DNA from: Verrucomicrobia bacterium UBA3841
Lineage (GTDB): Bacteria > Verrucomicrobiota > Kiritimatiellia > RFP12 > UBA1067
Reading direction: 5' to 3'
Assembly (NCBI GenBank): GCA_002392765.1
Contig: DGHT01000036.1
Location: forward strand, 2,870 to 66,869
DNA: 64,000 nucleotides
Shown: in pieces, positions 1 through 64,000 of the stretch
How positions within the stretch are numbered: position 1 is the stretch's first letter
How the letters are laid out: each line of letters begins with the position of its first letter
Position numbers and translations under genes: made by a program
Notes under the pieces: generated by a model
Database searches by the model: none
The model's input: the letters and a program-made list of their open reading frames with translations, nothing else
What the model was told of the DNA's origin: nothing

Positions 1-1666
1 GTTCGAAGAACGCCTCAAGAGAATCGTGGACGAGACGAAGCGCTCCGGCGACATCATTCTCTTTCTCGACGAGATACACACTCTCGTCGGCGCGGGCGGC
101 GCGGAAGGCGCGATGGACGCGGCGAACATTCTCAAGCCGGCGCTCGCGCGCGGCGAACTCCAGTGCGTCGGCGCGACGACGATGAAGGAATACCACAAGT
201 CCATCGAAAAGGACGCCGCGCTCGAGCGCCGGTTCCAGTCGGTGCAGGTGGACGAACCTTCGATCGACGACACCGTGCGCATCCTCGAAGGAATCGCGGG
301 CAAATACGAAGAGTTCCATTTGGTGAAATTCGGCGCCGACGCGCTGAGGGCGGCTGTAGAGCTTACGGCGAGATACATTCCCTCCCGACAGCTGCCCGAC
401 AAGGCGATCGACGCGATCGACGAGACCGGCGCGCGCCTGAGGATGTCCGTGAGCGAGCGTCCATCCGGATATTTCGAACTTCAAGACGAACTTGCCTGCC
501 TGAAGAAGTCGAAGGACGAGGCGGTGGCAGGGGGCGATTTCGACATGGCCGCGGAATTCCGGGACAAAATGCGCGAGATAGGCGACAAGGCCGACGCTCT
601 CCTGGCGGAGTGGAAGAAGACGCATGTCGAGAAGGTCCTGGACGCCGCACCGTCCGATGTGGCGGCGACGGTAAGCTCCATGAGCGGCGTCCCCGTGGAG
701 AAGATGAACGCGACCACGGCGGGAAAGCTCTTGAACATGGAAAAGACGCTCTCCGCGGCCGTGGTCGGACAGGATCCGGCGATTTCCGCCATCTCCAAGG
801 CCCTGCGGCGCAGCAGAGCGTTCGTGTCCGATCCGAAGCGCCCCATCGGAGGTTTCCTCTTCCTGGGGCCCACCGGAGTTGGCAAGACGCATCTCGCGAA
901 AATGCTCGCCGAAAAGATATACGGCGACGAAAAAGCGCTTATAACGCTTGATATGTCCGAGTACCAGGAAAAGTATTCTTCTTCGAGGCTTGTCGGCGCG
1001 CCTCCCGGATATGTGGGGTACGACGAGGGCGGACAGCTGACCGAGAAAGTGCGCCGGCGTCCGTATTCCATCGTCCTTTTCGACGAATTCGAAAAGGCGA
1101 ACCAGGACGTCTGCAACATGCTTCTGCAGATACTCGACGACGGACGCCTCACCGATGGACAGGGCCGCGTGGTCGATTTCCGCAACACGATCGTAATCTG
1201 TACCGCCAACCTCGGCTTCGATTTCGCCAGGACCGGCAAGTCGATAGGCTTTTCGCCGGCCGGTGAAGAGGACGGATACGAAAAACTCAAGGAGCGGCTT
1301 GAGGCAGAAGCCAAGAAAGCGTTCCGTCCAGAACTGTTGAACAGGTTCGACGACATTGTGGTGTTCAGGAAGCTCGAAAAGACCGACATGCTCCGCATAC
1401 TCGACATGGAACTCGACAGGCTGCGCGGACGTCTCGGCCAGGTTTCGCTCTCGCTGGGGCCGGGAGTCGCGGAGTTCCTCGTGGACAAAGGATACGACAG
1501 CGCACTCGGCGCCCGTCCTTTGAGGCGCGTCGTCCAGCGCTGGCTGGAAGATCCCCTGGCCGAGATGATGCTCGCCGGGAAAGCCAAGTCCGGCGTGAAG
1601 GCGAAAATGTCGGAAGACGGGGAAAACATAAAATTCAGCGAATTGAAAAGGAAGGAGAACGCGTAA
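1..1666 (+). CDS. clpC: ClpC/ClpB-type AAA+ chaperone ATPase, C-terminal ~555 aa; the 5' end lies outside the window
   Basis: Open frame from the window edge (phase of nt 2) to TAA at 1664-1666. UVR-like segment ([35 protein letters not shown]), Walker A GPTGVGKT, Walker [11 protein letters not shown] and sensor-2 GARPLRRV of the second AAA module. Confidence 0.85.
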
Positions 1667-4179
1667 TGGGAAAGAAACTTTTGATAGTGGAATCTCCGGC
1701 GAAAGCCAAGACGATAGGAAAATATCTGGGAGGGGAATTCATCGTCGCAAGTTCGGTGGGCCACGTCCGCGACCTTCCCGAGGACGACGGGGCGATCAAA
1801 ATCACCGAAACCGCCCCGGGAAAATGGAAGTTCGTCCCCAAATACGTCATATCCAAAAACAAGACGAAGGTCGTTTCGCATCTCAAGGACGCCGTGTCTA
1901 AATCCGACGAGATATTCCTTGCGAGCGACCCCGATCGCGAGGGAGAGGCGATCGCCTGGCATCTGCGCGAGGTTCTGAAAAACGCGGCGGCCGGCAAGCC
2001 GTTCCACCGCGTCACCTACAACGAAATCACCAAACCCGCCGTTCTGAAGGCGGTGTCGAATCCCGGCGAGATCGACATGCCGCGCGTCGATGCGCAGCAG
2101 GCGCGCAGGATTCTCGACAGGCTTGTCGGCTACAAGGTTTCGCCTCTTCTCTGGAAATCGATTCCGTGCAAGAACAGCCGCACGCTGAGCGCGGGAAGGG
2201 TTCAGTCCGTGGCCTTGCGCCTTCTCGTGGAGCGCCAGCGCGAAATCGACGCTTTCGTGCCGCAGGTCTACTACTTGCTCGGCGTGGAGGCGATGAAGCG
2301 CGGAGATTCGCAGACGTTCGAAGCGAAGCTCGCGAGAATCGGCGGCGAGAAGCCGGATATCGGCGACAAGAAAACGGCGGATGGAATCATCGCCGATCTC
2401 GAGGGGGCGGAGCTGTCGGTTTCGGGACTGAAAAGCCAGCAGAAAACGCGGCACGCGCTTCCGCCTTTCACGACATCTACTCTACAGCAGGCCGCCTCGA
2501 GCGTTCTTGGTTTTTCGCCGGGCAAGACCATGAAAGCGGCGCAGGCTCTCTACGAGCAGGGCCTTATAACTTACATGAGAACGGACTCCGTGTTCATTTC
2601 CGACATCGCCCGTTCCGCCGCGAAGGATTACATCGTGTCCGCCTTCGGTCCCGGATTCTACCCGGAAAAGCCGAATATGTACAAATCCAAGGAGACGGCC
2701 CAGGGTGCGCACGAGGCGATCAGACCCACAAACGTTTCCGCCGCACCCGGCTCGGTGCAGCTGGAGGCTGCCGAGGCCAAACTTTACGATCTTATATGGA
2801 GAAGGTTCGTGTCGAGCCAGATGTCCGACGCGAAGCTGACGGTCAGGACGGTCTGCCTCGAACCGCGCAAGACCGGCATCTCCAGATCGTACGAGTTCAC
2901 GGCCAGCGCCACCGATGTCGATTTCGAAGGCTTCCTCCGGGTCATGAAGATATCGCTTTCCAAAAAGAAGGGCGACGACGAAGACGACCAGGATAGCGAC
3001 GAGGTCAAGCGCATACCTCCTCTCTCGGTCGGCGAGACGCTCGACGCCGTCCGCTGGATATCGTCCGAGAAGACGACCAAAGGCCCGTCCTACTACTCGG
3101 AGGCGTCGCTTGTCAAGGCCCTCGAAGAAAACGGCGTGGGGCGTCCTTCTACGTACGCGGCGACGATCGAGACGCTCAAGACGCGCGAATACGCGCGCAA
3201 CGACAAGCGCAAGCTCGTTCCGGAGGAGAGGGGAATCCTTGTCAGCGACTGGCTCGTGAAAAAGCTCGACAATCTCTTCAACGTTGGATATACCGCCGAA
3301 ATGGAGGCCGAACTCGACAAGGTCGAGGAAAAGGGGCTGGGGATGGACGACATGCTCAGTTCGTTCTACGGAACGTTTCTGAAGGAGCTGGCGTCATGTT
3401 CCGAGCCGATGCCCGACAAGAGCAAGTTCGAGACCGCGTTCGCGCTGCTGGAATCCGTCCGCGAGTGGAAGGAACCGGTCAAGGCCGGGAAGAGAGTATA
3501 CGACGACAGGGCTTTCGTCGAAAGCGTCCGCAAGCAGTTCTACGCCGGCAAGTCGCTTTCCGTCCGCCAGCTCGATTCGCTCGTGCGGATGGTCGGCGCC
3601 TACCGCGGCCAGATACCGGACGCCGGGGAGAAGCTTAAGGCGGCCGGCATGGAACTTCCCGCCGCTCGCGAGAACAAGACCGTCGATACGGAACTCGCGT
3701 CGTTTTGCGTATCCGTCGCCAAAAGGATACCGTCGCTTTCCTCCAATGCTTTCGTGAAGAGCATAATCGGACAGTTCGACCGCGGGAGGCAGCTGAGCGA
3801 GCGCCAGCTGGCCGTTTTGGCGAGGACGGTTTCCGAGAACGGATCGGGTCTTCCCGATTACGGCGAGATAAGCGCGCGCCTCGCACCGCTTCTTCCCGAC
3901 GGAGCCACGGCGCAGCGTCCGGCGGACCCGTCGCTTGCCGCGCTTCTCGTGTCGATGGCCGGCGAGATATCGAAGTGGCGCGAGCCGGTAAAGCGCGGCA
4001 AGCGCACATACGATGACGCGGCGTTCGTCAAGTCGGTCGCCGACCAGTTCGCATCCCGCCACAATCTCAGCGAAAGGCAGGTTTCCGCGCTCAAGAGGGT
4101 GGTGTCCGCGTACAAGGATCAGATTTCGAACTACTCCGAAAGGATGAAGGGGGTTGAAGGAGACAAGTCCCGAGTTTGA
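1666..4179 (+). CDS. topA: DNA topoisomerase I (type IA) with three C-terminal ~45-aa repeats
   Basis: Toprim N-terminus [22 protein letters not shown]...VGHVRDLP. Active-site LITYMRTDS. ATG overlaps the clpC stop (TAATG). C-terminal repeats of form W(K/R)EPVKxGKRxYDDxAFVxSVxxQF...LSxRQ (Toprim_C_rpt-like). Confidence 0.9.
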   Translation: MGKKLLIVESPAKAKTIGKYLGGEFIVASSVGHVRDLPEDDGAIKITETAPGKWKFVPKYVISKNKTKVVSHLKDAVSKSDEIFLASDPDREGEAIAWHLREVLKNAAAGKPFHRVTYNEITKPAVLKAVSNPGEIDMPRVDAQQARRILDRLVGYKVSPLLWKSIPCKNSRTLSAGRVQSVALRLLVERQREIDAFVPQVYYLLGVEAMKRGDSQTFEAKLARIGGEKPDIGDKKTADGIIADLEGAELSVSGLKSQQKTRHALPPFTTSTLQQAASSVLGFSPGKTMKAAQALYEQGLITYMRTDSVFISDIARSAAKDYIVSAFGPGFYPEKPNMYKSKETAQGAHEAIRPTNVSAAPGSVQLEAAEAKLYDLIWRRFVSSQMSDAKLTVRTVCLEPRKTGISRSYEFTASATDVDFEGFLRVMKISLSKKKGDDEDDQDSDEVKRIPPLSVGETLDAVRWISSEKTTKGPSYYSEASLVKALEENGVGRPSTYAATIETLKTREYARNDKRKLVPEERGILVSDWLVKKLDNLFNVGYTAEMEAELDKVEEKGLGMDDMLSSFYGTFLKELASCSEPMPDKSKFETAFALLESVREWKEPVKAGKRVYDDRAFVESVRKQFYAGKSLSVRQLDSLVRMVGAYRGQIPDAGEKLKAAGMELPAARENKTVDTELASFCVSVAKRIPSLSSNAFVKSIIGQFDRGRQLSERQLAVLARTVSENGSGLPDYGEISARLAPLLPDGATAQRPADPSLAALLVSMAGEISKWREPVKRGKRTYDDAAFVKSVADQFASRHNLSERQVSALKRVVSAYKDQISNYSERMKGVEGDKSRV

Positions 4180-5098
4180 CGGCGACGGGCTTGTCGCCGG
4201 ATTCAGGCGGCATCTGGAGTCGGAGTCAGGCGTATCGCCGAACACGAGTTCGGCGTACCTCGGCGATCTTGCCCAGTTTGCCGCGTTTCTCCGCGATGCC
4301 GGCAGGTCCGCCGGCGACTGGAAAGGAGTTACCGATTCCGATGCGCGCGCCTTCGCGGCGAAACTTGCGAAGGGGGGGGCGGGCGCGACGACGCTCCGCA
4401 GGAAAATCTCGTCCGTGCGCGCGTTTTTCAGATATCTTCTGCGTGAAAACGAAGTCTCCCGCAATCCTTTTTCTTCGCTCAGGGGGCCGCGCGTGCGCAA
4501 AACGCTCCCGAAAACGCTGTCCGTTGCGGATGTCGGCAGACTGCTCGACAGGCCCGCAGCGGATTTCCGCGACGGAATGCTCGGCGAATATCCTTCTTAC
4601 AGGGACAAAGCCGTGTTCGAATTCCTTTATTCGACCGGGTGCCGCGTCGGCGAGATAGCGGCGGTCAAGTGGGGCGACATCGATTTCGCGAGAGGCGGAT
4701 TGATCGTCCGCGGCAAGGGCGGGAAGGACCGTCTGGTGATTCTCGGATCGAAGGCGATCGAGGCGCTCCACTCGCTGCGCAGAGCCGTTTCCGCGAGACG
4801 GGCGAATCTCGCAGGTGACGATTCTCCGGTGTTCCTCAGCGACAGGTTCGGAAAGATATATCCCAGGTTCGTCGAAAGGCGGATGAAAAGGTATCTTGCA
4901 GAAGCGGGTCTTTCCTCTTCGCTTACTCCGCACAAGCTCAGGCACAGTTTCGCCACGCATCTTCTCGACGCGGGCGCCGACCTCAGGAGCGTGCAGGAGA
5001 TGCTCGGCCACGCATCTCTTTCGACCACGCAGATATACACGCACGTGTCTGTCGAAAGGCTTAAAAACGAATACGCAAAGGCGCATCCGCGCGCTTGA
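4154..5098 (+). CDS. xerC: Tyrosine site-specific recombinase XerC/XerD family
   Basis: C-terminal catalytic box HKLRHSFATHLLDAGADLRSVQEMLGHASLSTTQIYTHV, with the RHR triad and catalytic Tyr context. Follows topA as in many genomes. The ORF start is a TTG at 4154, so the true start is uncertain. Confidence 0.8.
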   Translation: MKETSPEFDGDGLVAGFRRHLESESGVSPNTSSAYLGDLAQFAAFLRDAGRSAGDWKGVTDSDARAFAAKLAKGGAGATTLRRKISSVRAFFRYLLRENEVSRNPFSSLRGPRVRKTLPKTLSVADVGRLLDRPAADFRDGMLGEYPSYRDKAVFEFLYSTGCRVGEIAAVKWGDIDFARGGLIVRGKGGKDRLVILGSKAIEALHSLRRAVSARRANLAGDDSPVFLSDRFGKIYPRFVERRMKRYLAEAGLSSSLTPHKLRHSFATHLLDAGADLRSVQEMLGHASLSTTQIYTHVSVERLKNEYAKAHPRA

Positions 5099-5111
5099 GG
5101 ACGGTGAAATC

Positions 5112-5603
5112 ATGAACGGCGACAGCGGCAAGTCTTGCGGATTTAAGGTGAAATCGCTCCCTTGGAGCATGCTTTTGGCGTCCTTGCCCGCATTGTGCGC
5201 GGCGGTTGCAGTGCTTGCCGTGTTTCCGCGCGCAGAGGGCGTCTTCGCGACGGACGTCAGGCTGCGGAGCCGTACGCACGCGACCTGCTCGTTCGTAGCG
5301 CTCGATCCGGCCGCGGAGAAAAAGGCGATGGAAGACGTCCGTTCCACGCTCTCGCGCGATCTCAGCGGCGTCAGAGAGATGAGCGCGGATCTTTCCGTGT
5401 CGACGATACCGGATCCGCCGTACGAGGCGATAACAGACATTTCCGACAGATCCCGTCCTCTGCCGCCGCATCCTTTTTCGCTTTCCCCGGTTCCGTTCGC
5501 GCCGTCGCTGTCCGCTCCCGACGCGGAGCAGATCGAGCCGGACGAACGCGGGGAGCCGCCCGCATTCTCGCGGGAAGAACTTTTGCAGAATACAATAAAA
5601 TGA
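5112..5603 (+). CDS. Hypothetical small membrane-anchored proline-rich protein
   Basis: ATG at 5112 in frame with the 4896-5603 ORF. Hydrophobic segment MLLASLPALCAAVAVLAVFP followed by a Pro/Ser-rich tail. GC3-rich codons. No recognisable family. Confidence 0.35.
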   Translation: MNGDSGKSCGFKVKSLPWSMLLASLPALCAAVAVLAVFPRAEGVFATDVRLRSRTHATCSFVALDPAAEKKAMEDVRSTLSRDLSGVREMSADLSVSTIPDPPYEAITDISDRSRPLPPHPFSLSPVPFAPSLSAPDAEQIEPDERGEPPAFSREELLQNTIK

Positions 5604-5615
5604 AAGGGGCAAACC

Positions 5616-6227
5616 ATGACCGACAAACAGGCGATGGACGCGTTCAGGGACACCGGAGCGCTTCTCGAAGGGCATTTCGAGCTTAGAAGCAAGCTTCACT
5701 CGAACAGGTATTTCCAGTGCGCCAACGTGCTGATGTATCCGCGCGTGGCTGAGAAGCTCTGCCGCGAGGCGGTGTCCAGGGCCGTCAAGAGCGGCAAGCT
5801 CGGCAAGCGGATAGACGGCGTGATTTCGCCGGCCGTGGGCGGAATACTCGTAGGACACGAAGTCGCGCGGTCGCTCGGCGTCAAGTGCATATTCGCCGAG
5901 AAAGTCCAGGGAGAGGGGGTCGACGCCACCGGCAAGCCGAACACGGTGCTTGCGATGCGCAGGTTCTCGATCAAGAAAGGGGAGCGGTATGTCGTCGCCG
6001 AGGATGTCGTCACGAAAGGCGGCAGAGTGCAGGAGACGATCGATCTCGTCAAGGCGGCCGGCGGCAGGGTCGCGGGCGTGATTCTGCTTGTCGACCGTTC
6101 CGGCGGAAAGGTCAAGTTCGGGCGCATCCCCATGTTTGCGCTAGTCAAGATGACTCCCGAGACGTGGACCAAAGAGGAATGCCCCATGTGCAAGGCGGGT
6201 TCAAAGCCGGTCCATCCCGGTTCGTGA
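5616..6227 (+). CDS. pyrE: Phosphoribosyltransferase, most likely orotate phosphoribosyltransferase
   Basis: 203 aa. GHFELRSKLHSNRYFQC opening. PRPP-binding motif VVAEDVVTKGGRVQETIDLVKAAGGRVAGV. ATG 5616 preceded by an AAAGGGG Shine-Dalgarno-like stretch. Confidence 0.6.
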   Translation: MTDKQAMDAFRDTGALLEGHFELRSKLHSNRYFQCANVLMYPRVAEKLCREAVSRAVKSGKLGKRIDGVISPAVGGILVGHEVARSLGVKCIFAEKVQGEGVDATGKPNTVLAMRRFSIKKGERYVVAEDVVTKGGRVQETIDLVKAAGGRVAGVILLVDRSGGKVKFGRIPMFALVKMTPETWTKEECPMCKAGSKPVHPGS

Positions 6228-6288
6228 ACCTTTTCCGCGTCCTCTCCGTTTAAACGGGTACGGAACAAACCGGGAAAGGATATTGTCC

Positions 6289-7362
6289 ATGATGATAAAA
6301 GGCGTCGAAAGGGCGTTCACTCTCATAGAGCTCATTCTCGTGGTCGCTGTCATAGCGATCATATCGGTGATTGCCGTCGGAAAATTCTCCGATCTGAAGC
6401 GCGATTCGTCGCGCAAGGTGAACGTCGCCAACATCAAGAACATCGCCAGAACGATCAACACCGAGCTGGCCGCCAGGGACGGCGAGATCGTGCGGGGAAT
6501 GTTCGCCTACGCGGAAAGTCTGATAGACAGCGCCCCGGGCGGCGGCGACGTCACCGGGCCCGCCGGCGCGTACAACGTCCGCGATTCCTGGTACGACGGT
6601 TCCGGCGGGGTCGTCCCCGGCATCTACTGCGGGATAAAGACGACGGGCGCCGTCGTCAACGCCGGAGGCGTGGGCACGGGGGAGGTGGCCGCGATCTCCG
6701 AAGCGCACGAAAGCAATGTCGGCCTGGAGCCGCTGGCCGTTGCGACCGTGTCGAGAGGAAAGACGTCGCCCGCGAAACTCTGCATGTATTACCTGACGGA
6801 TTCGGATGTGACGGCGCTCAAGGATGCGGGCGTGAGCATCGTGTCGCGCCACAACTATTCGAACCAGCAGGCGTCGAACCTCAACTGGGATTCCAGCAAG
6901 TACCGCACCGAGATGGGATTGCACTCGACCGGAGGCGGACCGGGAATGAGGGCTGATCTTTCGGCGTGCTATCCCGTCGTGCTTACGAACGGATCCGCCG
7001 TCGCGGTCCTGAACCCCGCGTCGTGCGAATCGATCTACCGCGATCTGGGGCTCGACTACGCATCGACCTACAACGTTTCCGGTCTCGATCCGAAAGACCC
7101 TTCCACGTACTACTCAAAGGGGATATGCTGCAAGCTTTACGTCTTCGGCCTCGGACGCGATTGCGCGGCTTCGACGAAGTTTTTCGAAAGCCATCCGCGC
7201 TGTCCCGTGCTCGACAAAACGCATTACCGCAACTATCTGCTGGTGTTCAAGCAGAACACGGGACTGGGCAACACCGGCAGCGCCGTGACTTTCGCCGGGG
7301 TGATCGATCCGTCCGGCAACACGGCGAAGCAGGCGCAGTATTCGGCGGACTGGTCGTCGTGA
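6289..7362 (+). CDS. Large Cys-rich prepilin-type N-terminal cleavage/methylation domain protein (pseudopilin-like)
   Basis: N-terminus MMIKGVERAFTLIELILVVAVIAIISVIAV is a class III signal/pilin-like helix. About 355 aa with many Gly/Cys. ATG 6289 with AAGGA 8 nt upstream. Its stop overlaps the birA ATG by 1 nt. Confidence 0.7.
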   Translation: MMIKGVERAFTLIELILVVAVIAIISVIAVGKFSDLKRDSSRKVNVANIKNIARTINTELAARDGEIVRGMFAYAESLIDSAPGGGDVTGPAGAYNVRDSWYDGSGGVVPGIYCGIKTTGAVVNAGGVGTGEVAAISEAHESNVGLEPLAVATVSRGKTSPAKLCMYYLTDSDVTALKDAGVSIVSRHNYSNQQASNLNWDSSKYRTEMGLHSTGGGPGMRADLSACYPVVLTNGSAVAVLNPASCESIYRDLGLDYASTYNVSGLDPKDPSTYYSKGICCKLYVFGLGRDCAASTKFFESHPRCPVLDKTHYRNYLLVFKQNTGLGNTGSAVTFAGVIDPSGNTAKQAQYSADWSS

Positions 7363-8078
7363 TGGATGCCTGCCGTTCCAGCTGGCGGATTGTCCATGTA
7401 GACGAGACCGAGTCCACAAACACCCTTGCGAGATCGGGCTCCCCCGGCGACGTTTTCACCGCCGGATTCCAGACTGCCGGGCGCGGCAGGCTGGATCATG
7501 TCTGGGTGTCGGGCAGGGGGATGAATCTCACGATGAGCGCCGTTCTTGACGCGTCAGGCGCCGAAGCGCAGGAAGTCGCGACTCTTCCCCTTGCAGTAGG
7601 CCTCGCCGTTGCGGAAGCGCTCCGCCCCGCTGCCGGACCCCTCTCGCTCAAATGGCCGAACGACGTGCTTGCCGGCGGACGGAAGATCGCCGGCATTCTT
7701 TGCGAGCGCCGCGGCGATAGCATCATCGCCGGAATAGGCGTTAACGTGAAGGAAACGCGCTTCCCGCCCGAAATCGCGGCGCGGGCGACTTCTCTCGCGC
7801 TTCTTGGATGCGATGCGAGCGTGGAATCCGTGCGCGATGCGGTTCTGTCCGCGCTCGGACGCGTCGCAGCAGAATGGCGGGCGGGCGGTTTCGCCGCGAT
7901 ATACCCGCGCATCGCGGCAATCGACTTTCTCAAAGGCCGGATCGTTTCCGTCAGACAGGGTGATCGCGGAGAGGCGGAGGTGTCGGGCGTCTGCGGCGGG
8001 ATCGGGCGGAACGGCGCTTTGATCGTCGAAGGGGAGCCGGTATGGTCCGGCGAGGCTCACGTCGAACTTGGTTTTTGA
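7362..8078 (+). CDS. birA: Biotin--[acetyl-CoA-carboxylase] ligase, catalytic domain only (group I BirA)
   Basis: ATG 7362 overlaps the upstream TGA. GRGRxGRxW-type motif TAGFQTAGRGRLDHVWVS. KWPNDVLAGGRKIAGIL biotin-binding region. 238 aa with no HTH. Confidence 0.8.
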   Translation: MDACRSSWRIVHVDETESTNTLARSGSPGDVFTAGFQTAGRGRLDHVWVSGRGMNLTMSAVLDASGAEAQEVATLPLAVGLAVAEALRPAAGPLSLKWPNDVLAGGRKIAGILCERRGDSIIAGIGVNVKETRFPPEIAARATSLALLGCDASVESVRDAVLSALGRVAAEWRAGGFAAIYPRIAAIDFLKGRIVSVRQGDRGEAEVSGVCGGIGRNGALIVEGEPVWSGEAHVELGF

Positions 8079-8267
8079 GTATTGTGTCAACCTCCGCAAC
8101 TTTGCTTGAAGCAATCGGCGCCGATCCCGGATCGCCCCGCTGGACGGGTCGGCAAAGGAATTCGCAGATGTTTCGCAAAAAGATATTTCGCAGGACGGCG
8201 ATGACAGCGACTGGCGGATTGCGGCGGCAGTGCGGATTGTTCCATTGTTTTGGACATAAACGCATTT

Positions 8268-8286
8268 CTTTGATATAATATCAAAG
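8268..8286 (+). promoter_or_regulatory. 19-bp perfect palindrome CTTTGATATAATATCAAAG containing the extended -10 TGATATAAT, 8 nt before the nnr ATG (predicted leaderless promoter)
   Basis: Direct read. TATAAT at 8274-8279 and ATG at 8288. The palindrome could also serve as an operator. Confidence 0.5.
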
Positions 8287-8287
8287 T

Positions 8288-9124
8288 ATGATTCCACCAA
8301 TAGAACTCAAGGATGCTTTTCCGGCAAGGCCCGCGGACGCGAACAAGAGGTCCGTCGGGACGGTCACGATCGTGGGCGGGAGCGCTCGTTTTCCGCACGC
8401 GCCCGTCATAGCCGCGATGGGCGCGAGAGCGGCGGGGGCCGGTCTCGTGCAGCTTGTCGTGCCGGACGAGTCGCGCTTCGCCGCCGGCGCGCACGTGCCG
8501 GAAGCGGTGTTCACGAAGCTCGACGCGACATGCATGCCGCCTAAGGCGGACGTCACAGTCATAGGCATGGGTCTCGGCACGGGGGTGGGCACGCAGCTGC
8601 TTCTTTCGCGCCTCCTTTCCGGAAGCCCCGGCAGGTTCGTTCTCGACGCGGACGCGCTGACGATTCTCGCGCAGTGGTACGGCGAGAAGGGCGCGTATTC
8701 CCCGGCGGAGGGGCAGAGCCTCGTTCTGACTCCGCACGAGGGCGAGGCGGCCAGACTCCTCGGATGCGATGCCGCGAAAGTCTCCGCGTCCAGGCTTGAA
8801 TCCGCAAGGGAAATTTCATCCAGATACGGCGCGACTGTCGTCTTGAAGGGGCCGTCCACCATCGTAGTCCAGTCGGCATCCGGCGAGCCGTACGTCAACG
8901 CGACCGGCAACCCGTCGATGGCGCTCGGAGGAATGGGCGACATGCTCGCGGGAGTGATAGGCGCAAGATGGGCGTATCTCAAATGCGGGCCGAGTCTGGC
9001 GGCCGCGTCCTCGGTGTGGCTGCACGGTCTCGCGGCCGACAGCGTCGCGGAAAAACTTCAAGACCCCTCTCTCGCGAACATCGCGTCCGCGCTAGGCTCG
9101 CTGAGAGTCGTTCTGGACAGATGA
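8288..9124 (+). CDS. nnrD: ADP-dependent (S)-NAD(P)H-hydrate dehydratase (YjeF C-terminal / Nnr2 family)
   Basis: GMGLGTG, VLTPHEGEAARLLG, ATVVLKGPSTIV and GNPSMALGGMGDMLAGVIGA motifs typical of carbohydrate-kinase-like YjeF-C. Confidence 0.8.
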   Translation: MIPPIELKDAFPARPADANKRSVGTVTIVGGSARFPHAPVIAAMGARAAGAGLVQLVVPDESRFAAGAHVPEAVFTKLDATCMPPKADVTVIGMGLGTGVGTQLLLSRLLSGSPGRFVLDADALTILAQWYGEKGAYSPAEGQSLVLTPHEGEAARLLGCDAAKVSASRLESAREISSRYGATVVLKGPSTIVVQSASGEPYVNATGNPSMALGGMGDMLAGVIGARWAYLKCGPSLAAASSVWLHGLAADSVAEKLQDPSLANIASALGSLRVVLDR

Positions 9125-9146
9125 CTTAAAGAAAGGATCCACTGGA

Positions 9147-10250
9147 ATGGTCAATTACAAAGGACTTGTGAAAAGCCTGGAGAATTCCGGCGAGCCGCTC
9201 GGTCTTCTGACCATGCAGGCGACCGGAACCACGGACCGCATCATGAAAGCGTTTCCAGGGCGTCTGAAGGCTCTTTTTTCCGCAGAGCACGGTTTTTTCG
9301 GATCGGCGTCCCCCGGCGAGAAAACGGTCAGCGCGTGGCATCCCTGGTGGAACCTTCCGATCCATTCACTCTACGGAGAACATCGCAAGCCGTCGAAGGA
9401 GATGCTTGAGGGGATAGGGCGGATGGTTGTGGACCTGACCGACATCGGCGTCAGGTGCTACCCTTATCTAGCCACCCTCAAGAACGTCCTCGAAGCATGC
9501 GCGCAGCACCATTTGCCCGTCACGGTCCTCGACCGTCAGGTGCCGATGGGCAATATTCTCGACGGCCCGATGCGCAAACCGGCGTACGCCAGCTTCGTCG
9601 CTCCGGTGAACGTTCCTTTCTGCCACGGCATGACGCCGGGCGAATGCGCGGTCTGGATCAAAAACGCCGAGAGCCTCGATATCGAACTCGACGTCGTAAA
9701 ACTCGACGGATGGCACCATCTGATGCACGAGCCTTGGCCCAATTTCGTTCCGCCGAGCCCCTCGATCAGGAACTGGGACAGCGCCGTCGCGTACCCCATG
9801 ACCGTTTTCACGGAAGCGTATCCGGCGATCGACTGCGACCGCGACGGGCCGCTCGCGTTCCGCGTCATCGGGGCGCCGTGGATGGATTCGCGCAAACTCA
9901 TGAAGGCGCTTTCAAGCGGACTCGACACGTGCGGAGTTTCGATGTCCCCCTACCGCTATTCGCCAAAGGGCGGGCCGTACGCCGGCTTCAACCTGAACGG
10001 CATACTGTTTTGGGTGTCGCGTCCGGTGGGGTACTATCCCGTGACGGCGAGCGTACTGATTTTCGCCGCGCTTCTCCAGCTTCACGGGCAGAGGGTGACG
10101 GTCGGCGCGAGGCCCGATTGGCTTGACAAACTGTACGGCTCGTCGGAAGTCCGCGACACGATAAGATCCGGCGAACTCGATACCCTCTTCCAGAACTGGA
10201 TAGAAGGGCAGGATGAATATCTCAAGACGAAAATCGATCTTTATGCGTGA
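9147..10250 (+). CDS. DUF1343 family protein, exo-beta-N-acetylmuramidase NamZ-like
   Basis: Motifs FSAEHGFFG, VVDLTDIGVRCYPYLATL and VLDRQVPMGNILDGP match my recollection of DUF1343/NamZ conserved blocks (PEHGFRG, DxQDvGxRxYTY, LDRPNP). No signal peptide. Confidence 0.6.
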   Translation: MVNYKGLVKSLENSGEPLGLLTMQATGTTDRIMKAFPGRLKALFSAEHGFFGSASPGEKTVSAWHPWWNLPIHSLYGEHRKPSKEMLEGIGRMVVDLTDIGVRCYPYLATLKNVLEACAQHHLPVTVLDRQVPMGNILDGPMRKPAYASFVAPVNVPFCHGMTPGECAVWIKNAESLDIELDVVKLDGWHHLMHEPWPNFVPPSPSIRNWDSAVAYPMTVFTEAYPAIDCDRDGPLAFRVIGAPWMDSRKLMKALSSGLDTCGVSMSPYRYSPKGGPYAGFNLNGILFWVSRPVGYYPVTASVLIFAALLQLHGQRVTVGARPDWLDKLYGSSEVRDTIRSGELDTLFQNWIEGQDEYLKTKIDLYA

Positions 10251-10251
10251 C

Positions 10252-11061
10252 ATGAACAACAAACTCCTTGTCGCGGCGCTCGTTCTGCTCGCCGCCGCCG
10301 CGTGCGAGGCCAAAAGGGATTTCAGCCTCTACCAGCCGATAATAGACAGGGCGCCGTTCGGTCCGCCGCCGGACGATCCGACGGTCGACCCCGGCACGAT
10401 CTCCGCAAAGGACGAAAAGGCCGCCGCGGCGGCCGGCGAGGAGATGGCGAAGCAGCAGCAGGAACTCATGAAATCCGTGACCGTCTGCGCCATAAACCTC
10501 GATCCCGACGGCACGGTGATGGTAGGGTTCGTCGACAACTCCAACTCGAAGTCGCCTCGCACGTATTACGTAAGGGACGGCGAAACGAGGGATGGATGGG
10601 CGGTTTCCGGGGCGGATCCCGTGGAGAAGAAGGTGACGCTGGAAAAGGATTCGGTGAAGATCGAATGCGTCCTCGGCAAGGCTTCCGGATCCTCCGGTCC
10701 GGCAGGAGCCGCGGCGCAGCCGGCGGCGTCAGCCGGTTCCGTAAGGAGCGGAACGTTCCAGGGGAGGAGTTCGCTTCTGTCGGGCAGACCGATGAAAAGC
10801 CGCAGGCAGATGCGCGAAGAGCAGGAGATGGCGGACCTCCAGGCGCGCCAGAAGGCCGCCGAGGAGGCCAAGAACGCGCGCGAAGAGGCTGCGCGCGAAC
10901 GTGAAGCGGCGAGAGCCGCCCTTGAAGAGGAGCGCGAGGCGACGAGGCAGAGTCTGATCAGCATTCAGGAAGAGTTGAAGCGCCAACGCGAAGAGCGCCG
11001 CCAGCGCGATGCGGAGGAAAAAGAGAGCGAAGACGGAGACGAGGACGATGAAAACGACTAA
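10252..11061 (+). CDS. Lipoprotein with an acidic/basic coiled-coil C-terminus
   Basis: Signal peptide MNNKLLVAALVLLAAAAC (lipobox LAAAC). C-terminal Glu/Arg/Ala-rich heptad-like region ending EDGDEDDEND. Alternative upstream ATGs at 10213 and 10243. Confidence 0.55.
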   Translation: MNNKLLVAALVLLAAAACEAKRDFSLYQPIIDRAPFGPPPDDPTVDPGTISAKDEKAAAAAGEEMAKQQQELMKSVTVCAINLDPDGTVMVGFVDNSNSKSPRTYYVRDGETRDGWAVSGADPVEKKVTLEKDSVKIECVLGKASGSSGPAGAAAQPAASAGSVRSGTFQGRSSLLSGRPMKSRRQMREEQEMADLQARQKAAEEAKNAREEAAREREAARAALEEEREATRQSLISIQEELKRQREERRQRDAEEKESEDGDEDDEND

Positions 11062-11887
11062 AATCGAGGATTTCAGGGCGTCTCTCGCAGCCACGGGGTC
11101 CTACGAGACCGATCCGGCCTGCCTTGCACCGAAGCGCGCGAAACCGGGCGCACTGACTACGCTTCGCTTTTCGCTCGGCGTTTCCAAAGTGTTTCCGTGC
11201 TGCGCGGTCATGCAGCCTGCCGGCATGCTTACGATAGACGAATGGGCGAGGCTGTGTTTCTCGTCGGTGACCGTCGCAGAAGGGCTCGGCATGAAGGTGT
11301 CGGTCCGCGGATTCGGGAACATGAAAGCGAGAAAAGGCCCGGCGGTCGTTCTCTGCAACCACATGTCCACGATGGAGACGATAATGCTGCCGCCGATCCT
11401 GCTTTGCTACGGGCCTTTGAGCTACGTGGCGAAAGCGTCTCTCGCGCATCTGCCGTTCCTCGAAAAGGCCGCGGCGCGCACCGGCATGGTTCCGATCGGA
11501 CGCAAATCGCCGCGCGAAGATCTGATGAACATGTTCAAAATCGGCGTCGAGCGCATTTCCGGAGGATCGAACTTCCTCATCTTCCCGCAGGGGACGCGCC
11601 AGAAGGTGTTCAGCAGGAAGGTGTTCTCTTCGATCGGCGCGAAGCTCGCGGAGAAGGCGGGATGCGAGATAGTGCCGATGGTCGTGGACACGCGCTGCCA
11701 GCCTACGCGCGAGAAGGGAATGCTCAAAAGGTTTTTCAAGGATTTCGGACCCGTGGACACGTCGTACGACATAAAATGCGAATGCGGACCCGCAGTCCCG
11801 GCGGGGAAATCCAAGGAAATGCACGAGCGCACGTTCGACTGGATGGCGTCGAAACTCGAAGAATGGGGTCTTCCGGTGGAGCGGTGA
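11048..11887 (+). CDS. Lysophospholipid acyltransferase (PlsC/LPLAT family)
   Basis: NHMSTMET (HX4D variant) and FPQGTR acyltransferase motifs. ATG 11048 in frame with the longer ORF; the upstream extension overlaps the previous gene. Confidence 0.65.
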   Translation: MKTTKIEDFRASLAATGSYETDPACLAPKRAKPGALTTLRFSLGVSKVFPCCAVMQPAGMLTIDEWARLCFSSVTVAEGLGMKVSVRGFGNMKARKGPAVVLCNHMSTMETIMLPPILLCYGPLSYVAKASLAHLPFLEKAAARTGMVPIGRKSPREDLMNMFKIGVERISGGSNFLIFPQGTRQKVFSRKVFSSIGAKLAEKAGCEIVPMVVDTRCQPTREKGMLKRFFKDFGPVDTSYDIKCECGPAVPAGKSKEMHERTFDWMASKLEEWGLPVER

Positions 11888-12732
11888 TGAAGCTTCTGTT
11901 TCTAGGAACCGGGACGTCTACAGGCGTACCCCAGATCGGTTGCGGATGCCGCGTCTGCACGTCCCGCGACCCGCGCGACAGGCGCCGCAGGTGCGGAGCG
12001 TACGTTTCCACGCAGACGTCGGCGATTCTCGTGGACACGCCGCCGGAATTGAGGCTTTCGCTCGTCGAGCGCGGCATCGCCAAAGTCGACGCCGTCGTCC
12101 TGACCCATGCGCACATGGACCATGTGGCATCGTTCGACGACATCCGCCGTTTCAACACGATCAACGGCAAGAGGGTCGAATGCGATCCATCGTCGCCCGG
12201 CGCCAACGGCAGGACGTGGCGCATCGAAGGCAGGCCGATCGAATGCTACGCCATGCCCGAAACGATTTCGCAGATGCACGCGATATTCCCGTACATCTCC
12301 GACAAGGCCGGCGAAAACGGACTTTTCCGTCCGCAGATACTCTTCAAAGACAACACGAAGCCTTTTTCAGCGGGCGATATCGAGGTTTCCTCGTTCCCGG
12401 TTGAACATGGCTTTCCGTGCTGCGGATATGTTTTCAGAGAAAAGGGCGCGGACATTTCCCGCGCAGTCGCGTATGCGAGCGACTGCCATTCCATGCCCGA
12501 GGAGTCCGTCGAGGCGATCCGCGGCGTCGGCGTTCTCGTGATCGACTGCCTAAGGGAAAGGATCCACCCGACGCACATGAACCTCGAACGCGCGCTGGAG
12601 TGCATCGCCCGCGTCGGGCCGTCCAGGGCGTATCTGACGCACATGTGCCACGATCTCACGCACGAAGACTGGCTCGCGAGGCTGCCGGCCGGAGTCGAAC
12701 CCGCATACGACGGATTGGAGGTTACGGTATGA
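11887..12732 (+). CDS. MBL-fold metallo-hydrolase (PhnP/RNase Z-like)
   Basis: MKLLFLGTGTSTGVPQIGC opening, THAHMDH metal-binding motif, ends AYDGLEVTV. ATG overlaps the upstream TGA (GTGATG). Confidence 0.75.
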   Translation: MKLLFLGTGTSTGVPQIGCGCRVCTSRDPRDRRRRCGAYVSTQTSAILVDTPPELRLSLVERGIAKVDAVVLTHAHMDHVASFDDIRRFNTINGKRVECDPSSPGANGRTWRIEGRPIECYAMPETISQMHAIFPYISDKAGENGLFRPQILFKDNTKPFSAGDIEVSSFPVEHGFPCCGYVFREKGADISRAVAYASDCHSMPEESVEAIRGVGVLVIDCLRERIHPTHMNLERALECIARVGPSRAYLTHMCHDLTHEDWLARLPAGVEPAYDGLEVTV

Positions 12733-13577
12733 GAAGCAAGATGTTCTACGCCATGTTCGCCATGCTGGTTTCGGCGGCGCATGCGCGCACTGGAAATTTT
12801 TCCGAAATTTCGGTCGATCTGAAACTCGACGAAATCACGTACGTCGTCGGCGAAAGGATAAGGGGCGTCGTGGATATCAAGAGCGTCACGACGGACGTCG
12901 TCAGCGCCGGATACGCGGATTCGCCCGACCGGTTCTTCATCGAGGTTTACAGGGCGGCGTCGCACGAACAGCTGCAGCGCCTCGGCCAGAAGAAATTCAC
13001 GGCGCCGTTCCTTATCAAGGCGAACGAGGGGCAGAAGCTCGAAACATACCTCGGCGACCACTACCATCTTCTTTCCGAAGGGCGCTACCTCGCCCGTCCC
13101 GTTCTCGTGCACGGCGGCTACCGCTACGAGGGACAGTACAGGGCGTTCGATGTCATCGGCGGCATGGATGTGGCGAAAGCGGTCCAGATGTTCTCCACGA
13201 GGAAAAACCTCCGCCGCACGTTCACGCTTGTGCGCTGGTCCCGCAACGGATACGAGCATCTTTTCCTGCGCGCGGAAGATTCGTACGACGACGGGGCGAA
13301 TTCTTCGGTCCGCCGCACCACGGATATAGGGCCGTTCATGAAATCCACGCAGCCCACTATTTCGATAATGCCCGGAGGCGAGGTCGTGGTGATCCACCGC
13401 AACGGGGCGGATTCCTTCGTGCGCAGCGAATTCTGGTCGCTGCCGGACGAACTCGACTTCCGCTCGCGGACGTCCATTCTCGACCCCGAGACGGCGGGCC
13501 AGCAGAGGGTCAGGCAGATTTACGAAGAGGCGGGCGGGGTCCAGCCCGTCGACAAACCATGGTGGAAGTTCTGGTGA
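12729..13577 (+). CDS. Hypothetical secreted protein
   Basis: ATG overlaps the MBL stop. Signal peptide MRSKMFYAMFAMLVSAAHA. Balanced composition, whereas the minus-strand 596-aa ORF is Ser/Ala/Arg-rich. No family recognised. Confidence 0.5.
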   Translation: MRSKMFYAMFAMLVSAAHARTGNFSEISVDLKLDEITYVVGERIRGVVDIKSVTTDVVSAGYADSPDRFFIEVYRAASHEQLQRLGQKKFTAPFLIKANEGQKLETYLGDHYHLLSEGRYLARPVLVHGGYRYEGQYRAFDVIGGMDVAKAVQMFSTRKNLRRTFTLVRWSRNGYEHLFLRAEDSYDDGANSSVRRTTDIGPFMKSTQPTISIMPGGEVVVIHRNGADSFVRSEFWSLPDELDFRSRTSILDPETAGQQRVRQIYEEAGGVQPVDKPWWKFW

Positions 13578-13581
13578 CGGC

Positions 13582-14739
13582 GTGAACATATTCGGAATAG
13601 AGACTAGCTGCGACGAGACGGCGTGCGCTGTCGTGAAGGACGGGCGCACGGTGCTGTCAAACGTCGTGTACACGCAGATACCGCTGCACATCCCGTACGG
13701 AGGGGTCGTTCCGGAGATCGCGTCCAGGGCGCACGTCGAAAAAATCCCCGAGGTCCTTTCCGCGGCGATGTCGGCGTTCCGCGCGGCGGAACCATCCGGC
13801 GCGATAGACGCCGTCGCCGTGACGTACGGCCCCGGGCTTTCGCCCGCGCTGATCGTCGGGCTCAACGCGGCGAAGGGGCTCGCGGCGGCTCTGCGCGTTC
13901 CGCTTTTCGCGATAAACCACATAGAGGCGCATCTGCATACGCCGTTTCTGCGCGACGCCGGCGATCCGCCGGACGATTGCGCGCTCGAGGATTGCTTCCC
14001 TGCGCTGGGGCTGGCCGTGTCCGGCGGACACACCAACTGGTTCGATCTCGAAGACGTGGGAAGCTACGCCACGATCGGGCAGACGCTCGACGATGCGGCG
14101 GGCGAGGCGTTCGACAAGGCGGCGAAACTGCTCGGACTCGGATATCCCGGCGGACCGGTCCTGGACAAAATCGCGAAGGCGTACGTTCCGGACGCGCCTT
14201 TCGTCCCGTTCCCAAAAGGGCGTCCGAGGGAAGGGGTCGCGTCGCTGGCCGGACTTCCTGCGGAACTTTGCGTCTCGTTTTCCGGACTCAAAACCGCGCT
14301 TTTGAGATATGTCGAAGCCAACCCTTCCGTCAAGTATTCCGACGACGGCGCCGACGGCGTCGAATATGCGCCCGGACGCAGGGTTTCCCGCAGAATGGCG
14401 CATGTCGTCGCGTCCTACCAGGAGGCTGTGGTGGGGGCGATCGTCGACAGGACGCGCACGGCCCTCTCGCGCCGCCCCTACAGATCGCTGATCGTCGGCG
14501 GCGGCGTTTCGCTCAACTCGCGCCTGAGATCGGTTTTGAAGGACGCGGCGGACGGCGCGGGTGTGCGTCTTCTGCTGGCGAAGCCGAAATACTGCGGCGA
14601 CAACGCCGCGATGATAGCGGCGCTTGCCTATTTCAAGCGCGATTTTGAAGGCGGCGCGGCGATGTCGCTCGACGTTTCGCCTTCGCTCGAAATACCGTCC
14701 GCCGCGCAAGGCGGCGGCGACAACGGAGGAAATTGCTGA
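13582..14739 (+). CDS. tsaD: tRNA N6-adenosine threonylcarbamoyltransferase
   Basis: GTG start. IFGIETSCDETACAVV N-terminus. Kae1/Gcp/TsaD family throughout. Confidence 0.85.
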   Translation: MNIFGIETSCDETACAVVKDGRTVLSNVVYTQIPLHIPYGGVVPEIASRAHVEKIPEVLSAAMSAFRAAEPSGAIDAVAVTYGPGLSPALIVGLNAAKGLAAALRVPLFAINHIEAHLHTPFLRDAGDPPDDCALEDCFPALGLAVSGGHTNWFDLEDVGSYATIGQTLDDAAGEAFDKAAKLLGLGYPGGPVLDKIAKAYVPDAPFVPFPKGRPREGVASLAGLPAELCVSFSGLKTALLRYVEANPSVKYSDDGADGVEYAPGRRVSRRMAHVVASYQEAVVGAIVDRTRTALSRRPYRSLIVGGGVSLNSRLRSVLKDAADGAGVRLLLAKPKYCGDNAAMIAALAYFKRDFEGGAAMSLDVSPSLEIPSAAQGGGDNGGNC

Positions 14740-15534
14740 ATGTCAGGCGGCGTAAAACACAAAGGGCCCCGCGAGCGGCTTTCCGGCGGGGAATGGATAT
14801 ACGGACGCAACCCCGTCGAAGAGGCGCTCGCGGCAGGCAGACGCGAGGCGACGGAAATAGTCCTTCCGCCGTACGCTGAGGGAGAGGACGGCCAGCTGGC
14901 GAGAATACGCGACGAGGCCCGGTCGAGACGCATACCGATTATGACAATGGACAGGGACCGTCTCGACAAACTCGTGCGCTTCGGCCACCACCAGGGCGTC
15001 GCGATGAAGGTTTCGCCGTACCCGTACGTCGAACTCGATGAAATCCTTTCCGGCGCCGAGGAGGACGACAACGCGACGATCCTCTTCCTCGACCATCTCG
15101 AAGACCCGCAGAACCTCGGATCCATACTCCGGACGGCCTGCGCGACGGGCGTGAAGGGGGTCGTAATCCCCGACGACAGGGCATGCGGCGTCACACCGGC
15201 CGCGGCGAGGGCGTCGGCGGGCGGTTCGGAATACGTGAAAGTGTGCAGGACGGTCAATCTCGTGCGCGCGATGAAAGCGGCGAAGGAGGCGGGATTCTGG
15301 CTCACGGGACTCGACTGGGGCGAAGACGCCAAGCCGTACACGGAGATCGATTTCAAAGGCCGCACCGGAATCGTGGTCGGCGCGGAAGGGGCCGGGATAT
15401 CGCGACTTGCGAGAGAGACGTGCGATTTCATCGCATATCTTCCGATGCCGGGCGGGTTCGAGTCCCTGAACGCCGGCGTGGCCGCCGCGGTGGCGCTTTA
15501 CGAAACGCTAAGACAGAAAGGAACCGGGAAATGA
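14740..15534 (+). CDS. rlmB: 23S rRNA (guanosine-2'-O)-methyltransferase RlmB (SpoU/TrmH family)
   Basis: SPOUT motifs LFLDHLEDPQNLGSILRTA, GIVVGAEGAGIS and ESLNAGVAAAVALYE. Confidence 0.8.
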   Translation: MSGGVKHKGPRERLSGGEWIYGRNPVEEALAAGRREATEIVLPPYAEGEDGQLARIRDEARSRRIPIMTMDRDRLDKLVRFGHHQGVAMKVSPYPYVELDEILSGAEEDDNATILFLDHLEDPQNLGSILRTACATGVKGVVIPDDRACGVTPAAARASAGGSEYVKVCRTVNLVRAMKAAKEAGFWLTGLDWGEDAKPYTEIDFKGRTGIVVGAEGAGISRLARETCDFIAYLPMPGGFESLNAGVAAAVALYETLRQKGTGK

Positions 15535-16349
15535 ACAAAGAACTCTACATCAATCCCCCGCTCGTCGACCGGGCGTACGACTGGCGCAACGGTCCTCAGC
15601 CGAAGACTCGCCGCGAACTCGACAGGTTTTTCACATGCGCCGCGATAACGCGCGTCAAAGAGCAGATCTGCGAGATGGGGCGCAGGATATACGCCAAAGG
15701 GTACACCGACGGCAACGGCGGCAACATTTCGGTGCGTGTCGGCGAAGACCTGATCCTGTGCACGCCGACACTCTGCTGCAAGGGGTTCATGAAGCCGGAG
15801 GATATCTGTCTCGTCGATTTCAACGCCGGACAGCTCTGCGGCTACCGTCCGAGGACGTCCGAAGTCCGCGTACACATCGCGATGATGCGCGCCACCGGGA
15901 TGAACGCGTGCATGCACTGCCACCCGCCGCACTGCAACGCGTTCATTTTTGCGGGCATCGTCCCGCCCAGCGGAATCAATCCCGAGGCCGACATATTTCT
16001 CAACCAGATTCCGATGGCGCCCTACGGCACGCCCGGCACGGACGAAGTCGCGGAGAACGTCGCCGAGGCAGCCAAAAAATCGAACGTCGTTTTCATGGAG
16101 AACCACGGCATAGTGTGCGGCGGACGCGACGTGGAGGAGGCGGAATGGTTCGCGGAGAACGCGGATGCGTACTGCCAGGTGCTGCTTCTCGCCGCCGGGC
16201 ACGGAGCGAAGGTGCAGCAGGTTTCCGAAAAATACGTCAAGGCTTTCATGGACATCCGCAAGGCGCTCGGCCTCGCCGTCCCGAAGGGCCAGAAGACGTA
16301 CAACACCAACAAATTCAACGGCTACACGATGAAAAAGACGGGCAGGTGA
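15531..16349 (+). CDS. Class II aldolase/adducin family protein
   Basis: ATG 15531 overlaps the rlmB stop. TDGNGGNISVR and MHCHPPH metal-ligand-like motifs. 272 aa. Confidence 0.65.
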   Translation: MNKELYINPPLVDRAYDWRNGPQPKTRRELDRFFTCAAITRVKEQICEMGRRIYAKGYTDGNGGNISVRVGEDLILCTPTLCCKGFMKPEDICLVDFNAGQLCGYRPRTSEVRVHIAMMRATGMNACMHCHPPHCNAFIFAGIVPPSGINPEADIFLNQIPMAPYGTPGTDEVAENVAEAAKKSNVVFMENHGIVCGGRDVEEAEWFAENADAYCQVLLLAAGHGAKVQQVSEKYVKAFMDIRKALGLAVPKGQKTYNTNKFNGYTMKKTGR

Positions 16350-16401
16350 TTCCCGCCCGGAAAAAGCTCTGTCAGCAAACATAAACAAAGGGGAACAAAA
16401 A

Positions 16402-17301
16402 ATGAGCAAACCAACATTGGCGGTTCTCGCCGCAGGCATGGGATCAAGATACGGCGGGCTTAAGCAGGTCGATCCGGTCGGACCATCCGGCGAGGCCATA
16501 CTCGACTACTCCGTATTCGATGCCGTCCGCGCCGGATTCGGCAAGGTCGTATTCATCATCCGCAAGGATTTCGAAGCGGAATTCAAGGAAAAAGTCGGCA
16601 GGAAGTACGAAGGGCTCGTGCCGGTCGACTACTGCTTCCAGGACATCAACGACCTGCCCGCGCCGTATTCCGTCCCGGAAGGCCGCACTAAACCCTGGGG
16701 CACGGCGCACGCGACCCGCGCCGCCCGCAACGCCGTCAAGGAGCCGTTCGCGGTGATCAACGCCGACGATTTCTACGGCCGCGACGCTTTCGTCAAACTC
16801 GGCGCGTTCCTGTCGAACGCCAAGCCGATGCATTTCGCGATGGTCGGATACAGGCTCGACCTCACGCTGTCCGAGAACGGATCTGTCGCGCGCGGCATCT
16901 GCACGGTCGGCGGCGACGGATCGCTCAAGGCCGTCACCGAGATGACCAAGCTCGTCAAGGCCGGCGACGTCGCCGAGAACCGCGAGAATCCCGAAGCCCC
17001 CGTGAAAGTTCCGCTCGACTCGCGCGTGTCGATGAATCTCTGGGGCTTCACGCCGGAGCTTTTCGCGGAACTCGAAGAGCGCTTTCCGAAATGGCTGGCC
17101 GCGAACGGCGCGAAAGAGAAGAGCGAGTGGTACATACCTTTCGTCGTCGACGAACTGATCCGCGAAGGCAAGGCTACATGCAGCGTCCTTCCAACCGATT
17201 CCAGCTGGTTCGGCGTCACGTACCGCGAAGACAAGCCGTACGTCATGGCCGAGATCAAGAAGCTCGTCGATGCGGGCGAATATCCCGTGAAACTTTTCTG
17301 A
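16402..17301 (+). CDS. Sugar-1-phosphate nucleotidyltransferase (MurU / UDP-sugar pyrophosphorylase-like)
   Basis: N-terminal LAVLAAGMGSRYGGLKQVDP nucleotide-binding G-rich loop of NTP-transferases. 299 aa. Immediately followed by an anomeric-kinase-like gene. Confidence 0.6.
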   Translation: MSKPTLAVLAAGMGSRYGGLKQVDPVGPSGEAILDYSVFDAVRAGFGKVVFIIRKDFEAEFKEKVGRKYEGLVPVDYCFQDINDLPAPYSVPEGRTKPWGTAHATRAARNAVKEPFAVINADDFYGRDAFVKLGAFLSNAKPMHFAMVGYRLDLTLSENGSVARGICTVGGDGSLKAVTEMTKLVKAGDVAENRENPEAPVKVPLDSRVSMNLWGFTPELFAELEERFPKWLAANGAKEKSEWYIPFVVDELIREGKATCSVLPTDSSWFGVTYREDKPYVMAEIKKLVDAGEYPVKLF

Positions 17302-17338
17302 CGACCGCAACTCCAAACACAAAACAAGGAAACATCGA

Positions 17339-18388
17339 ATGTCAAACCGCACATATACCGAAGAAGAACTCAGGAGCGTGCTGGGATCGTTCGGCGTCAA
17401 GGACGTCGCGTCAGTCGCCCGCTACGGATCGGGCCACATCAACGACACCTTCAGGGCGATAGACGCCGCCGGGACGAGCTACATTCTCCAGCGGATCAAC
17501 ACCGACATCTTCCCCGATCCGGACGCGATGATGTCCAACATCTCCCGCGTCACTTCGCACATCCGCTCCAAAGGCGGAAAATCGCTCGAAGTGCTCGGCT
17601 ATTCCAACCCCTGGCGCCTTTACGCGTTCATCACGGGCGCGCGCACGGTCGATCTCATCGAAAACGCCAACCAGGCGTTTCTCGCGGCCAACGCGTTCGC
17701 GAAATTCCAGAACGACCTCGCGGATCTGCCCGCGCCGCGTCTCAACGAAATACTGCCGAAGTTCCACGACACGGTCAACAGGCTCGCTCTTCTCGACGCC
17801 GCAGCGAAGGCGGACGTGAAGGGGCGTCTCGCGTCTGTGTCTCGCGAAATGGACTTCATCGCCGCAAGGCGGGAAGAGGCCGGACGCATCGTCGCCGGTC
17901 TCGCGTCGGGCGAGATCCCCGAGCGCATCACGCACAACGACACCAAGATCAACAACGTCATGCTCGACGATGTCACGCAGGAAGGCGTGGCCGTCATAGA
18001 CCTCGATACGACCATGCCCGGAAGCGCGCTGTACGATTTCGGCGACATGGTGCGCACGTCCACGGCGGCCGCGGCGGAGGACGAAAAGGATCTCGACAAG
18101 GTGTTCTCCCGCAAGGAGTATTTCGAGGCGCTCGTCAAGGGGTATCTCAAGGACGCGAAGTTCCTCAACGCCGCGGAGCTGGACGCGCTCGCGTTTTCCG
18201 GCCGTCTCATCACCCTTACCATCGGCATAAGGTTCCTCACGGACTATCTCGCCGGCGACACCTACTTCAGGACCGCCTACGACGACCACAACCTCGTGCG
18301 CTGCCGCACGCAGCTGAAGATGGTCCGGTCGATGGAGGACCAGCGCGGCGAGTACGAAAGAATCGTCAAGCAATACTCCGCCAAATGA
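17339..18388 (+). CDS. APH/choline-kinase-fold anomeric sugar kinase (AmgK/NahK-like)
   Basis: YGSGHINDTF nucleotide-loop region. Brenner catalytic motif HNDTKINNVMLDD. IDLDT(DxD-like) motif. 349 aa. Confidence 0.6.
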   Translation: MSNRTYTEEELRSVLGSFGVKDVASVARYGSGHINDTFRAIDAAGTSYILQRINTDIFPDPDAMMSNISRVTSHIRSKGGKSLEVLGYSNPWRLYAFITGARTVDLIENANQAFLAANAFAKFQNDLADLPAPRLNEILPKFHDTVNRLALLDAAAKADVKGRLASVSREMDFIAARREEAGRIVAGLASGEIPERITHNDTKINNVMLDDVTQEGVAVIDLDTTMPGSALYDFGDMVRTSTAAAAEDEKDLDKVFSRKEYFEALVKGYLKDAKFLNAAELDALAFSGRLITLTIGIRFLTDYLAGDTYFRTAYDDHNLVRCRTQLKMVRSMEDQRGEYERIVKQYSAK

Positions 18389-19014
18389 AAATCGAAGCCT
18401 GCGTATTCGATTTCGGCGGAGTCATGACGACTTCGACAATGCCCGAGAGGGTGCGGCCTCTGGTCGCATCCCTCGGGCTGGAATGGAAGATCGTCGACGA
18501 GGGTTTCGCGAAATACCGCCGTCTGATGGACGGCGATTTCATCACCATCGACGAGATGTATTCGAAAATCTGGCAGGACGCCGGAATCGACGTCCCCGCC
18601 GAAGTCACCGCGAAAATCGTGGAAGAAGACCAGGCCAGTTTCCTTTATCCGAACCTCGAAACGCTCGCCTTCATGCGCTCGTTGAAAGAGCGTGGTTTCG
18701 CGATAGGGATTCTGACGAACATGTGTTCGTCTTTCGCGGCGCTTTTCAGAAAGCATTTCACGGATTTCATTTCGCTCTCGGACGCGACGGTCATATCGGG
18801 CGAAGAGCATCTTTACAAACCGATGCGCGCGATATACGACCTTCTTCGCGGAAAACTCGGCACGGAAGCCGGCCGGATATGTTTTTTCGACGATGTCGAA
18901 GCAAACTGCCGGGGGGCGAGAGACGCGGGGTGGCAGGCGATCCGCTTCAGCGATGCGAAACAGGCGGAAGCGGATTTGCTGAAACTGACCGGAGAGCCGG
19001 GTGCCGGAGCCTGA
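18385..19014 (+). CDS. HAD-superfamily phosphatase
   Basis: Motif I VFDFGGVMT (DxG). ILTN motif II. FFDDVEAN motif IV. ATG overlaps the upstream TGA. Confidence 0.7.
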   Translation: MKIEACVFDFGGVMTTSTMPERVRPLVASLGLEWKIVDEGFAKYRRLMDGDFITIDEMYSKIWQDAGIDVPAEVTAKIVEEDQASFLYPNLETLAFMRSLKERGFAIGILTNMCSSFAALFRKHFTDFISLSDATVISGEEHLYKPMRAIYDLLRGKLGTEAGRICFFDDVEANCRGARDAGWQAIRFSDAKQAEADLLKLTGEPGAGA

Positions 19015-19633
19015 GAAAACCGTTGTCGTCACCGGCGGCGCGGGCCGCATCGGAAAGGCGATAGCCGCGAGGCTTGCAAAGGACGGGTGGCGCGTCGTCG
19101 TCACGTCCAGCCGCCGCGGCGCGGGCGCGGACGCCGTTGCGGATCTTTCCGTCGACGGCGGCGCCGACCGGCTTTTCGCCGCGGTGCTTGAAATCACTGG
19201 CGGAAAGGCGCCGTACGCCCTCGTGAACAACGCAGGACTGTTTTCCGGCCCCGGCGCCGCAATCGAAAACGTAAACTTGATCGCGCCCGTCCGTCTTACG
19301 GAACTCATGTCGGACCGCGAGGGAACGGGAGCGGTCGTGAACATCCTCGACAGGGATTTCCCGGCCGGCCGCGCGTATTCGAAAGACTTCGCAGACGCCT
19401 ACGCGAAATCGAAAGCGCTTCTCGCCAGAAGGACGCTTGAGGATGCCCGCAGATATTCTGGCGTGTTGAGGGTGAACGGTGTCGCGCCCGGACCCGTGTT
19501 CCCCCCGCCCTGCGGCGGTGTGAAAGCGTCGTCCGCGCCTTTCGGCAGGCCGACGGCGGAGCAGGTTGCGGACGCCGTCGCCTTTCTCCTGTCCGCCCCG
19601 ACGGTCTCCGGCGCAATCATCCCCGTCGGCTGA
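19001..19633 (+). CDS. Short-chain dehydrogenase/reductase (SDR), short form
   Basis: GTG start. TGGAGRIGKA Rossmann motif, NNAG, YAKSK (YxxxK). 210 aa. Confidence 0.6.
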   Translation: MPEPEKTVVVTGGAGRIGKAIAARLAKDGWRVVVTSSRRGAGADAVADLSVDGGADRLFAAVLEITGGKAPYALVNNAGLFSGPGAAIENVNLIAPVRLTELMSDREGTGAVVNILDRDFPAGRAYSKDFADAYAKSKALLARRTLEDARRYSGVLRVNGVAPGPVFPPPCGGVKASSAPFGRPTAEQVADAVAFLLSAPTVSGAIIPVG

Positions 19634-19687
19634 GTGATCGCGCCCTGCCGGCGCCGTGTAACTTTTTTGCGGACAATCCGCCTTCTT

Positions 19688-19698
19688 TGTGATATAAT
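19688..19698 (+). promoter_or_regulatory. Extended -10 promoter TGTGATATAAT, 7 nt before the ATG at 19706 (leaderless)
   Basis: TATAAT at 19693-19698; ATG at 19706. Confidence 0.45.
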
Positions 19699-19705
19699 CT
19701 AGCAT

Positions 19706-20734
19706 ATGAAACTCAAGCATGCAGCGATTATAGCGCTCGCAGTCGCGCCGGCTTTTGCGCTGGCGCAAGGGCTGGGCGTTTCGCCTTCGTCTTCCGTCCG
19801 GTATGCGACAGACGCGTATCCGGGGTTCGACGACGAGGCGCATATACTTCCGCCTGAAAAGAAGGAGCCGGGGTTGTTTTCCTGGTGGTCCGGTCCGAAA
19901 ATGGACAATCCGAAAGACCAGCTGGACTGGGCGCGCGAGTGCGCCGGAAACGGTAGCTGGAGGAAGGCCAAAAAGGCGTACGACGCGCTCGTCGCCGAAT
20001 GGCCGGCGAGCCCGGAAGCGCCGGTCGCTCAAGAGGAACTGGCCGACCTCTATTTTTCGAAGTACAACTACTGGTCCGACGCCTTCGCCGAGTACAGGTA
20101 TCTGCTGGATTTCTATTCCGGAGAATGCGACTACGACAAGATCGCCGAACGTATGTATGAAACGGCGAAGCTGATGCGCGAGGAAGGGAAGAAGATACTT
20201 TTCTTCAGAATCGCGAATTCCACCGAAGTGCGGCGCGCGTTCGAGGCTGTCGTCAGAAGGGCTCCGGGCGCGGTTTTCGCATCCGATGCCATGGTGCAGG
20301 TGGCCGAACTGCGCGAAGAGGAGGGGGAACTCGACAAGGCCGTCGAGGTGTACGAAAACATCCGCAATCTCTTCCCCGGCGAAGAAGTGTCCAAGAAGGC
20401 GCTGATGCGCGAGGCGGAAGTCCGCATGAAAATCCTGCGGAAGCATTCCTACAACCGGCCGAGGGCCATCGACACGTCGGCGTTTTTGCGTCTCGCGCTC
20501 GCCTCGAATCCGGGCTACCGCGAGAAGGCCGAACTGGAGCGCTGGCTTGAAGAGGCGGTGTCCGTCCTGGAAGAGGATGCGTACCGGGCGGCGAAGTTCT
20601 ACGATTCCAAGACCCGCACGAGGGAAAGCGCGATAAACGCCTACGAGAAGTTCCTGATAGAATATCCGGCGAGCAAGTATGTCGGAGACGTCCGGGACAG
20701 GCTGTCCGCGCTGAAGGAGGGAAAGGGCAAATGA
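19706..20734 (+). CDS. TPR-type outer-membrane assembly lipoprotein, BamD/YfiO-like
   Basis: Signal peptide MKLKHAAIIALAVAPAFALAQG. TPR-like helical repeats. Immediately followed by an LptE-like lipoprotein. Confidence 0.5.
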   Translation: MKLKHAAIIALAVAPAFALAQGLGVSPSSSVRYATDAYPGFDDEAHILPPEKKEPGLFSWWSGPKMDNPKDQLDWARECAGNGSWRKAKKAYDALVAEWPASPEAPVAQEELADLYFSKYNYWSDAFAEYRYLLDFYSGECDYDKIAERMYETAKLMREEGKKILFFRIANSTEVRRAFEAVVRRAPGAVFASDAMVQVAELREEEGELDKAVEVYENIRNLFPGEEVSKKALMREAEVRMKILRKHSYNRPRAIDTSAFLRLALASNPGYREKAELERWLEEAVSVLEEDAYRAAKFYDSKTRTRESAINAYEKFLIEYPASKYVGDVRDRLSALKEGKGK

Positions 20735-21246
20735 GATTTTTGGCAATGGCGGCGGCCGCCGTTCTCGCGGGATGCGCCTCATATTCCTGGAAGAGTTCCG
20801 TGCCGCCGGATCTCCGCAGGATTTCGGTGTCCGTTTTCAGAAACGAAAGCGATGTCACGGGGCTTGGCGAAAAGGTCGCCGCGCAAGTCCTGCGCGAACT
20901 GCAGCGCGAGGGGACGTTCGAAATCGCGCCCCTGGACGAATGCGACGTGGAGATACAGGGCGTCGTGAAATCCGATTCCGTATCAACCGTGGCGTATGAA
21001 AGGCGCACGGGGGCGAGGACGCGCGAACACAGCCTCAAGGCCGTCGCCGAGGTCAGCTTTGTGAACAAGGCGGCGGGGACGGTCGTCGAGAACAGGCGCA
21101 AATATTCCGCCGCGACAACATTTCTCGCGAACGACGACATAACCACGGGCGCGATGGACGCGTCGGGACGCCTGGCGGAGGATTTCGCAAGGCAGATCGT
21201 CGATGACGCGCTGGATATCGATTGGAAGAAAGGAGCCGGACAATGA
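20731..21246 (+). CDS. LptE-like LPS-assembly lipoprotein
   Basis: Lipobox LAGCAS. About 170 aa. ATG overlaps the upstream TGA. Confidence 0.45.
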   Translation: MRFLAMAAAAVLAGCASYSWKSSVPPDLRRISVSVFRNESDVTGLGEKVAAQVLRELQREGTFEIAPLDECDVEIQGVVKSDSVSTVAYERRTGARTREHSLKAVAEVSFVNKAAGTVVENRRKYSAATTFLANDDITTGAMDASGRLAEDFARQIVDDALDIDWKKGAGQ

Positions 21247-21551
21247 ACGAAGTGCATGCCGTAATAGAACTCAAGATCACTCCGCAGCGCGACAGCGGTT
21301 TCGGGAAGATCGCGGAGAAGGTCGCGAAATACGAACAGGTGGACGCCTGTTTCCTGATGTCGGGCGGATACGATCTGCTCGTGTTCGTGAAAGGGTCGAG
21401 CCTCCAGGACGTCGCGCTGTTCGTCGCGCAGGATCTTTCGACGATCGACGGCGTGCTGTCCACGGCGACGCATTTCATGTTGAAAACCTACAAGGCGAAA
21501 GGCGTGCTCGATTTCGATACGGATGACGGACGTCTTGCCGTGACACCCTGA
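21243..21551 (+). CDS. Stand-alone AsnC/Lrp C-terminal (RAM) ligand-binding domain protein
   Basis: 102 aa. The VHAVIELKITPQ...VDACFLMSGGYDLLVFV pattern resembles the RAM domain. No HTH. Confidence 0.45.
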   Translation: MNEVHAVIELKITPQRDSGFGKIAEKVAKYEQVDACFLMSGGYDLLVFVKGSSLQDVALFVAQDLSTIDGVLSTATHFMLKTYKAKGVLDFDTDDGRLAVTP

Positions 21552-21567
21552 AGGAAAGGATTCGAAA

Positions 21568-22956
21568 ATGGCAGTCGATTTGGCGCAGAAGGCGCAGAAT
21601 TTCACCAATCGCGGACGTCAGGCCCTCGAGTCGGGCCGTTACGAACTCGCTGTTGACATGCTGATGGAGGCCGTTTCCGCGGCGCCGGACGTCCTTGAAA
21701 CGAGAAAACTTCTCAGAGCCGCGCAGATAGCCAACTTCCGCAAGAACGGAAAGACCGGTTTCGGCGCGAAACTCGGTTGCATGATGGAACGCCAGAAGAT
21801 CATGGGCCTTGTCAAGAAGGGCCAGGGCGTCGCGGCGATGGCCGAAGCGGAAAAACTCCTTTGCAAAAACCCGCTTGACGGCGACAATATCGAGGTTGCG
21901 GTCAAAGCGGCCGAGGCCGCCGGAAAGACGGATCACGCGGCGATCACCGTCGAGGCCGCATACGAATGCAGCAACAAAGACCCCGCTCTTCTCGAGCGCG
22001 TCGCCACGTACTACCAGATGGCCAAGAACTGGGAAAAGGCGCGCGATGCGTACAAGAAACTCGCCGAACTCAAACCTGGCGACCAGAGAATCGCGCAGCT
22101 GCTCAAGAACACCGAGGCGCGCGCGACGATGGACGCGGGATGGGAGCAGTCCGTGGGCAAGAAGGGCGGATTCCAGAATCTCATCGCAAACAAGGAACAG
22201 GCCAAGAAACTCGACCAGGCCAACAAGGCGGTCGTTACCGGCGATGACGCCGAGGCCCTTATAGCCGAAAAGATCGCCCAGATCGAAAAAGAGCCGAAAA
22301 ACATGAATTTCAGACGTGCGCTCGCCCGTCTGTACACGCAGAACAAGAGGTACGAAGAAGCCATCGACTGCCTCCAGAAGGCGATTGAAGCCGCCGGGTC
22401 GATGGATCCGGAACTCGACAGGATGCTGTCGCAGACGCAAATTCAGTATTTCGACCAGAAGATCGGCGAGTACCGTCAGGCCGGGGACGAAGCGACGGCC
22501 CAAGAACTCGAGGCGCAGAAGAACCAGTTCGTGTTCGACGATCTCGCGGCCCGCGTGGAGCGCTATCCGAACGATCTCCATCTGCGCTACGAACTTGGCG
22601 TGCAGTACTACACCTACGAATACTACGACGAGGCGCTCGAACACCTGCAGCTTGCGCAGAAGAGCCCGAAAGACCGTCTGTGGGCTCTCTACTACCTTGC
22701 CATGTGCTTCCTGATGAAGGGCCAGACGGACATGGCGGTGATGCAGCTCGAGACGGCGCGCGATGCGATTCCGACGATGGACGACCTGAAGAAGAAGGTC
22801 GTATACCAGCTCGGTCTGTGCGCGGAGTCCTCCGGCGATCTCGAAAAGGCGTACCAGTACTACAAAGACGTGTATTCGACGGATGTCGGTTTCGCGGATC
22901 TTTCCGAGCGCATGCTTGCCGTGTCCCAGGCGCTGAAACAGGCGGGCGCGAATTGA
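21568..22956 (+). CDS. Tetratricopeptide-repeat protein
   Basis: Multiple TPR-like helical hairpins (e.g. ARLYTQNKRYEEAIDCLQKAIE). Shine-Dalgarno GAAGGAAAGGA before the ATG. The opposite-strand 499-aa ORF is rejected as an artefact. Confidence 0.6.
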   Translation: MAVDLAQKAQNFTNRGRQALESGRYELAVDMLMEAVSAAPDVLETRKLLRAAQIANFRKNGKTGFGAKLGCMMERQKIMGLVKKGQGVAAMAEAEKLLCKNPLDGDNIEVAVKAAEAAGKTDHAAITVEAAYECSNKDPALLERVATYYQMAKNWEKARDAYKKLAELKPGDQRIAQLLKNTEARATMDAGWEQSVGKKGGFQNLIANKEQAKKLDQANKAVVTGDDAEALIAEKIAQIEKEPKNMNFRRALARLYTQNKRYEEAIDCLQKAIEAAGSMDPELDRMLSQTQIQYFDQKIGEYRQAGDEATAQELEAQKNQFVFDDLAARVERYPNDLHLRYELGVQYYTYEYYDEALEHLQLAQKSPKDRLWALYYLAMCFLMKGQTDMAVMQLETARDAIPTMDDLKKKVVYQLGLCAESSGDLEKAYQYYKDVYSTDVGFADLSERMLAVSQALKQAGAN

Positions 22957-23015
22957 CGCGGCGCGCAAACGCAAATCTTCCGCGAAAGCGGCGTCTGAAC
23001 ATGCGGGGGAGGGAT

Positions 23016-23090
23016 TGGCAGCCCCAAGGAGAGTCGAACTCCTCTACCAAGCATGAAAAGCTCGTGTCCTAGCCGATAGACGATGGGGCC
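23016..23090 (-). tRNA. tRNA-Glu (anticodon UUC)
   Basis: Reverse complement folds as a cloverleaf: acceptor GGCCCCA/TGGGGCT (G1-U72), D-stem GTCT/GGAC, anticodon stem CGAGC/GCTTG, loop TTTTCAT (UUC), T-arm AGGAG-TTCGACT-CTCCT, discriminator G, encoded CCA. Confidence 0.85.
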
Positions 23091-23107
23091 GCGATTTAAT
23101 GTCAGAT

Positions 23108-23136
23108 ATTCTACCATATAATTTTGAACAAGTCAA
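23108..23136 (-). promoter_or_regulatory. Sigma70-like promoter for tRNA-Glu (-35 TTGACT, 17-bp spacer, -10 TAGAAT) in the divergent region shared with dprA
   Basis: Minus-strand read: TTGACT-tgttcaaaattatatgg-TAGAAT, then about 17 nt to tRNA +1. Confidence 0.55.
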
Positions 23137-23142
23137 TATAAA

Positions 23143-24246
23143 ATGTTGGAAAAAGAGGCTTATGTCGCATTCAACCTTACCGAACGGATCGGTTCGGTAA
23201 AGGTTGCCGAACTCGCCGGACGCTGCGGCGGAGTCGCGGAAGCATACGCCCGCTATCCAGACAAGATTTCCCGCGCGGGCGGACCGGTTGACGTTGAAAG
23301 GGAGTTCGCCCTCGCCAGAAAATACGGCATGGAGATACTCACGCCGGCCGACGACGCATATCCGGAAATGCTGAGGGATATTCCCGGCCGGCCGCTGGCG
23401 ATCTACGTAAAAGGGGACGTGAAAGCCCTGTCCAGGCCATCGGTGTCCATAGTGGGTACGAGACGGGCCACGCCGTACGGACTCGACCAGGCGTACAGGA
23501 TTTCCCGCGATCTCGCATCGGCGGGCTGGTGCATCGTTTCCGGGCTCGCCGTCGGGATAGACGCGAGGGCCCACCGGGGCGCGCTCGATGCGTCCGGGAT
23601 TACGGTAGGCGTTCTCGGTTCCGCGCTAGACGAATTCTATCCGGACGAGAACAGGGAACTCGCCCGCGAAATCGTCGCCAAGGGCGGCGCGGTCATAAGC
23701 GAGTTCCCTTTCGGAAGGCAGCCGGACCAGCAGACGTTTCCCCAGCGCAACCATGTCGTCGCAGGCCTTTCGAGGGGCGTCGTGGCGGTAGAGGCCGCGA
23801 TAAAGAGCGGGACGCTGATAACGACCGGTATAGCCGCAGAGATCGGGCGCACCGTCATGGCCGTCCCGGGAAGGGTCGATGCGCGCGGTTCCGCCGGGTG
23901 TCTTGCGCTGATACGCGACGGCGCGAGGCTTGTGAGAAACGCGCGAGACGTCGAGGACGAGCTTTCATTCCTCTGTCCGCAGTCCGCCGCGCAGAAAAGG
24001 AAGCTGTTCCCCGAACGGCGCGAAGAGAAAGAACCGGAAGCGCGCGCGTCCGTTCCGGCGCCGAAGTTCAGCGTGGAGGAATCGATCGTCATGCGGCATG
24101 TCGACGAAAACGGCGTCACGCTCGATTCGCTCGTCGAGAAGACGGGGCTTGCCGCATCGACCGTCAATTCCACCTGCATGGGGCTGAGAGTGAAAGGCAG
24201 ACTCAGGTTTCTCCCCGGAAACAGGGTCGCGGTGCCGTCCCGATAG
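23143..24246 (+). CDS. dprA: DNA processing protein DprA/Smf
   Basis: Rossmann-like DprA core (SIVGTRRATPYG, GIDARAHRGAL, ISEFPFG, HFPQRNHVVAGLS). Confidence 0.85.
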   Translation: MLEKEAYVAFNLTERIGSVKVAELAGRCGGVAEAYARYPDKISRAGGPVDVEREFALARKYGMEILTPADDAYPEMLRDIPGRPLAIYVKGDVKALSRPSVSIVGTRRATPYGLDQAYRISRDLASAGWCIVSGLAVGIDARAHRGALDASGITVGVLGSALDEFYPDENRELAREIVAKGGAVISEFPFGRQPDQQTFPQRNHVVAGLSRGVVAVEAAIKSGTLITTGIAAEIGRTVMAVPGRVDARGSAGCLALIRDGARLVRNARDVEDELSFLCPQSAAQKRKLFPERREEKEPEARASVPAPKFSVEESIVMRHVDENGVTLDSLVEKTGLAASTVNSTCMGLRVKGRLRFLPGNRVAVPSR

Positions 24247-24247
24247 A

Positions 24248-25045
24248 ATGAAAGCGAACTTCCATACGCATACGACGTGGTGCGACGGAAAGGACACTCC
24301 GCGCGCAGTGGCCGAATCTGCGATGGCCAAGGGTTTCGACTGCCTGGGGTTTTCTTCGCATGCGATGCTTCCCGGGCGTTTCCTGGACTGGGCCCTGACG
24401 CCGGAAAAGGCGCCTCTGTACGCGGCGGACATCCGCGCTCTCGCAGCCGAATACGCGGGACGGCTGCGGATTCTGTGCGGCGTCGAAGCCGACTGGCTCG
24501 AGGGCGAAGCCGAGCCGTCGTACGCCGCTTATTCGCCGGTCGCGCCGGACTACATTATCGGTTCGGTGCATTTCATCCGCACGGCCGGAGGGAATGTCGC
24601 CGAAGTCGACAAATCACCGGAGTCTATGGAAGCATCGGTGCGCGACTTTTTCGGATCCGATGTCAGGGCGTTCGTCGAAGCGTATTTCAAGGCCGTGAGG
24701 GAATCGCTCGCATTCGATTTCGACATAGTCGGACATCCCGATCTCGTAAGAAAATTCAACGCGGGCGGCAGGTACTTCGACGAAACGGCGCCGTGGTATG
24801 TCAAGGCGATGGAAAATACGGCGGACGCAATCGCCTCGAGCGGCAAGATCGTGGAGATCAACACCGGCGCGATTTCGCGCGGCTGGCTCGACGACGCGTA
24901 TCCGTCGGCGGCGTTCCGCGCAATGCTGCGCGAAAGAGGCGTCCGCTTCGTTCTTTCCGCCGACGCGCACAGCGCAAGCGCGATCGACTGCGCGTTCGAC
25001 AGGTTTTCCGGCTGCGAAACCCTGGTCCCCGGAGAAATCGCCTGA
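24248..25045 (+). CDS. PHP-domain phosphoesterase (HisJ-family histidinol-phosphatase-like)
   Basis: MKANFHTHTTWCDGKD N-terminus and further His clusters typical of the PHP fold. Confidence 0.7.
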   Translation: MKANFHTHTTWCDGKDTPRAVAESAMAKGFDCLGFSSHAMLPGRFLDWALTPEKAPLYAADIRALAAEYAGRLRILCGVEADWLEGEAEPSYAAYSPVAPDYIIGSVHFIRTAGGNVAEVDKSPESMEASVRDFFGSDVRAFVEAYFKAVRESLAFDFDIVGHPDLVRKFNAGGRYFDETAPWYVKAMENTADAIASSGKIVEINTGAISRGWLDDAYPSAAFRAMLRERGVRFVLSADAHSASAIDCAFDRFSGCETLVPGEIA

Positions 25046-25145
25046 CCCCTCCGGCCTCTGCGCGCGCATGCGGCGGTAAACGGACGCCACATCGGCGGAT
25101 GCAAGTTTCCTGTTGTAGATTGCAATTGCTTCAAGACCGCAGCTT

Positions 25146-25154
25146 TGATATAAT
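25146..25154 (+). promoter_or_regulatory. Extended -10 TGATATAAT promoter upstream of the ADH operon (Shine-Dalgarno GAGGAG at 25166)
   Basis: Direct read. ATG at 25181. Confidence 0.45.
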
Positions 25155-25180
25155 CACTGCAGAAGAGGAGATATTCTATC

Positions 25181-26578
25181 ATGAATGCAAAGGCATGGAG
25201 GCTCTACGGAGCAAAAGACGCGCGGCTGGAGGATGTTGAACTCGAGAGCGCTGGCGAGGATGGCGTCGTTGTGGAGATCGTGACTAACACGATCTGCCTG
25301 AGCGACTACAAGGGGATTTCCCTCGGAACCGGACACAAGCGCGTACCGAAGGATATAGCGACGAACCCGATTATGTTCGGACACGAGATCTCGGGAATCG
25401 TGCGCGAGGTCGGCGCGAAGTGGGCGTCGCAATTCAAGCCGGGACAGCGCGTCTGCATACAGCCGGCGTTCAACATCCCCGGACACGAACTCGAGACGAT
25501 GGGCTATTCGTGGCATTCAGTCGGCGGCGAGACGACGCACGTCTACCTGCCGTCGATAATCATGGAGATGGGCTGCCTCCTTCCGTACGACGGCGACGCG
25601 TACTTCAAGTGTTCGCTCGCCGAGCCGATAAGCTGCATCGTTTCCGCTTTCCGGTCGAACTACCACCATCCTTTCGGCTCGCACGTCCACGAGATGGGAA
25701 TCGAAAACGGCGGCACGATGCTCCTGATGGCCGGATGCGGCGCGATGGGGCTTGGCTGCATAGACATCGCGTGCCACTCGCCCGAAAAGCGTCCGCGCCG
25801 TCTCGTAGTCACCGATATCGACGATATGCGGCTCGAGCGCGCGGCGAGGATGTTTTTGAGGGAAGAGGGAAGGGGGAAGAGGGAAGAGGAAAGAGGCGCG
25901 ATCGTCGCTTCCGGGAAGGTGAACAATGTAGACGTTTATTTCGTGAATACGAAGAGCGTGGAAAATCCCGTCGCCTACCTCAAGTCGCTCAACAGCGACG
26001 ATCCTGTGGATGCCGCGAATCCGACTTCGACTGGCGGCGGATACGACGACATCTTCCTCTTTGCGGCCGTTCCCGCGCTCATCACGCAGTGCTCGGACCT
26101 GCTGGCGTTCGGCGGATGTCTCAACTTCTTCGCGGGGCCGACGGACCAGAAGCTCTCCGCGCCGTTCAACTTCTACAACATCCACTACATGAACCACCAC
26201 ATCGTCGCCAACTCCGGCGGCGACGTGAAGGACATGTCCGACTCGGTCGACTGGATCGGCAAAGGATACCTCCATCCCGAGGTGATGATAACCCATGTCG
26301 GCGGACTTTCCTCCGCCGCGCAGGCAACGCTGGATCTGCCCAACATCCCGGGCGGCAAGCGTCTCGTGTACACGCATGTAGACATGCCTATGGTCGCAAT
26401 CTCCGACTTCGCGGAAAAGGGCAAGTCCGATCCTTTCTACGCCGAACTCGACCGCATCTGCACCGCGAACAGCGGGCTCTGGTGCAAGGAGGCGGAGGAC
26501 TTCCTTCTTGCAAACGCGCCGAAGATTTCCATCGGCGCACCGAAGGAAAAGATCGTGGAGCGGCGGATCGTGCTGTAA
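25181..26578 (+). CDS. Zinc-dependent alcohol/polyol(-phosphate) dehydrogenase (MDR family) carrying an in-frame Glu/Arg/Gly-rich insertion
   Basis: GHEISG catalytic-zinc motif, GCGAMG Rossmann motif. 465 aa. Inserted FLREEGRGKREEERGA is encoded by a (GAGGGAA)n purine repeat at 25853-25900. Confidence 0.7.
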   Translation: MNAKAWRLYGAKDARLEDVELESAGEDGVVVEIVTNTICLSDYKGISLGTGHKRVPKDIATNPIMFGHEISGIVREVGAKWASQFKPGQRVCIQPAFNIPGHELETMGYSWHSVGGETTHVYLPSIIMEMGCLLPYDGDAYFKCSLAEPISCIVSAFRSNYHHPFGSHVHEMGIENGGTMLLMAGCGAMGLGCIDIACHSPEKRPRRLVVTDIDDMRLERAARMFLREEGRGKREEERGAIVASGKVNNVDVYFVNTKSVENPVAYLKSLNSDDPVDAANPTSTGGGYDDIFLFAAVPALITQCSDLLAFGGCLNFFAGPTDQKLSAPFNFYNIHYMNHHIVANSGGDVKDMSDSVDWIGKGYLHPEVMITHVGGLSSAAQATLDLPNIPGGKRLVYTHVDMPMVAISDFAEKGKSDPFYAELDRICTANSGLWCKEAEDFLLANAPKISIGAPKEKIVERRIVL

Positions 26579-26589
26579 TCGAGGCGGTC

Positions 26590-27708
26590 ATGGAAAACAC
26601 GGACACCAGATTCTTCTGCCTTTGCATGAGCCCTGCGATCGATGCGACGGTGAGGCTGCCGCATGCGCCGAGGGGCGAAGGCGAAATCTTCAAGGATGTC
26701 GCCGAGGATGAGAACGTGGGCGGAAAGGCCGTCAACGTCGCTCGCTGGCTGGCGATAAGAGGCGCGGAGGTCGCCTGCGGCGGACTTCTCGGCGAGGACA
26801 ACGACAGGCCTTTCGTCAAGGAACTTGCAAAGTACGCCATCGAGGACAGATTCGTGCGCGTTCCCGGAGCGACTCGCAGAAACGAGATGATCGTGTGGCC
26901 GGGAGGATCGGTGAAGCTCAACCGCGCGGCTTTTCCCGGATTGGGGAACGGGACGGCCGGGACAGGCGGGACAGATGTGACGGCCAGGGCGATTGACGCT
27001 TTGGCAGACGATGTTTTGTCGCGGTTGTCCGGTTCGTCTAAGATGTCCCGCGCTGACGCCGTAGCGGTCCTTTCCGGTTCGCTGCCGCCCGCCGTCCCGA
27101 AAGATTTCTACGCGAAGGCCGTCGCGCTGTTGAAGTCGCTCGGCTTGACCGTGGTTCTCGACGCGAGCGGCGAGGCCATGAAACTCGCGCTAGACGCCGG
27201 GCCCGACCTCATAAAGCCAAATGCGGAAGAATGCGAAGCGCTCGTCGGATTCGTTCCGGATACGCCGGAAGGGTTTGCCAGGGCAACGGCGCTCCTCCGC
27301 GAAAAGGCGGCTCACGTCGTCATTTCAGACGGCGGATCCGGTGCGTGGTTCGACGGCGAATTCGTCGCCGCGCCGAAGGTCGACGTGACCGATACGACGG
27401 CTGCGGGCGATACTCTTCTTGCGGAATTGTGCTGGAGAATGTTTGGGGGTGGAACAGGAAAACTGGGGGAACATATCCCCCGAGCGAAGGTTGTCCGCAA
27501 CGCGGATGCCCTAGCAGGGGTGGCGTCTCGCCCGTTTGAAGAGGGAAGAGAGAAACTGGGGGAACGGGCGTCTCGCCCGTTTGATGAGGGAAGAGGAATG
27601 AGGGAAGAGGGGAAATGGGCGGTTGCCGCCGGCTCCGCCGCCTGCACCATGCCCGGCGGAGCTCCACCGCCAGTCGAACTTGTCGAACGTCTTGCGGGCG
27701 AAAGATGA
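26590..27708 (+). CDS. PfkB-family sugar-phosphate kinase (1-phosphofructokinase / tagatose-6-P kinase-like) with a repeat-derived C-terminal extension
   Basis: GGKAVNVA and DTTAAGD motifs. The C-terminal ~100 aa are encoded by the GC-rich repeat element at 27437-27610. Confidence 0.65.
   Translation: MENTDTRFFCLCMSPAIDATVRLPHAPRGEGEIFKDVAEDENVGGKAVNVARWLAIRGAEVACGGLLGEDNDRPFVKELAKYAIEDRFVRVPGATRRNEMIVWPGGSVKLNRAAFPGLGNGTAGTGGTDVTARAIDALADDVLSRLSGSSKMSRADAVAVLSGSLPPAVPKDFYAKAVALLKSLGLTVVLDASGEAMKLALDAGPDLIKPNAEECEALVGFVPDTPEGFARATALLREKAAHVVISDGGSGAWFDGEFVAAPKVDVTDTTAAGDTLLAELCWRMFGGGTGKLGEHIPRAKVVRNADALAGVASRPFEEGREKLGERASRPFDEGRGMREEGKWAVAAGSAACTMPGGAPPPVELVERLAGER
27437..27610 (+). repeat. 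GC/purine-rich interspersed repeat (element A) copy 1, inside the PfkB 3' coding region
   Basis: Reverse complement matches 51116-51275 (shared blocks aacgggcgagacgccacccctgctagggcatc, gcgttgcggacaaccttcg, ctcgggggatatgttcccccag). Contains two copies of gcgtctcgcccgtttga and GAGGGAAGAGG tails. Confidence 0.6.
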
Positions 27709-28679
27709 AAATGGAAAACACTTCCAGACGGGATTTCATCCGCAACGGTTTTGCAATGGTCGGGGCCGGGATGTCCGTTATCGCTGCGGCGGACTCCGCC
27801 GCGGCATCGGGCGCACATGAAGCCGCCGGAGATCCGGCTCAAGGGCTGGACGTCACGGCCGATTCCGAGACTCGTTCCGCGTCCGCCCGCAAGCTTAAGG
27901 TCCGCTTCCTCGGCACCGGCGCGATCGACTGGGAGCGCGGGCCGAACGAATTCGGGGAAACGCGCCGTTTCGCGAGCGTGCTGGTGAACGGGAAAGCGCT
28001 TATCGACCTGACAGGACGCACTCGCGAGATGCTGCCGGAGGGATGCCGTCCGGAAGCAGTGTTCTACACCCACTCGCATCGCGACCACTTCGACGCAGAA
28101 GCCGCTCTTTCTCTCGGCGTCAAGCGCGTCTACTGCCACAAGTCGTGGGCCAAGACGGCTGTCGAGAAATTCGAGCAGGCGGCGAACGGACGTCCCGTTC
28201 CCGAAGTCAACGGCATCGTATTCGGCGCGCCGGTCCCCGTATGCGGCACCATGTTCACCGCGCTTCCCGCAAACCATTCCACGAAGCGCAAGGGAGAACA
28301 TTGCGCCATCTATCTTATCGACAAAGGGCCGGCGCGCCTGCTTTACGCGACTGACACTTGCGGCATTCCGCGCGACGCGCTGAAACACGCCGGACTGGAG
28401 CGGAACGCAGGCCGTCCGCTCACGGCGATAATCATGGAAGCGACTGCGGGAATCGGACAGGAGGACAATCCGCGCTTCTTCTTTTCGCATTCGTCCGTCG
28501 ATCTCGTGGCGAGAACCGTCCGCGCCCTCGCAGCGACAGGACGCTACCGTCCGCCGGCTTCGCGTCCCGTCTATATCACGCATCTTATCCGGTCCCAGTA
28601 CGCTTCGATGGCCGAGTTGGAGAATACCCTCCCCGCGCCGCTCAAAGCCGCATACGACGGTCTGGAAGTGGAGTTTTGA
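27705..28679 (+). CDS. Tat-exported MBL-fold metallo-hydrolase
   Basis: Tat motif SRRDFIRNGFAMVGAG. YTHSHRDHFD. C-terminus AYDGLEVEF, paralogous to the 11887 MBL protein. ATG overlaps the PfkB stop. Confidence 0.7.
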   Translation: MKMENTSRRDFIRNGFAMVGAGMSVIAAADSAAASGAHEAAGDPAQGLDVTADSETRSASARKLKVRFLGTGAIDWERGPNEFGETRRFASVLVNGKALIDLTGRTREMLPEGCRPEAVFYTHSHRDHFDAEAALSLGVKRVYCHKSWAKTAVEKFEQAANGRPVPEVNGIVFGAPVPVCGTMFTALPANHSTKRKGEHCAIYLIDKGPARLLYATDTCGIPRDALKHAGLERNAGRPLTAIIMEATAGIGQEDNPRFFFSHSSVDLVARTVRALAATGRYRPPASRPVYITHLIRSQYASMAELENTLPAPLKAAYDGLEVEF

Positions 28680-28752
28680 GCCTCCGCCCGGCGGCGATAT
28701 CAAGGAGATGCGGCATCCTGCCGCGTCCCTTTGCAAAACCTGCTTGTTTGTC

Positions 28753-28825
28753 TCACGCAAAGTACGCAAAGTTCGCAAAGCAACCATAGAAAAGAAACTT
28801 TGCGCGCTTCGCGAACTTGGCGTGA
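28753..28825. repeat. Palindromic element B copy 1: three tandem 9-mers (tcacgcaaag tacgcaaag ttcgcaaag), 16-bp spacer, three inverted 9-mers
   Basis: Direct read. Near-identical copy at 51340-51412; related copies at 30105-30172 and 43688-43761. Confidence 0.7.
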
Positions 28826-28944
28826 AATATATTCGGAGGGCAAATACCTCCAATGACAACAATCCCACAATTCCTCAGTTCCATCTTCCCTCAATTAAAG
28901 TCGAAAAAGTGTCATAGGACACTATGCTTTCACCGTCCTTCTTT

Positions 28945-28953
28945 TGCTATAAT
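28945..28953 (+). promoter_or_regulatory. Extended -10 TGCTATAAT promoter for the regulator gene
   Basis: 22 nt before the ATG at 28976. Confidence 0.4.
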
Positions 28954-28975
28954 ATTGGTGAAAGCAGGGTCGAGT

Positions 28976-30073
28976 ATGTCGGAAAACAAAGCAACTGCAA
29001 TCGCAATCGCCATCAAGAAGAAAATCGAAGACGGCAAATACGGCGCGGGCAAACCGCTGCCGAGCGTCCGGGCTTTGATGCGCATGCACTGCATAGCGCG
29101 TTCCACGGCAAACCGGGTTCTGCAGGAACTCGCCCGAATGGGTGTCGCGCGCCTGCGCAGAGGCGCGGGAACGTTCGTGAACAAACATGCCGCATCCCGG
29201 AAGATCGGACTGATCGTCCCCGGCGTCGCGGTCACTGATTTTTTCAAGCCCGTCGTCAGCGAGATCAACAACCTTGCGCGCGATGCTGGATACGACCTCC
29301 TTTTCCGCGAGGTGTGGAGCGAGAACCGCGAGGAGCGCATTGCGCAGGTGCGCGAGTTCGCCGCGGAGTTCGTAAAGGGCAATTTCGCGGGCGTGATCTA
29401 CGAGCCGCTTGCGGGGCCGATAGGCGACGAGATCAACCCGCGCATCCTGTCGGTGTTCGACAAGAAGAACATACCGGTCGTCCTCCTCGACTGCGACATC
29501 GTGCCGTTCCCAGAACGAAGCCACTACGACGTCGTCGGCGTAAACGACCTCGAAGCCGGAGCGCGGATTGCGAAGCACCTCTTGGACATCGGCGCGAAGC
29601 GCATACACTTCCTCATCTGCTCGCTTTGTCCGACGACTTTCTCGAACAGGCTCGCGGGAGCGGAGTCGCAGCTGAAGCTCGCGGGCGTGAAGATTCCGAA
29701 TGGCGGGAACGTGCTCTACGCCGAGGCGGACGACCTCAAGGCGCTGAAGCGCTACCTCAGGAAGCAGACGCGGCGACCGGACGCGTTCATCTGCAGCAAC
29801 GACGCCATCGCGGCGGTCTTCAAGCAGACTCTGGAGAAGGCAGGCCTTCGCGTTCCGGAGGACGTGATGCTCACCGGCTTTGCCGACCTTTCCGTCGCAT
29901 CGCTCATGACTCCGCCATTGACAACGATCCGCCAGAACCGCGAGCAGATGGCGCAGGCCGCGTTCCGGCGGCTGATGGATCGAATCGAAAATCCGTCTCT
30001 TCCTCCGTGCGACATCTTCCTCCCCGCGCCGCTTATCGCTCGCGGATCGACAACAAAAGGCTGTTCAAAATGA
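28976..30073 (+). CDS. Hybrid transcriptional regulator: GntR-type winged HTH fused to a LacI/periplasmic-binding-protein-type sugar sensor domain
   Basis: N-terminal KPLPSVRALMRMHCIARSTANRVLQEL (GntR HTH). Remainder is a type-I PBP fold (IGLIVP..., DAFICSNDAIAAV, VMLTGFAD). Confidence 0.7.
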   Translation: MSENKATAIAIAIKKKIEDGKYGAGKPLPSVRALMRMHCIARSTANRVLQELARMGVARLRRGAGTFVNKHAASRKIGLIVPGVAVTDFFKPVVSEINNLARDAGYDLLFREVWSENREERIAQVREFAAEFVKGNFAGVIYEPLAGPIGDEINPRILSVFDKKNIPVVLLDCDIVPFPERSHYDVVGVNDLEAGARIAKHLLDIGAKRIHFLICSLCPTTFSNRLAGAESQLKLAGVKIPNGGNVLYAEADDLKALKRYLRKQTRRPDAFICSNDAIAAVFKQTLEKAGLRVPEDVMLTGFADLSVASLMTPPLTTIRQNREQMAQAAFRRLMDRIENPSLPPCDIFLPAPLIARGSTTKGCSK

Positions 30074-30104
30074 ATGACTTGATGGGAAAATCTTGTTTTT
30101 GGCA

Positions 30105-30172
30105 TCACGCAAAGTCCGCAAAGTTCGCAAAGTTTCTTTCAGGACTTCGCGGACTTGGCGAACATTGCGTGA
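30105..30172. repeat. Palindromic element B copy 2, between the regulator and GH29
   Basis: tcacgcaaagtccgcaaagttcgcaaag ... acttcgcggacttggcgaacattgcgtga. Confidence 0.65.
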
Positions 30173-31599
30173 GAATTAAACTCGCCTTCGCATTGCTGTG
30201 CGTATTTTCGTCCGTTATTGCCACAGCGACACCGCGTAGGCTTTTCGCCGAGACTCCAGCGCAGAAGGCCGAGCGTCTTTCCTGGTGGACGCACGACCGC
30301 TTCGGCATGTTCATACATTTTGGACTCTATTCGCTTCCGGCGCGCGGCGAATGGGTGAAGATGACCGAGCGCAAGGATATGAAGGAGGAGAAGTATCAGG
30401 AGTACTTCGACAATTTCAACCCCGACCTCTTCGATGCGAAGGAGTGGGCGAAGACGGCGAAGGCGTCCGGAATGAAATACGCCGTCCTTACGGCGAAACA
30501 CCACGAGGGCTTTTGCCTCTGGGACTCGAAGTTCACGGACTACAAAATAACCAACACCGCGTTCAGGCGCGACATCGTAAAGGAGTTCTGCGAGGCGTTC
30601 CGCGCCGAGGGCATTCGCGTGGGGCTATACTACTCGCTCATCGACTGGCACCACCCCGATTTCACGATCGACGCCCGCCATCCGCGCATGCCGCCGGGGT
30701 GCCGTCCCGCCGACCCGTCTGGAACCGTCGGCGGAGAGGAGACTTGGAAGCGCATCAACGCCGGAAAGGACATGAACCGCTACCGCCAGTATATGAAGGA
30801 TCAGGTCGGCGAACTTCTCACAAACTACGGGCGCATTGACATCGTCTGGTTTGACTTTACCTATCCTAACGACGGCGGGCACGGCAAGAGCGCGGCGGAC
30901 TGGGATTCGGAAGGCCTTCTCAAATACGCGCGCAGCCTCCAGCCGTGGATTATCGTAGACAACCGCCTTGGGCTTACCGACACGGCGGACGGCTGGGATT
31001 TCGTGACGCCCGAGCAGTTCAAGGTCGAGAAATGGCCGACCGTGAACGGTGAGCGCGTACCCTGGGAGACGTGCCAGACGCTGTCGGGCAGCTGGGGATA
31101 TGCCCGCGACGAAATGACGTGGAAGACGACGGAGAATGTCCTTGCCACATTGATCCATTCCGTCTCGAAGGGCGGCAACATGATCCTGAACATCGGCCCC
31201 ACGGGGCGCGGACGCTTCGACTTCCGCGCCGTGAGTCACTTGAAGGACATCGCGGACTGGATGGATCTAAACTCGCGCTCGATCTACGGCTGCACGGAAG
31301 CGCCGGAGAAATTCACGCCGCCGGAGAATACGGTTCTTACGTACAATCCCGAGACACGCCGGCTCTACATCCATCTCCTGGCCTATCCCGGCGGACGCCT
31401 CGCCTGTCCGTTCGCCGCCGACGTCGCCTACGCGCAGTTCCTCCACGACGCATCCGAAATCACGCTCGAACGTCACGGTACGGCTGCGGAGCAGACGCAG
31501 GAATTCTACAAGAGCGGCAACGAAGGAGTTTCCTACTTCCTCCTCCCCGCCGTCAAGCCCGACGTCCTCATACCCGTAATCGAGGTGATGCTAAAATGA
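30169..31599 (+). CDS. Alpha-L-fucosidase, GH29
   Basis: WTHDRFGMFIHFGLYS, TAKHHEGFCLWDS and GLYYSLIDW GH29 blocks. Signal peptide VRIKLAFALLCVFSSVIATA from GTG 30169. An alternative ATG at 30070 (ATGA overlap with the regulator stop) would read through element B and add a 33-aa pre-signal extension. Confidence 0.75.
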   Translation: MRIKLAFALLCVFSSVIATATPRRLFAETPAQKAERLSWWTHDRFGMFIHFGLYSLPARGEWVKMTERKDMKEEKYQEYFDNFNPDLFDAKEWAKTAKASGMKYAVLTAKHHEGFCLWDSKFTDYKITNTAFRRDIVKEFCEAFRAEGIRVGLYYSLIDWHHPDFTIDARHPRMPPGCRPADPSGTVGGEETWKRINAGKDMNRYRQYMKDQVGELLTNYGRIDIVWFDFTYPNDGGHGKSAADWDSEGLLKYARSLQPWIIVDNRLGLTDTADGWDFVTPEQFKVEKWPTVNGERVPWETCQTLSGSWGYARDEMTWKTTENVLATLIHSVSKGGNMILNIGPTGRGRFDFRAVSHLKDIADWMDLNSRSIYGCTEAPEKFTPPENTVLTYNPETRRLYIHLLAYPGGRLACPFAADVAYAQFLHDASEITLERHGTAAEQTQEFYKSGNEGVSYFLLPAVKPDVLIPVIEVMLK

Positions 31600-31625
31600 G
31601 CCAGACGCGAGAGTCTTTTTCCAGC

Positions 31626-31652
31626 CGTGTAGAACGTGTAGATCGTGTAGAG
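31626..31652. repeat. Left terminal inverted repeat: (cgtgtagNN)x3
   Basis: cgtgtagaacgtgtagatcgtgtagag; its reverse complement matches 33077-33103 at 25 of 27 positions. Confidence 0.8.
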
Positions 31653-31763
31653 CCTTTCTACATGTTGCTTTCGCTTCTGGGAGTTTCGGAGTTTGGGAGA
31701 TTCAAAAGACTCCTATACTCCAAAACTCCCAGCAACGAAAGTGAGAAAATGATGTGCGGTGTT

Positions 31764-32873
31764 CTACAGCCGCTTGAGCCACAGGCCGAAGAATCTGTCG
31801 TAGACGACGTATCCCGCGTCCGACCGGTAAAGAAGGTCGCGTTCCGTCAACTTGGCTGCTGCGGATCGGACTGTGGAAGCGGCCGGGAGCTTGTTGCGCC
31901 TGATAAAATCTCCGCCGGATATGGACTTTGCAACACCCTGTCTGCCGACCGCCTTCAGGATGGATTGTTCGGCGGGAGTCTGGCTTCGCAGAAGGTCGAA
32001 GTAGAACGATTCCGATTCCGCAACGAGTTCATCCACGGTATCATCGACCTGTTGGACGGAATCGAGTCCGCTACCGTGCGTCCAGACGCGGTTGAGGATG
32101 CTTTGGATGTACCACGTTATTCCCTCGAAGCGTTCGTAGAGATGGCGAAACGCCCCTTCCGAGAAGGTGCGTCCTTCGCGGCGGAAGAACCCCTCGGCGA
32201 ATTGCCCGTACTTTCCGGCGTCGATGGTGCCGAGAGCCATGAGCTGCGTGCTTTGGTAGAAAGGACCCTTGGGCGAGACGAACATGGCGTCCATCATGTG
32301 TTTCCTGGAGCCTGCGAATATGAAATGCGCGTTCGGAACGAATTGGATGTAGCTTCTGAGAAGCGCCTCCGCCCCCTTTTCCGGAAACTCGCGAACCTGC
32401 TGGAACTCGTCGATGGCAATCACGACCTTGCGCTTGCGCGACGCGATGTAGTCGAAAGTGTCCTTAAGCGTGGCCTTGGCCTGCGACGGCGCGAGGTCGA
32501 AGGAAAAGGAGAAGGATCCGTCGTTGTTCGGCGTAAGCGTCGGACGGCAGCTCTTGAAGAACGAAAGAATCTTTCTCCCGACGCGCTCCGCCGGGGAGTC
32601 GAGCCTGTCGAGGACTGTGGCGGCGAACGTCTGCACGAACGAAGTGAGGTCTTCGATAGCGAAGATGTCGAGATAGACCGTCGCATGGGTCTTCTCGAGT
32701 GTCCGGAAGGCGTTGTGGACGAGACCGGTCTTGCCGTAGCGGCGCGGCGCGACGAGCGTCACGTCCCTTCCGTTGGAGATCGCGGAGACGAGCTTTTGCG
32801 TCTCTGCGGCGCGGTCGCAGAAGTACTCAGGCCCCGCGTAGCCGCGTATCAGAAAAGGGTTGTCGAGTTTCAT
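31764..32873 (-). CDS. AAA+ ATPase of the archaeal-ATPase / DUF234 type
   Basis: Walker A APRRYGKTGL. Walker B-like VVIAIDEFQ. C-terminal DUF234-like winged-helix region. ATG (MKLDNPF) at 32873, preceded on the minus strand by TTTGATATAAT 7 nt upstream. Confidence 0.7.
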   Translation of the reverse strand: MKLDNPFLIRGYAGPEYFCDRAAETQKLVSAISNGRDVTLVAPRRYGKTGLVHNAFRTLEKTHATVYLDIFAIEDLTSFVQTFAATVLDRLDSPAERVGRKILSFFKSCRPTLTPNNDGSFSFSFDLAPSQAKATLKDTFDYIASRKRKVVIAIDEFQQVREFPEKGAEALLRSYIQFVPNAHFIFAGSRKHMMDAMFVSPKGPFYQSTQLMALGTIDAGKYGQFAEGFFRREGRTFSEGAFRHLYERFEGITWYIQSILNRVWTHGSGLDSVQQVDDTVDELVAESESFYFDLLRSQTPAEQSILKAVGRQGVAKSISGGDFIRRNKLPAASTVRSAAAKLTERDLLYRSDAGYVVYDRFFGLWLKRL

Positions 32874-32880
32874 GCGCAAT

Positions 32881-32891
32881 ATTATATCAAA
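32881..32891 (-). promoter_or_regulatory. Extended -10 TTGATATAAT (minus strand) for the ATPase, leaderless spacing; a 19-bp perfect palindrome gcgacgaaattttcgtcgc lies at 32918-32936 in the -35 region
   Basis: Direct read of the reverse complement. Confidence 0.45.
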
Positions 32892-33076
32892 AATTCGCAC
32901 GTTGCGACGAAATTTTCGCGACGAAATTTTCGTCGCAGAAAAGTGGTGCGTTCAAAATCGTCTCATCTTTCGTGTATTTCGCGTATTTCGTGGTTCCATG
33001 AACCGCCTACAATTGCCGCGAAAATGCAAGTAGAAGTGCCGCGAAAGTTAAAGTAAGGAGTGCGGCATGATGACGC

Positions 33077-33103
33077 AACTACACGATCTACACGTTCTAC
33101 ACG
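33077..33103. repeat. Right terminal inverted repeat: (NNctacacg)x3
   Basis: aactacacgatctacacgttctacacg. Confidence 0.8.
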
Positions 33104-33131
33104 TCAAAAACAACAAACAAGGAGAAAGGAA

Positions 33132-34829
33132 ATGAAAACGATACAACTCGGATGCAAGCGGCTGATAGCGGCCGCAGTAGTTGCGGCTGCGTTCGCGGCA
33201 AAGGCCGAAACGGTCGTGTGGTACACGTTCGACGATCTCGGCGACGTCGGAACGACGCTCGCCGATTCGTCGACGATCCAGAACAAGGCGAACCCCGGCA
33301 CGCTCGACGCGACAGTGTACGGAATGAAGGGCAAGGACAAGTATGCGAGTTCCGTCAACAGGCCGTATGTCGCGAACGGCGTGCCGGAGACACTGCGGGT
33401 CCTTGATCCTGTCAGTAAAACCATCGCTGCATCCGCCGACAAGGCATTGAGCTTCCCATGCACCAGTCCTGGCGGTCAGGGTGCGCTGCTTGAGACACCA
33501 AACGATTCTGCGTTCCGCCCGTCGTCGTTTACCGTTGAAATGTTCGTCCGCCTCACGGAGGGGCGCTCTAACTGGCAGATGCTTGCCTGTCAGCCGTCAA
33601 CTACGGCCGATCGCTACGGATGGGCGATTAGCCTTTACAGACCAGCCGACAACAGTTACTCGAGCTTCCGGTTGAATTTCGTCGATACCGAGGGAAACAA
33701 CTACCAACATGGCATCGGTAAAAATGAAGGTTCCAATGTCTTTCTCGACTACAAGTGGCACCATATCGCGCTCGCTGTCACACCCCAATCCGGCGATCCG
33801 TCCAAGATCAACATAAAGTTCTTTATAGACTACGTGAGGGTTTACAATTATGATGCACCTTACGGCATCGTTCTTCCCGATTCTGCGGACTGCCCCGTGC
33901 AGATTGGCGGCACGACAGTTACAGGACAAAACTTTATGGGTGAGATTGGCGAATTCAGGTTCTCATCAGGAGTGCTTGATCCCGGCGAGTTCCTTCGTCC
34001 GCACAACGCGGCGATAGACAAAGACGTCGTTCTCTACTACGACTTTGAGGATACTGATGCATACGACGGCAATTTCGCCTATAGCACAAACAGCGCAAGC
34101 GATGTCGTAAACAAGGCCTCTCCAATCATGCCCGGCGCATTCCAGAAGACAGTAGGGACCGACAGCAAGACGTACCCTTTCATTGACGAGGCGTCGCCAG
34201 GCCACAGGGTGCTTCCGTCGCAAAACGCAGAAAGCGAGAGAACGATGAATTCCACTCATGCATTTAGAAATGCGTCATATCGGGTTGTCGGCTCAAACAC
34301 GTCGCGGCTCAAGTGCACACCGGCGTATGCGGATATCTTCCGCGACACGGAGGATTTTACCGTCGAGATGTTCTACAAATGCGGCGAAAAGGAATACAGC
34401 GATGAAACGATTGTGCAGCAAGCAAAACTCTTGTTTATCCCTGGACAGTTTGAAGTAGGTTTTGCCAACCCCACGGCACAGATGATACCCATTCTTAAAA
34501 CCTCGGAGGGCAACGTCATGTTTTCGTCGGGAACGCGTGTGGATGATGGCAAGTGGCACCATATAGCCGTGGTTGTGAAACAGTCCGGCGATTCGAAGAC
34601 ATTCAGCTGGTATCATGACGGCGATCTCTACAATAATCAGAGCAAGACGTTCTCGGGAACTGTGTCCCCCATGAGTTCTTCAGATGCAGTATGGCACATC
34701 GGAACGAACAACGGAGGGCGTGCGTTTGACGGCTGGATCGACTCTTTGCGTGTGACCTTGCGTGCGCTTGAGCCGTCCGAGTTCTTGCGGGCTGAGAAGC
34801 GGCAGGGATTGGCCATTGTATTCAAGTAA
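33132..34829 (+). CDS. Secreted protein with two concanavalin A-like/LamG (Laminin_G_3) domains
   Basis: Shine-Dalgarno AAGGAGAAAGG. Signal peptide. Blocks YKWHHIALAV and DDGKWHHIAVVV typical of LamG jellyrolls. Confidence 0.65.
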   Translation: MKTIQLGCKRLIAAAVVAAAFAAKAETVVWYTFDDLGDVGTTLADSSTIQNKANPGTLDATVYGMKGKDKYASSVNRPYVANGVPETLRVLDPVSKTIAASADKALSFPCTSPGGQGALLETPNDSAFRPSSFTVEMFVRLTEGRSNWQMLACQPSTTADRYGWAISLYRPADNSYSSFRLNFVDTEGNNYQHGIGKNEGSNVFLDYKWHHIALAVTPQSGDPSKINIKFFIDYVRVYNYDAPYGIVLPDSADCPVQIGGTTVTGQNFMGEIGEFRFSSGVLDPGEFLRPHNAAIDKDVVLYYDFEDTDAYDGNFAYSTNSASDVVNKASPIMPGAFQKTVGTDSKTYPFIDEASPGHRVLPSQNAESERTMNSTHAFRNASYRVVGSNTSRLKCTPAYADIFRDTEDFTVEMFYKCGEKEYSDETIVQQAKLLFIPGQFEVGFANPTAQMIPILKTSEGNVMFSSGTRVDDGKWHHIAVVVKQSGDSKTFSWYHDGDLYNNQSKTFSGTVSPMSSSDAVWHIGTNNGGRAFDGWIDSLRVTLRALEPSEFLRAEKRQGLAIVFK

Positions 34830-34835
34830 GGCGAG

Positions 34836-35720
34836 GTGCGAGTGAAACCCTTTCATTCTTTGCTGACGGTTGTCGTTTCGCTCGGTGCGATGCCGCTCCT
34901 CGCAGGCGAGCGGTCTGACGCGTTTGTCTCGGCGGCGCGCAAGGCGTATGCCGCCGACCCGATGTGTCGCACGACGGTCGTGACCAACTTCGTTGTCAAG
35001 GGAACGCCTGACGACAAGGCGCCGGGCCTGGTTCGGTGGTACGACGTCGAAGGCGCGCGGAACGTCCGCGACATCGGCGGCTGGACCGGCCTTCGGGCGG
35101 GCAGGGTGTTTCGCGGCACGGAGCTTAATTCGAAGCCCAATCACAAGCAATACGAGTTGACCGAGCGCGGCAGGGCGGTCATGCGCGGCGAGATGGGCAT
35201 CGTGTCCGATCTCGACCTTCGTGGGGAGATAGCGGAATACGGCGAAGACGCCAAGACGAAAAGCCCGATTGGCGAGGGATCGCAACTCTTGAGCCGTCCT
35301 GTCAGTTCGTATGTCGAAACCTGCACCTCGCCACGTTCCGCCAAGGCGTTCGCGAATGCCCTCCGCGTGTTTGCCGACGAAAAGAATTTCCCCGTCTACG
35401 TGCATTGTGCGGGCGGCGCGGACCGCACGGGGACGGTGTGCTTCCTTTTGGAGGCGCTGTGCGGCGTGTCGCTCGAAGATGCGGAAATCGAATACGAGCT
35501 TACGAGCTTCTCGCCGGTCGGCATGCGCCGCCGGAACAGCGAGACGGGGCTTCCGTTCGCGCTCATGGTGCGGCTCATTTCTACCTTCCCCGGCGAGGCG
35601 TTCGCCGATAAGGTTGCCTATTGGGCCGAGAACGTCGCCGGACTTACCAAAGACGAGATCGCGCGCATCCGTGCCAATCTCGTGAATGCGCCCGGCGCGG
35701 CGAAAGCGGCCGACTTGTGA
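34836..35720 (+). CDS. Secreted protein-tyrosine-phosphatase-fold (CX5R) phosphatase
   Basis: Signal peptide MRVKPFHSLLTVVVSLGAMPLLAG. P-loop VHCAGGADRTG (HCxxGxxRT). General-acid region WYDVEGARNVRDIGGW. Confidence 0.65.
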   Translation: MRVKPFHSLLTVVVSLGAMPLLAGERSDAFVSAARKAYAADPMCRTTVVTNFVVKGTPDDKAPGLVRWYDVEGARNVRDIGGWTGLRAGRVFRGTELNSKPNHKQYELTERGRAVMRGEMGIVSDLDLRGEIAEYGEDAKTKSPIGEGSQLLSRPVSSYVETCTSPRSAKAFANALRVFADEKNFPVYVHCAGGADRTGTVCFLLEALCGVSLEDAEIEYELTSFSPVGMRRRNSETGLPFALMVRLISTFPGEAFADKVAYWAENVAGLTKDEIARIRANLVNAPGAAKAADL

Positions 35721-35738
35721 GCAAGAAAGGAAAACAAG

Positions 35739-36425
35739 ATGAAGGCATTGTTGATCGCGGCGCTTTTTGCGTCGCAAGCGGCGTTCGCCGACAGTATTGC
35801 GGAGCTTTGTCCCGTCGCGGAGAATGTGCGCGGGCACGAGAACACGGAGTGGTCCATCAGCTACGCCTACCACCTCACGGACGCGAAGAAGAATCTTCCT
35901 CGCGTCCTTCTCGTGGGCGACTCGATCTGCCAGGGCTATCAAGGCAAGGTCGCGGCCAAGCTTGACGGGAAGGCGAACGTGACCTACTGGGCGTCGTCAT
36001 ACTGCGTGACGAGTCCGGGCTATCTGCGGCTTCTCGCGTTCTATCTCGACGAGGCGAAGTACGACGTCATCCACTTCAACAACGGACTTCATTCGTGCGA
36101 AACGCCCGTTGCAGACTACGAGAAGTCGTACCGCGCCGCGCTTCGGCTCATCAAGAAGAAACAGCCCAAGGCGAAGATCGTCTGGGCGTCTTCCACGCCG
36201 ATCAATACGAAGGACGCGCGAGCAGACAAGGTAGCCGCCCTCAACGCGGCGGCTCGTCGGACAGCTGATTCCGTAGTCGGCATTGCAGAGAACGATCTAT
36301 ATTCTCTCGCAAATCCGCTCGACCGCGCGACGTACTGGGTCGATACGCACCATTATACGGATGCAGGCTACGAGCTCCTCGCGTCGCAAGTGGTCGAAAA
36401 AGTCGTTGCGGCTTGCGCCAAGTAG
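35739..36425 (+). CDS. SGNH/GDSL hydrolase (carbohydrate esterase-like)
   Basis: Signal peptide. Block I LLVGDSICQGY. Block V DTHHYT. Confidence 0.75.
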   Translation: MKALLIAALFASQAAFADSIAELCPVAENVRGHENTEWSISYAYHLTDAKKNLPRVLLVGDSICQGYQGKVAAKLDGKANVTYWASSYCVTSPGYLRLLAFYLDEAKYDVIHFNNGLHSCETPVADYEKSYRAALRLIKKKQPKAKIVWASSTPINTKDARADKVAALNAAARRTADSVVGIAENDLYSLANPLDRATYWVDTHHYTDAGYELLASQVVEKVVAACAK

Positions 36426-36452
36426 TCGCAACTTAAGGTGGGGACCGGAAAA

Positions 36453-37838
36453 ATGAAACGCATACAGGTAACGGCGCTTTGTGCTTTTGCGGCGGCGGTC
36501 GCGTTCGCGGACGCCAAGTACGAGGCGAATTGGAATTCGCTGAACACGCGGACGTGTCCGCAATGGTGGAAGGATGCCAAGTTCGGCATATTCGTACACT
36601 GGGGCGTGTATTCCGTTCCGGCGTTCGCGCCGCACGACACGAACAGCGTCTACGAGTGCTACGCCGAACACTACGCCAACCCAAAGCGTTGGGAAAAGGA
36701 GGACTCCGCGTTCCCCGCGTACCATGCAAAGCACCATCCCGGCAAGTCTTACGGAGATTTCGTGGCGGACTTCACGGCGGTGGACTTCGACCCCGCCGCA
36801 TGGGCCGCTCTCTTCCGCCGCTCTGGCGCTAAGTACGTGGTGCTCACGTCGAAGCACCATGACGGATTCGCTCTATGGCCGTCCGCGTATTCGCCGTACT
36901 TCAACGCGGGGATGACCGGGCCGAAGCGGGACCTCTGCGGCGAATTGACGGAGGCCGTGCGGGCGGCGGGGCTCCACATGGGCTTCTACTATTCTCTTCT
37001 CGAATGGCGGCATCCGCTCTGCAACAAGAACGACATCGGCAAATTCGTCGAGCAGGTCAACCTTCCTCAGCTCAAGGAACTTGTCACGCGCTACAGTCCG
37101 GAAATCGTCTGGACGGACGGCGAGTGGGACTATCCGTGGGAGGTCTGGCGAGGTCCGGAATTCCTTTCGTGGCTCTACAACGAGTCGCCCGTCAAGGAAA
37201 CGGTCGTCGCCAACGACCGCTGGGGCGCCGGATTTCGCGGCAAGTGCGGAGACCACTACACGACCGAGTACGAGGACATTGCGCACGACGGAGAGGCGAG
37301 CGACTCGCATCCGTGGGAGGAGTGCCGCGGCATCGGGCTTTCGTTCGGCTACAACCGCTACGAGACTACGCAGCAGTATCTTTCGGACGAAGCCTGCATA
37401 GAGACGCTATGCGACAAGGTTTCGCGTGGCGGGAACCTTTTGCTGAACGTCGGGCCCACGGCTGAAGGGCTCATCCCCGTCATCATGGAAGAGCGCCTTC
37501 TCGCAATCGGCAAGTGGCTTGATGTCAACGGCGAGGCGATATACGGAACGGTCGCTTGGGAAAAGCGTCCCAAGGACATGAAGAAGAACCGCGTATATTT
37601 CACGAAGAAAGGCGACGTTCTCTACGCAATCGTCTTCGGTCCCGCCGAGAAGGTTTTCGTGCCGGGGGCAGGCGAGGTCGATTCCGTCACGCTCCTAGGC
37701 GGCGACCGCAAGATTGCCTGGACGCGGAACGGCGATGGCATAGAAATCGAAATGCCGCTCTTTCGCCAGGGCGCTGCACCCTGCGAGCACGCGCTCGTCT
37801 TCAAGCTGGCAAATATCAACGAGAGGAGAATAAAATGA
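36453..37838 (+). CDS. Alpha-L-fucosidase, GH29 (second copy)
   Basis: WWKDAKFGIFVHWGVYSVP, TSKHHDGFALWPS, GFYYSLLEW. Confidence 0.8.
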   Translation: MKRIQVTALCAFAAAVAFADAKYEANWNSLNTRTCPQWWKDAKFGIFVHWGVYSVPAFAPHDTNSVYECYAEHYANPKRWEKEDSAFPAYHAKHHPGKSYGDFVADFTAVDFDPAAWAALFRRSGAKYVVLTSKHHDGFALWPSAYSPYFNAGMTGPKRDLCGELTEAVRAAGLHMGFYYSLLEWRHPLCNKNDIGKFVEQVNLPQLKELVTRYSPEIVWTDGEWDYPWEVWRGPEFLSWLYNESPVKETVVANDRWGAGFRGKCGDHYTTEYEDIAHDGEASDSHPWEECRGIGLSFGYNRYETTQQYLSDEACIETLCDKVSRGGNLLLNVGPTAEGLIPVIMEERLLAIGKWLDVNGEAIYGTVAWEKRPKDMKKNRVYFTKKGDVLYAIVFGPAEKVFVPGAGEVDSVTLLGGDRKIAWTRNGDGIEIEMPLFRQGAAPCEHALVFKLANINERRIK

Positions 37839-39631
37839 GAAACTTGTGCGGATCAATACTCGCGGCGATGTTTGCGCTTTTGGCCGCAGCCAGACCTGTG
37901 CCGCGTCCGGCGATGCTGAATCCGGCAAAATTCGACGCAGACGACGTCCAGGCGCTCAGGGACTTCGGCGAATTGCGCAAGGCGTCCGCGGCTCGCGAAT
38001 ATTTCGTCTCGCCGTCCGGCGACGATGCGGCGGACGGCTCGGCCTCGCATCCGTGGCGCACAATCAGCCATGCTGCGGCGGTCGCAGAATCGGGCGATAC
38101 AGTGACAATCCACGCAGGCGTTTACCGCGAGTGGGTGAAGCCCGCAAATGCCGGTTCCGAAGGTGCGCCGATCACCTACCGTGCCGCAAAGGGCGAGCGC
38201 GTCGTCGTGACGGGCGCCGACGAAGTGCGCGGCTGGACGAAGCGTCCCGACGGACTATGGGAGGCGCACGTTTCCTATGATTCCTTCGGCGGCGTCAATC
38301 CCTTCACGGACTTCATCGAGGGCTCCTGGTTTCTGCCGAAGGACTTGAACCACTTCCGCACGCGTCTCATCCAGTGCGGAAAGCCGCTGAACCTCGTCGG
38401 CGAGGAGATTCTTGCGCCGCCGGACCACGGCGTTCCGCATCTTGAGCGAGGGACTGCCGCGCTGATCCCAGGCCGCGTTTCGGGGATGATCGTCGCTGCT
38501 TTCGAGCACGATCCAAACGTGGAAGTGCCGGAACTTGTCGTGCGGCCCTGCTGCTTCTACCCGACCACGACGCGCCGCGACTATATCGCGCTCAGGGGAA
38601 TCGCGTTCCGCGACGCCGCGCCGACATGGGCGCATCCGCGCGGCGAACAGCCCGGTGTCGTCGGCACTAACTGGAGCCGCGGATGGACTATCGAGGATTG
38701 CGAAATCTCTGGCTCGTGCTGCGCGGGGCTTACGCTCGGCAAGTGCGCCAACGATTTCGACTCGTTCTGGAACGATCCGAAGCAGAGCTTTTCGCTTTGG
38801 GGCAAGCGCCTTTCGGAGCGCGACCTTTCGGAAATAGGCCACCACACGGTCCGTCGCTGCCGCATCTCCGATTGCGGACAGGCCGGCATCTGCGGCGGTT
38901 TCGGCGCGGTCTGGTCGACCATCGAGGAATGCGACATCTCCAATTGCTTCAAGGGGAAAAAGTTCTTCGGATACGAGATGGCCGGAATCAAGATACACGC
39001 GGCGGTCGGCATGACAATCCGCCGCAACCGCATCCACGACAACGGATGCTTCGCCGTATGGCTCGACTGGATGGCGCAGGGGACGCGGCTTTCCGGAAAC
39101 GTTTTCTGGAACAACGACCAGCACGACCTCTACCTCGAAGTCGTCCACGGGCCGAACCTCCTCGAAGGAAACGATTTCCTCTCCGAGAAGGCCATCCACT
39201 TCAAGGGCTCCAACAACATCGCACTTGTCGGCAACCGCATCTTCGGCTCGCTCGCGTGCGATGACGACGCGAGTCTGGGCTATCGGAAGACGCCTGTCTT
39301 TCATCCGCACTCGACGCGTATCAAGGAACTATACGCCGACCCAACGCCCGCGAACCTCGCATTCATCAACAACATTCTTCCGGAAGAACCGCATTTCTCC
39401 GATCTCGCGAGCAATCCGTGCAGGTGTGAAGACAACTTCCTCGTCCCGCGCGAATACTGGCTGATCGATGCGGCAACAGGCGATGTCGGCATCAGTCCGC
39501 CGCCATCCTTGCCGCGTCCGGACTTCAAGCCCGTCGGCGCCGGACGCCTCGGCGCCGGCCTTGTCTCGGGCGAGGACTTTCCACAGCCGTCGCCTGAATA
39601 TTCAACGCCGAAGAGAGAAATGAAGCTATGA
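37835..39631 (+). CDS. Right-handed parallel beta-helix (pectate-lyase fold) enzyme
   Basis: N-terminal YFVSPSGDDAADGSASHPWRTISHAAAVAESGDTVTIHAGVY cap. PbH1-like repeats (ISGSCCAGLTL, ISDCGQAGICGG, IRRNRIHDNGCF, GNVFWNN). Confidence 0.65.
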   Translation: MRNLCGSILAAMFALLAAARPVPRPAMLNPAKFDADDVQALRDFGELRKASAAREYFVSPSGDDAADGSASHPWRTISHAAAVAESGDTVTIHAGVYREWVKPANAGSEGAPITYRAAKGERVVVTGADEVRGWTKRPDGLWEAHVSYDSFGGVNPFTDFIEGSWFLPKDLNHFRTRLIQCGKPLNLVGEEILAPPDHGVPHLERGTAALIPGRVSGMIVAAFEHDPNVEVPELVVRPCCFYPTTTRRDYIALRGIAFRDAAPTWAHPRGEQPGVVGTNWSRGWTIEDCEISGSCCAGLTLGKCANDFDSFWNDPKQSFSLWGKRLSERDLSEIGHHTVRRCRISDCGQAGICGGFGAVWSTIEECDISNCFKGKKFFGYEMAGIKIHAAVGMTIRRNRIHDNGCFAVWLDWMAQGTRLSGNVFWNNDQHDLYLEVVHGPNLLEGNDFLSEKAIHFKGSNNIALVGNRIFGSLACDDDASLGYRKTPVFHPHSTRIKELYADPTPANLAFINNILPEEPHFSDLASNPCRCEDNFLVPREYWLIDAATGDVGISPPPSLPRPDFKPVGAGRLGAGLVSGEDFPQPSPEYSTPKREMKL

Positions 39632-41139
39632 AATTGGTATTGGCAACACTGGCAACACTGGCAACATTCGCCGCGACAGCGGCGGAGACTTTCTGCAATC
39701 CCATGCCGATTCCGGACACGCCCGTCGGCATACTCTGCCGCGACAGCTTGAACGGCGACGCGATTCCCGAAATCGCATGGCAGAAAGATTGCTGGACAAA
39801 TGCCGCCTGCGGTTTCAAGGAGGTGCGCCAGTTCCGCGAGCTTGCCGATCCGGTCGTTCTCGCCGAGGGCGACACATGGTATCTCTATTCGAGCGCGGGG
39901 CTTATGTGGACCAGCGACGACTTCGGCGGCACATGGCGGCATGTGGGCGTGCAGGCCGAAGCCGACTATGCGCCCGCAGTCGCCAAGTTCCGCGGCAAGT
40001 ACTACCTTTGCACATCAGGCGGACCGCTGAGCGTGGCCGATTCGCCCACGGGTCCGTTCCGGACGCTTGGCGCGTTCGACAAGAAGTCGTTCTCGTCCGA
40101 TTCGCAGATGCCGCACACCCTGGATCCGGCGCTTTTTGTCGATGGCGACCATCTCTATCTTTACTGGGGATGCTTCGCAAAGCCGAAGGCCGTCTGGTGC
40201 GTGGAGCTAGATCCGGAGAATCCGCTTCGCGCAAAGACGCCCGGCTCTGCCGTCTGCCTCGTCGAGTTCGACACGGAAAGATATCCGTGGCTCGACAGGC
40301 TGATCGAGGGCGCGTGGGTGTTCAAGCGCGACGGCACGTACTACCTCACGTATGCGACCTACGGAACGGAGGATTCGCGCTACTGCTGGTGCGCGATGAA
40401 AGGTTCGGGTCCGCTCGGGCCGTTCGTCCCGCAGAAGAACAATCCGTTCTTCATGACGGAGAAGGGTCTTGTCACAGGAACAGGCCACGGCTCTATCTGG
40501 TGCGATAAAAACGGAGACTGGTGGATCAACAGCTGCGTGTCTGTCGCAGCCTATCACGGCTTCGAGCGGCTGATCGCCCAGGATCGTCTCTTTTTCGAGC
40601 CGGACGGGGATATTGCCGTCGGCAAGGCTACCGAAACGCCGCAGTGGCTTCCGTCCAGCGGCAGGAAGGGCGGTACGGGATGGAAGGCGATACCGCTCAA
40701 GTCCGACAGAAGCGCGGCGACCGACATGAGCATCAAGACGTGGTCGACGGTCGAGAGTCTGCCGTCGAAGACCGTTTTTGAGTTCCCCGGAGAGAAGACG
40801 ATCCGAGCGTTCCGCGTCATCTGGCGCGACATCGGGCTCGACACGAATCGCGGCATCTTGCCGGGGCCGTATCGCTACCGCGTGGACTATCGCTCGAACG
40901 GTGTCTGGTGGACTTGGCTCGACGCCTCCAAGAACGACGTAGATCTCATGGTGGACTACCGCGAGGCGCCGGAGGCGGTTGCCGACGCGGTTCGACTTGT
41001 CGTCCTCTCCGCCCCGCCTGGCATCACTCCAGGGCTCGTGGAGTTTACGGTCTTTGGCTGTATGTTGGGGGAATTGGGAAGAGGTTCCCCATTCCCCGTT
41101 CCCCTTTCCCAGTTCCCCATAAAAGGAGACCAACCATGA
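39628..41139 (+). CDS. GH43 five-bladed beta-propeller glycosidase with a C-terminal beta-sandwich domain
   Basis: ADPVVLAEGDTWYLYSS (catalytic base Asp), LDPALFVDGDHLYLYWG, IEGAWVFKRDGTYYLTYA (acid Glu). The last ~25 aa (GELGRGSPFPVPLSQFP) are encoded by a gggaa/ccccgttcccc repeat. Confidence 0.75.
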   Translation: MKLVLATLATLATFAATAAETFCNPMPIPDTPVGILCRDSLNGDAIPEIAWQKDCWTNAACGFKEVRQFRELADPVVLAEGDTWYLYSSAGLMWTSDDFGGTWRHVGVQAEADYAPAVAKFRGKYYLCTSGGPLSVADSPTGPFRTLGAFDKKSFSSDSQMPHTLDPALFVDGDHLYLYWGCFAKPKAVWCVELDPENPLRAKTPGSAVCLVEFDTERYPWLDRLIEGAWVFKRDGTYYLTYATYGTEDSRYCWCAMKGSGPLGPFVPQKNNPFFMTEKGLVTGTGHGSIWCDKNGDWWINSCVSVAAYHGFERLIAQDRLFFEPDGDIAVGKATETPQWLPSSGRKGGTGWKAIPLKSDRSAATDMSIKTWSTVESLPSKTVFEFPGEKTIRAFRVIWRDIGLDTNRGILPGPYRYRVDYRSNGVWWTWLDASKNDVDLMVDYREAPEAVADAVRLVVLSAPPGITPGLVEFTVFGCMLGELGRGSPFPVPLSQFPIKGDQP

Positions 41140-44100
41140 ACAAAGCAATCGCATCTCTCGTCTGCATCGGCGCCGTGTGCACTGCGCTGGCGGATTGGAC
41201 GCTCGAGCGTAGCGCGGCTAAGGACGGGCTTTTGATGACGGACGGCATCAAGCCCGGGTCGTATTATGTGAGGCTTGAAGGATTTTCGGGTGACGACGCG
41301 ACCACCCGCGCCAAGGTGTGGCACGAGGGCCGGCGTATCGAGTTCGTGCGCGGCGGGCCGTGGATGGACGACAACGGCAAAGAGCTGATGACGCTCGAGT
41401 CGCGTCCGGTGGAAGTCAAACCGGGCGAGGCGTTCCGTGTCGACAAACAGACTCCGTGGACGCGGATCGTCCTCGCCGAAAAGCCGCTCGACTACGCGCC
41501 GCAGCGCGTATTCACGAACATGGCGCTCGACCCGGAAGTCGCTTTCGCCGCGGAGGCAGATTTCGGCGTGTCGAACGTGGCCGTGACGCTCAACAGCTAT
41601 CTTGGTTCGGCGGTCAAAGGACGGCTCCGAGTGAAGGTGACGGACTACTACGGCAAGACGCTCGCAGAAACGGATCGCAGGGACGTCGAGCTGGGAAGGA
41701 CGCTTAAACTCGATGTCCCCTACGAGGACAACGGCTCGGGGCAGTTTCGCGCGGCGGTCGGCTTCACGGACGGATCCGGACGCAAGGTCTATCGCGTCTT
41801 CGCGCGGCTTGCGGACGCAAAGTCGCCGCACCGCGAGCTTCTGAGGATGAACGAGGGATGGACGCGCGTCTCGGGCAAGAAGGCCGTGATGCCCGCCGAG
41901 GTAAAGGACGGCGCGGAGAAGTTCAGCGGCACTTTCGCGGTTCCGGCCTCGTTCGCCGGAAAGCGCATATTCTTCAAGGCGCTCAGGATTTCGTGCGTTG
42001 CGAAGCTTTACGTCAACGGCGCGGAGGCGGCGACGTTCGGCGAGGACGGCAATTTCGCGGGCGATATGGAGGCGGACGTGACGCAATTCGTCAAACCGGG
42101 CGAGACAAACGAATTCGTCATCGACGCGAAGCGCGCGGACGAAGAGAAGTATCCCAGCGGAATGCCGGGACGCCTCTCGGCGGTTTCCGAACTTGCGCTG
42201 GAGGCGCGCGGCGAAAACGCAATCGGCCGTGTTTCGGTCGTGACGTCGTTCCGCGAAAAGACGATTCGCGTCAAGGCGGAGCATCCGGCTGGCTTTACCG
42301 TGCGAAACTCCGTATGGCGCGGAGACGAGAAGCTTCTTTCCTTCGCGGACGAATCCAAGTGGGAGAATCCGCCGCTTTGGGGCCCCATCAACTTTCCTCT
42401 CCTCAAGCTCGTCACTGAACTTGTCGATGCCAAGGGGAATGTCGTGGACGAGAAGCTGACGCGTTTCGCGTTCCGCGAGTTCTGGCCGGACGGCATGGCG
42501 CTCATGTGGAACGGCCACCGCGTGAAGGGTGAAGCGCGGGCGTTCATCAGCACGTGGGGGTGGTGGGACTTCGACAGGCGCTGCAAGCGCCAGTTCAACT
42601 GCGACATCCTATGGGAAGGCAAGCTGCGAGGCATCAAGTTTCTGCGGCACGTCTACAACTCGTCGGAGTTTCTTGATTTCTGCGACGAGGCGGGGATTCC
42701 CTGCGCCGTAGGTTTCGCGACGATCGCGAATCCATCTCCCGAAAAGAGCGCGAACAAGGAGTTCTGGGCGTGGAAGGAGTACAACGACCGCTGCCTCGCC
42801 GCGACCCTGCGCAACCATCCGTCTGTCATGACGTGGTATATCACGAACGAATACTACGCCGAGAGCGAAGACCGCAATCTGGGGCCAGTCCAGTCCGCGC
42901 TGAGGAACATCCGCGCGTTCGATCCGTTCCACTTCGCCGAAACGGGCTGCGACCTCGATCTGCGCGGCGAGAACAACATAATCTCGACGCACTATCCCGT
43001 CGAGCTGCTCTCCTTGCGCAAGGCCGGGTGCTACATGCCGTATTCGTTCTACTGGCGCGATATCGAAAAGCCTTTCGTGAAAGGGCAGGCGATTCCCTCC
43101 GGGCAGATCCTGAAGGTCTGCAACATCTACGCCGATTCGCCGGCCAAGTGGGGCGAGAAGCCGATTTTCATCAACGAGACGTGCTGGGACTTCTTCTTCA
43201 ATCCGCCGTTCGGATGGACGCGCCTTGCGGGCGACGAGGTTTTCAACGATCCAAGATACTGCGACAAGTGGCACATCGAGACGGAAGTCGAGGCGGTGCG
43301 CGGGCATCGCGATGCAGACGTGACGCTCTGGACGCCGTGGCGCTGGTACCACATCGACCCCGAGTGGCGCGTTTCGCCGGAGATTGACGTCGTGAATATC
43401 CAGCGCTATTCGCGCTTTTACGAGGGGACGGAGGTCAAGTACGACGTCAACGTGTTCTACGACAGGTGGCGTCCCGCGACTGTGACGTGGTTCTGGCGGC
43501 TTGAAGACTCGGAAGGCAAGACGGTTGTCTCGTCCAAGGATGAGCGGATAGACGTTGACACGTCCGCGTTTATCAGAAAGCAGATTTCCTTCAAGGCGCC
43601 AAAGCCTGGTGAATACACGCTTGTCTTCGGGTTGAAGGGAGTCTGCGAGAAGACGCTTGACATTGTGTCTAGTTCGCGGTTTATGTCTCACGCAAAGCTC
43701 GCAAAGGGCGCAAAGTCGTCTGGCGAAGATGAACTTCGCGGGCTTGGCGAACTTGGCGTGAGAAAATATGCCAATGTATTCGGAGTGCGCGACGTCCTTT
43801 CCGAGCGGCTGCTTGACCGCGCGGCGGCAGGCGAGACCATCGTCATCCTCGCGCGGGACGACTACCCGGAGTGGCTGCCGGAGATACCGTCCGTATCCGA
43901 CCAGTCCGCAGCGATCCTGCGCACGTACAGAACGCGCCATCCGATACTGAAAGGGTTCAAGAAAGACGACCTCAAGTATTTCTATCCGAAATCGATCGCA
44001 TGCGACAGGGCGTTTGCGAAGCCTTCGGGCGGCAACGCGAAGACTGTTCTCGAATTCGGCGGCGCGTCGGGGCTAGTCTATTCCGCGCTTGTCGAAGTGC

Positions 44101-45695
44101 CTTACGGGAAAGGATGCTTCCTCTATTCGCGCCTCGTGCTTGAACCGGATATAAACCCAGTCGCCGCGAAACTTTTGGAGAACATGGCCGCCTACAAGAG
44201 CGCGAAAGAGCCTGGCAGGGCGTTGTTCCTGACGGCGCGTGGGGACACGCGCCCTCCCGTAGCGGAGGCGCTTGTGAAAAACTGCGGCGTGGAACTGGAT
44301 TTCGGCGGCATTGCAGACATCGGCAAATACAGCGCCATATTCGTGGACGGCAAGGCGTCGCTTTCCAAGGACGACCTCAAGGCCCTTGCGGCGTCCGGAA
44401 AGAATGTCATCGTGTTCGGAGCCTGCGAGGCGGCCGGAATGAAGACGCGTTCAGTCGGCGCGAAGTCGTGGAGCGGACGCGCGGTGCGCATATCGAGCGA
44501 CCCGATCCTCGACGGACTCACCAATCAAGATATGATGTGGCGTAAGAAGTTCTCCGACGAGAAGACCGCTTTCGCGGAACTGGCAGCTGATGAGTTCGTC
44601 GCCGAGAAGGGCGTGCTGACATATCCGGCATATATCGTCCGGCGCGGCAACATCGTGTTCACGACACTCGACCCGTCCGTCAACGCGAAGGACGCTTCGA
44701 AGCAGGCATCGCGTCTCTGGGCGACGATTCTCGGGAACGCCGGCGTTAGGGTGAAGGGCTTTTCGCGTCCGTTCATCCCGAAAAACCTCTTTTACGATCA
44801 AGTGGATCTGTCGCCGTATCTAGATCGTACTCTCGCGGACGAAAAGGGGAGTGACGGCAAGGGTTCGTGGAACGACCAGGGACCCGAGCAGAGTCTGCCT
44901 CAGATTTTTGCGGGCGAGCGCGGCTGGGTAGGTTCGGTTCCGTATGATGTGAAGATGGCGGGTCCCTGCGCGTTCACGCTGAAGAGCGAATTCTGCAAGG
45001 CGGGCAAGGACAATGTAACGGTTGAAATCGGACGCAAGTTCGACACTCTCAACTGGCTCTCGACCGGCGCATGGGTCGGGAAGGGCAAGCGCGACTATAC
45101 CGTGCGCGTCAATTATGCGGACGGAACCTCGCGGCAGATTGAAGTGTCCGGCGGCGTGAACTTGTTCGACTGGGTTTCTGAAATGCCTGATTTCTCCGGC
45201 GAGACGGATACAGTCACCGCGCTGCGAACCTTGACTGCCAAGTCGGGGTTGTTCGCGAAGATGAACGTCTATTCGACAAGCTGGGTCAATCCGGATCCGG
45301 AGAAGATCGTCAATACGGTAGAATTCCTGCGCGGCGAGAAGAACTGCGCCGTAGTTGGCGTCTTCGGCCTGACGCTGGGTGCGCGCGAGACGGCGTATTC
45401 CGCCCTGTCTCAGGAAGAACGCGGCAGACTCCACGAGCGGTTCGTCGCCGAGGCTATGGCTGCGAAGGAGGCGGGCGATAGAGTCAAGGCGATTGCTCTT
45501 TACGAAAAGGCCATTCGCGCAAAGCCCGTCGATCTCGGCATCTACCGCTCGATCGCCGCGCTCTACGAGGAGGCGGGGGATGCGGAAGCGGCGCTTGCGA
45601 CATGCCGGCGGTCGCTCGAAGCGGACTACAACCAGCCAGACCTTTGGGACGAGGAAAAGCGTCTTGAGGCGAAAGTGAAAGGAGCAGCGAAATGA
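41136..45695 (+). CDS. 1519-aa multidomain secreted protein: GH2-like (clan GH-A) N-terminal half plus a ~650-aa C-terminal extension with a terminal TPR-like segment
   Basis: Shine-Dalgarno AAAAGGAGACC. Signal peptide MNKAIASLVCIGAVCTALA. Sugar-binding jellyroll block KLYVNGAEAATFGEDGNFAGDMEADVTQFV. RNHPSVMTWYITNEYY (GH2 acid/base NE block). KPIFINETCW (nucleophile-like). Palindromic element B copy 3 is read through in frame at 43688-43761. Confidence 0.55.
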   Translation: MNKAIASLVCIGAVCTALADWTLERSAAKDGLLMTDGIKPGSYYVRLEGFSGDDATTRAKVWHEGRRIEFVRGGPWMDDNGKELMTLESRPVEVKPGEAFRVDKQTPWTRIVLAEKPLDYAPQRVFTNMALDPEVAFAAEADFGVSNVAVTLNSYLGSAVKGRLRVKVTDYYGKTLAETDRRDVELGRTLKLDVPYEDNGSGQFRAAVGFTDGSGRKVYRVFARLADAKSPHRELLRMNEGWTRVSGKKAVMPAEVKDGAEKFSGTFAVPASFAGKRIFFKALRISCVAKLYVNGAEAATFGEDGNFAGDMEADVTQFVKPGETNEFVIDAKRADEEKYPSGMPGRLSAVSELALEARGENAIGRVSVVTSFREKTIRVKAEHPAGFTVRNSVWRGDEKLLSFADESKWENPPLWGPINFPLLKLVTELVDAKGNVVDEKLTRFAFREFWPDGMALMWNGHRVKGEARAFISTWGWWDFDRRCKRQFNCDILWEGKLRGIKFLRHVYNSSEFLDFCDEAGIPCAVGFATIANPSPEKSANKEFWAWKEYNDRCLAATLRNHPSVMTWYITNEYYAESEDRNLGPVQSALRNIRAFDPFHFAETGCDLDLRGENNIISTHYPVELLSLRKAGCYMPYSFYWRDIEKPFVKGQAIPSGQILKVCNIYADSPAKWGEKPIFINETCWDFFFNPPFGWTRLAGDEVFNDPRYCDKWHIETEVEAVRGHRDADVTLWTPWRWYHIDPEWRVSPEIDVVNIQRYSRFYEGTEVKYDVNVFYDRWRPATVTWFWRLEDSEGKTVVSSKDERIDVDTSAFIRKQISFKAPKPGEYTLVFGLKGVCEKTLDIVSSSRFMSHAKLAKGAKSSGEDELRGLGELGVRKYANVFGVRDVLSERLLDRAAAGETIVILARDDYPEWLPEIPSVSDQSAAILRTYRTRHPILKGFKKDDLKYFYPKSIACDRAFAKPSGGNAKTVLEFGGASGLVYSALVEVPYGKGCFLYSRLVLEPDINPVAAKLLENMAAYKSAKEPGRALFLTARGDTRPPVAEALVKNCGVELDFGGIADIGKYSAIFVDGKASLSKDDLKALAASGKNVIVFGACEAAGMKTRSVGAKSWSGRAVRISSDPILDGLTNQDMMWRKKFSDEKTAFAELAADEFVAEKGVLTYPAYIVRRGNIVFTTLDPSVNAKDASKQASRLWATILGNAGVRVKGFSRPFIPKNLFYDQVDLSPYLDRTLADEKGSDGKGSWNDQGPEQSLPQIFAGERGWVGSVPYDVKMAGPCAFTLKSEFCKAGKDNVTVEIGRKFDTLNWLSTGAWVGKGKRDYTVRVNYADGTSRQIEVSGGVNLFDWVSEMPDFSGETDTVTALRTLTAKSGLFAKMNVYSTSWVNPDPEKIVNTVEFLRGEKNCAVVGVFGLTLGARETAYSALSQEERGRLHERFVAEAMAAKEAGDRVKAIALYEKAIRAKPVDLGIYRSIAALYEEAGDAEAALATCRRSLEADYNQPDLWDEEKRLEAKVKGAAK
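43688..43761. repeat. Palindromic element B copy 3, inside the giant ORF, in frame
   Basis: tcacgcaaagctcgcaaagggcgcaaag ... acttcgcgggcttggcgaacttggcgtga, translated as SHAKLAKGAKSSGEDELRGLGELGVR. Confidence 0.65.
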
Positions 45696-48367
45696 GAAGG
45701 AAAATCACTGTGGCGGCTTGCGCGTTCGCGGCGGTGGTCGCGCTTGCGGCGGTCGCAAAGACGGTGGACTTCCCGATTCCGGACGCTGTCCGGAGCTGGG
45801 ACATCCCGGAACGGGCCACGAACGGCGTTAAGGCCGTGTGGATCGAGAATGTGCCGTGGCACGGCAAGCCCACGCGTTTCTTCGCCTACTATTCTCTGCC
45901 CGAAGGCGCGACGGCGGAGAAGAAGGTGCCGGGCATCGTGCTCGTGCACGGCGGATACGGAACGGCCTTCCACACATGGGTGAAGCTGTGGAACGACCGC
46001 GGATATGCCGCGATCGCGATGGACAATTGCGGCGGCATCCCCGGAGAGAAGAACCACACGGCTGAACACCCGCGGCACGAGTGGTCCGGGCCAAACGGCT
46101 GGGGACGCTATGAGGAGGAGACTCTGCCGCCGGAGGAGCAGTGGGTATATCACGCGATCGAATGCGTCATCCGCTCGCATACGTTCCTGAGGAATCTCCC
46201 CGAAGTCGATGCATCGAGGATCGGCGTGACCGGAATATCGTGGGGCGGTTTCCTCACGTCGATCGCCTGCGGTGCTGATCCGCGCTTTGCGTTCGCCGTG
46301 CCCGTCTACGGATGCGGAAACCTGCGGCGGCATTCAGTCTTCGCGCCGGAAATCGGCGAGCTGTGGGAGTCGCTCTGGAATCCAGTCGAATACGCGAAGA
46401 ACTGCCGCATGCCGACGCTTTGGTGCACCGGGACGAACGATTATTTCTTCCCGCTCGATTCGTTCGAGGAGACTGCGTTTGCCGCAGGGAATCCTCTTTT
46501 CTCCATCAAACTCCGCATGAAGCACGGGCATCCGCCGGAGGGCGATCCGCCGGAAATTGCGGCTTTTGCCGATTCAATCGTGAAGGGCGCGCCGAAGTTG
46601 ACCGACCGCAAGATCGCGCGCCGCGAGTGGCTGTATACCGAATCCGCCAATCCAGTATGGAAGGACAGACCTTTCGAGGTTTCCGCAGAAGCACCGCAGA
46701 ATTGGACGATACGCTTCGAGAACGCCATCACCGAAGACGGGCTGATCCTCTCATCCCCGCCGGAATTCCAGACGGCGACGCTTGACGCCAAGGGCGTTGT
46801 CGTCAACGGGGCGACCATCCGCGAGACCGAGCGGCGCGTTTTTGCCGACGGAATGGCGATGCGGTACGTTCTGCCGGAAGGCGAGAGGCGAGTGGAACGC
46901 GAAGAAACGGTCTGGACGCTTCCTGCCGACGCGAAGGTGTGGTATCAGGAATACGGCATGGACTATGAAAAGCCGTATTGCTCCTCGCTCGTGAGCGAGA
47001 TTCCCGTCGGCACTGTGATGGATTTCCCCGTGACGGCGAAGCTCGCGGACGGGACATATCGCCTGATTACCGAGGCGAATGTGGTCGGCTACACCGATTC
47101 CGCCGCGAAGTATATTGGCGATGGACGCTTCGGTGTATTCTACGTGAACGACCCGGACGGGTTCGACCAGAAGGGCGCGGATACGACGCCCTGGCGCGTG
47201 ATGCTTGTCGCCAAGGATTTGCAGACGCTTGCGACGAGCGACATTGTGCGGCGGCTTTGCCCCGCGCCGTCCGCAGCGGTTGCGGCGAAGGCGGCGAAGT
47301 TCGTCCGCCCCGGCCGCGCCGTCTGGCAGTGGCTGCCGGCGGGTGCGCCCAAGTATGGAGAACAGAAGGAGTGGTACGACAGGACGAAGGCGCTGGGCTT
47401 CGAGTATTACCTTATCGACGACGGCTGGCGCGATTGGCGCGATGGCGACATGGACCAGTGGGCGTGCCTCAAGAAGAGGATCGACTATGGGAAGTCCATC
47501 GGAGTTGAGACTTTCATGTGGGTCGACTCCAAGGAAATGCGCAATGCCGAAACTCGCCGCGGGTATCTTGCGAAGGTTAAGGCGTCGGGTGCGGTAGGCA
47601 TAAAGATTGATTTCCATCCCGCGCCTTCCTGCGAGCAGATGGCATGGTATGAGGAGGCCCTTGCGGACACCCTCGAATTCGGCCTCATGACTGATTACCA
47701 CGGCTGCGTAAAGCCGTCCGGTCGCGAGAAGACGTGGCCGCACGAGGTCGCGCGCGAGGCGATCCGCGGACACGAATGGCACATTACGCGCTACAAGAGA
47801 GTGCTTCCGCCGGAACACGACTGCATCCTGCCTTTCAATCGTCTCGTTCAAGGACACGCCGACTACACGCCGGTAGTCTTCGAGGAGAAAGAGCTTGCCG
47901 GATATACGCGGGCGAGGGAGCTTGCCCAGGGAATAATCTTCTCCGCGCCGTTCCTCTGCCTCGGCGACTATCCGCAGAACTACCTCGAAAGTCCTGCGGC
48001 TGAAGTCGTAAAGGCGCTGAAGCCGATCTATGACGAGACGATTATCCTTCCCGGCTCGGAGATTGGCGAATGCGTTGCGGTCGCAAAGCGCAAGGACGAG
48101 AAGTGGTTCATTGCAATCGAAAACGGCGCAGAGGACCGCAGCCTTGAAATCCCGCTTTCGTTCCTTCAGTCCGGCAAGTGGCGGATGAAGAAGTTCGCCG
48201 ACGCCGAAGACTCCAATATCGAATTCGACATTTCGGAATGCACCGTCTCGCCATCCGATACGCTGAAGCTCGCACTCCGCGCCAAAGGCGGGTTTGTGGC
48301 CGTCATTGAACCTGAACTCGACTGGGCTAAGCGCGAGAAGGCGAAGTTCATGCATCGCTACGGATAA
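45692..48367 (+). CDS. Bifunctional-looking protein: N-terminal alpha/beta-hydrolase esterase (acetyl-xylan-esterase-like) fused to a C-terminal DDGW-type TIM-barrel alpha-glycosidase-like domain (GH97/GH27/GH36-like)
   Basis: Signal peptide. GISWGG nucleophile elbow. C-terminal half with GFEYYLIDDGW and GIKIDF blocks. Confidence 0.5.
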   Translation: MRRKITVAACAFAAVVALAAVAKTVDFPIPDAVRSWDIPERATNGVKAVWIENVPWHGKPTRFFAYYSLPEGATAEKKVPGIVLVHGGYGTAFHTWVKLWNDRGYAAIAMDNCGGIPGEKNHTAEHPRHEWSGPNGWGRYEEETLPPEEQWVYHAIECVIRSHTFLRNLPEVDASRIGVTGISWGGFLTSIACGADPRFAFAVPVYGCGNLRRHSVFAPEIGELWESLWNPVEYAKNCRMPTLWCTGTNDYFFPLDSFEETAFAAGNPLFSIKLRMKHGHPPEGDPPEIAAFADSIVKGAPKLTDRKIARREWLYTESANPVWKDRPFEVSAEAPQNWTIRFENAITEDGLILSSPPEFQTATLDAKGVVVNGATIRETERRVFADGMAMRYVLPEGERRVEREETVWTLPADAKVWYQEYGMDYEKPYCSSLVSEIPVGTVMDFPVTAKLADGTYRLITEANVVGYTDSAAKYIGDGRFGVFYVNDPDGFDQKGADTTPWRVMLVAKDLQTLATSDIVRRLCPAPSAAVAAKAAKFVRPGRAVWQWLPAGAPKYGEQKEWYDRTKALGFEYYLIDDGWRDWRDGDMDQWACLKKRIDYGKSIGVETFMWVDSKEMRNAETRRGYLAKVKASGAVGIKIDFHPAPSCEQMAWYEEALADTLEFGLMTDYHGCVKPSGREKTWPHEVAREAIRGHEWHITRYKRVLPPEHDCILPFNRLVQGHADYTPVVFEEKELAGYTRARELAQGIIFSAPFLCLGDYPQNYLESPAAEVVKALKPIYDETIILPGSEIGECVAVAKRKDEKWFIAIENGAEDRSLEIPLSFLQSGKWRMKKFADAEDSNIEFDISECTVSPSDTLKLALRAKGGFVAVIEPELDWAKREKAKFMHRYG

Positions 48368-48568
48368 TACGAATGCAGCTGCCGCCGCAAGAGACGAGTT
48401 CCTCGTGGACTACGTACGCGTCTACGATCTGGTGCGATAGAAAGAAATATGGAAATGTGCAAATATCCAGTATCCATTATCCAATGATGGCGGGGCAAAT
48501 TGGATATTGGCTGTTGGCTGTTGGATATTTTCACATTTCTACATTAAACAAATGCGTTCACAATTGAC

Positions 48569-50407
48569 ATGAAGAAGAATTGCATGTTTATCGCCTTGGC
48601 GCTGCCGGTCGCATGCGCGTTCGCTCTAATGCAGGAGAACGCGCCTGGCCTTTCTTCCGCATGGCTTTATCCACAGATGGACATGGAGCTTTTCCGCGTC
48701 CATCAAATGCGGGACGATGTCCGGCGCGCGGGTCTCTACGCCTATCATCCGGGCGTGTTGCCGCCGTTGCGCGACAGGGCGGAGTTTCGCCGCGTGTGCG
48801 CCGAAGACGACCCGCTGCCTGAGGCGTTCCGCAGAATTTCCGAAACGCACTACGATGCCGCCGAGGGACGCCGTTATGTGACGGTCGACGGCGGATTGAT
48901 GGGCGGCGGGGCGATCCGTTCTGCGGAGACGAACTGGGAGGCGCGGGTCTTTGACGGTAGCTGGCGTCCGGTCGCCGCGTATCCAGACGCGCCGGTGCCT
49001 CCGCACCGCGAGCGGCTGCCGGAGGACCGTTCCTTCTCCGGGCTTGTGGCGACGAACGGCTGGTACGATGCGCTCGCGGAGCAATTCGCGTACATCGAGT
49101 GTCGGGCCAATGCAGAGCCGAGGCTCTTCGTCGGCGAGTCCATCCCCGAGATGCTGGCGGAAAAGCCGGAGGATTTCGAGTATGACGCGACGATGGACGA
49201 AGTGTCGGACGACTGCTGGCGGACGCGTCATGCGCTTGCATTCCGGTATCTGCGCTTTGCATCCGACGTGACGAACGTCAAAGTCGTGCCTGTCGGACGG
49301 CGGCGTCCCGTGAAGGGCCGGATCGTTACGGACAACGCCCGATGGCGGAAGATGGCCGAAGTCGGCGAACGGACGCTGGCGCTGTGCTCGAACGACTTCT
49401 TGGTGGACGGCATCAAGCGCGACCGCCTGCCGTGGGGAGGCGATTTGACCGTGTCTCTCATGGCGGATGCATACGTCTATGGCGACGCGGAAATTGCGCG
49501 GCGGACGCTCTCGGTCATGGACGCCTACGAAGGCGATGTCAATGGAATCGTAACGTATTCGATGTGGACGGTTGTCTCGCACGACCTCTACCAGCTTTAT
49601 TTCGGGGATGCGCAGTTTCTCCGGGACCGCTGGTGGCGGATCAAGGCGCGCATCGGCGACCTTATGTCCCGCACGGACGAGACCGGTTTTGTCGTGCGCG
49701 GTCTCGATTGGGTCTTTATCGACTGGGCGAAGCCGAAGTCCAATACGGCGCTGCAGGCGATATGGTATGGATCGTTGCAGGCGGCGGCGCGACTGGCGGA
49801 CCGCGTAGGCGATCCGCAGGCGGACGACTACCGCGCATTGGCCGCAAAGGTCCGCGAGAGCCTGAACAATCTTGCGTGGGACGAGGCGCGCGGTCTCTAC
49901 AGGGCCGACCCTACGGATGCGGCGGTTTTCGGCCGGCAGGCGAACATCTTTGCGGTGGTCTTCGGCGTGGCCGACGACCGTCAGTCGGCCCTGATCGGCG
50001 ACGAGCTTGCCCAGGGTCGTCTGCCGCCTGTCGGGACGCCCTACGTCTTCGGCTGGGAATTGGTGGCGCTGGCGCGGACGGGACATGCAGACGCATTTTT
50101 CTTGGGACTCGAGCGGATATTCGGCGGCATGCTCGACAATGGCGCGACGACGTATTGGGAAAGCTACGACCCGAACGAGACTGGTGATGGGCGATACGCA
50201 TTCTACGGACGGCCGTGGGCGAAGAGCCTTTGTCACGTCTGGAGCGCATGGCCGGCATTCATCTTCGTTTCGGAAGGTCTGGGCATCCGGCCTACCGCCG
50301 ACGGCTGGCGAACATGGTCGCATCGACCCTTGCCAGGTTGCGGGAACTTGAAAGCTGAGATTCCAACGCCGGACGGGATTCTTCGTTTGGGCGGAGCGAG
50401 TAACTGA
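48569..50407 (+). CDS. Alpha-L-rhamnosidase-like GH78 (alpha/alpha)6-barrel enzyme
   Basis: DGIKRDRLPWGGDLTVS block characteristic of GH78. Six-hairpin region. TTYWESY near the C-terminus. Signal peptide. Confidence 0.65.
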   Translation: MKKNCMFIALALPVACAFALMQENAPGLSSAWLYPQMDMELFRVHQMRDDVRRAGLYAYHPGVLPPLRDRAEFRRVCAEDDPLPEAFRRISETHYDAAEGRRYVTVDGGLMGGGAIRSAETNWEARVFDGSWRPVAAYPDAPVPPHRERLPEDRSFSGLVATNGWYDALAEQFAYIECRANAEPRLFVGESIPEMLAEKPEDFEYDATMDEVSDDCWRTRHALAFRYLRFASDVTNVKVVPVGRRRPVKGRIVTDNARWRKMAEVGERTLALCSNDFLVDGIKRDRLPWGGDLTVSLMADAYVYGDAEIARRTLSVMDAYEGDVNGIVTYSMWTVVSHDLYQLYFGDAQFLRDRWWRIKARIGDLMSRTDETGFVVRGLDWVFIDWAKPKSNTALQAIWYGSLQAAARLADRVGDPQADDYRALAAKVRESLNNLAWDEARGLYRADPTDAAVFGRQANIFAVVFGVADDRQSALIGDELAQGRLPPVGTPYVFGWELVALARTGHADAFFLGLERIFGGMLDNGATTYWESYDPNETGDGRYAFYGRPWAKSLCHVWSAWPAFIFVSEGLGIRPTADGWRTWSHRPLPGCGNLKAEIPTPDGILRLGGASN

Positions 50408-50426
50408 AGAAGGGGGTGCATCGTAA

Positions 50427-51209
50427 ATGAGAACTATATGTGAAGCAACTCTATCAGCAATGCTTTTGACGGTTTTCTGCGGCGGAACTTTTGGCTTGGA
50501 GCATTGTCATCCGGTCGGCGAACGGGGAACTGGGAACGGGGAATTGACGGTGTCGCCTGGCGGGATGTCTCCGAGGGAAGCACTTCTCGCAATCCGCGCG
50601 GCGAAGGCGAAAGGGAATACCGGCGCATGGACTGTCCGTGTGGAACGCGGAGCCTATTTCCTCGCAGAGCCGCTTGTTTTCACGCCAGCGGATTCCGGAA
50701 CGCCCGAAGCGCCTGTACGCTGGGTCGGCGAAGACGGCAAGGCGGCGTTCGTCGGCGGGGAGCGGGTCAAAGGATGGCGAGACGAGGGCAATGGCTTGTG
50801 GTCGGCACCTGTTCCGAAGGATGCGGAAGGGAATCCAGTATGGTTCGAGCAGCTGTGGGTAAACGGACGCCGTGCGGAGCGTGCCCGCGCGCCGAACGCT
50901 GTTCCGGACGATCCAGCCGCTGGCTGTATGAAGCTCTGCGAAGCGACGGAGAGCGTTGTCACGAATGCGGTGGACGGGTCGGTGGCGTACATCCAGCGCA
51001 TCGCTTCCACCAATGCGGCGATGTCCAAGTTGGAGAACACCCTCCCCGCGCCGCTCAAAGCCGCATACGACGGTCTGGAAGTGGAATTTTCAGCCGCCGG
51101 GACGGCGGCTTTCCCAGTCAATAACGGGCGAGACGCCACCCCTGCTAGGGCATCGCGAACGCGACTCGCCTTCGGCTCGGGGGATATGTTCCCCCAGTGT
51201 GGTCCCTAA
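50427..51209 (+). pseudogene. Truncated parallel beta-helix enzyme gene (first ~200 codons) fused to a duplicated 3' end of the MBL gene; chimeric remnant
   Basis: N-terminal cap similar to the 37835 protein (SPGG...AWTVRVERGAYFLAEPLVFTPADSGTPEAPVRWVG...VKGW). From about 51031 the sequence is a copy of 28614-28679 (ENTLPAPLKAAYDGLEVEF), then reads into repeat A2. Confidence 0.6.
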
Positions 51210-51285
51210 CTGGGAAAGCACCCCTGCCAGGGCATCCGCGTTGCGGACAACCTTCGGTTGGGGAATATGGTATCCTGCTGGCGAT
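51091..51285. repeat. GC-rich repeat element A copy 2 (a partial third copy lies at 51480-51550)
   Basis: Matches the reverse complement of 27437-27610. Interrupts the duplicated segment relative to 28614-28876. Confidence 0.6.
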
Positions 51286-51339
51286 ATCAAGGAGATGCGG
51301 CATCCTGCCGCGTCCCTTTGCAAAACCGGCTTGTTTGTC

Positions 51340-51412
51340 TCACGCAAAGTACGCAAAGTTCGCAAAGCAACCATAGAAAAGAAACTTTGCGCGCTTCGCG
51401 AACTTGGCGTGA
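51340..51412. repeat. Palindromic element B copy 4 (identical to copy 1; part of the segmental duplication)
   Basis: Identical arms and spacer to 28753-28825. Confidence 0.7.
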
Positions 51413-51605
51413 AATATATTCGGATGGCAAATACCTCTAATGACAACAATCCCACAATCTCATAATTTCATAAACGAGCGGGACGGTCGGCTTTCCCAGT
51501 TACCTCTTTCCTCGCAACGGGCGAGACGCCCGTTCCCCCAGTTATTCACGGAGCGGGACCTTACAACTCCTTGGAAGCCGCAATTTCACATTTTACACTT
51601 TATTT

Positions 51606-51614
51606 GTGGTATAA
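51606..51614 (+). promoter_or_regulatory. Extended -10 TGGTATAAT upstream of rbsK (Shine-Dalgarno AAAGGAGG at 51666)
   Basis: Direct read. Confidence 0.4.
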
Positions 51615-51682
51615 TATAATGTGGAAGCGCACGTATTCGCGTTCGTCGCGCTGTAGACGGCTTGAAAGGAGGAATCAAGACA

Positions 51683-52612
51683 ATGACGAAACCATCGAAG
51701 AAAATCGTAGTGCTGGGTTCGACCAACACAGACATGGTGATCGCCGGCAAGCGCATCCCCGTTCCGGGCGAGACAGTGAGCGGCGGAAAATTCATGATGA
51801 ACCCGGGCGGCAAGGGAGCAAACCAGGCCGTCGCCGTTGCGCGGCTCTCGGCGAAGCGCGGACAGTGTACGTTCATCGCAAAAGTCGGTGACGACATCTT
51901 CGGCCGCGAGACTGCGGCAAGGATGAAGAAGGACGGCATAGCGGCGCATCTCGTCATCGACCGCAAGGAGCAGTCGGGTACGGCGCTCATACTCGTTGAC
52001 GCGAAGGGGCAGAACGTAATATCCGTCGCGCTCGGCGCCAACGGCACGCTTTCGCCGAAAGACGTAGAGCCGTTCAGGAAGGATATAGAGGGCGCGGCGG
52101 CGCTCGTCATGCAGCTTGAGACCCCTGTCGAGACGGTCTTGTGGGCGGCGAAGGTCGCGCACGACAAAGGCGTGACGGTGATACTGAACCCGGCCCCGGC
52201 GGGGAAACTTCCGAAGTCGCTCTATCCGCTCGTGGACTGGATCACGCCGAACGAGACCGAGGCGGAGCTGCTGACCGGCGTGAAGGTGTCAGATGCCGCG
52301 AGCGCGGCCAAGGCGGTGAAAGTCCTGAAGAAGCGCGGCGTCGGGCATGTCGTCATCACCATGGGCACGAAAGGCTGCTGGTGCGGCGATTGCGGAAAGC
52401 TGTTTCCAGCTCTCAAGGTGAAGGCGGTCGACTGCGTTGCGGCCGGGGACACGTTCAACGGCGCGTTTTCCGTCGCGCTCGCGGAAGGCAAGTCGTGTGC
52501 GGAGGCGATAGATTTCGCGCAGAAAGCCGCAGCGATCGCCGTCACCCGCCCGGGGGCTCAGTCGTCCGTGCCGTACCGGAAGGAAATTGTTAAATTGAGG
52601 GAACAGGGATGA
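51683..52612 (+). CDS. rbsK: Ribokinase (PfkB family)
   Basis: VVLGSTNTDMV, GGKGANQAVA and AAGDTFNGAF ribokinase signatures. Strong Shine-Dalgarno AAAGGAGG. Confidence 0.8.
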   Translation: MTKPSKKIVVLGSTNTDMVIAGKRIPVPGETVSGGKFMMNPGGKGANQAVAVARLSAKRGQCTFIAKVGDDIFGRETAARMKKDGIAAHLVIDRKEQSGTALILVDAKGQNVISVALGANGTLSPKDVEPFRKDIEGAAALVMQLETPVETVLWAAKVAHDKGVTVILNPAPAGKLPKSLYPLVDWITPNETEAELLTGVKVSDAASAAKAVKVLKKRGVGHVVITMGTKGCWCGDCGKLFPALKVKAVDCVAAGDTFNGAFSVALAEGKSCAEAIDFAQKAAAIAVTRPGAQSSVPYRKEIVKLREQG

Positions 52613-52652
52613 GGGAACAGGGATAAAGTGTAAAATGTAAAGAGTAAAATAT

Positions 52653-55600
52653 ATGAAGAAAACAATTGTCGCGCTTGCATGCGCCATGTCCACGTGGGTC
52701 GCTGCTTCCGAGCCGGTCAAAGTCATTTTCGACACCGATATGATTACCGACTTCGACGATGTCGGCGCGCTCGCGTGCCTGCACGCGCTCGCCGACGCTG
52801 GCGAGTGCGAGATACTCGCTACGGTCAGCGCGACGCGCGGCAATGCGTCGGTAGGCGCGATCGAGGTGATCAACCGCTACTACGGGCGCGGCGATCTGCC
52901 TGTTGGAGCGCCGAAGGGCATGGGGGTGATCGGCGAAAAAGCCGGCGCGACGGAGAAGGTCCGCCCGGACGCGCCGCTCGGAGAACGGACCGGCAACGAC
53001 GGCGGCCACTACAAGTACCGAAAGCTGCTCCAGGACTATCCAGGGTGGTACCGGTACGCCGATGCCGACGACGCGCCCGACGCGAATGAAGTCTATCGCC
53101 GCGTTCTCGCCGCGCAGCCGGATCGCAGCGTGACGATATGTTCCGTTGGCTTTCTCACGAACCTGCGCAGACTTCTCGAAACGGAGCCGGACGCGATTTC
53201 GCCGCTCAGCGGCAGGGAACTTGTCGAGCGGAAAGTCAGGCTCTGGGTCGCCATGGCATGTAAATATCCGACAGGCAAGGAATACAATTCGAAATGGGAT
53301 GCCGAATCCTCGCGCATCGTACTGGAGAGCTGGCCGACGCCAGCCGTATTCACCGATTTCGAATATGGCAAAGACTGCTTTGCGGGACGGGCGATCGCTG
53401 AGACGCCAGACCCCGGTCCGGGGCGCAATCCCGTCCGCGACGTGTTCGCAGGCAACATCCCATCGCGCGATGAGATTGCAAGCGACCCGGCAAAATGGCT
53501 CCGCCGCTCGTTCGGCGCCGGCGGGCGCAGCGCATGGGACGAGACGGCGGTGCTGATAGCGGTGCGCGGCACGGAGCCGTATTTCAACGTTGAACGCGGC
53601 GCATACCGCATGGTCGGCGACGACGGCACGGACGAGTGGGTCCCCGACGCGCAGCGCGGTCCTCATCTCCGCGTCACGGAAAAGCTGTCCAAGGCGAAAG
53701 TCGCCGCCGTTATCGACGATCTGATCCTGCGCGGACCGCGCGAGGGCGCGTCTCCCCGGGCGTCTGACGAGGCGCAGCCGGCGATATCGCAGGCTGCGGC
53801 GGCGGATGTCGCCTCTCTTCGCCAGGCGGTGTGGAACGAGGCGAGCGACGGCGGCTCGTTTTCCGTGACATGCACTGTCACCGCCGTGATACATGCGGAT
53901 CAGCGGCATACTTCCTATTGGGTGGCGGACGATACGGGCTACGGATACATGCGCGCGACAAATTCCCTCGATGTCGCGCCGGGCGACCGCATTGTCGCGC
54001 AAGGGCATATCGGGATGGACGGCTTCGACTGGCGGCGGGCGTTCATGGAAGGCGCGGTGCGGCTTGGCCGCGGCGAAGTTCCCCCGCCGGTGCCTGTGTC
54101 GCCCGAGCAACTCGGCGACGAGTCTTTTGACGGACGGATCGTCATCATGAGGGGTATCGTGACCGACATAGTCCACGATGAAATCGATCCCGCCTGGCGC
54201 TTCCTCCTGATGCGTACCGGCTCCGCGCCGTTTTTCGCGGCGGTCTGTTCGGACGACGACGAGGCGTTCGGACGGCTGCTCGGCGCGGAGATTGCGGCCA
54301 AAGGCGTGGCGACCGTCCTGCCGGACGGCGGCAAGCGGAAGTTCCAGACGCCGCAGCTCACGGTCGCGGGCGTGGACGACATCACCGTGGAAACGCCCCC
54401 GGCGGAGGATCCGCTGGACGCCCCTCGCATTCCGTCCTATCCGCAGAAGACCCTCGAGGGACTGCGCTACAAGTCGGTGTCGGCGCTTTCGCGGATGGGC
54501 ATGAGAAGCGTCGTCGGAAATATCATAGCCGTGTACGACGGCGCCAGGCGGATGCTGCTGAAGACGTCCGACGGGCAGATAGTCGGCGCGCATCTGCGAA
54601 AGCCGACCGACATGGAATTCGGGGATTGCGTCGCGGTGGCGGGCTTCCCCGAGACCGACCTTTTCATCATCACTCTCGACAAAGCGATATGCCGCCGCGA
54701 GCCGGGGGATCGTATCGCGTACGACCCGCCGCAAACGCTTCCTGAGAATTTCGCGATGGAGGTTGTCCTGCGCGACATCTGCGCGCATGGCGGCGCCGTG
54801 CGGATACGCGGGCGCGTCGACGAAATGGATGTCGACGGGAGGGCGTTCGAAGTGCGGCACGGCGGACACTTGATACGCGTCGACTTCGGCGCAGTCGCGC
54901 CGCATGTGGATGCGGTTGAACCCGGCAGTCTCGTCGAAGTCGCCGGCACTTGCGTTCGCAACACGAGCGCCGATGCATCCGGCGGCTTTACGCGTACGGC
55001 GGGATTCACCGTCGTCCCCCGGACTCCGGAGGATATGCGGATTGTCGCCGGGCCCCCGTGGTGGACGGTAGGGCGGATGCTCGCGGTCGTCCTGGTCCTC
55101 GCCGCGGCGCTCGCGCTCGCGGCTGCCTGGAACATCACTCTGCGCCGTCTCGCGGAACGCCGCGGAAGGCTTCTTTACAAGTCGAAACTGGAATCCGCCG
55201 CCGCCGATCTCCGGGTGGAGGAACGCACACGCCTCGCCGTGGAACTGCACGACTCGATAGCGCAGACTCTCACCGGCGTTTCTTTCCAGATCGACGCAGC
55301 GGAGCGGACTTTGCCCCGGGATGCGGCAGAACCGGCCGGCTACATAGACGCCGCGCGGAAGGCGCTCCTTTCGTGCCGCGAGGAGCTGAGACGCTGCCTG
55401 TGGGACCTCAGGAGCGAAACGCTCGCCGAACCTGATCTCCAGAATGCGATAGAGAAGACGGTCAGACCGCATATCGGCGGCACGGACGTGACGATACGAT
55501 TCCATGCAAGCCGCCGCCTCATCCCGGATGTCATTGCGCACAACGTGCTTTCGATCATCCGCGAACTTTGCGTAAACGCGGTGAAGCACGGCAGCGCGCG

Positions 55601-55817
55601 CAAGATTCGCATAGCGGGCGAACTCAAGGACGGGATGATCCGGTTCGTCGTCAGGGACGACGGTTGCGGATTCGATGTCGAAAACCGTCCAACGCCTATG
55701 CAGGGGCATTTCGGTCTCCAGGGGATAAAGGAGCGGACGCGGCGTTTGCACGGGACGCTTGAACTGGAAAGCAAGGTCGGCGGGGGAACTGCCGCGACAG
55801 TGGAGATTCCGCTATGA
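52653..55817 (+). CDS. Sensor histidine kinase (HisKA_3/HATPase_c, NarX/LiaS type) with a ~790-aa periplasmic region that begins with an inosine-uridine nucleoside-hydrolase-like domain
   Basis: Signal peptide MKKTIVALACAMSTWVAA. IUNH aspartate cluster IFDTDMITDFDDVGALACLHAL. Single TM helix MLAVVLVLAAALALAAAW around residue 810. H-box AVELHDSIAQTL. ATP-lid IRELCVNAVKHG ... DDGCGFD ... GLQGIKER. Confidence 0.7.
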   Translation: MKKTIVALACAMSTWVAASEPVKVIFDTDMITDFDDVGALACLHALADAGECEILATVSATRGNASVGAIEVINRYYGRGDLPVGAPKGMGVIGEKAGATEKVRPDAPLGERTGNDGGHYKYRKLLQDYPGWYRYADADDAPDANEVYRRVLAAQPDRSVTICSVGFLTNLRRLLETEPDAISPLSGRELVERKVRLWVAMACKYPTGKEYNSKWDAESSRIVLESWPTPAVFTDFEYGKDCFAGRAIAETPDPGPGRNPVRDVFAGNIPSRDEIASDPAKWLRRSFGAGGRSAWDETAVLIAVRGTEPYFNVERGAYRMVGDDGTDEWVPDAQRGPHLRVTEKLSKAKVAAVIDDLILRGPREGASPRASDEAQPAISQAAAADVASLRQAVWNEASDGGSFSVTCTVTAVIHADQRHTSYWVADDTGYGYMRATNSLDVAPGDRIVAQGHIGMDGFDWRRAFMEGAVRLGRGEVPPPVPVSPEQLGDESFDGRIVIMRGIVTDIVHDEIDPAWRFLLMRTGSAPFFAAVCSDDDEAFGRLLGAEIAAKGVATVLPDGGKRKFQTPQLTVAGVDDITVETPPAEDPLDAPRIPSYPQKTLEGLRYKSVSALSRMGMRSVVGNIIAVYDGARRMLLKTSDGQIVGAHLRKPTDMEFGDCVAVAGFPETDLFIITLDKAICRREPGDRIAYDPPQTLPENFAMEVVLRDICAHGGAVRIRGRVDEMDVDGRAFEVRHGGHLIRVDFGAVAPHVDAVEPGSLVEVAGTCVRNTSADASGGFTRTAGFTVVPRTPEDMRIVAGPPWWTVGRMLAVVLVLAAALALAAAWNITLRRLAERRGRLLYKSKLESAAADLRVEERTRLAVELHDSIAQTLTGVSFQIDAAERTLPRDAAEPAGYIDAARKALLSCREELRRCLWDLRSETLAEPDLQNAIEKTVRPHIGGTDVTIRFHASRRLIPDVIAHNVLSIIRELCVNAVKHGSARKIRIAGELKDGMIRFVVRDDGCGFDVENRPTPMQGHFGLQGIKERTRRLHGTLELESKVGGGTAATVEIPL

Positions 55818-56434
55818 AGAAGATCCGCGTTATGATCGTCGACGACCATTCGGTCGTGAGGATGGGCCTTACGGCGATATTGAATCTTGAAAAGGACCTC
55901 GTCGTGTGCGGCACGGCGGAAAGCGGCGCGGAAGCCGCGGATGCCGCGCTGCGCTTCAAGCCGGACGTGATTGTAATGGATCTCATGATGCCTGACATGG
56001 ACGGCGCGGAGGCGACGGCGGCCATCCGCAAAACCCTCCCCGATGCGAAGATACTGATACTTACGACATTCGGTACTTCGGGGGAACTTTCGCGCGCGGT
56101 CTCCGCCGGCGCGACCGGCGCGGTGACGAAGAACATAGCGAACGCCGAACTCGTCGCCGCCATCCACGACACGGCGGAAGGGCGGCCTCACTTCTCGCCG
56201 GAAATCCGCCAGGCGCTGGACGACGCGGCCGCGCTGCCGGATTTCACGCGCCGCCAGCTGGAAGTCCTCAAGTCAATAACGCGCGGACTTTCCAACGACG
56301 ACATCGCCCGGCAGCTGGGACTCTCCAAAACGCGCATCAAGCAGCATCTTAACGAGATTTACGACAAACTCGGCGCGGCGAATCGCGCCGAGGCCGTAGC
56401 GATCGCCATGCGCCTGCCGGGTTTCGACGCGTAA
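55814..56434 (+). CDS. NarL/FixJ-family response regulator (REC + LuxR HTH)
   Basis: IRVMIVDDH...VIVMDLMMPDMDG receiver domain. C-terminal LuxR HTH LSNDDIARQLGLSKTRIKQHLNEIYDKLG. ATG overlaps the kinase stop (ATGA). Confidence 0.85.
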   Translation: MKKIRVMIVDDHSVVRMGLTAILNLEKDLVVCGTAESGAEAADAALRFKPDVIVMDLMMPDMDGAEATAAIRKTLPDAKILILTTFGTSGELSRAVSAGATGAVTKNIANAELVAAIHDTAEGRPHFSPEIRQALDDAAALPDFTRRQLEVLKSITRGLSNDDIARQLGLSKTRIKQHLNEIYDKLGAANRAEAVAIAMRLPGFDA

Positions 56435-56479
56435 CGGCGAAGGCCACCCCTGTTTCCCCTCGTCCCCTGCCGCCGCAAC

Positions 56480-56495
56480 CTGTCCTTTAGGACAG
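56480..56495 (+). terminator. Hairpin CTGTCC-TTTA-GGACAG after the regulator gene (weak; no U-tract)
   Basis: Perfect 6-bp stem with a 4-nt loop, 46 nt after the stop. Followed by TGGTATAAT at 56517-56525. Confidence 0.25.
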
Positions 56496-56593
56496 ATTGC
56501 CGGATTGCGCCATCGGTGGTATAATGACTATGAGATTCTCAATTGGAAAACCAGTTGGGAAAACACTTCATGTCCATCAAAAGAGGGTTCGTA

Positions 56594-59500
56594 ATGAAAC
56601 GATACATGCTTGCAATGCTCTTCGCAATGGCCTCGCTCTTCGCGTCCGCCGCCGCAACGGTTATAAATGTTCCGGCGAATGGCTCCCTTGAGCTGACGAG
56701 CGGAAACAACAAGGACAATACAATCATCGTCGCGGCTGGAGGAGCTACGATCACGTTTGCGAACGGAAGCGGGAACAAGACGTTTTATCCGCACCTTGTC
56801 GTTTCCGGCGGCGTCGTGCGCGTCAGTTCGTCTGGATTTTCCCGTTATCGGTTCGTCTCCGGCGTTCGCGCCGTCGACGGAGGCTCGCTTGAAATCGACG
56901 GCGTTTCAACGATCAGCATCGACCGCAAGACAATTCCAGACCCCACTGATATCATGCCGGCCACCGGCCCGCTTTGCGACTTCGACAACGTAAGCTTCAC
57001 TTCCGGTTCCGGCAAACTTGCGCTCAATTACAATGCCACCGTCCGTCGGTTGCCGAACTGCAAGATCGTCGTGGAGCCTGGCGACAGTGCGGTGCCCACG
57101 ACGGTTGCCCTCGCAAGCACTGACTCCAACGCCGCCGCTGCGCTGCTTGATAATGGCTCGCTTTGCCTTACCAACTTCAACGCCATAGCGCTTACGGCTA
57201 ATGCGCTTCCCGACGGATGCCATGTGCGGGTTTCGCCAGGGCGAACTTTCAAGTTCGATCAAGGGAATCTTGCTGCTGATGGTTTGACCTTGATGCCTTC
57301 CTCCGGTGCGACAGGCCTCTTCAACATTGAGCTTCTCGGGCGCGGTGCGACGGTGTGCTTTGCAAATGATGGAGGAAAGAACATCCGATGCGAGTCAAAC
57401 ATCACAGGGCTTGGCGAAATTCTCTTCAAGCCGAATTCAGGAACTGTCATAACGCGCTTCCGCGGCATGGCCTATACGGCGACAGATTCTTCGTCATTTT
57501 CAATTCCGGTTGACACGGCGAACGAGCCTGTTCCCACAGAGAGCTGGAAGTCAAAGGTTTCGCACTGGTTCGACGCTTCTGACGAGTCGACGCTCGTACC
57601 GTTCTCGTTCGATCCGTCCGTCTGGGGCGGCAATTGGGTAAGCGCAAAAAACGAATTCGATGGGAATCAGCTTGTCATTGGCATGAAGGACAAGGTGGAG
57701 GGTTCTACTGTGTCGCTGTACAACAAGCGGCTATGGAGCGCAGACGGGCATTTCAGCGCGTCGCAATATCACCTTCAGGTCCTGCCGTATATGGTAAAGG
57801 ACGGTTTGAACGGTAAGACGTATTTGAGTTGCGGAAAGCGCGGTGATCCATCCGATGGAGCCAAGTATGATTCCAACGGCAATCTCATATCATCAACCGA
57901 GAACCGCCGTCTCAAATTCTGGAGTTCCACGGCGATTGACGGCAGCACAGTTCCATCAGGTGGCTATACCAAGATCAGTGCATCTTATGCAATACTCGTT
58001 TTCGGTTCGCAGAACGGCGGTGGCGAAGCGGTAATCGGTACGGACGGCAATCAGGTGCCCGGGAACGGTTCGTTTGTCCGGCAGAGTGGAATCGACAAGG
58101 CATGGACTACCCGAGACGGTTATTCCATGCATGCTGATGGGCTTACTGTAAATCCGAAAAGCGCAAAGCCGAACGGCGGATGGCAGATTCTATCTATAGA
58201 CATGTCGGCGACAAATACGCTGGTCAACGGTCTCGGACCGATGGATGCCAATGCCGGCGAAACCGACTGCGGCGGTCAGAACTACGCCGAAGTCATCTTC
58301 TTCTCCGAGAAGCCGACGACTGTCGAGCGCGCCGCCTGCGAGCGCTACCTTGCCGAGAAGTGGGGCCTCGAATCCTCTTATGCGCAGTGGGATGTTCCGT
58401 ATGCGCAGCTTAGCGGTAGTTCGGGGACCGTGACTCTCTACGACGATGCCAGAACCACATACGACAGTGTGGAAGAGATAGCTGCGGAAGGTTCGTTCTC
58501 CGGTACAGTAATCATTCCGCGCGAAAAGACGCTGGTCATTGAGAAACCACTTCCACCTACAGAAGCGGATGTGCCGGAGACGAATCGCGTCGGCTGGTAC
58601 GACCCCGACTTTTCGGGTGCGGTTGTATACGATGCAACCGCGCTTGGACACGACGATTTGCTCTATGTACTTTATGGCAGGACGTTGGTGGACTTGTGCA
58701 CAGACGATAACGATATATGGTTCACGAGCGGATGGCGCGGAGATAGCGGGGCCGTCAACAATTTCGCACCTTCCGTCTCACGGTCTGCACGAGGTGCGCT
58801 CACGACCGGCCCTAAACGCAACTGGCTCAATTTCAAGGAAAGTCACGGGGACTCCCTCGGTAATATGATTCGCTCGCGCAAGGTATTTTCTGGCGTAAAC
58901 GGATCCATGTACCCCATGAAAGTCCGGCAGGGGTTCTTTGTCGTCGATACTTCGTCCGGAGGCGGTGACATATTCAATACAGATGCTACGTTTTCTAAAG
59001 GCAAGATAAAGCCTCGCACCGACGGAAGCGACAGCAGCAAACCGATCTGGCGTGATGGTACGGTCGCTATGTCAGGCACATGGCTCGACACGGACGAGAT
59101 CAACGGGGCGGAGCGAGGCTACAACGGCAGGGCAGAGGTTTTGTCTTTTGCTACCGAAAGCGAGACTTTGGATGTGGGATATGTTGCAAACTACAACGGT
59201 TCTCATACCGAGATTGTCGGTGAATTCATACTCTACTCCCAGCCGCTGGAAGATGCGGCACGGACGAAGGTGCAGGAATACTTGATGTACAAGTGGTTTG
59301 GCGACTTGAACAACAAGTATGCCGACTTTACAGGGGCGACCGTTCAGGGCGCGGGAACGGTGAAGAGCCCGACGTTGCGCAACCTGCCGAAGTTCGGCAC
59401 CAACTTCACGGGTTCCCTTACCGGCGGCTCGCGGCTTGAGTTCAACCTTGGTGTGGACGGAGTCGCAGACCCGATCGACATTGGAAGGGCACTTGTCCTT

Positions 59501-59704
59501 GAGGACGGCGCGACGGTCGCCGTGAATGTAACGGGAAAACCCGCTCCGGGAAATTACACGCTCCTGACCGCAGAGTCGATAACCGGCACGGCGACGCTTG
59601 ACGTCATCGGCCTTCCGGACAGCCGCAAGGCTAAACTCCATGTAGATACTGATGAAATCTGGATGGAGGTGTCCGGGCCGGGAATGATGGTTATCTTACG
59701 CTGA
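56594..59704 (+). CDS. Large secreted protein with two LamG-like jellyroll domains (Verrucomicrobia/Lentisphaerae-type, YLxxKWG motif)
   Basis: Signal peptide MKRYMLAMLFAMASLFASAAA. Two occurrences of the jellyroll tail motif (NYAEVIFFSEKPTTVERAACERYLAEKWGL and EIVGEFILYSQPLEDAARTKVQEYLMYKWFG). Confidence 0.6.
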   Translation: MKRYMLAMLFAMASLFASAAATVINVPANGSLELTSGNNKDNTIIVAAGGATITFANGSGNKTFYPHLVVSGGVVRVSSSGFSRYRFVSGVRAVDGGSLEIDGVSTISIDRKTIPDPTDIMPATGPLCDFDNVSFTSGSGKLALNYNATVRRLPNCKIVVEPGDSAVPTTVALASTDSNAAAALLDNGSLCLTNFNAIALTANALPDGCHVRVSPGRTFKFDQGNLAADGLTLMPSSGATGLFNIELLGRGATVCFANDGGKNIRCESNITGLGEILFKPNSGTVITRFRGMAYTATDSSSFSIPVDTANEPVPTESWKSKVSHWFDASDESTLVPFSFDPSVWGGNWVSAKNEFDGNQLVIGMKDKVEGSTVSLYNKRLWSADGHFSASQYHLQVLPYMVKDGLNGKTYLSCGKRGDPSDGAKYDSNGNLISSTENRRLKFWSSTAIDGSTVPSGGYTKISASYAILVFGSQNGGGEAVIGTDGNQVPGNGSFVRQSGIDKAWTTRDGYSMHADGLTVNPKSAKPNGGWQILSIDMSATNTLVNGLGPMDANAGETDCGGQNYAEVIFFSEKPTTVERAACERYLAEKWGLESSYAQWDVPYAQLSGSSGTVTLYDDARTTYDSVEEIAAEGSFSGTVIIPREKTLVIEKPLPPTEADVPETNRVGWYDPDFSGAVVYDATALGHDDLLYVLYGRTLVDLCTDDNDIWFTSGWRGDSGAVNNFAPSVSRSARGALTTGPKRNWLNFKESHGDSLGNMIRSRKVFSGVNGSMYPMKVRQGFFVVDTSSGGGDIFNTDATFSKGKIKPRTDGSDSSKPIWRDGTVAMSGTWLDTDEINGAERGYNGRAEVLSFATESETLDVGYVANYNGSHTEIVGEFILYSQPLEDAARTKVQEYLMYKWFGDLNNKYADFTGATVQGAGTVKSPTLRNLPKFGTNFTGSLTGGSRLEFNLGVDGVADPIDIGRALVLEDGATVAVNVTGKPAPGNYTLLTAESITGTATLDVIGLPDSRKAKLHVDTDEIWMEVSGPGMMVILR

Positions 59705-59737
59705 CGCAGAAGGAAAAGCTCGCGGAGGAATGCTTAC

Positions 59738-60754
59738 ATGAACTGCAACAGGCGATCGTTCCTTGCTCTTGCCGCAACTGGTCTTGCGGGTTGCTTCACC
59801 GGCGGCAACGGCGCGACCGGACGTCGACAAGCCGATGCGACGGCAGGCGAGGCGGCCGGGCGGGAGCCTCTCTTTGACGACAACCTAAGCGTGATAATCT
59901 CCGATGCGCATGTGTGCGGCGAAGACGCCCGCGCGGCGAAATACACGCCGAAGCGGCTTGTTGCGTTCGTGGACGAAGTGCTCGCGATGCGCCCGCTGCC
60001 GCGTCGCGTGATCCACCTCGGCGACCTCGCGTACCTTCACGGGCATCCGGCGGACTACGCCGTCTCCAAGCCGATACTGAAGCGCCTGGAGGATGCGGGC
60101 ATCGAGCTTGTTTTCTGCATGGGCAACCACGACCGCCGCAGCGAGTTCGCCAAGGCGTGGCCGGGGCGTCTCGAGAAGTCGCCGGTCCCGGGGAAATACG
60201 TCAGCGTCACTTCGCTCGGCACGGCTGACATCGTGATTCTCGATGGACTCCAGGGGACGGACGACCGTCTGCTTACCGACATGGGCCCGGGGAGCGGTCT
60301 CCTCACGGCAGACCAGTTCTCCTGGATCAAGAAGGAACTTCCCAAGCGCAAGCGCCCGTTCTTCGTCGCTTCGCACTTTCCGGTCGACGACTTCAAGACG
60401 TCCGACAAGAAGCACGGACATCTCGGCCGCTGGCTCATAAAGAACGCGCCCATGTGCATAGGGTATCTCTACGGGCACATCCACCGCTGGAGGCCGGAGT
60501 GGATACACGGGGCTTGGAGCGAGCGCAAGTCGCTTCGCACCCTTTCGATGCCGTCCAACGGACTTTGGGGAGACATCGGCTATGTGACGCTGAGAACCGG
60601 CGAGGACCGCGCGGTGTGCTCGCTTGAGATGAAGGACTTCTTCTTTCCGGCGGAGCCGAGCGACCCCAACGACCGTCCGGCCCCGTGGAGAATCAAAGTC
60701 GAGGAGTCGCGGGGTGCGACATGCACGTTCCTTTATGACAGGCAGGGCGTTTAA
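59738..60754 (+). CDS. Exported calcineurin-like metallophosphoesterase
   Basis: Tat/lipoprotein-like MNCNRRSFLALAATGLAGC. GDLAY and GNHD metal-binding motifs. Confidence 0.7.
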   Translation: MNCNRRSFLALAATGLAGCFTGGNGATGRRQADATAGEAAGREPLFDDNLSVIISDAHVCGEDARAAKYTPKRLVAFVDEVLAMRPLPRRVIHLGDLAYLHGHPADYAVSKPILKRLEDAGIELVFCMGNHDRRSEFAKAWPGRLEKSPVPGKYVSVTSLGTADIVILDGLQGTDDRLLTDMGPGSGLLTADQFSWIKKELPKRKRPFFVASHFPVDDFKTSDKKHGHLGRWLIKNAPMCIGYLYGHIHRWRPEWIHGAWSERKSLRTLSMPSNGLWGDIGYVTLRTGEDRAVCSLEMKDFFFPAEPSDPNDRPAPWRIKVEESRGATCTFLYDRQGV

Positions 60755-60755
60755 A

Positions 60756-61556
60756 ATGAATGTATGCAGATATGCCGCCGCCGTTGTCGCGGCACTCATT
60801 GTCGCTTCCGCAGGCGCCGTACAGACGTTCGCCGAGCGGCTTTCCGCAAAGCGTCCGTTCCTGATAGCGCACCGCGGCAGCCAGTCGCTCGCGCCGGAGA
60901 ACACGGTCGCGTCGTTCGTATGCGCGGCTCGGCTCGGGCTGGACGCGATAGAAACGGACGTGAGGCTTTCGAAGGACGGCGCGCTCGTATGCGCGCACGA
61001 CGACGATCTCGTGCGCATGTTCGGCGTGGAGCGCAAAGTCGCCGACATGACGCTGGCGGAGCTTCGCGGACTTGTGCCTGTGAAGGGGAAGGGACTCAAG
61101 TCGTGGCCGAAGGAGGCGCTTCGCATCCCGACGTTCGCCGAGTACCTTGACGTATGCGAGAAGTACGACAAGGTTCCGTTCATCGAGACGAAGGGCGACA
61201 TCGCGGTAGTCAAGCCGGTTCTGGAAGAAGTGCGGCGGCGCGGACTTGCGAAGGTGGCGGTGCTCTCGTCCATACAATTCGACCACATCCGGGAAGCGAG
61301 GAGAGTCGACAAGGAGATATTCGTCCACCACATCTTCAGCGAGCCAGAACTTCTCGACGAGCTGGCGGACATGGGCAATGCGGGGCTTTCCTACAACTAC
61401 AAGGATTTGGCGGAAGTCCCGGACGGTCTCGTGGAGCGGGTTCACGCGAAAGGCGTGAAGATGTGCCTTCGGGCTGGCGACACGCCGGCGGCCGTGGAAA
61501 AGATGACCGCCCTCGGGCTTGACTACATACCGACGAACGTCACGATACCGCTGTGA
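60756..61556 (+). CDS. Glycerophosphodiester phosphodiesterase (GDPD family), secreted
   Basis: Signal peptide. LIAHRGS and IETDVRLSKDG GDPD motifs. Confidence 0.75.
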   Translation: MNVCRYAAAVVAALIVASAGAVQTFAERLSAKRPFLIAHRGSQSLAPENTVASFVCAARLGLDAIETDVRLSKDGALVCAHDDDLVRMFGVERKVADMTLAELRGLVPVKGKGLKSWPKEALRIPTFAEYLDVCEKYDKVPFIETKGDIAVVKPVLEEVRRRGLAKVAVLSSIQFDHIREARRVDKEIFVHHIFSEPELLDELADMGNAGLSYNYKDLAEVPDGLVERVHAKGVKMCLRAGDTPAAVEKMTALGLDYIPTNVTIPL

Positions 61557-63007
61557 TGAAATCAGGATTTAAATCAATTGCGATTGCCGTTGCGGCAATG
61601 TGCTTCGGGGCGTCTGTGCGCGCCGAGGCGGCGCTCGGCACATATCTGCCGGGCGAAGGCGGCGTGCCTGTGCGCGTCTGGCAGACGACCGGGCGCAAGG
61701 GCTTTCGCGAGGTGTTCACGACGCCGTTCACCGTTCATGCATACGCGGACAAGCGTCCTCTCGACGTTGATGCGGCGGTCGAAGATCACGAGTTTCTCGG
61801 CCTTGGCGTATCTATGACCGATGCCTCGTGCTGGATTCTGTCGCGTCTCCCTGCGGATAGGCGCCGCGCGCTCCTCGACGCCGTGTTCTCGCCCGAACGC
61901 GGAGCCGGACTTTCCGCCGTGCGGCTCAATATCGGCGCGAGCGACTACTCTACAGCGCTCTACACCTACGACGATGTGCCGGGCGACACGGCGATGGAGT
62001 TCTTTTCCGTCGCCCGCGACGACCGCTGGGTGTTTCCGATGGTAAAGGAGGCGATTGCGGTCAACCCGTCGATATTCCTCTTCGCGGCGCCGTGGAGTCC
62101 GCCGGGATGGATGAAGGACACCGGCAGTTTTGTTGTTGGGCGGTTCAAGGACGGATGCGAAGAGGCGTTCGCCAACTATCTCTTCGCATACGCCGGCGCC
62201 TGCCGCGAGCGCGGACTGGACTTGGGGGCCGTGACGGTGCAGAACGAGGTTGATCTTTCCACGAAGGGGATGTATCCGTCCTGCACGCTCACGGAGGAGC
62301 AGGAGTCGCGCGTGGCGAAGCTCCTCTCGAATAAGCTCCGCTCCGGTGGATTCGGCGCCGGCGTCTGGATCTGGGACTACAACTACAGGGGCGCGACGAA
62401 CCGCGTAGCGCGGCAGCTCGCCGACCCCGAGACCAGCGCGGCCGTCGGCGGCGTGGCATGGCATTCGTACAGACCCGATCCCGCGTGGATGGGCGAACTC
62501 CACCGCAGACATCCGGGCGTCCCGTTCTACCATACCGAGATGGGGCCGGCGCTGAACGCGACAAACCGCACGGAGCGATGGTGGGCCGACACGGTGTTCG
62601 GTGCGCTGGAGAACGGCTGCAGGACGTTCACCGGATGGAATCTCTGTCTTACGGACGACGGACAGCCGACGACCGGACCACACGGATGCGCCGGGCTGGT
62701 CACCGTCGACCTCGACTCGGGCGACTTCGTCCCAAGCAGTCAGTACAGGCTCTTCCGCCACATCGGACCGTTCGTCAAGCGCGGCGCGAAGCTGCTGCAT
62801 GTCGAAGGCGACCGCGACGGAGCGGCGACAATTCTCTTTCGCAACCCGTCCGGAGAACACGTCCTCGCAGTCGCATGCGGCGGGTTCGCCATCGGCAGGG
62901 ACGGCCCGCCGCGCGCAAGGATCCACTTGAAGTGGCGCGGGAAATGGCTCGCCGTGCCGCTGCCGTACGGAACCTGGTCGCTGACTACGGTTGTGTTTGG
63001 GCCGTGA
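61556..63007 (+). CDS. GH30 glycoside hydrolase (glucosylceramidase / xylanase family)
   Basis: Signal peptide. FAAPWSPPGWMK. TVQNEVD (acid/base NE). Confidence 0.7.
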   Translation: MKSGFKSIAIAVAAMCFGASVRAEAALGTYLPGEGGVPVRVWQTTGRKGFREVFTTPFTVHAYADKRPLDVDAAVEDHEFLGLGVSMTDASCWILSRLPADRRRALLDAVFSPERGAGLSAVRLNIGASDYSTALYTYDDVPGDTAMEFFSVARDDRWVFPMVKEAIAVNPSIFLFAAPWSPPGWMKDTGSFVVGRFKDGCEEAFANYLFAYAGACRERGLDLGAVTVQNEVDLSTKGMYPSCTLTEEQESRVAKLLSNKLRSGGFGAGVWIWDYNYRGATNRVARQLADPETSAAVGGVAWHSYRPDPAWMGELHRRHPGVPFYHTEMGPALNATNRTERWWADTVFGALENGCRTFTGWNLCLTDDGQPTTGPHGCAGLVTVDLDSGDFVPSSQYRLFRHIGPFVKRGAKLLHVEGDRDGAATILFRNPSGEHVLAVACGGFAIGRDGPPRARIHLKWRGKWLAVPLPYGTWSLTTVVFGP

Positions 63008-63044
63008 AGGACTTCAATGCCGATACCATACCAGGAGGATGAAA

Positions 63045-64000
63045 ATGGAATTCAACAGACGGAATTTTCTCAAGGGCGTCTCTCTTGCGGCGTTCGCGGG
63101 CGCGGCGTCGCCGAGACTGATGGCGGAGGGCACCACGCTGTTCGCGCCCGGCATGGCGAACGGACGCTCGGCGCCCGGAAAGCTCCAGGAGGTCGGGCAT
63201 GATGTCGACCTCTGCGTTGTGGGCGGCGGTATCGGAGGAATGCTGACGGCCATATCCGCTGCGCGCCGCGGCGCGAAGGTGGCTCTCATGCACGACAGGC
63301 CCGTCCTCGGCGGAAATGCGTCGAGCGAGATTCGCATGTGGATATGCGGCGCGGGGACGCGCGTGAGGAATCTCCAGGAAACGGGCATCATGGAGGAGAT
63401 CGCGCTCGATAACATGGCGCGCAATCCCTCGCGCAACTGGTCGGTCTGGGACACGATCCTCTACGAAAAGGTGCGCTTCGAACCGAATATCGACCTGATC
63501 CTCAACTGCGCGTGCTGCGAAGCGAAGATGGACGGCGCGAAGATTGAATCGGTCACGGGCTTCCAGCTCACCACATACCAGCGCCACACGGTCAGGGCGA
63601 AGATATTCGCCGACTGCTCTGGCGATTCCATCCTCGCGCCGCTCACGGGCGCGGCGTACCGCGTCGGACGCGAGGCGAAAAGCGAGTTCGGCGAGGAATT
63701 CGGCATAGGGACGGCCGACCGCAAGACGATGGGTTCGAGTCTTCTCATTCAGGCGCGCGAGACGGACCGCAAGATCGAGTTCACGCCGCCGGACTGGGCT
63801 TACGACTTCCCGGACGACGAGGCGCTGAACCACAAGCCGCACGACTGTCTTCTCAAGCCGCACACGAACTTCTACTGGATAGAGATCGGCGGCGAGGCGA
63901 ACACAATCGCCGATGCGGAGAAGCTGCGCGACGAACTTTTGAAGATCGCGCTCGGCGTGTGGGACCACATGAAGAACCACGGCGAACACGGCGCTGACAA
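63045..64000 (+). CDS. Tat-exported FAD-dependent oxidoreductase (PF12831-like), 3' end outside the window
   Basis: Shine-Dalgarno AGGAGGA. Tat motif NRRNFLKGVSLAAFAGA. Dinucleotide fold DLCVVGGGIGGMLTA. Open to the window edge with no stop, so it is absent from the ORF track. Confidence 0.65.
   Translation, partial: MEFNRRNFLKGVSLAAFAGAASPRLMAEGTTLFAPGMANGRSAPGKLQEVGHDVDLCVVGGGIGGMLTAISAARRGAKVALMHDRPVLGGNASSEIRMWICGAGTRVRNLQETGIMEEIALDNMARNPSRNWSVWDTILYEKVRFEPNIDLILNCACCEAKMDGAKIESVTGFQLTTYQRHTVRAKIFADCSGDSILAPLTGAAYRVGREAKSEFGEEFGIGTADRKTMGSSLLIQARETDRKIEFTPPDWAYDFPDDEALNHKPHDCLLKPHTNFYWIEIGGEANTIADAEKLRDELLKIALGVWDHMKNHGEHGAD

Follow-up and report, generated by a model that had tools for sequence, protein, structure and literature searches.

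The data analysed here indicate that the hairpin-forming sequence at 43686-43763 of the window (by which we mean the whole 64-kb stretch of DNA under study) is a copy of a dispersed repeat family that was recently inserted, in frame, into a linker of an ancestrally single protein and has been tolerated there; we put the probability of this reading at roughly 0.85. The host gene (41136-45695; like all features given below, on the plus strand) runs from an ATG at 41136, which overlaps the stop codon of the upstream GH43 gene (ATGA), to a stop codon at 45693-45695, and encodes a secreted-looking multidomain protein of 1519 aa.

When considering the element itself, the initial annotation had recognized a palindrome at 43688-43761, in frame within this ORF, and the inverted-repeat search places it within 2 nt of that position. 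The same annotation took the element to be 74 bp long and thus not a multiple of 3; in fact, the palindrome, which is imperfect, comprises 78 nt, with arms of 31 nt that are 81% complementary and a loop of 16 nt, and what the gene has gained on balance, as compared to its orthologues, is 66 nt (22 codons), a multiple of 3. The palindrome starts exactly at codon 851, covers 26 codons and is read as SHAKLAKGAKSSGEDELRGLGELGVR. The left arm (43686-43716) consists of TCTCA followed by three 9-nt units (CGCAAAG CT / CGCAAAG GG / CGCAAAG T), the loop (43717-43732) is CGTCTGGCGAAGATGA, and the right arm (43733-43763) reads CTTCGCG GG CTTGGCG AA CTTGGCG TGAGA, with the flanks being TCTAGTTCGCGGTTTATG on the left and AAATAT on the right. 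The reading frame is open through the element and, as can be judged directly from the unit, CGCAAAG repeats cannot form stop codons in any frame. The predicted RNA fold of the palindrome has an energy of -38.6 kcal/mol, as compared to -23.4 +/- 2.8 kcal/mol for 200 dinucleotide shuffles (z = -5.5), none of which folded as well. No Rfam 15 family matched the region 43600-43850 (best E >=1), the sole gathering-level match in the window being a tRNA at 23019-23090.

This palindrome is one of four related copies in the window. A search for the two-unit motif CGCAAAGNNCGCAAAG with up to 2 mismatches gave 18 matches in the window, where 1.08 would be expected; none of 100 shuffles reached 18. The matches cluster at 28751-28826, 30105-30172, 43686-43763 and 51338-51413. 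Three of the copies are intergenic and one, the copy under study, lies within an ORF; all begin with (T/C)CTCACGCAAAG, the ends read CTCACG...CGTGAG, and the arms are conserved including the asymmetry between left and right, which the right arm of the 43686-43763 copy displays as well, while the loop varies. The copy at 28751-28826 is located 27 nt upstream of a gene for a GntR/LacI-type regulator, within a segment of ~185 nt that is a near-identical duplicate of 51283-51470, so that the copy at 51338-51413 is the duplicate of it; the copy at 30105-30172, with a right arm ending in ...TGCGTGAGA, is located between this regulator gene and a gene for a GH29 fucosidase. No direct repeat that could represent a target-site duplication was found around any of the four copies, and no transposase or parent element was identified among the 9 window ORFs scanned against Pfam. 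An empty site for the 30105 copy was sought by synteny in L125 and was not found, the fucosidases being non-orthologous, with 27% identity. As a separate observation, a gene-sized cassette with periodic inverted ends is present at 31626-33103, and its cargo is an ATPase, not a transposase; no periodic inverted repeats were found around the AAA-ATPase genes of L001, L002 and L125, so this cassette (ends at 31626 and 33079) is so far a single case.

The host protein has two parts, both of which were anticipated in the initial annotation. The upstream part (aa 1-843, 41136-43664) had been described as a GH2-like enzyme, and at the profile level a likeness to GH2 is seen: positions of about 228-628 of the profile built from alignment A2 match GH2 beta-galactosidases and glucuronidases with E values from 1.6e-22 to 1e-12, the best match being beta-galactosidase 7cwd (E = 1.6e-22, profile positions 279-627), and N571-E572 and E681 are invariant across the aligned homologues, with the single host sequence scoring below the Pfam gathering threshold (PF00703, 20.3 vs 23 bits). 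The module assignment, including the Ig/FnIII-like beta-sandwich at its end, comes from profile, AF2 and Foldseek searches; the beta-sandwich is predicted with a pLDDT >90 up to about aa 846 and matches beta-sandwich domains of glycosidases in Foldseek. The C-terminal region (aa 880-1519, 43773-45692), which is conserved in all homologues, comprises one or more alpha/beta domains, a beta-rich part and TPR helices, and the suggestion that it ends in TPR-like helices agrees with TPR repeat matches near aa 1438-1504 (45447-45647). In the AF2 model, an alpha/beta fold is predicted with confidence starting at about aa 880, and the block pLDDT is 91-97 before the insert, 47-62 over the insert and 94 after it, the inserted residues themselves having a pLDDT <50. 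In this model, the insert is an inter-domain linker between the confident beta-sandwich and the next alpha/beta domain. Both halves of the protein have a history of purifying selection: the dN/dS ratios calculated with three orthologues lie between 0.08 and 0.18 in aa 1-840 and between 0.14 and 0.17 in aa 885-1519, values that cover the whole history since divergence and not just the time after the insertion. We infer that the full-length product of 1519 aa is made and active.

Was the host protein, then, assembled by the element from two genes? The initial annotation had proposed that the element fused two neighbouring genes, i.e. that an intergenic repeat, by happening to be open in frame, linked a complete GH2-like gene to an independent gene downstream of it. 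The properties of the family lend this scenario some plausibility, inasmuch as its copies are normally intergenic and stop-free in several frames, and the frame is likewise open through the 30105 copy into the next gene. The homologues, however, leave it with practically no chance of being correct. Each of the 25 homologues (29-91% identity, 1469-2264 aa), even the most distant one, spans 96-100% of the query in one chain; their linker is short, conserved in length and devoid of the repeat, and the 19 full-length aligned homologues fall within 1469-1552 aa. None of the 21 aligned orthologues has a stop codon after the upstream module or a start codon or signal peptide on the downstream module, which in the orthologues opens directly with a conserved domain. 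Alignment to homologues is the check that the initial annotation itself had suggested, and orthologues that are uniformly single proteins of ~1500 aa devoid of the repeat are the outcome that it had named as refuting its proposal. The single polypeptide of ~1500 aa is the ancestral architecture.

The same alignments polarize the insert. Exactly 22 residues are missing at this site from 21/21 aligned homologues, so that, among 22 sequences of alignment A2 and 14 of alignment A3, the 22-aa block is found only in the window protein, and the core of the family contains no other large insert specific to a lineage. Within the protein's own 90%-identity cluster, all 10 full-length other members (1496-1502 aa) lack the 22 residues, among them an orthologue with 95% identity (dS of about 0.16-0.21). 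Since the block is missing from all aligned homologues and cluster members, the insert is derived and recent. Accordingly, the other possibility raised in the initial annotation, a very old in-frame insertion that is tolerated as a linker, stands as far as the position between folded domains is concerned and fails with respect to age.

Could the insert be technical in origin? Mis-assemblies can arise from short dispersed repeats, and a repeat copy could have been mis-joined into the gene when the metagenome was assembled. The chance of this is very slight. The identical 1519-aa product is encoded on 4 contigs, both flanks are collinear with the orthologues with the frame preserved, and two contigs from other assemblies, NODE_216 (122,964 bp, coverage 30.9) and scaffold_631 (80,851 bp), are identical to the window over about 8 kb, which makes an assembly artefact unlikely, even though, being base-identical to the window, these contigs might go back to a single strain, or indeed to a single set of reads.

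The insertion event can be reconstructed from protein and codon alignments with the orthologues L001, L002 and L125, which retain the empty site. The segment that is unlike all orthologues (V844-A879, 43665-43772) comprises 108 nt in place of 42 nt, the empty site of the closest type being AVAAKSASGGRRYP. The differences from the orthologues extend beyond the palindrome, by about 20 nt on its left and 9 nt on its right, there are no clean borders, and comparison with the empty sites revealed no target-site duplication. Given the replaced flanks and unclean borders, the event was not a simple cut-and-paste. The best account of the event is that, in the lineage of the window, one copy of the family, together with a few flanking bases, took the place of 42 nt in the short linker between the last beta-sandwich of the GH2-like module and the alpha/beta and TPR region; by virtue of the 66-nt gain and the stop-free frame of the element, the ORF remains open, and the protein has acquired 22 hydrophilic residues in an inter-domain linker that tolerates them. 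The element itself would be a selfish or neutral mobile repeat of the REP/MITE kind.

A local origin, without transposition, should be considered as well. Under this scenario, the palindrome would have grown out of host sequence by slippage of a pre-existing CGCAAAG combined with template switching or fold-back, or another copy would have served as the donor in a homology-guided gene conversion. CGCAAAG and TCTGGCG are already found in the empty site of the closest type, resembling the last left unit and the loop (17/20 alignment columns match), the target-site duplication is absent, the flanking codons have been replaced, and the loops differ between copies, all of which would be compatible with such an origin. 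Against this, the resemblance is only in the top 2.5-4.4% when windows of this gene are ranked, and the empty site of the L125 type does not show it; the right arm carries a non-complementary pattern typical of the family, CTTCGCG..CTTGGCGAACTTGGCGTGAGA, which hardly differs from that of the 30105 copy, and therefore comes from the family and was not copied from the local left arm; and a loop of 18 nt in the L092 copy is similar (12/18 identical), so that the loop, too, looks element-borne. We consider a local origin unlikely. With the ranking given above for the empty sites of L001 and L002, and none for that of L125, the signal is too weak for an insertion guided by homology to be claimed. 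A metagenome scan with the loop CGCAAAGNNNTCTGGCGANNNNGAACTT recovered only the esterase locus orthologous to that of L092 (L127, L129) and one chance match, and no donor copy.

The element could also have been exapted, such that the hairpin regulates or splits expression (via ribosome pausing, an RNase site or an internal GTG start that yields a C-terminal protein of its own) or the longer linker is itself adaptive. The strength of the hairpin (-38.6 kcal/mol) would fit this possibility, and so would the in-frame GTG at 43758-43760 in the right arm, which occupies the same repeat position as a frame-matched GTG at 30163-30165 in the 30105 copy, where it is probably the start of the signal-peptide-bearing GH29 fucosidase (MRIKLAFALLCVFSSVIATA...). 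However, the promoter and terminator scan of 43300-44100 yielded nothing above the shuffle expectation; on neither strand are the four copies followed by a T run such as an intrinsic (Rho-independent) terminator, with its GC-rich stem-loop, would have; the C-terminal part has no signal peptide of its own and, in the homologues, is always part of one chain; and the insert is confined to one lineage. Taken together, exaptation appears quite improbable.

The family extends far beyond the window. The same arms are present in other Kiritimatiellae MAGs (L011, L023, L054, L092, L097, L108 and L115), and the arm motif was found in more than 120 loci overall, in many phyla. In two further genes, the element is part of the coding sequence. 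Specifically, in an MmeI-like ORF of L023 it is read in a different frame (TQS... as compared to HAK... in the window gene), and this ORF contains at least three periodic palindromes, each of which is a gap in the alignment to the MmeI structure 5hr4; in an SGNH-SASA esterase (L129/L092), the element is in frame in an inter-domain linker, and most homologues are without it. In-frame candidates from other phyla (L021, L058, L069 and L100) were rejected, the ORFs in question being spurious (antisense or high-GC). When 133 motif matches were sorted by orientation relative to neighbouring ORFs, on the basis of a crude gene model running from stop to stop, no clear bias emerged (40 co-directional, 19 convergent and 11 divergent); in this count, matches called inside ORFs were mostly artefacts, given that the units are stop-free. 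Searches of the literature for TCACGCAAAG, CTTTGCGTGA and CGCAAAG intergenic palindromes returned only primer coincidences, and those combining Kiritimatiell* with palindromes returned only mentions of CRISPR, with no prior description of the arm motif.

With these cases in mind, it is conceivable, on odds that we place somewhat below even, that Kiritimatiellae carry an undescribed class of "periodic hairpin repeats" that recurrently land in frame in the linkers and loops of enzymes. The arms of such repeats may consist of about three tandem units of 7-9 nt, with variable loops and most frames stop-free, and there may be several families of units per genome (CGCAAAGNN, GGAGTTTN, ATCCANT, CGTGTAGAN and others). 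The CGCAAAG type with CTCACG...CGTGAG ends is common to hairpins in more than 10 phyla, a distribution that would imply either a widely transferred mobilizing enzyme or a conserved host factor recognizing the 9-nt unit.

For annotation, it follows that the 1519-aa ORF should remain one gene and that the SHAKLAK...GELGVR stretch is to be regarded as repeat-derived, being neither a domain boundary nor a fusion point. More generally, thanks to the empty sites in 92-95%-identical orthologues, this is a clean, datable case of a non-coding hairpin repeat that has become part of a protein without breaking it. To our knowledge, in-frame palindromic insertions have so far been mostly a Rickettsia curiosity; the window gene, together with the MmeI-like and esterase cases, suggests that they recur in a free-living or gut-associated phylum, and, should the periodic hairpin repeats be real as a class, they would represent protein remodelling of this type outside Rickettsia. 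In addition, a widely shared and apparently undescribed hairpin repeat built of 9-nt units makes it possible to search for the mechanism of its mobilization.

How does this element compare to known repeat systems? Like the REP/REPIN sequences associated with RAYT (an IS200/IS605-like Y1 enzyme), it belongs to a family of short imperfect palindromes that occur in many, mostly extragenic copies, often just after or between co-directional genes, form hairpins, are themselves non-coding and cause no target-site duplication. Unlike REPs, which are imperfect palindromes of 20-40 nt with GTAG at the 5' end, the window family has no conserved 5' GTAG, its ends being CTCACG...CGTGAG and its arms internally periodic; the arm motif spans many phyla, whereas REPs are usually species-specific, and no RAYT was found among the 9 window ORFs scanned. 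Intragenic bacterial MITEs include ERIC, BOX, Correia/NEMIS and the Anabaena MITEs (PMC10969869); these, too, are small non-autonomous inverted-repeat elements that are able to fuse in frame with host ORFs, but MITEs are flanked by a target-site duplication and share their terminal inverted repeats with a parent IS. Within the window, neither feature was found for this element, which is essentially one whole stem-loop. With PARCELs, it shares a coding sequence with dyad symmetry and a patchy distribution over distant taxa; however, in PARCELs a protein motif of 25 residues, repeated in tandem, makes up whole ORFs, whereas here a single hairpin resides in an ordinary enzyme and most copies are non-coding.

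The closest analogue is the Rickettsia palindromic element (RPE; Ogata et al. 2000 Science, 2002 Genome Res, as covered in PMC10969869), which is about 100-150 bp long and encodes a conserved peptide. The window element, at 66-78 bp, is shorter, has three tandem 9-nt units per arm and a variable loop, and is translated in a frame that varies from gene to gene; the hosts also differ, gut or rumen Kiritimatiellae on the one hand and an obligate intracellular alphaproteobacterium on the other. Judged by its length of 78 bp and the use of different frames, it is an analogue of the RPEs and not a member of that family. What the two have in common is the nature of the repeat, palindromic, dispersed and multi-copy, found between genes as well as inside unrelated coding genes; insertion in frame at fold-compatible sites, which leaves the host ORF uninterrupted and adds a peptide that is absent from the orthologues; and recurrence in several genes of one clade, here the window gene, the MmeI-like gene of L023 and the esterase of L129.

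The ORF finder listing 40908..45695 holds an ATG at 41136, which overlaps the stop codon of the upstream GH43 gene (ATGA) and opens a product of 1519 amino acids with a signal-peptide-like N-terminus (MNKAIASLVCIGAVCTALA). Within this ORF, two 31-nt arms with 81% complementarity (43686-43716 and 43733-43763) enclose a 16-nt loop; the RNA fold of this palindrome is calculated at -38.6 kcal/mol as compared to -23.4 +/- 2.8 kcal/mol for dinucleotide shuffles (z = -5.5). Beginning exactly with codon 851, the palindrome covers 26 codons, which are translated as SHAKLAKGAKSSGEDELRGLGELGVR. Each arm is made up of three tandem 9-nt units, the left one being TCTCA-CGCAAAG-CT-CGCAAAG-GG-CGCAAAG and the right one CTTCGCG-GG-CTTGGCG-AA-CTTGGCG-TGAGA. 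The observation of a palindrome inside the ORF, made in the initial annotation, is confirmed, its coordinates and translation being right to within 2 nt.

When considering a palindrome that lies in frame between two modules, the key question is whether the ORF represents a single gene or a pair. Among 5.8 billion proteins searched, 25 homologues were found with 96-100% query coverage and 29-91% identity; the 19 aligned full-length homologues comprise 1469-1552 aa, and four more distant ones 1864-2264 aa. In an alignment of 22 sequences, the homologues proceed from the beta-sandwich (...CEKTLDI) via a linker of some 12-14 residues to ...NVFG..D.LS..LL.RAAAGETIVIL, with an extra 22-residue block at the linker in the window protein only; the body of the protein family shows no other large insertion confined to one lineage. 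The window protein (P0032) and protein P0001 belong to one 90%-identity cluster with 30 members from Kiritimatiellae MAGs (e.g. MBO6167192.1). The ten other full-length members listed are 1496-1502 aa long, and the block is missing in 13 of the 13 aligned cluster members, including P0033, which is 95% identical. The aligned orthologues are unsplit at the element site, and all of them lack the insert. Since the homologues, those from the same cluster included, are single chains without the block, the two-module architecture is, judging from these sequences, ancestral, and the 22-residue insert is derived and young. The initial annotation had envisaged either a fusion of two neighbouring genes by the element or a very old in-frame insert tolerated as a linker. 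The fusion is refuted by the single-chain homologues devoid of the block; of the second reading, the in-frame insertion holds and the great age does not, the block having no counterpart even in the closest of these relatives, so that a recent in-frame insertion is the supported reading.

Four contigs are on record with this exact 1519-aa product. Two of them, NODE_216 (122,964 bp) and scaffold_631 (80,851 bp), match the window base for base over ~8 kb, which argues against a one-off mis-assembly, with the proviso that both may stem from the strain, or even the reads, behind the window. Versus three orthologues, dN/dS ranges from 0.08 to 0.18 in residues 1-840 and from 0.14 to 0.17 in residues 885-1519. 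The N-terminal module shows a profile-level match to GH2 structures, and the C-terminus matches TPR repeats. In an AlphaFold2 model spanning residues 720-1100 (mean pLDDT 82), a beta-sandwich, matched by Foldseek to accessory domains of glycosidases, is confident up to residue ~846 and an alpha/beta domain from residue ~880 on; the pLDDT of the insert between them is below 50. With confidently modelled domains on both sides, the low-confidence insert thus lengthens a natural inter-domain linker.

At the DNA level, the window segment 43665-43772 (108 nt) has gained a net 66 nt over its 42-nt counterpart in the orthologous linker; at L001, an orthologue locus without the element, this counterpart is GCG GTC GCC GCA AAG TCC GCT TCT GGC GGA CGC CGC TAC CCC. 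Comparison with the orthologues reveals no target-site duplication at 43686-43763, and the flanks of the palindrome also differ from the orthologues, over ~20 nt on the left and 9 nt on the right. The empty sites of the L001/L002 type contain CGCAAAG and TCTGGCG, both of which recur in the inserted copy, within its last left unit and its loop, and homology-assisted insertion of the element is a possibility. This resemblance, however, places the L001/L002-type site only in the top 2.5-4.4% of the 42-nt windows of the same gene and is absent from the empty site of the L125 type; moreover, the 18-nt loop of a copy from a further Kiritimatiellae genome (L092) is similar to that of the window element (12 of 18 positions identical). 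For these reasons, the loop is regarded as element-borne.

The two-unit motif, with up to two mismatches allowed, has 18 matches in the window as compared to 1.08 expected, and these matches cluster at four sites. Besides 43686-43763, these are three intergenic copies, namely, 28751-28826 (upstream of a GntR/LacI-type regulator), 30105-30172 (between this regulator and a GH29 fucosidase), and 51338-51413 (inside a ~185-nt duplicate of the 28751 region). Upon alignment, the arms of the four copies are invariant and the loops differ; all four share an asymmetry, with left units always CGCAAAG and right units CTT[C/G/T]GCG, which indicates that the right arm of the 43686 copy is family-derived and not a local copy of its left arm. 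None of the four copies has an Rfam match, a T-run or a promoter-like signal. The probable GTG start of the GH29 alpha-L-fucosidase (PF01120, E = 5e-91) falls in the last bases of copy 30105; as the gene (MRIKLAFALLCVFSSVIATA...) has no plausible start codon other than this in-frame GTG (30163-30165), the repeat copy abuts or supplies the gene start. The near-identical duplication (28695-28880 vs 51283-51470, four mismatches) comprises the hairpin with ~58 nt of left and ~50 nt of right flank and takes in the initial 24 nt of the regulator gene starting at 28853; downstream of its second copy, the sequence is unrelated.

No reading frame of the unit CGCAAAGNN or of its complement can produce a stop codon. 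The stops that an element can contribute are limited to the loop and the terminal GCG-TGA (one frame per strand). On the plus strand of the 43686 copy, frame 1, which is in use, is open, frame 2 is closed by the terminal TGA, and frame 3 by a stop within the loop. The insertions that pass selection would be those that are a multiple of three in length and land in an open frame.

Other Kiritimatiellae genes contain the same element. In MB2.95_2 (locus L023), a CGCAAAG hairpin is inserted in a 1108-aa MmeI-like type II restriction-modification enzyme (2803-6129; E = 1.8e-145 to PDB 5hr4), in a frame unlike that of the window gene (LTQSSQSPQS...TSRTSRE). This enzyme carries at least three in-frame periodic palindromes (4402-4526, 4687-4748, 4951-5022), two of them distinct from the CGCAAAG hairpin, and each is a gap in the alignment to the MmeI structure; further repeat-like inserts are also gaps against 5hr4. 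At L129 (632-2311, minus strand), as well as at L092 and L127, the element lies in frame (QSHAKSAKVAKVSGDKELCELGELSAR) in the SGNH/SASA linker of a 559-aa esterase. All listed esterase homologues have two domains (PF13472 + PF03629), and 4 of the 37 aligned carry the element; across these 37, length is hypervariable both in the linker and at a second site close to residue 480. Peptides at both variable sites resemble translations of other short repeats. At L115, a TetR-like gene (6494-7153 of a Kiritimatiellae MAG) ends inside a hairpin copy, the element providing its last residues, SRKVREVR, and the stop codon. Given these cases, in-frame or gene-end capture of such repeats is recurrent in the class Kiritimatiellae.

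Beyond the class, an exact-match scan with a single genome for each species found the arm motif CACGCAAAGNNCGCAAAGNNCGCAAAG at no fewer than 120 loci, by a rough calculation ~0.02 being expected by chance. The loci listed come from Acidobacteriota, Verrucomicrobiota, Kiritimatiellae, Thermoguttaceae, Bacteroidota, Chloroflexota, Proteobacteria and others, and include megabase contigs and one isolate. Under a strict pattern, at least two right-arm units follow within 90 nt downstream in 25 of 133 motif occurrences among the matches listed; hairpins among these loci frequently end in CTTTGCGTGAG and have unrelated loops. A crude gene model showed no strong bias in orientation relative to neighbouring genes among the listed occurrences. 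Apparent in-ORF cases outside Kiritimatiellae were rejected, the ORFs being spurious. In some genomes (e.g. L071 from Marinobacterium, L039, L052), the unit is amplified to long tandem arrays. No published description of the arm motif was found in the literature searched.

The window contains further periodic repeats. An inverted repeat with a perfect 25/25 match, built from three 9-nt units (CGTGTAGAN x3; 31626-31650 and 33079-33103, 1428 nt apart) brackets a lone AAA+ ATPase gene (PF01637/AAA_14; ORF 31764..32900, minus strand) in an otherwise plus-strand glycosidase cluster. This gene-sized unit has the architecture of the short hairpins with a gene as the 'loop' and represents a mobile cassette or else a hairpin whose loop has received a gene. 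Two intergenic palindromes, 31668-31741 (arms of tandem GGAGTTTN; -39 kcal/mol) and 48446-48545 (ATCCANT / TTGGCTG; -34 kcal/mol), share the architecture of the CGCAAAG element, with different unit families. The GH43 gene (39628..41139) has a perfect 9-nt tandem array (TGGCAACAC x2.9; 39641-39666) coding for LATLATLAT in its signal peptide; one L023 in-frame palindrome contains a related unit, TGGCAAC. Just before the ATGA overlap with the 1519-aa ORF, a TTCCCCA x5 array (41084-41120) makes up the end of the GH43 gene, with SPFPVPLSQFP as the C-terminal tail, and FPVP/SPFPVP-like peptides are also found in the esterases, at the variable site near residue 480. At L125, an orthologous locus in a related MAG, four direct repeats, ACACTTTTCGTAG(C/T)GAATC, upstream of a GH29 fucosidase gene (1900-2050) resemble operators and have no relation to the hairpin family.

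As to known systems, the element fails the defining tests of REPs, MITEs and intrinsic terminators, and these identities were rejected: it lacks the GTAG head of REPs, the target-site duplication of MITEs and the U-tract of terminators. No RAYT or transposase gene was detected among the nine window ORFs scanned against Pfam, and no IS was identified as a parent of the element, as would be expected of a MITE. The likeness to PARCELs is confined to dyad symmetry of coding DNA (PMC2996958). The closest analogue is the Rickettsia palindromic element, which, according to PMC10969869 (citing Ogata et al. 2000, 2002), is a dispersed palindrome found in frame in unrelated genes at structurally tolerated sites, features that the window element shares. 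The latter is not a member of that family: it is half the size and has internally periodic arms, a variable loop and several reading frames. In-frame insertion is an already known kind of event.

Follow-up and report, generated by a model that had tools for sequence, protein, structure and literature searches.

REP/BIME mosaic elements, REPINs and MITEs form the comparison class of short bacterial repeats for the two repeat families, elements A and B, that occur at the locus described here. Both families likewise consist of short, multi-copy non-coding repeats that form hairpins; their modules are reshuffled, they tend to cluster in the spaces between genes, and closely related strains differ in them. 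They differ from that class in lacking an identified RAYT or transposase and consistent target-site duplications, in having no Rfam match, and in lying, in several copies, inside ORFs. Rickettsia palindromic elements (RPEs) are palindromic repeats that insert in frame into protein-coding genes. Like them, the element B copy at 43664-43766 and the element A copy in fruK lie in frame and leave long, otherwise conserved ORFs uninterrupted; the differences are the phylum (Kiritimatiellota), the unrelated sequences, and the scale, a handful of cases in a single 64-kb stretch of DNA, referred to below as the window.

Chimeric pseudogenes of the MMBIR/FoSTeS type share with our locus imperfect junction microhomology, an ectopic copy from the same replicon that fills a deletion, and a fused, truncated ORF. 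The locus differs in that its mechanism is deduced from the end product only, and in that its right junction is definable only against an intact ancestor. In homology-facilitated illegitimate recombination (HFIR), as outlined in PMC3240628, one end is homologous and the other illegitimate. The enzyme family concerned is GH141, described in PMC10154630 and PMC12786026 as a family of alpha-L-fucosidases to which endo-fucanases have recently been added. With GH141 and its structurally solved member BT_1002, the window shares a homologous N-terminal stretch of 201 aa; it differs from them in that ~28% of the protein is left and the catalytic beta-helix is wholly missing.

We consider it likely that ORF 50427-51209 is a non-functional chimeric pseudogene, formed by illegitimate recombination in the highly rearranged glycan-utilisation locus of one rumen bacterium of the Kiritimatiellae. 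As such, it is an ordinary, real genome-rearrangement scar of a well-known kind. The ORF, on the + strand, encodes 260 aa and is composed of three parts (Table 1). Codons 1-201 are a GH141-family N-terminus ending in ...STNAAMSK. Codons 202-221 (51030-51089) read LENTLPAPLKAAYDGLEVEF and match the 20 codons at 28617-28676 in the 3' end of a gene for an MBL-fold hydrolase. The stop codon of that gene, TGA at 28677-28679, appears in the copy as TCA at 51090-51092, and 38 read-through codons follow, ending at a TAA (51207-51209) within element A. This codon-by-codon reading bears out the proposal of an earlier note on this DNA that the ORF joins a beta-helix N-terminus to an MBL C-terminus.

In a search of 5.8 billion sequences, no protein covered more than 72% of the ORF, which means that none reaches the MBL-derived tail; the chimeric protein is thus not widespread, whereas a widespread full-length homologue is what the earlier note had named as counting against its reading. 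The 90% cluster of the chimeric product has a single other member, a 74-aa variant. Neither the 260-aa ORF nor the neighbouring 316-aa TTG-start ribokinase has an exact-protein record, because gene callers took later starts (50460 and 51683). These later starts do give recorded proteins, the one at 50460 yielding a chimeric product of 249 aa. For annotation this carries a warning: the "hypothetical protein" of 249-260 aa is a chimera and is unfit to seed protein families.

Table 1. Positions in the window of the truncated gene, the duplicated segment, its source and the neighbouring repeat modules
Feature	Position	Strand	Description
GH141 5' remnant	50427-51029	+	signal peptide, N-terminal cap and start of the GH141 insertion domain; without the catalytic beta-helix
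Left junction zone	51019-51029	+	CGATGtCCaAG (copy) vs CGATGgCCgAG (MBL source); crossover between 51027 and 51030
MBL tail copy	51030-51092	+	final 20 codons of the MBL-fold hydrolase gene and its stop, mutated TGA -> TCA
Element A in the copy	51100-51279	+	mosaic of short modules; absent from the source
Block D1, MBL spacer copy	51280-51471	+	38-mer GGCGATATC...GCGTCCCT, element B palindrome (core 51340-51412), flank of ~46-60 nt
A3, second A-family module	51466-51578	+	GGCTTTCCCAGTT, hairpin AACGGGCGAGACGCCCGTT, degenerate inverted end
Ribokinase gene, downstream neighbour	promoter-like 51592-51620; ATG 51683-52612	+	TTTACA-17-TATAAT
Source gene, Tat-signal MBL-fold hydrolase (Lactamase_B_2)	27705-28679	+	donor part 28617-28679, the last 63 nt
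Source spacer	28693-28884	+	holds element B core 28753-28825; between the MBL gene and a GntR/LacI-type regulator gene
Element A, other window copy	27441-27610	-	inverted, in frame in the 3' part of fruK (PfkB), just upstream of the MBL gene

The GH141 remnant is ~74-78% identical in amino acid sequence to the N-termini of full-length relatives in L002, L003, L004 and L082, and a scan of GTDB genomes returned relatives of 74-78% identity, all of them in Kiritimatiellae MAGs of rumen and gut. Its homology ends abruptly. The GH141 family alignment holds up to ...RIASTNAAMSK and then stops, and the database homologues can be followed along the ORF through ...WVNGRRA.RAR.PN...VTNA...TNAA and no further. 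The best full-length relative (L004:9872-12055; 727 aa, 74% identical to the fragment) reads ...RIASTNAAMSKVVATAAEDLPYVSL... where the window has ...RIASTNAAMSKLENTLPAPL. This relative carries Beta_helix (residues 403-597), GH141_M and DUF5123 domains, and it matches the founding structure of the family, BT_1002 (PDB 5MQP), with an E-value of 2e-38. The fragment itself gives a GH141_M Pfam match of 16.6 bits, below the cut-off of 27; it is the gene lineage that belongs to GH141, by BT_1002-type homology and by the insertion domain.

The catalytic right-handed beta-helix is absent from the ORF, in which GH141 homology ends at residue 201. The remnant amounts to ~28% of a GH141-like enzyme, and a tblastn search with the full-length relative found no further GH141 piece anywhere in the 64-kb window. 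With homology over part of its length, an abrupt end at the junction and the missing part not nearby, the gene is a truncated remnant. The claim that one polysaccharide-active enzyme was lost therefore stands, the duplicate having replaced the 3' ~72% of a beta-helix glycoside hydrolase gene and so deprived a rumen Kiritimatiellae strain of one GH141-type (fucosidase/fucanase-family) gene. The same note had called the truncated gene a paralogue of the beta-helix gene starting at 37835, which the data do not support: BLASTP aligns the two at 36% identity over 50 aa (E 5e-06), and their Pfam make-up differs, the gene at 37556/37835-39631 carrying DUF1565 and a GH120 insertion domain and being Pel9A-like. 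The two are remote superfamily relatives and not close paralogues.

We also ran the check suggested in that note, a search of related strains for an intact beta-helix gene. No intact orthologue above 80% identity was found, the best matches reaching 63% among proteins, 74-78% in GTDB and 77% in JGI metagenomes, and any reconstruction of the original 3' end and of the right junction is correspondingly tentative. The GH141 genes of L004 and L082 were considered as the ancestral allele and rejected, as they lie at another position and are ~73% identical in nucleotide sequence. Given that low identity, they are paralogues or xenologues of the stub, not its orthologues.

The neighbourhood encodes fucosidases, a GH43 enzyme, a GH97-like protein, a rhamnosidase, beta-helix enzymes, sugar kinases and regulators. 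Over 41124-50395, L004 and L082 are 91-97% identical to the window in nucleotide sequence but differ in gene content, and their similarity to the window ends at 50395, in the final codons of the rhamnosidase gene. Between the GH97-like gene and the rhamnosidase gene, L004 has an extra 4.2 kb with a GDPD domain, the intact GH141 gene and a GH16-like gene, where the window has a deletion scar with GH16 remnants (48132-48440, including two GH16 scraps at 48329-48437). In L082 the order is rhamnosidase, GH3, GH141. A third relative, the JGI contig L096, is ~96% identical; there the stub ends near codon 73 and gives way to the 3' end of an AraC-like gene in convergent orientation. These relatives mark the glycan-utilisation locus as a rearrangement hot spot, and the stub fits a decaying remnant. 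It offers a base-pair-resolved case of the decay and reshuffling of a polysaccharide-utilisation locus.

The duplicated sequence falls into two blocks. Block 1 (51019-51099) is a copy of 28606-28686, with 93% identity in the repeat search and pairwise alignment (77 nt, 93.5% and E 3e-28 by BLAST inside the window). Block 2 (51280-51458) is a copy of 28693-28871, with 98.3% identity over 179 nt (BLAST inside the window, E 2e-93); as a repeat-finder family it extends to 28693-28884 / 51280-51471 at 95%, similarity weakening towards 28884/51471. In all three analyses, the blocks are colinear, with source and copy in direct orientation on one strand at a distance of 22.4 kb. The blocks are separated by ~6 nt in the source and by ~180 nt in the copy (51100-51279). 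The identity is far above chance and reaches past the shared mobile-element core, as in a segmental (dispersed) duplication.

The MBL locus was the donor and the hydrolase locus the recipient. The C-terminal motif of the MBL protein, LP..L.AAYDGLEV, is kept both in a 40%-identical homologue in L068 (...LPDTLRAAYDGLEV) and in the paralogue within the window at 11197-12732 (...LPAGVEPAYDGLEV), so that the 20 codons are native to the MBL gene, from which this direction follows.

These results confirm, by repeat search, alignment and BLAST, that the 3' end of the MBL gene was duplicated together with the downstream spacer and its element B, and the coordinates first reported (28614-28876 copied to 51034-51461) are correct to within ~5 nt. 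The description of the event as recent is doubtful. In the unambiguous donor-derived parts, source and copy differ at 6 of 242 positions (~2.5%; 3/63 and 3/179) and the stop codon is mutated, whereas contigs from two further runs match the window at 100% identity for as much as 11 kb. That the duplicate is interrupted by element A holds as a description, since ~180 nt intervene; the direction of the change is another matter. In strain L097, an A unit is joined directly to the first 38 nt of block 2 (the 38-mer of Table 1), element B is absent, and the unit and the 38-mer sit upstream of an identical ribokinase promoter. The fusion makes the 38-mer an A-family module itself, so that the copy may have gained element A or the source may have lost it.

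Element B is an imperfect palindrome of ~75-90 nt, each arm of which holds three CGCAAAGNN 9-mers. Besides the cores at 51340-51412, within block 2, and at 28753-28825, in the source, it has further copies at 30087-30175 and 43664-43766, and its core motif has 12 matches in the window, at four loci, against 0.13 expected by chance. Three sequence variants fold into long bulged hairpins (-31 to -39 kcal/mol, z -3.4 to -4.8). With inverted arms, a long hairpin and four loci in 64 kb, it has the architecture of REPIN/REP-type elements. No RAYT (TnpA_REP) or transposase gene appears in the gene tables of the 64-kb window and overlapping loci. At gathering threshold, Rfam matched only a tRNA (23019-23090) in the whole window, and a permissive Rfam search of 50900-51700 returned nothing, which places elements A and B outside the described RNA families. 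On viral contigs in IMG/VR, the triple CGCAAAG 9-mer array occurs on four, as half-sites without the inverted arm, and the 38-mer had no match in viral-contig scans; a phage origin of the duplicated segment, considered on this basis, is unsupported.

Element A in the copy consists of a hairpin, GCCGCCGGGACGGCGGC, followed by TTTCCCAGT, of two CACCCCTGCYAGGGCATC..GGGGAWATG units, and of an inverted motif, ACTGGGAAAGC. Its modules recur in inverted form in fruK, and related modules occur in L022, another Kiritimatiellia MAG, and in L097. The second A-family module, A3, lies between the duplicate and the ribokinase promoter. A structured RNA was rejected for element A, whose fold z-scores are near zero (-0.04 to -0.9), with only small local hairpins standing out.

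The left junction was examined in an alignment of five nucleotide sequences, comprising the chimera, three GH141 relatives and the MBL 3' end. The chimera tracks the GH141 relatives to ...GCGGCGATGTCCAAG and the MBL gene from TTGGAGAA on. At the breakpoint (51029/51030), the two parents share an imperfect microhomology, CGATGnCCnAG, matching at 9/11 positions and lying in unique coding DNA; the same alignment places no repeat element there. The match is short and comes with no long homology, as in microhomology-mediated illegitimate recombination. At the right end, weak similarity persists in the pairwise alignment for ~13-35 nt past 51458. A terminator scan of 50300-51750 found none.

A microhomology-mediated illegitimate event, by template switching with a ~250-nt templated insertion or by equivalent break repair, is the best-supported explanation, and we infer a single templated-insertion/deletion event. 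It would have started from a ~720-codon GH141 beta-helix hydrolase gene lying between the rhamnosidase and ribokinase genes. A break or replication-template switch at codon 201 would have been joined, via the 9-of-11 microhomology CGATGnCCnAG, to the last 20 codons of the MBL gene, 22.4 kb upstream on the same strand. About 250 nt of donor DNA would then have been copied, from the MBL tail through its stop codon into the spacer that carries palindromic element B. Rejoining would have occurred upstream of the ribokinase promoter, at a right junction that presumably lies in or beside A-family modules, with the loss of ~1.6 kb of the hydrolase gene. Later drift of the copy would account for the ~2.5% substitutions, the change of the stop codon from TGA to TCA and, in what may be this order, the indels of A-family modules relative to the source. 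Against the copying of one segment stands the L097 arrangement, in which the 38 nt that open block 2 also adjoin an A unit in front of the ribokinase gene. Some of the seemingly copied spacer may therefore be a resident repeat, and a model with a single copied segment may oversimplify. HFIR with the shared 38-mer as its anchor was rejected: donor sequence should then lie left of the anchor and recipient sequence right of it, and the opposite is seen.

An error of assembly, whether a false join or a collapsed repeat in a metagenome-assembled contig, is hardly credible as the origin of the chimera. The window does derive from a short-read metaSPAdes contig, to which it is 100% identical (ENA NODE_216_length_122964, ERZ12302818, 123 kb), no independent contig was found across 51029/51030, and breaks at 50629 and 51456 occur in the Logan contigs of SRR5322992 and SRR873608. 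However, the flanks on both sides run into unique sequence that these other runs reproduce at 100% identity, and the exact 249-aa chimeric product is present on at least three contigs in two samples. Source and copy differ by 6 SNPs, the mutated stop and the 180-nt insert, and the longest exact match over the left junction is ~10 nt, far below any assembly k-mer; copies so unlike, and a match so short, make a collapsed repeat or k-mer mis-join very unlikely. Both Logan contigs begin 3 nt short of the block 2 end, at 51456, which suggests a coexisting variant diverging there, as a contig start at k=31 is not expected from this repeat alone. Among the biological alternatives, an origin in two steps is possible, if tentative. 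A larger duplication, either a 22.4-kb tandem from unequal exchange (28617 x 51029) or a dispersed copy of the whole MBL gene and spacer downstream of the GH141 gene, would have been followed by a deletion that spared only the end of the MBL gene and its spacer. Two copies in direct orientation at a distance of 22.4 kb have the geometry of unequal sister-chromatid exchange, multi-kb deletions are demonstrable at the locus, a GH141-like gene and an MBL homologue lie <6 kb apart in L068, and 2.5% divergence allows time for two events. Such an origin nevertheless requires two independent illegitimate events whose ends leave a clean 250-nt patch, and neither a 22-kb duplicate nor a second MBL body has left any other trace in the window.

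The earlier note had linked the event to recombination or transduction associated with the repeats. In a transduction, element B or an A/B composite would be a mobile MITE/REPIN-like element that carried its flanks, including the MBL end. We regard this as quite improbable. Element B is indeed multi-copy in the window, A-family modules are present or absent between near-identical strains, and the right end of the duplicate adjoins A-family modules, but the left junction joins two coding sequences by microhomology with no element end, and B lies in mid-block, between flanks of ~55 nt + 63 nt and of ~46 nt, where it looks like a passenger. A left junction away from any repeat and B in mid-block leave transduction by a repeat element without support. 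The B copies at 30087 and 43664 have only 30-35-nt arms of the palindromic core in common with the duplicated block and unlike flanks, so that the duplication is a copy of a DNA segment and not an independent insertion of B; moreover, a clear target-site duplication is absent, and the gene tables list no transposase or RAYT gene beside either copy. It is scarcely plausible, too, that the truncated ORF is a functional, secreted stand-alone N-terminal-domain protein, for example a glycan binder or decoy. Its start codon and upstream context are intact, as is the signal-peptide-like N-terminus, and the frame stays open for 260 codons. Furthermore, another lineage, seen in two samples, has a homologous 207-aa N-terminal ORF with the beta-helix part 37 nt later, which implies that a break at the N-terminal domain boundary is tolerated. 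That split-gene lineage, however, keeps the catalytic part next door, and in the window it is gone. The tail of the ORF comes from an unrelated gene, is common to no homologue in the 5.8-billion-sequence search, and continues as read-through of a repeat element, and the related strain L096 cuts the stub further. Selection on the remnant may also be relaxed, with a pN/pS against L096 of 0.57, on only 8 substitutions, compared with 0.17 for the adjacent rhamnosidase gene.

The mosaic palindromic and heptamer elements, which lie in frame in genes and vary between strains, are potentially more interesting than the duplication. We think it rather unlikely that the A and B families constitute an active mosaic palindromic system, comparable to RPEs or REPINs, that inserts in frame into coding genes, lengthens or remodels their 3' ends and triggers ectopic recombination by which glycan-utilisation loci are reshuffled, with the GH141-MBL stub as one of its products and not a random accident. 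RPE-like in-frame insertions are present for both families. With element B at 43664-43766, the window protein exceeds its L004 orthologue (91% identity) by 22 residues, with an intact ORF on either side of the comparison; element A within fruK forms an insert of ~55 aa relative to solved FruK structures. A-family modules differ between near-identical strains, and at its 3' end the ribokinase gene of L097 carries 94 extra nt of heptamer repeats and a hairpin.

The window parts from its two relatives, L004 and L082 (91-97% nucleotide identity in the flanks), at one common point. Both relatives have the same rhamnosidase C-terminus, ending in GGKESENDQ, and in both the following gene opens with MKMTNKAL.FGY. 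Beyond these residues the genes differ: L004 continues with a metallophosphoesterase, L082 with a GH3 enzyme. The site, a gene boundary, is a recurrent breakpoint of recombination.

Upstream of this breakpoint lies a second deletion scar, identified by two scraps of a GH16-like gene that match L004 at 12508-12565 and 13010-13077. L004 is longer by 4.2 kb at this site, and its additional DNA includes an intact GH141 gene.

Coordinates of the features in the window and in related contigs
Feature	Window	Other contigs	Context
(GAGGGAA)n arrays	25858-25896, 27541-27610, 52597-52621	L097 1260-1400	
Element A copy, in frame	27441-27610		C-terminal part of 1-phosphofructokinase, fruK/PfkB gene 26590-27708
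Element B copy, in frame	43664-43766		inside conserved ORF 40908/41136-45695, ~1520 aa
Second deletion scar	48132-48440		end of GH97-like ORF (45692-48367) and the spacer after it
Divergence point	50395	L004 15046-15100; L082 7651-7700	
Contig ends	50629; 51456		end of L001; start of Logan contigs L090 and L091
GH141 stub break in L096	~50645	L096 1186-1302	
Split GH141-like gene, another lineage		L094 4001-7330; L095 747-4076	

The truncated GH141-type gene also has counterparts elsewhere. In L096, a JGI metagenome contig ~96% identical to the window, the same GH141 stub is cut at about codon 73. Unrelated DNA follows, which encodes the C-terminal end of an AraC-type regulator in convergent orientation. 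The split gene of the other lineage consists of a 207-aa N-terminal ORF, a 37-nt gap and an 889-aa ORF with Beta_helix and GDSL domains, an arrangement that is identical in two samples (L094 and L095). The split falls at approximately the same domain boundary as the GH141 truncation in the window.

At the far end of the duplicated block, two contigs from independent runs, L090 and L091 (SRR5322992 and SRR873608), share an exact start 3 nt short of the block's end, and from there onward both match the window at 100% identity. The nearest stretch in common with the source copy spans just 20 nt, so a graph break at k=31 is not expected there. The common start hints at a co-existing allele diverging at 51455/51456.

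The repeat elements also occur within coding sequence. At the in-frame element B copy, the window protein reads LDIVSSSRFMSHAKLAKGAKSSGEDELRGLGELGVRKYANVFG, whereas the L004 orthologue (91% identical) reads LDIAVAAKSASGGRRYANVFG, coded by a 37-nt mini-palindrome. The window ORF has a net gain of 22 codons over this orthologue, with the reading frame intact in both, and in this respect the copy resembles the Rickettsia palindromic elements. For the fruK product, the called length is 372 aa compared with ~312 aa in solved FruK. Its alignment to 9qv3 extends no further than residue 285, and the conserved AVAAGSA tail comes after an insert of ~55 aa.

The triple 9-mer array CACGCAAAGNNCGCAAAGNNCGCAAAG, a half-site of element B, has exact matches on four 'viral' IMG/VR contigs (L098-L101), one of which (L099) carries two arrays in direct orientation. 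The three contigs inspected (L099-L101) showed no obvious inverted arm to pair with it. The half-site is therefore more widespread than the full element.

The heptamer arrays (GAGGGAA)n gave 14 matches against 1.5 expected, and they are often adjoined by the hairpin AACGGGCGTCTCGCCCGTT. One array, in an ADH-like gene, is translated in frame as EEGRGKREEERG. At the 3' end of the ribokinase gene, the related strain L097 carries 94 nt more than the window, comprising heptamers and the hairpin, which lengthens its product from 309 to 323 aa; this difference is a strain-level polymorphism.

Follow-up and report, generated by a model that had tools for sequence, protein, structure and literature searches.

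A sensor histidine kinase of an animal-gut Kiritimatiellia bacterium carries, at its periplasmic end, a domain with the nucleoside-hydrolase (NH) fold, and comparison with related loci traces this arrangement to a young and narrowly distributed fusion, made by read-through of an upstream NH gene into a kinase gene in a single lineage. All coordinates given here are positions in the window, the 64,000-nt stretch of contig DGHT01000036.1 (GCA_002392765.1, Verrucomicrobia bacterium UBA3841) that was analysed. On its forward strand 52653..55817 is a single open reading frame of 1054 aa, whose product comprises, in order, a signal peptide, the NH-fold domain, four OB-like barrels, one transmembrane (TM) helix and a HisKA_3/HATPase_c transmitter (Table 1). 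Taken as a whole, we consider it probable that this recent read-through fusion belongs to a Rus-like scavenging system in which the OB array is the primary sensor and the NH domain is an accessory enzyme.

A preliminary description, made by reading the DNA, had proposed a signal peptide, an IUNH domain, a further extracytoplasmic stretch, one TM helix and the transmitter, and this order is confirmed by Pfam, hydropathy and structural models. IU_nuc_hydro is matched at residues 24-250 (E 3.9e-11, 43.6 bits with a gathering cut-off of 34.2), and both transmitter domains are matched at the C-terminus. The N-terminus looks like a Sec-type signal, as judged from its residues and from low model confidence over positions 1-17 (AlphaFold2 (AF2) pLDDT below 50 at residues 1-4 and 6-17). 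The fusion gene is real and not an artefact of assembly. The exact 1054-aa protein has been recorded from NCBI, Logan and ENA on two contigs, and at least 13 contigs carry nine more fusions that are likewise full-length (1042 or 1053 aa), so that independent assemblies provide 10 or more different complete versions. The frame is open in independent assemblies of several projects at 90-92% nucleotide identity, which rules against a stop or frameshift that splits it into two genes, a danger that the preliminary description had itself named. Its impression that the architecture is rare was also sound, as none of 1.84 billion representatives spans both halves in one protein, and the fusion is restricted to two 90%-identity clusters, the window lineage and one sister cluster.

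Table 1. Features of the fusion locus and its neighbourhood, in window coordinates
Feature	Position	Strand	Basis or remark
Sigma-70-like promoter of the rbsK, NH-kinase and regulator unit	51592..51620	+	TTTACA-17-TATAAT, 11/12 consensus matches; contains TGGTATAAT
rbsK, ribokinase, 309 aa	51683..52612	+	Pfam PfkB, E 1e-65
Signal peptide of the fusion protein, residues 1-19	52653..52709	+	MKKTIVALACAMSTWVAAS, then EP
Nucleoside-hydrolase-fold (RusNH-like) domain, residues 20-362	52710..53738	+	Pfam IU_nuc_hydro, AF2, PDB matches
Fusion junction and linker, residues 363-386	53739..53810	+	Codon-by-codon comparison with L001, L003 and L004
Putative ancestral periplasmic sensor, four tandem OB-like beta-barrels, residues 387-800	53811..55052	+	Family conservation, AF2
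Single TM helix, about residues 806-828, preceded by conserved PPWWT motif	55068..55136	+	Hydropathy peak at 810-828
HisKA_3 (857-923, phosphoacceptor His866) and HATPase_c (967-1054)	55221..55814	+	Pfam
NarL/LuxR-type response regulator, 206 aa	55814..56434	+	Pfam Response_reg and GerE; dN/dS 0.12
Perfect palindrome CTGTCC-TTTA-GGACAG	56480..56495	+	Candidate regulator binding site
Promoter-like site of the downstream operon	56497..56525	+	TTGCCG-17-TG-TATAAT, 10/12 matches, extended -10
Large secreted protein, 1036 aa from conserved ATG	56594..59704	+	Strain-variable cassette
Secreted calcineurin-like phosphoesterase (Metallophos), 338 aa	59738..60754	+	Pfam; twin-arginine-like RRSFL N-terminus
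Glycerophosphodiester phosphodiesterase (GDPD)	60714..61556	+	Pfam, E 6e-33
GH30-family glycosidase	61553..63007	+	Pfam, E 1.6e-32

By its sequence the protein belongs to an unnamed Kiritimatiellia family of tandem-OB sensor kinases, from which only the N-terminal NH domain sets it apart. The closest relatives (79-83% identical, 676-693 aa), about 55 related clusters (670-705 aa, 82-41% identity) and about 140 representatives at the 50%-identity level (35-46% identity) are all without NH. Members of the family, 670-720 aa in length, share a plan of a four-barrel periplasmic region of ~420 aa, the PPWWT motif, a TM helix and HisKA_3, and nearly every related locus read has a 206-aa regulator after the kinase. 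Residues P801, P802, W803, W804 and T805 are invariant in the close relatives, with WWT at least 90% conserved in the wider family, and in the transmitter H866, N975, D1003, G1004 and G1006 (DDGCGF) and the GHFGLQG box are invariant; matches of the transmitter to NarQ, NarX and UhpB in NCBIfam are partial and score far under every equivalog cut-off. Residues 381-800 model as four OB-type beta-barrels (pLDDT 88.8), whose PDB neighbours are tandem-OB proteins (HIN-200, RPA70, TEBP) at low TM-scores; the likeness to nucleic-acid-binding OB proteins is generic. Judged from its conservation across the family, the tandem-OB array is the ancestral and universal sensor of these kinases, and this tells against the earlier view of the IUNH domain as the input of the kinase, to which NH is a recent read-through addition. 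More distant kinases of the family adjoin unrelated CAZyme clusters.

Two better known types of sensor invite comparison. As in NarX/NarQ-NarL, HisKA_3 and HATPase_c are paired with a 206-aa protein made of a receiver and a LuxR-type HTH, the genes are translationally coupled and there is a palindromic candidate operator, but the periplasmic region has ~780 residues (NH and four OB-like barrels) and no four-helix bundle, no HAMP domain was detected in the protein, and a lone TM helix is predicted behind a cleavable signal peptide. The hybrid sensors of Bacteroides PULs are likewise a large paralogous family with big beta-rich periplasmic sensors, each encoded beside a different secreted-hydrolase cluster; here, however, kinase and regulator are separate, tandem OB barrels take the place of the beta-propeller/Y_Y_Y sensor and the transmitter is of the HisKA_3 type.

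The gene upstream of the fusion, rbsK, scores 369 and 349 bits with the NCBIfam ribokinase equivalogs, over their cut-offs (369 vs 341), and is 81% identical in nucleotide sequence to the rbsK of L004, which precedes a transporter-NH gene. It lies behind a strong sigma-70-like promoter of its own, as had been described, and a scan found no terminator-like site on the forward strand in the interval between rbsK and the kinase gene; the rbsK, NH-kinase and regulator genes appear to share this one predicted promoter. A 14-nt exact copy, ATTTGTGGTATAAT, lies ~175 nt upstream of the NH-deleted kinase of L095 (a weak match, E 0.005). Gene order in the window is collinear with that of L045, where a signal peptide and NH come after rbsK. 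In related species the hydrolase follows rbsK, usually as a fusion to the C-terminal, periplasmic end of a sugar transporter of the DMT type; of 80 species-level loci with the NH module, 26 have rbsK beside it, most often as rbsK followed by transporter-NH, and because this adjacency is conserved across many species the link to ribose drawn in the preliminary description holds.

On the other side of the kinase gene, the NarL-type regulator overlaps the kinase stop (ATGA), as originally read, and is followed by the palindrome. The latter has one exact copy in the window, where five matches with up to three mismatches were found vs 0.15 expected, and it is 100% conserved in an intergenic alignment that otherwise diverges. 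CTGTCC-N4-GGACAG occurs in only seven of the 97 fetched loci, always in intergenic DNA and in all seven flanking a kinase-regulator pair of the tandem-OB family, including the more distant L092. The adjacent promoter-like site is conserved in L003, L095, L096 and L001, and the gene for the large secreted protein is probably the first of a regulated operon. The conserved palindrome at its promoter makes plausible the tie that had been drawn between the two-component pair and this gene, but the LamG label it had been given falls away, since the protein (a 1036-1053-aa ORF) matches no Pfam family at E <= 1, LamG included. It shares only its first ~40 residues with the 707-aa DUF5123 protein of L001, and the same slot in sister strains holds a DUF5123 protein of 659-684 aa between flanks that are ~90% identical. 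A true Laminin_G_3 protein is encoded elsewhere in the window, at 33060-34829. Synteny with the kinase-regulator pair is kept by both the Metallophos and the GDPD gene in L001, L010, L096 and L097, and by the GH30 gene in L010, L096 and L097; the set found around related pairs consists of the DUF5123 or large protein, Metallophos, GDPD, GH30 and an FAD oxidoreductase.

This company recalls the Rus loci of Bacteroides, which combine ribokinases with a periplasmic RusNH active on pNP-ribofuranoside and have GDPD, FAD-oxidoreductase, HAD, cpdA and EEP among their variable enzymes (10.1101/574913). Compared with the B. thetaiotaomicron rus PUL (BT2802-09) and the enzyme-diversified Bacteroidetes loci described by Glowacki et al. 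(10.1101/574913), the Kiritimatiellia loci similarly associate a ribokinase with a sugar permease, a regulator of their own and an IUNH-family hydrolase that is secreted to the periplasm and has an extended Asp motif, and the accessory enzymes GDPD, FAD oxidoreductase, HAD, cpdA-like Metallophos, endo/exonuclease-phosphatase, ADP-ribosylglycohydrolase and assorted GHs are also shared. The permease, which Rus has within its locus, is absent from the window, and relatives have rbsK followed by permease-NH. They are unlike Rus in their phylum, in a two-component pair instead of RusR, in having no SusC/SusD pair and in the covalent joining of NH to the kinase (in relatives to the transporter or to glycosidases), where Rus merely co-encodes these parts. 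Because no SusC/SusD-type genes were found among the neighbours examined, we treat the locus, by analogy, as Rus-like in its working but as no member of Rus. As a Rus-like ribose-scavenging locus, the unit would operate through its regulator, which at CTGTCC-N4-GGACAG would turn on the large secreted protein, Metallophos, GDPD and GH30; these enzymes would degrade a ribose- or phosphodiester-containing polymer, the membrane-tethered NH domain would bind and cleave the released beta-ribofuranosides, and RbsK would phosphorylate the ribose. The OB array would stay the primary ligand sensor, with NH as a co-expressed and co-localised accessory enzyme that may, in addition, bias the activity of the kinase.

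The origin of the fusion can be read at its junction, which contains what used to be the end of the NH gene, then a short spacer and the earlier signal sequence of the kinase. Homology to NH loci stops at 53731 and homology to kinase loci begins at 53806 (blastn); the codon at 53769-53771, once the ATG of the ancestral kinase, now reads GAG, and the old signal sequence can still be made out when codons are compared one by one, S, Q/S and A/M standing where it had L, F and I. The loci compared were L001 (MTSAAILFASIANVAALRQ), L003 and L004, in the last of which the NH gene ends ...LRPPANVAR-stop. The linker has lost its hydrophobic residues, so both the NH and OB parts remain periplasmic. Before the fusion, a secreted riboside/nucleoside-hydrolase gene stood directly upstream of an existing sensor kinase gene; the hydrolase stop codon was then lost and the kinase start changed to GAG, the kinase signal sequence becoming a non-hydrophobic linker, so that the hydrolase signal peptide now exports the whole periplasmic part of ~780 residues. 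The old stop and old start are only ~4 codons apart, and one mutation could therefore have fused the genes.

That a single mutation could have sufficed lends weight to the first alternative, in which NH is a pure passenger of stop-codon loss, an enzyme and signal-peptide donor with no signalling role that is heading for loss or splitting; we give this an appreciable chance, though clearly below even. Linker evolution is nearly neutral and there is erosion near the fusion, with intact rbsK missing upstream in three of the four sister strains read: L096 and L097 keep a 37-nt relic of its 3' end upstream of the fused gene, and L003 has no rbsK there. In L095, NH itself has been lost while the kinase ORF and regulator are intact. 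The fusion has nevertheless persisted over dS ~0.3 with NH intact in at least 10 sequence variants, and export of the kinase now relies on the NH signal peptide, which the natural NH-deleted variant (P0328, from L095) has kept as its only export signal. Because Metallophos and GDPD are damaged in this NH-less strain as well, decay of the whole locus is suggested rather than neutral loss of NH.

The NH domain itself is well modelled (AF2 pLDDT 91.3 for residues 1-376), and the best 50 PDB matches listed are all nucleoside/riboside hydrolases or NH-like effectors (E 1e-12 to 4e-10), with a target-normalised TM of ~0.70 and 14-18% identity for the best of them; a PDB profile search with the NH family reached an E of only 7e-4, and the homologues P0177 and P0009 match positions 1-259 of the PF01156 profile. 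Its Asp cluster, DTDMITDFDD, has the form DxDxxxDxDD, a two-residue insertion vs DXDXXXDD, and across 23 diverse modules D29 and D36 are invariant and D27, D33 and D35 at least 90% conserved. The fusion keeps every family invariant (D29, D36, N170, E210, N212, D216 and D296, plus W295), and in profile searches GFLTN (T169, N170) aligns to GP(Q/L)TN and EYNSKWDAE (E210, N212, D216) to EFN..D of RihA/RihC; on these alignments the metal- and ribose-binding residues are retained. W295-D296, invariant or nearly so and modelled where a helix begins behind a strand, may correspond to the His-Asp pair of IU-NH, as motif comparison suggests with aligners that cover the central region only. Of what the preliminary description had wished to see in a model, the Asp cluster is therefore kept, and the catalytic His seems to be replaced by Trp (W295). 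Trp at the leaving-group position is the normal state of purine-specific IAG-NH enzymes. With the canonical Ca2+-dependent enzymes (C. fasciculata IU-NH, 2MAS; T. vivax IAG-NH, 1HOZ; E. coli RihA/B/C) the domain shares the fold, the N-terminal Asp cluster, the G-x-L-T-N loop, the E-x-N...D motif and, apparently, a conserved Asp that follows an aromatic residue or His; besides its low identity, longer Asp motif and the putative IAG-NH-like Trp, it differs in ~45 extra residues, a C-terminal beta-sheet subdomain and its usual occurrence as a terminal module, with stand-alone copies. A precedent for a periplasmic nucleoside hydrolase is P. aeruginosa Nuh (PMC5522865).

The NH domain is under strong purifying selection (dN/dS 0.09-0.12; the OB array has 0.24-0.34 and the linker 0.66-0.80). 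This constraint, on a domain placed covalently in series with the sensor, is in keeping with the original proposal that NH is a true signal-input domain, in which binding or turnover of ribosides alters the periplasmic conformation, sets kinase activity and so couples extracellular nucleoside/riboside supply to rbsK and the downstream operon. The kept metal- and ribose-binding residues, the linker that leaves both parts periplasmic and the apparently shared promoter agree with this, and NH folds can bind ligands, XopQ with ADP-ribose being among the fold matches. We find it rather unlikely, however, as a tethered enzyme would equally show purifying selection, the kinase family as a whole functions without NH, the fusion is limited to its two clusters, and one strain has lost NH with kinase and regulator intact, even if target genes are damaged there too. 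Nor is fusion alone proof of sensing, because the module is promiscuous and sits equally on non-signalling transporters and many glycosidases.

This promiscuity extends across Kiritimatiellia, where the module is found at no fewer than 461 genomic loci, carried by the DMT sugar transporter or by more than 25 kinds of glycosidases and esterases and nearly always at a terminus (55 N-terminal, 58 C-terminal and two internal among the first 120 matches), with copies on these partner families 50-80% identical. As these enzyme families are unrelated, the role of the module may be other than riboside hydrolysis. It might not be primarily a nucleoside hydrolase at all but a general accessory unit of periplasmic proteins, such as an oligomerisation scaffold or a glycan/ribofuranose-binding anchor that gathers glycosidases, transporter and, in this case, a kinase into shared assemblies; the Trp in place of the catalytic His would fit, and obligate dimerisation or tetramerisation is the rule among canonical nucleoside hydrolases. 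We judge this improbable. The residues conserved throughout are metal and ribose binders (D29, D36, E210, N212, D296), the Trp is what IAG-NH enzymes ordinarily have, secreted stand-alone copies exist (P0177, L082), and the tight linkage of the module to rbsK argues for ribose production. That sequencing or assembly error joined two separate genes is extremely improbable: assemblies are error-prone at this multi-copy module, because related contigs often end inside it (L045, L057), but the frame is open across independent projects, the junction has lineage-specific substitutions that preserve it, and the ancestral kinase start is mutated in every fusion assembly.

The reading we prefer, that of a tethered accessory enzyme beside an OB sensor, has points against it too. 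The NH family is distant from characterised enzymes, the module is joined to many unrelated enzymes, the match of W295-D296 to His-Asp is drawn from motifs, most sister strains read have no intact upstream rbsK, and no ribose transporter was found within the window; the setting of distant family kinases by other CAZyme clusters and the generic character of the OB likeness count in the same direction.

A broader view, which we hold to be unlikely as it stands, is that the module is a clade-wide plug-in of gut Kiritimatiellia, ribofuranoside-recognising or self-associating, that has been placed covalently on the sugar transporter, on dozens of exo-glycosidases/esterases and on a kinase. If it were true, there would be a physical coupling between the processing of ribose-bearing glycans or nucleic-acid debris, their uptake and their sensing, and in the window protein a histidine kinase would for the first time have captured an input domain with an enzyme fold and catalytic competence, a capture seen within ~10% protein divergence of the event. 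The case illustrates how a sensor can gain a new outer domain.

The kinase locus lies in a window of 60% G+C that is rich in CAZyme genes (GH29, GH43, GH97, rhamnosidase-like and GH30) and consists of a ribokinase gene (rbsK), a sensor kinase with a nucleoside-hydrolase-fold (NH) domain, which we refer to as NH::kinase, and a response regulator, followed by a palindrome and an operon. A preliminary description made from the sequence alone had proposed an IUNH-fold domain joined through one transmembrane helix to a HisKA_3/HATPase_c transmitter, and this is correct: Pfam places IU_nuc_hydro at residues 24-250 (43.6 bits against a cut-off of 34.2), HisKA_3 at 857-923 and HATPase_c at 967-1054 in the C-terminal part, and hydropathy reveals a single hydrophobic helix with its peak at 810-828. 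The NarL-type regulator overlapping the kinase stop (at 55814) and the ribokinase behind its own promoter were likewise seen as described. No riboswitch or other RNA element was found in the locus region with Rfam, the sole match of the window at gathering threshold being a tRNA gene (23019-23090, minus strand).

Features of the kinase locus and stretches of window DNA matching related loci
Feature	Position	Strand	Details
Sigma-70-like promoter, TTTACA-17-TATAAT	51592-51620	+	11 of 12 consensus matches
rbsK	51683-52612	+	above NCBIfam ribokinase equivalog cut-offs
rbsK stretch matching rbsK of L004	51699-52584		81% nucleotide identity
NH::kinase ORF, 1054 aa	52653-55817	+	starts 40 nt after rbsK
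NH stretch matching 3' half of L004 transporter-NH gene	52712-53731		77% nucleotide identity
Kinase and regulator stretch matching L001	53806-56409		81% nucleotide identity
Regulator gene (Response_reg + GerE), 206 aa	55814-56434	+	ATGA overlap with kinase stop
Perfect palindrome, CTGTCC-TTTA-GGACAG	56480-56495	+	about 60 nt downstream of regulator gene
First operon gene, large secreted protein			no Pfam match; strain-variable cassette
Operon gene, secreted Metallophos phosphoesterase			
Operon genes, GDPD and GH30			

Several features upstream of this unit were also recorded. The region 50427-51209 holds a 260-aa ORF with a faint GH141 match, the next 470 nt or so being non-coding, and within the ORF (51011-51085) lie 77 nt that match at 78% the 3' end of the Lactamase_B_2 gene found upstream of rbsK in the related loci L004 and L005; the left border of the rbsK unit seems to carry the scar of a rearrangement here. 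Further upstream, 45692-48367 encodes an 891-aa protein with an N-terminal esterase (AXE1, dienelactone hydrolase and Peptidase_S9 matches) and a complete GH97 (N, catalytic and C domains). The 1595-aa ORF at 40908-45695 has a weak C-terminal TPR as its sole Pfam signal, and its true start is probably further downstream, because the listed GTG lies about 230 nt inside the GH43 gene ahead of it (39628-41139).

The NH::kinase architecture is rare. The first homology search returned only one other 90%-identity cluster (P0001) with this architecture, and the next-best kinase matches, at 79-83% identity and 676-693 aa, begin just ahead of an array of four tandem OB-like beta-barrels (the OB array). 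Judged from sequence, the architecture is a recent fusion, as the DNA across rbsK, NH domain and kinase is a mosaic of matches to L004 and to L001, the latter encoding an unfused kinase. The L001 kinase has the N-terminus MTSAAILFASIANVAALRQAVW, and the homologous junction stretch reads EAQPAISQAAAADVASLRQAVW in the window and EAQPAISSAAMANVASLRQAVW in its fused sister L003, the three corresponding codon by codon. At 53769-53771 the ancestral kinase ATG has become GAG in the fusion, L, F and I of the former kinase signal sequence have changed to S, Q/S and A/M, and the L004 NH gene ends (...LRPPANVAR*) about four codons upstream of the former kinase start. The simplest history would be that two neighbouring genes were joined via stop-codon loss, after which the kinase signal sequence would have lost its hydrophobicity, a necessary step because a hydrophobic internal segment would halt translocation; export would have been handed over to the incoming NH domain, leaving the old kinase signal peptide as a linker. 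The fusion is not an assembly error, since two contigs from three sources carry the exact window protein, nine further full-length fusion variants occur on at least 13 contigs, and the fused open frame is common to independent assemblies at 90-92% nucleotide identity.

The NH family is distant from characterised enzymes: a single-sequence search of the PDB with the NH region gave no match, and the family profile reached only RihA (E 7e-4). An AlphaFold2 model of residues 1-376, built with 23 diverse family members as input (pLDDT 91.3, pTM 0.90), finds its best PDB neighbours exclusively among nucleoside/riboside hydrolases and NH-like effectors, with a target-normalised TM of about 0.70 at 14-18% identity. 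Residues conserved in the family are those important in nucleoside hydrolases. The Asp cluster, DTDMITDFDD, is kept, with D29 and D36 invariant, as are N170 of a GFLTN motif and E210, N212 and D216 of an EYN..D motif, and W295-D296 is a further conserved pair. Of the two elements that the preliminary description singled out for a check, the Asp cluster is retained and the catalytic His is probably replaced by Trp, motif comparison pointing to W295-D296 as the counterpart of the IU-NH His-Asp pair; alignments to E. coli RihC by hhalign, global pairwise alignment and hmmalign covered the central motifs alone and did not reach this region. A Trp at the IU-NH His position is a state known in purine-specific IAG-NH enzymes.

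The NH domain derives from a module that Kiritimatiellia have fused to many proteins. The first search recovered 114 NH domains (113 proteins beyond the two fusion clusters), 45-80% identical to that of the window, and by position 55 sit at the N-terminus, preceded by a signal peptide, 58 at the C-terminus and 2 internally. There are more than 25 partner families, among them a DMT-type sugar transporter (PF06800/PF07168), glycosidases (GH2, GH5, GH20, GH28, GH29, GH31, GH36, GH39, GH43, GH78, GH92, GH127 and sialidase), a rhamnogalacturonan-lyase-like protein, CE4, GDSL and AXE esterases, a beta-lactamase-fold protein, GDPD, ADP-ribosylglycohydrolase and a glycyl-radical enzyme. With one genome scanned per species, the loci number at least 461, those listed being nearly all in MAGs of Kiritimatiellia from the guts of ruminants and other animals, and stand-alone secreted copies also occur (P0177, of 370 aa, and L082). 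In a literature search nothing was found on a Kiritimatiellia nucleoside hydrolase or on NH combined with a histidine kinase sensor, and this promiscuous module is apparently unreported. MAG contigs of L045, L057 (RUG14841) and other short loci terminate within the module, as would be expected if short-read assemblies broke up at numerous near-identical copies in each genome, so that copy number and fusion partners are probably under-counted. L082 (CAVDWI010000095.1), labelled Barnesiella intestinihominis, was rejected as a link to Bacteroidetes: it is GC-rich, without Sus-type genes, carries a Kiritimatiellia-type NH gene together with housekeeping ORFs (GlmS-like and serine-dehydratase-like), and is probably mis-binned. 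Two unusual proteins were noted in the family. In P0037 a single chain of 1073 aa holds a signal-peptide-like N-terminus, an NH module and a glycyl-radical enzyme resembling pyruvate formate-lyase, an odd combination given that enzymes of this class are oxygen-sensitive and cytoplasmic, and P0006 has a tandem pair of NH modules, the degenerate Asp cluster of the second (DTDMCGGPGD) suggesting a non-catalytic copy.

The window copy is of the ribokinase-linked type. The relatives nearest to it (77-80% identity) are for the most part transporter-NH fusions whose genes stand right behind rbsK, and in the best 80 loci the module is adjoined by rbsK in 26 and by the transporter in 24. L045 is collinear with the window (rbsK, spacer, signal peptide, NH; 76% over 1953 nt) and is without the transporter. 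In the transporter fusions simple hydropathy gives 8 clear peaks against the 10 expected, so NH was placed, as its probable location, in the periplasm from the positive-inside charges of the first and last loops, a weak method.

What the NH domain contributes to the kinase can be read in two ways, as an enzyme tethered to the kinase and lending it a signal peptide, or as a new input domain, which we consider rather unlikely. The preliminary description favoured the latter, and the domain is indeed present and apparently functional, but it joined late, in a kinase family that senses through the OB array. When the OB region was used as query, about 55 kinase clusters of 670-705 aa came up, and all of them lack an NH domain. 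Among 1.84 billion 50%-identity representatives scanned exhaustively with HMMER, about 140 kinases of this kind were listed, the best at 598 bits; no representative spans both the NH and kinase halves, and one that did would score well above that value. The modelled residues 381-800 form four beta-barrels (pLDDT 88.8) that, among solved structures, come closest to HIN-200, RPA70, TEBP and similar proteins with tandem OB folds, though global TM-scores are low, so that the fold can be labelled OB-like and nothing said of its ligand. An extracellular nucleic-acid sensor, suggested by the HIN-200 and RPA folds, was dropped given these scores (0.15-0.28) and the presence of more distant paralogues in ordinary CAZyme clusters. 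Because these paralogues adjoin differing, unrelated hydrolase clusters, the family behaves as locus-specific sensors, like those of Bacteroides polysaccharide-utilisation loci.

Pairwise dN/dS among three fused genes (window, L003 and L096) is 0.09-0.12 for the NH domain, 0.11-0.14 for the transmitter (TM and kinase core), 0.24-0.34 for the OB array and 0.66-0.80 for the linker. The NH domain has therefore been functional since the fusion, over a dS of about 0.3, although these values fit an enzymatic as well as a sensory function and do not tell them apart. In the fused sisters L096 and L097 rbsK is reduced to a 37-nt 3'-end relic upstream of the fused gene, which makes rbsK followed by NH::kinase the ancestral order of the fused clade; in L003 another gene lies upstream. 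A fourth sister, L095, has had its NH domain deleted (window 52771-53799), leaving the NH signal peptide with about 39 residues and an intact 724-aa kinase and regulator. The same locus carries a 315-nt deletion across the Metallophos/GDPD boundary (L095 12947-13925; window 60616-60929 missing), Metallophos is not called as an intact gene, and GDPD is one short, weak ORF. The regulated operon is probably decaying there, and since the locus may be decaying as a whole, L095 is weak evidence for dispensability of the NH domain.

The palindrome behind the regulator gene lies directly against the -35 element of a promoter (TTGCCG-17-TG-TATAAT). When five related loci are aligned, it is 100% conserved while the surrounding sequence diverges. 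Only 7 of 97 fetched loci contain CTGTCC-N4-GGACAG, in every case intergenic and flanking a kinase-regulator pair of the window kinase's family, one of them a 49%-identity relative. It is a candidate operator of the LuxR-type regulator, which may bind CTGTCCTTTAGGACAG. The proposed tie of the kinase to ribose metabolism is upheld, and with this conserved palindrome at the promoter its link to the downstream operon is probable; a tblastn search found no ribose transporter in the window. In relatives the operon also includes an FAD oxidoreductase, the same gene set flanks unfused orthologues in inverted orientation, and other unfused-orthologue loci have an endonuclease/exonuclease/phosphatase or 5'-nucleotidase gene nearby. 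The first operon gene sits in a cassette (56645-59737) between flanks about 90% identical when compared with L003, L095, L096 and L097, and encodes a 1036-1053-aa protein without Pfam match in the window and L003, a 684-aa DUF5123 protein in L096 and L097, and one of 659 aa in L095; only the promoter, palindrome and first 40 or so codons are common to all versions. The LamG label first given to the window protein is not supported; this protein is not homologous to the LamG proteins after transporter-NH genes (L004, L006), and it matches the DUF5123 protein of L001 only over about 40 N-terminal residues.

The closest described system is the ribose utilisation system (Rus) of Bacteroides. In the rus PUL of B. 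thetaiotaomicron, two ribokinases, a permease and a regulator are encoded together with a periplasmic nucleoside hydrolase, RusNH. This enzyme acts on pNP-ribofuranoside but only weakly on nucleosides, and additional conserved residues accompany its DXDXXXDD motif (10.1101/574913). Bacteroidetes Rus loci vary highly in their enzymes, which include GDPD, FAD oxidoreductase, HAD, cpdA, endo/exo-phosphatase, ADP-ribosylglycohydrolase and many GHs (10.1101/574913), and these families recur here as neighbours or direct fusion partners of the NH module. A further precedent for a periplasmic nucleoside hydrolase is P. aeruginosa Nuh (PMC5522865). The window locus is not a member of Rus, because it is without a SusC/D pair among the neighbours examined, has a different regulator and belongs to another phylum, but it probably works in a similar way.

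We conclude that this is a real kinase with an apparently functional periplasmic NH-fold domain. How two-component sensors gain input domains is as a rule deduced from architectures that are old and settled. At this locus the gain is so recent that it can be read stepwise, through stop loss, start mutation, conversion of signal peptide to linker and export handover, and later erosion is also legible in sister strains, where rbsK has been lost and, once, the NH domain. The value of the locus lies in this legible history, in an apparently unreported promiscuous module, and in the unfused orthologue, fusion and NH-deleted variant, which are natural controls for the question of whether an enzyme domain can turn into a sensor. 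It also suggests that Kiritimatiellia of the rumen and gut have a counterpart of Bacteroides ribose scavenging, achieved by domain fusion and not by gene clustering.
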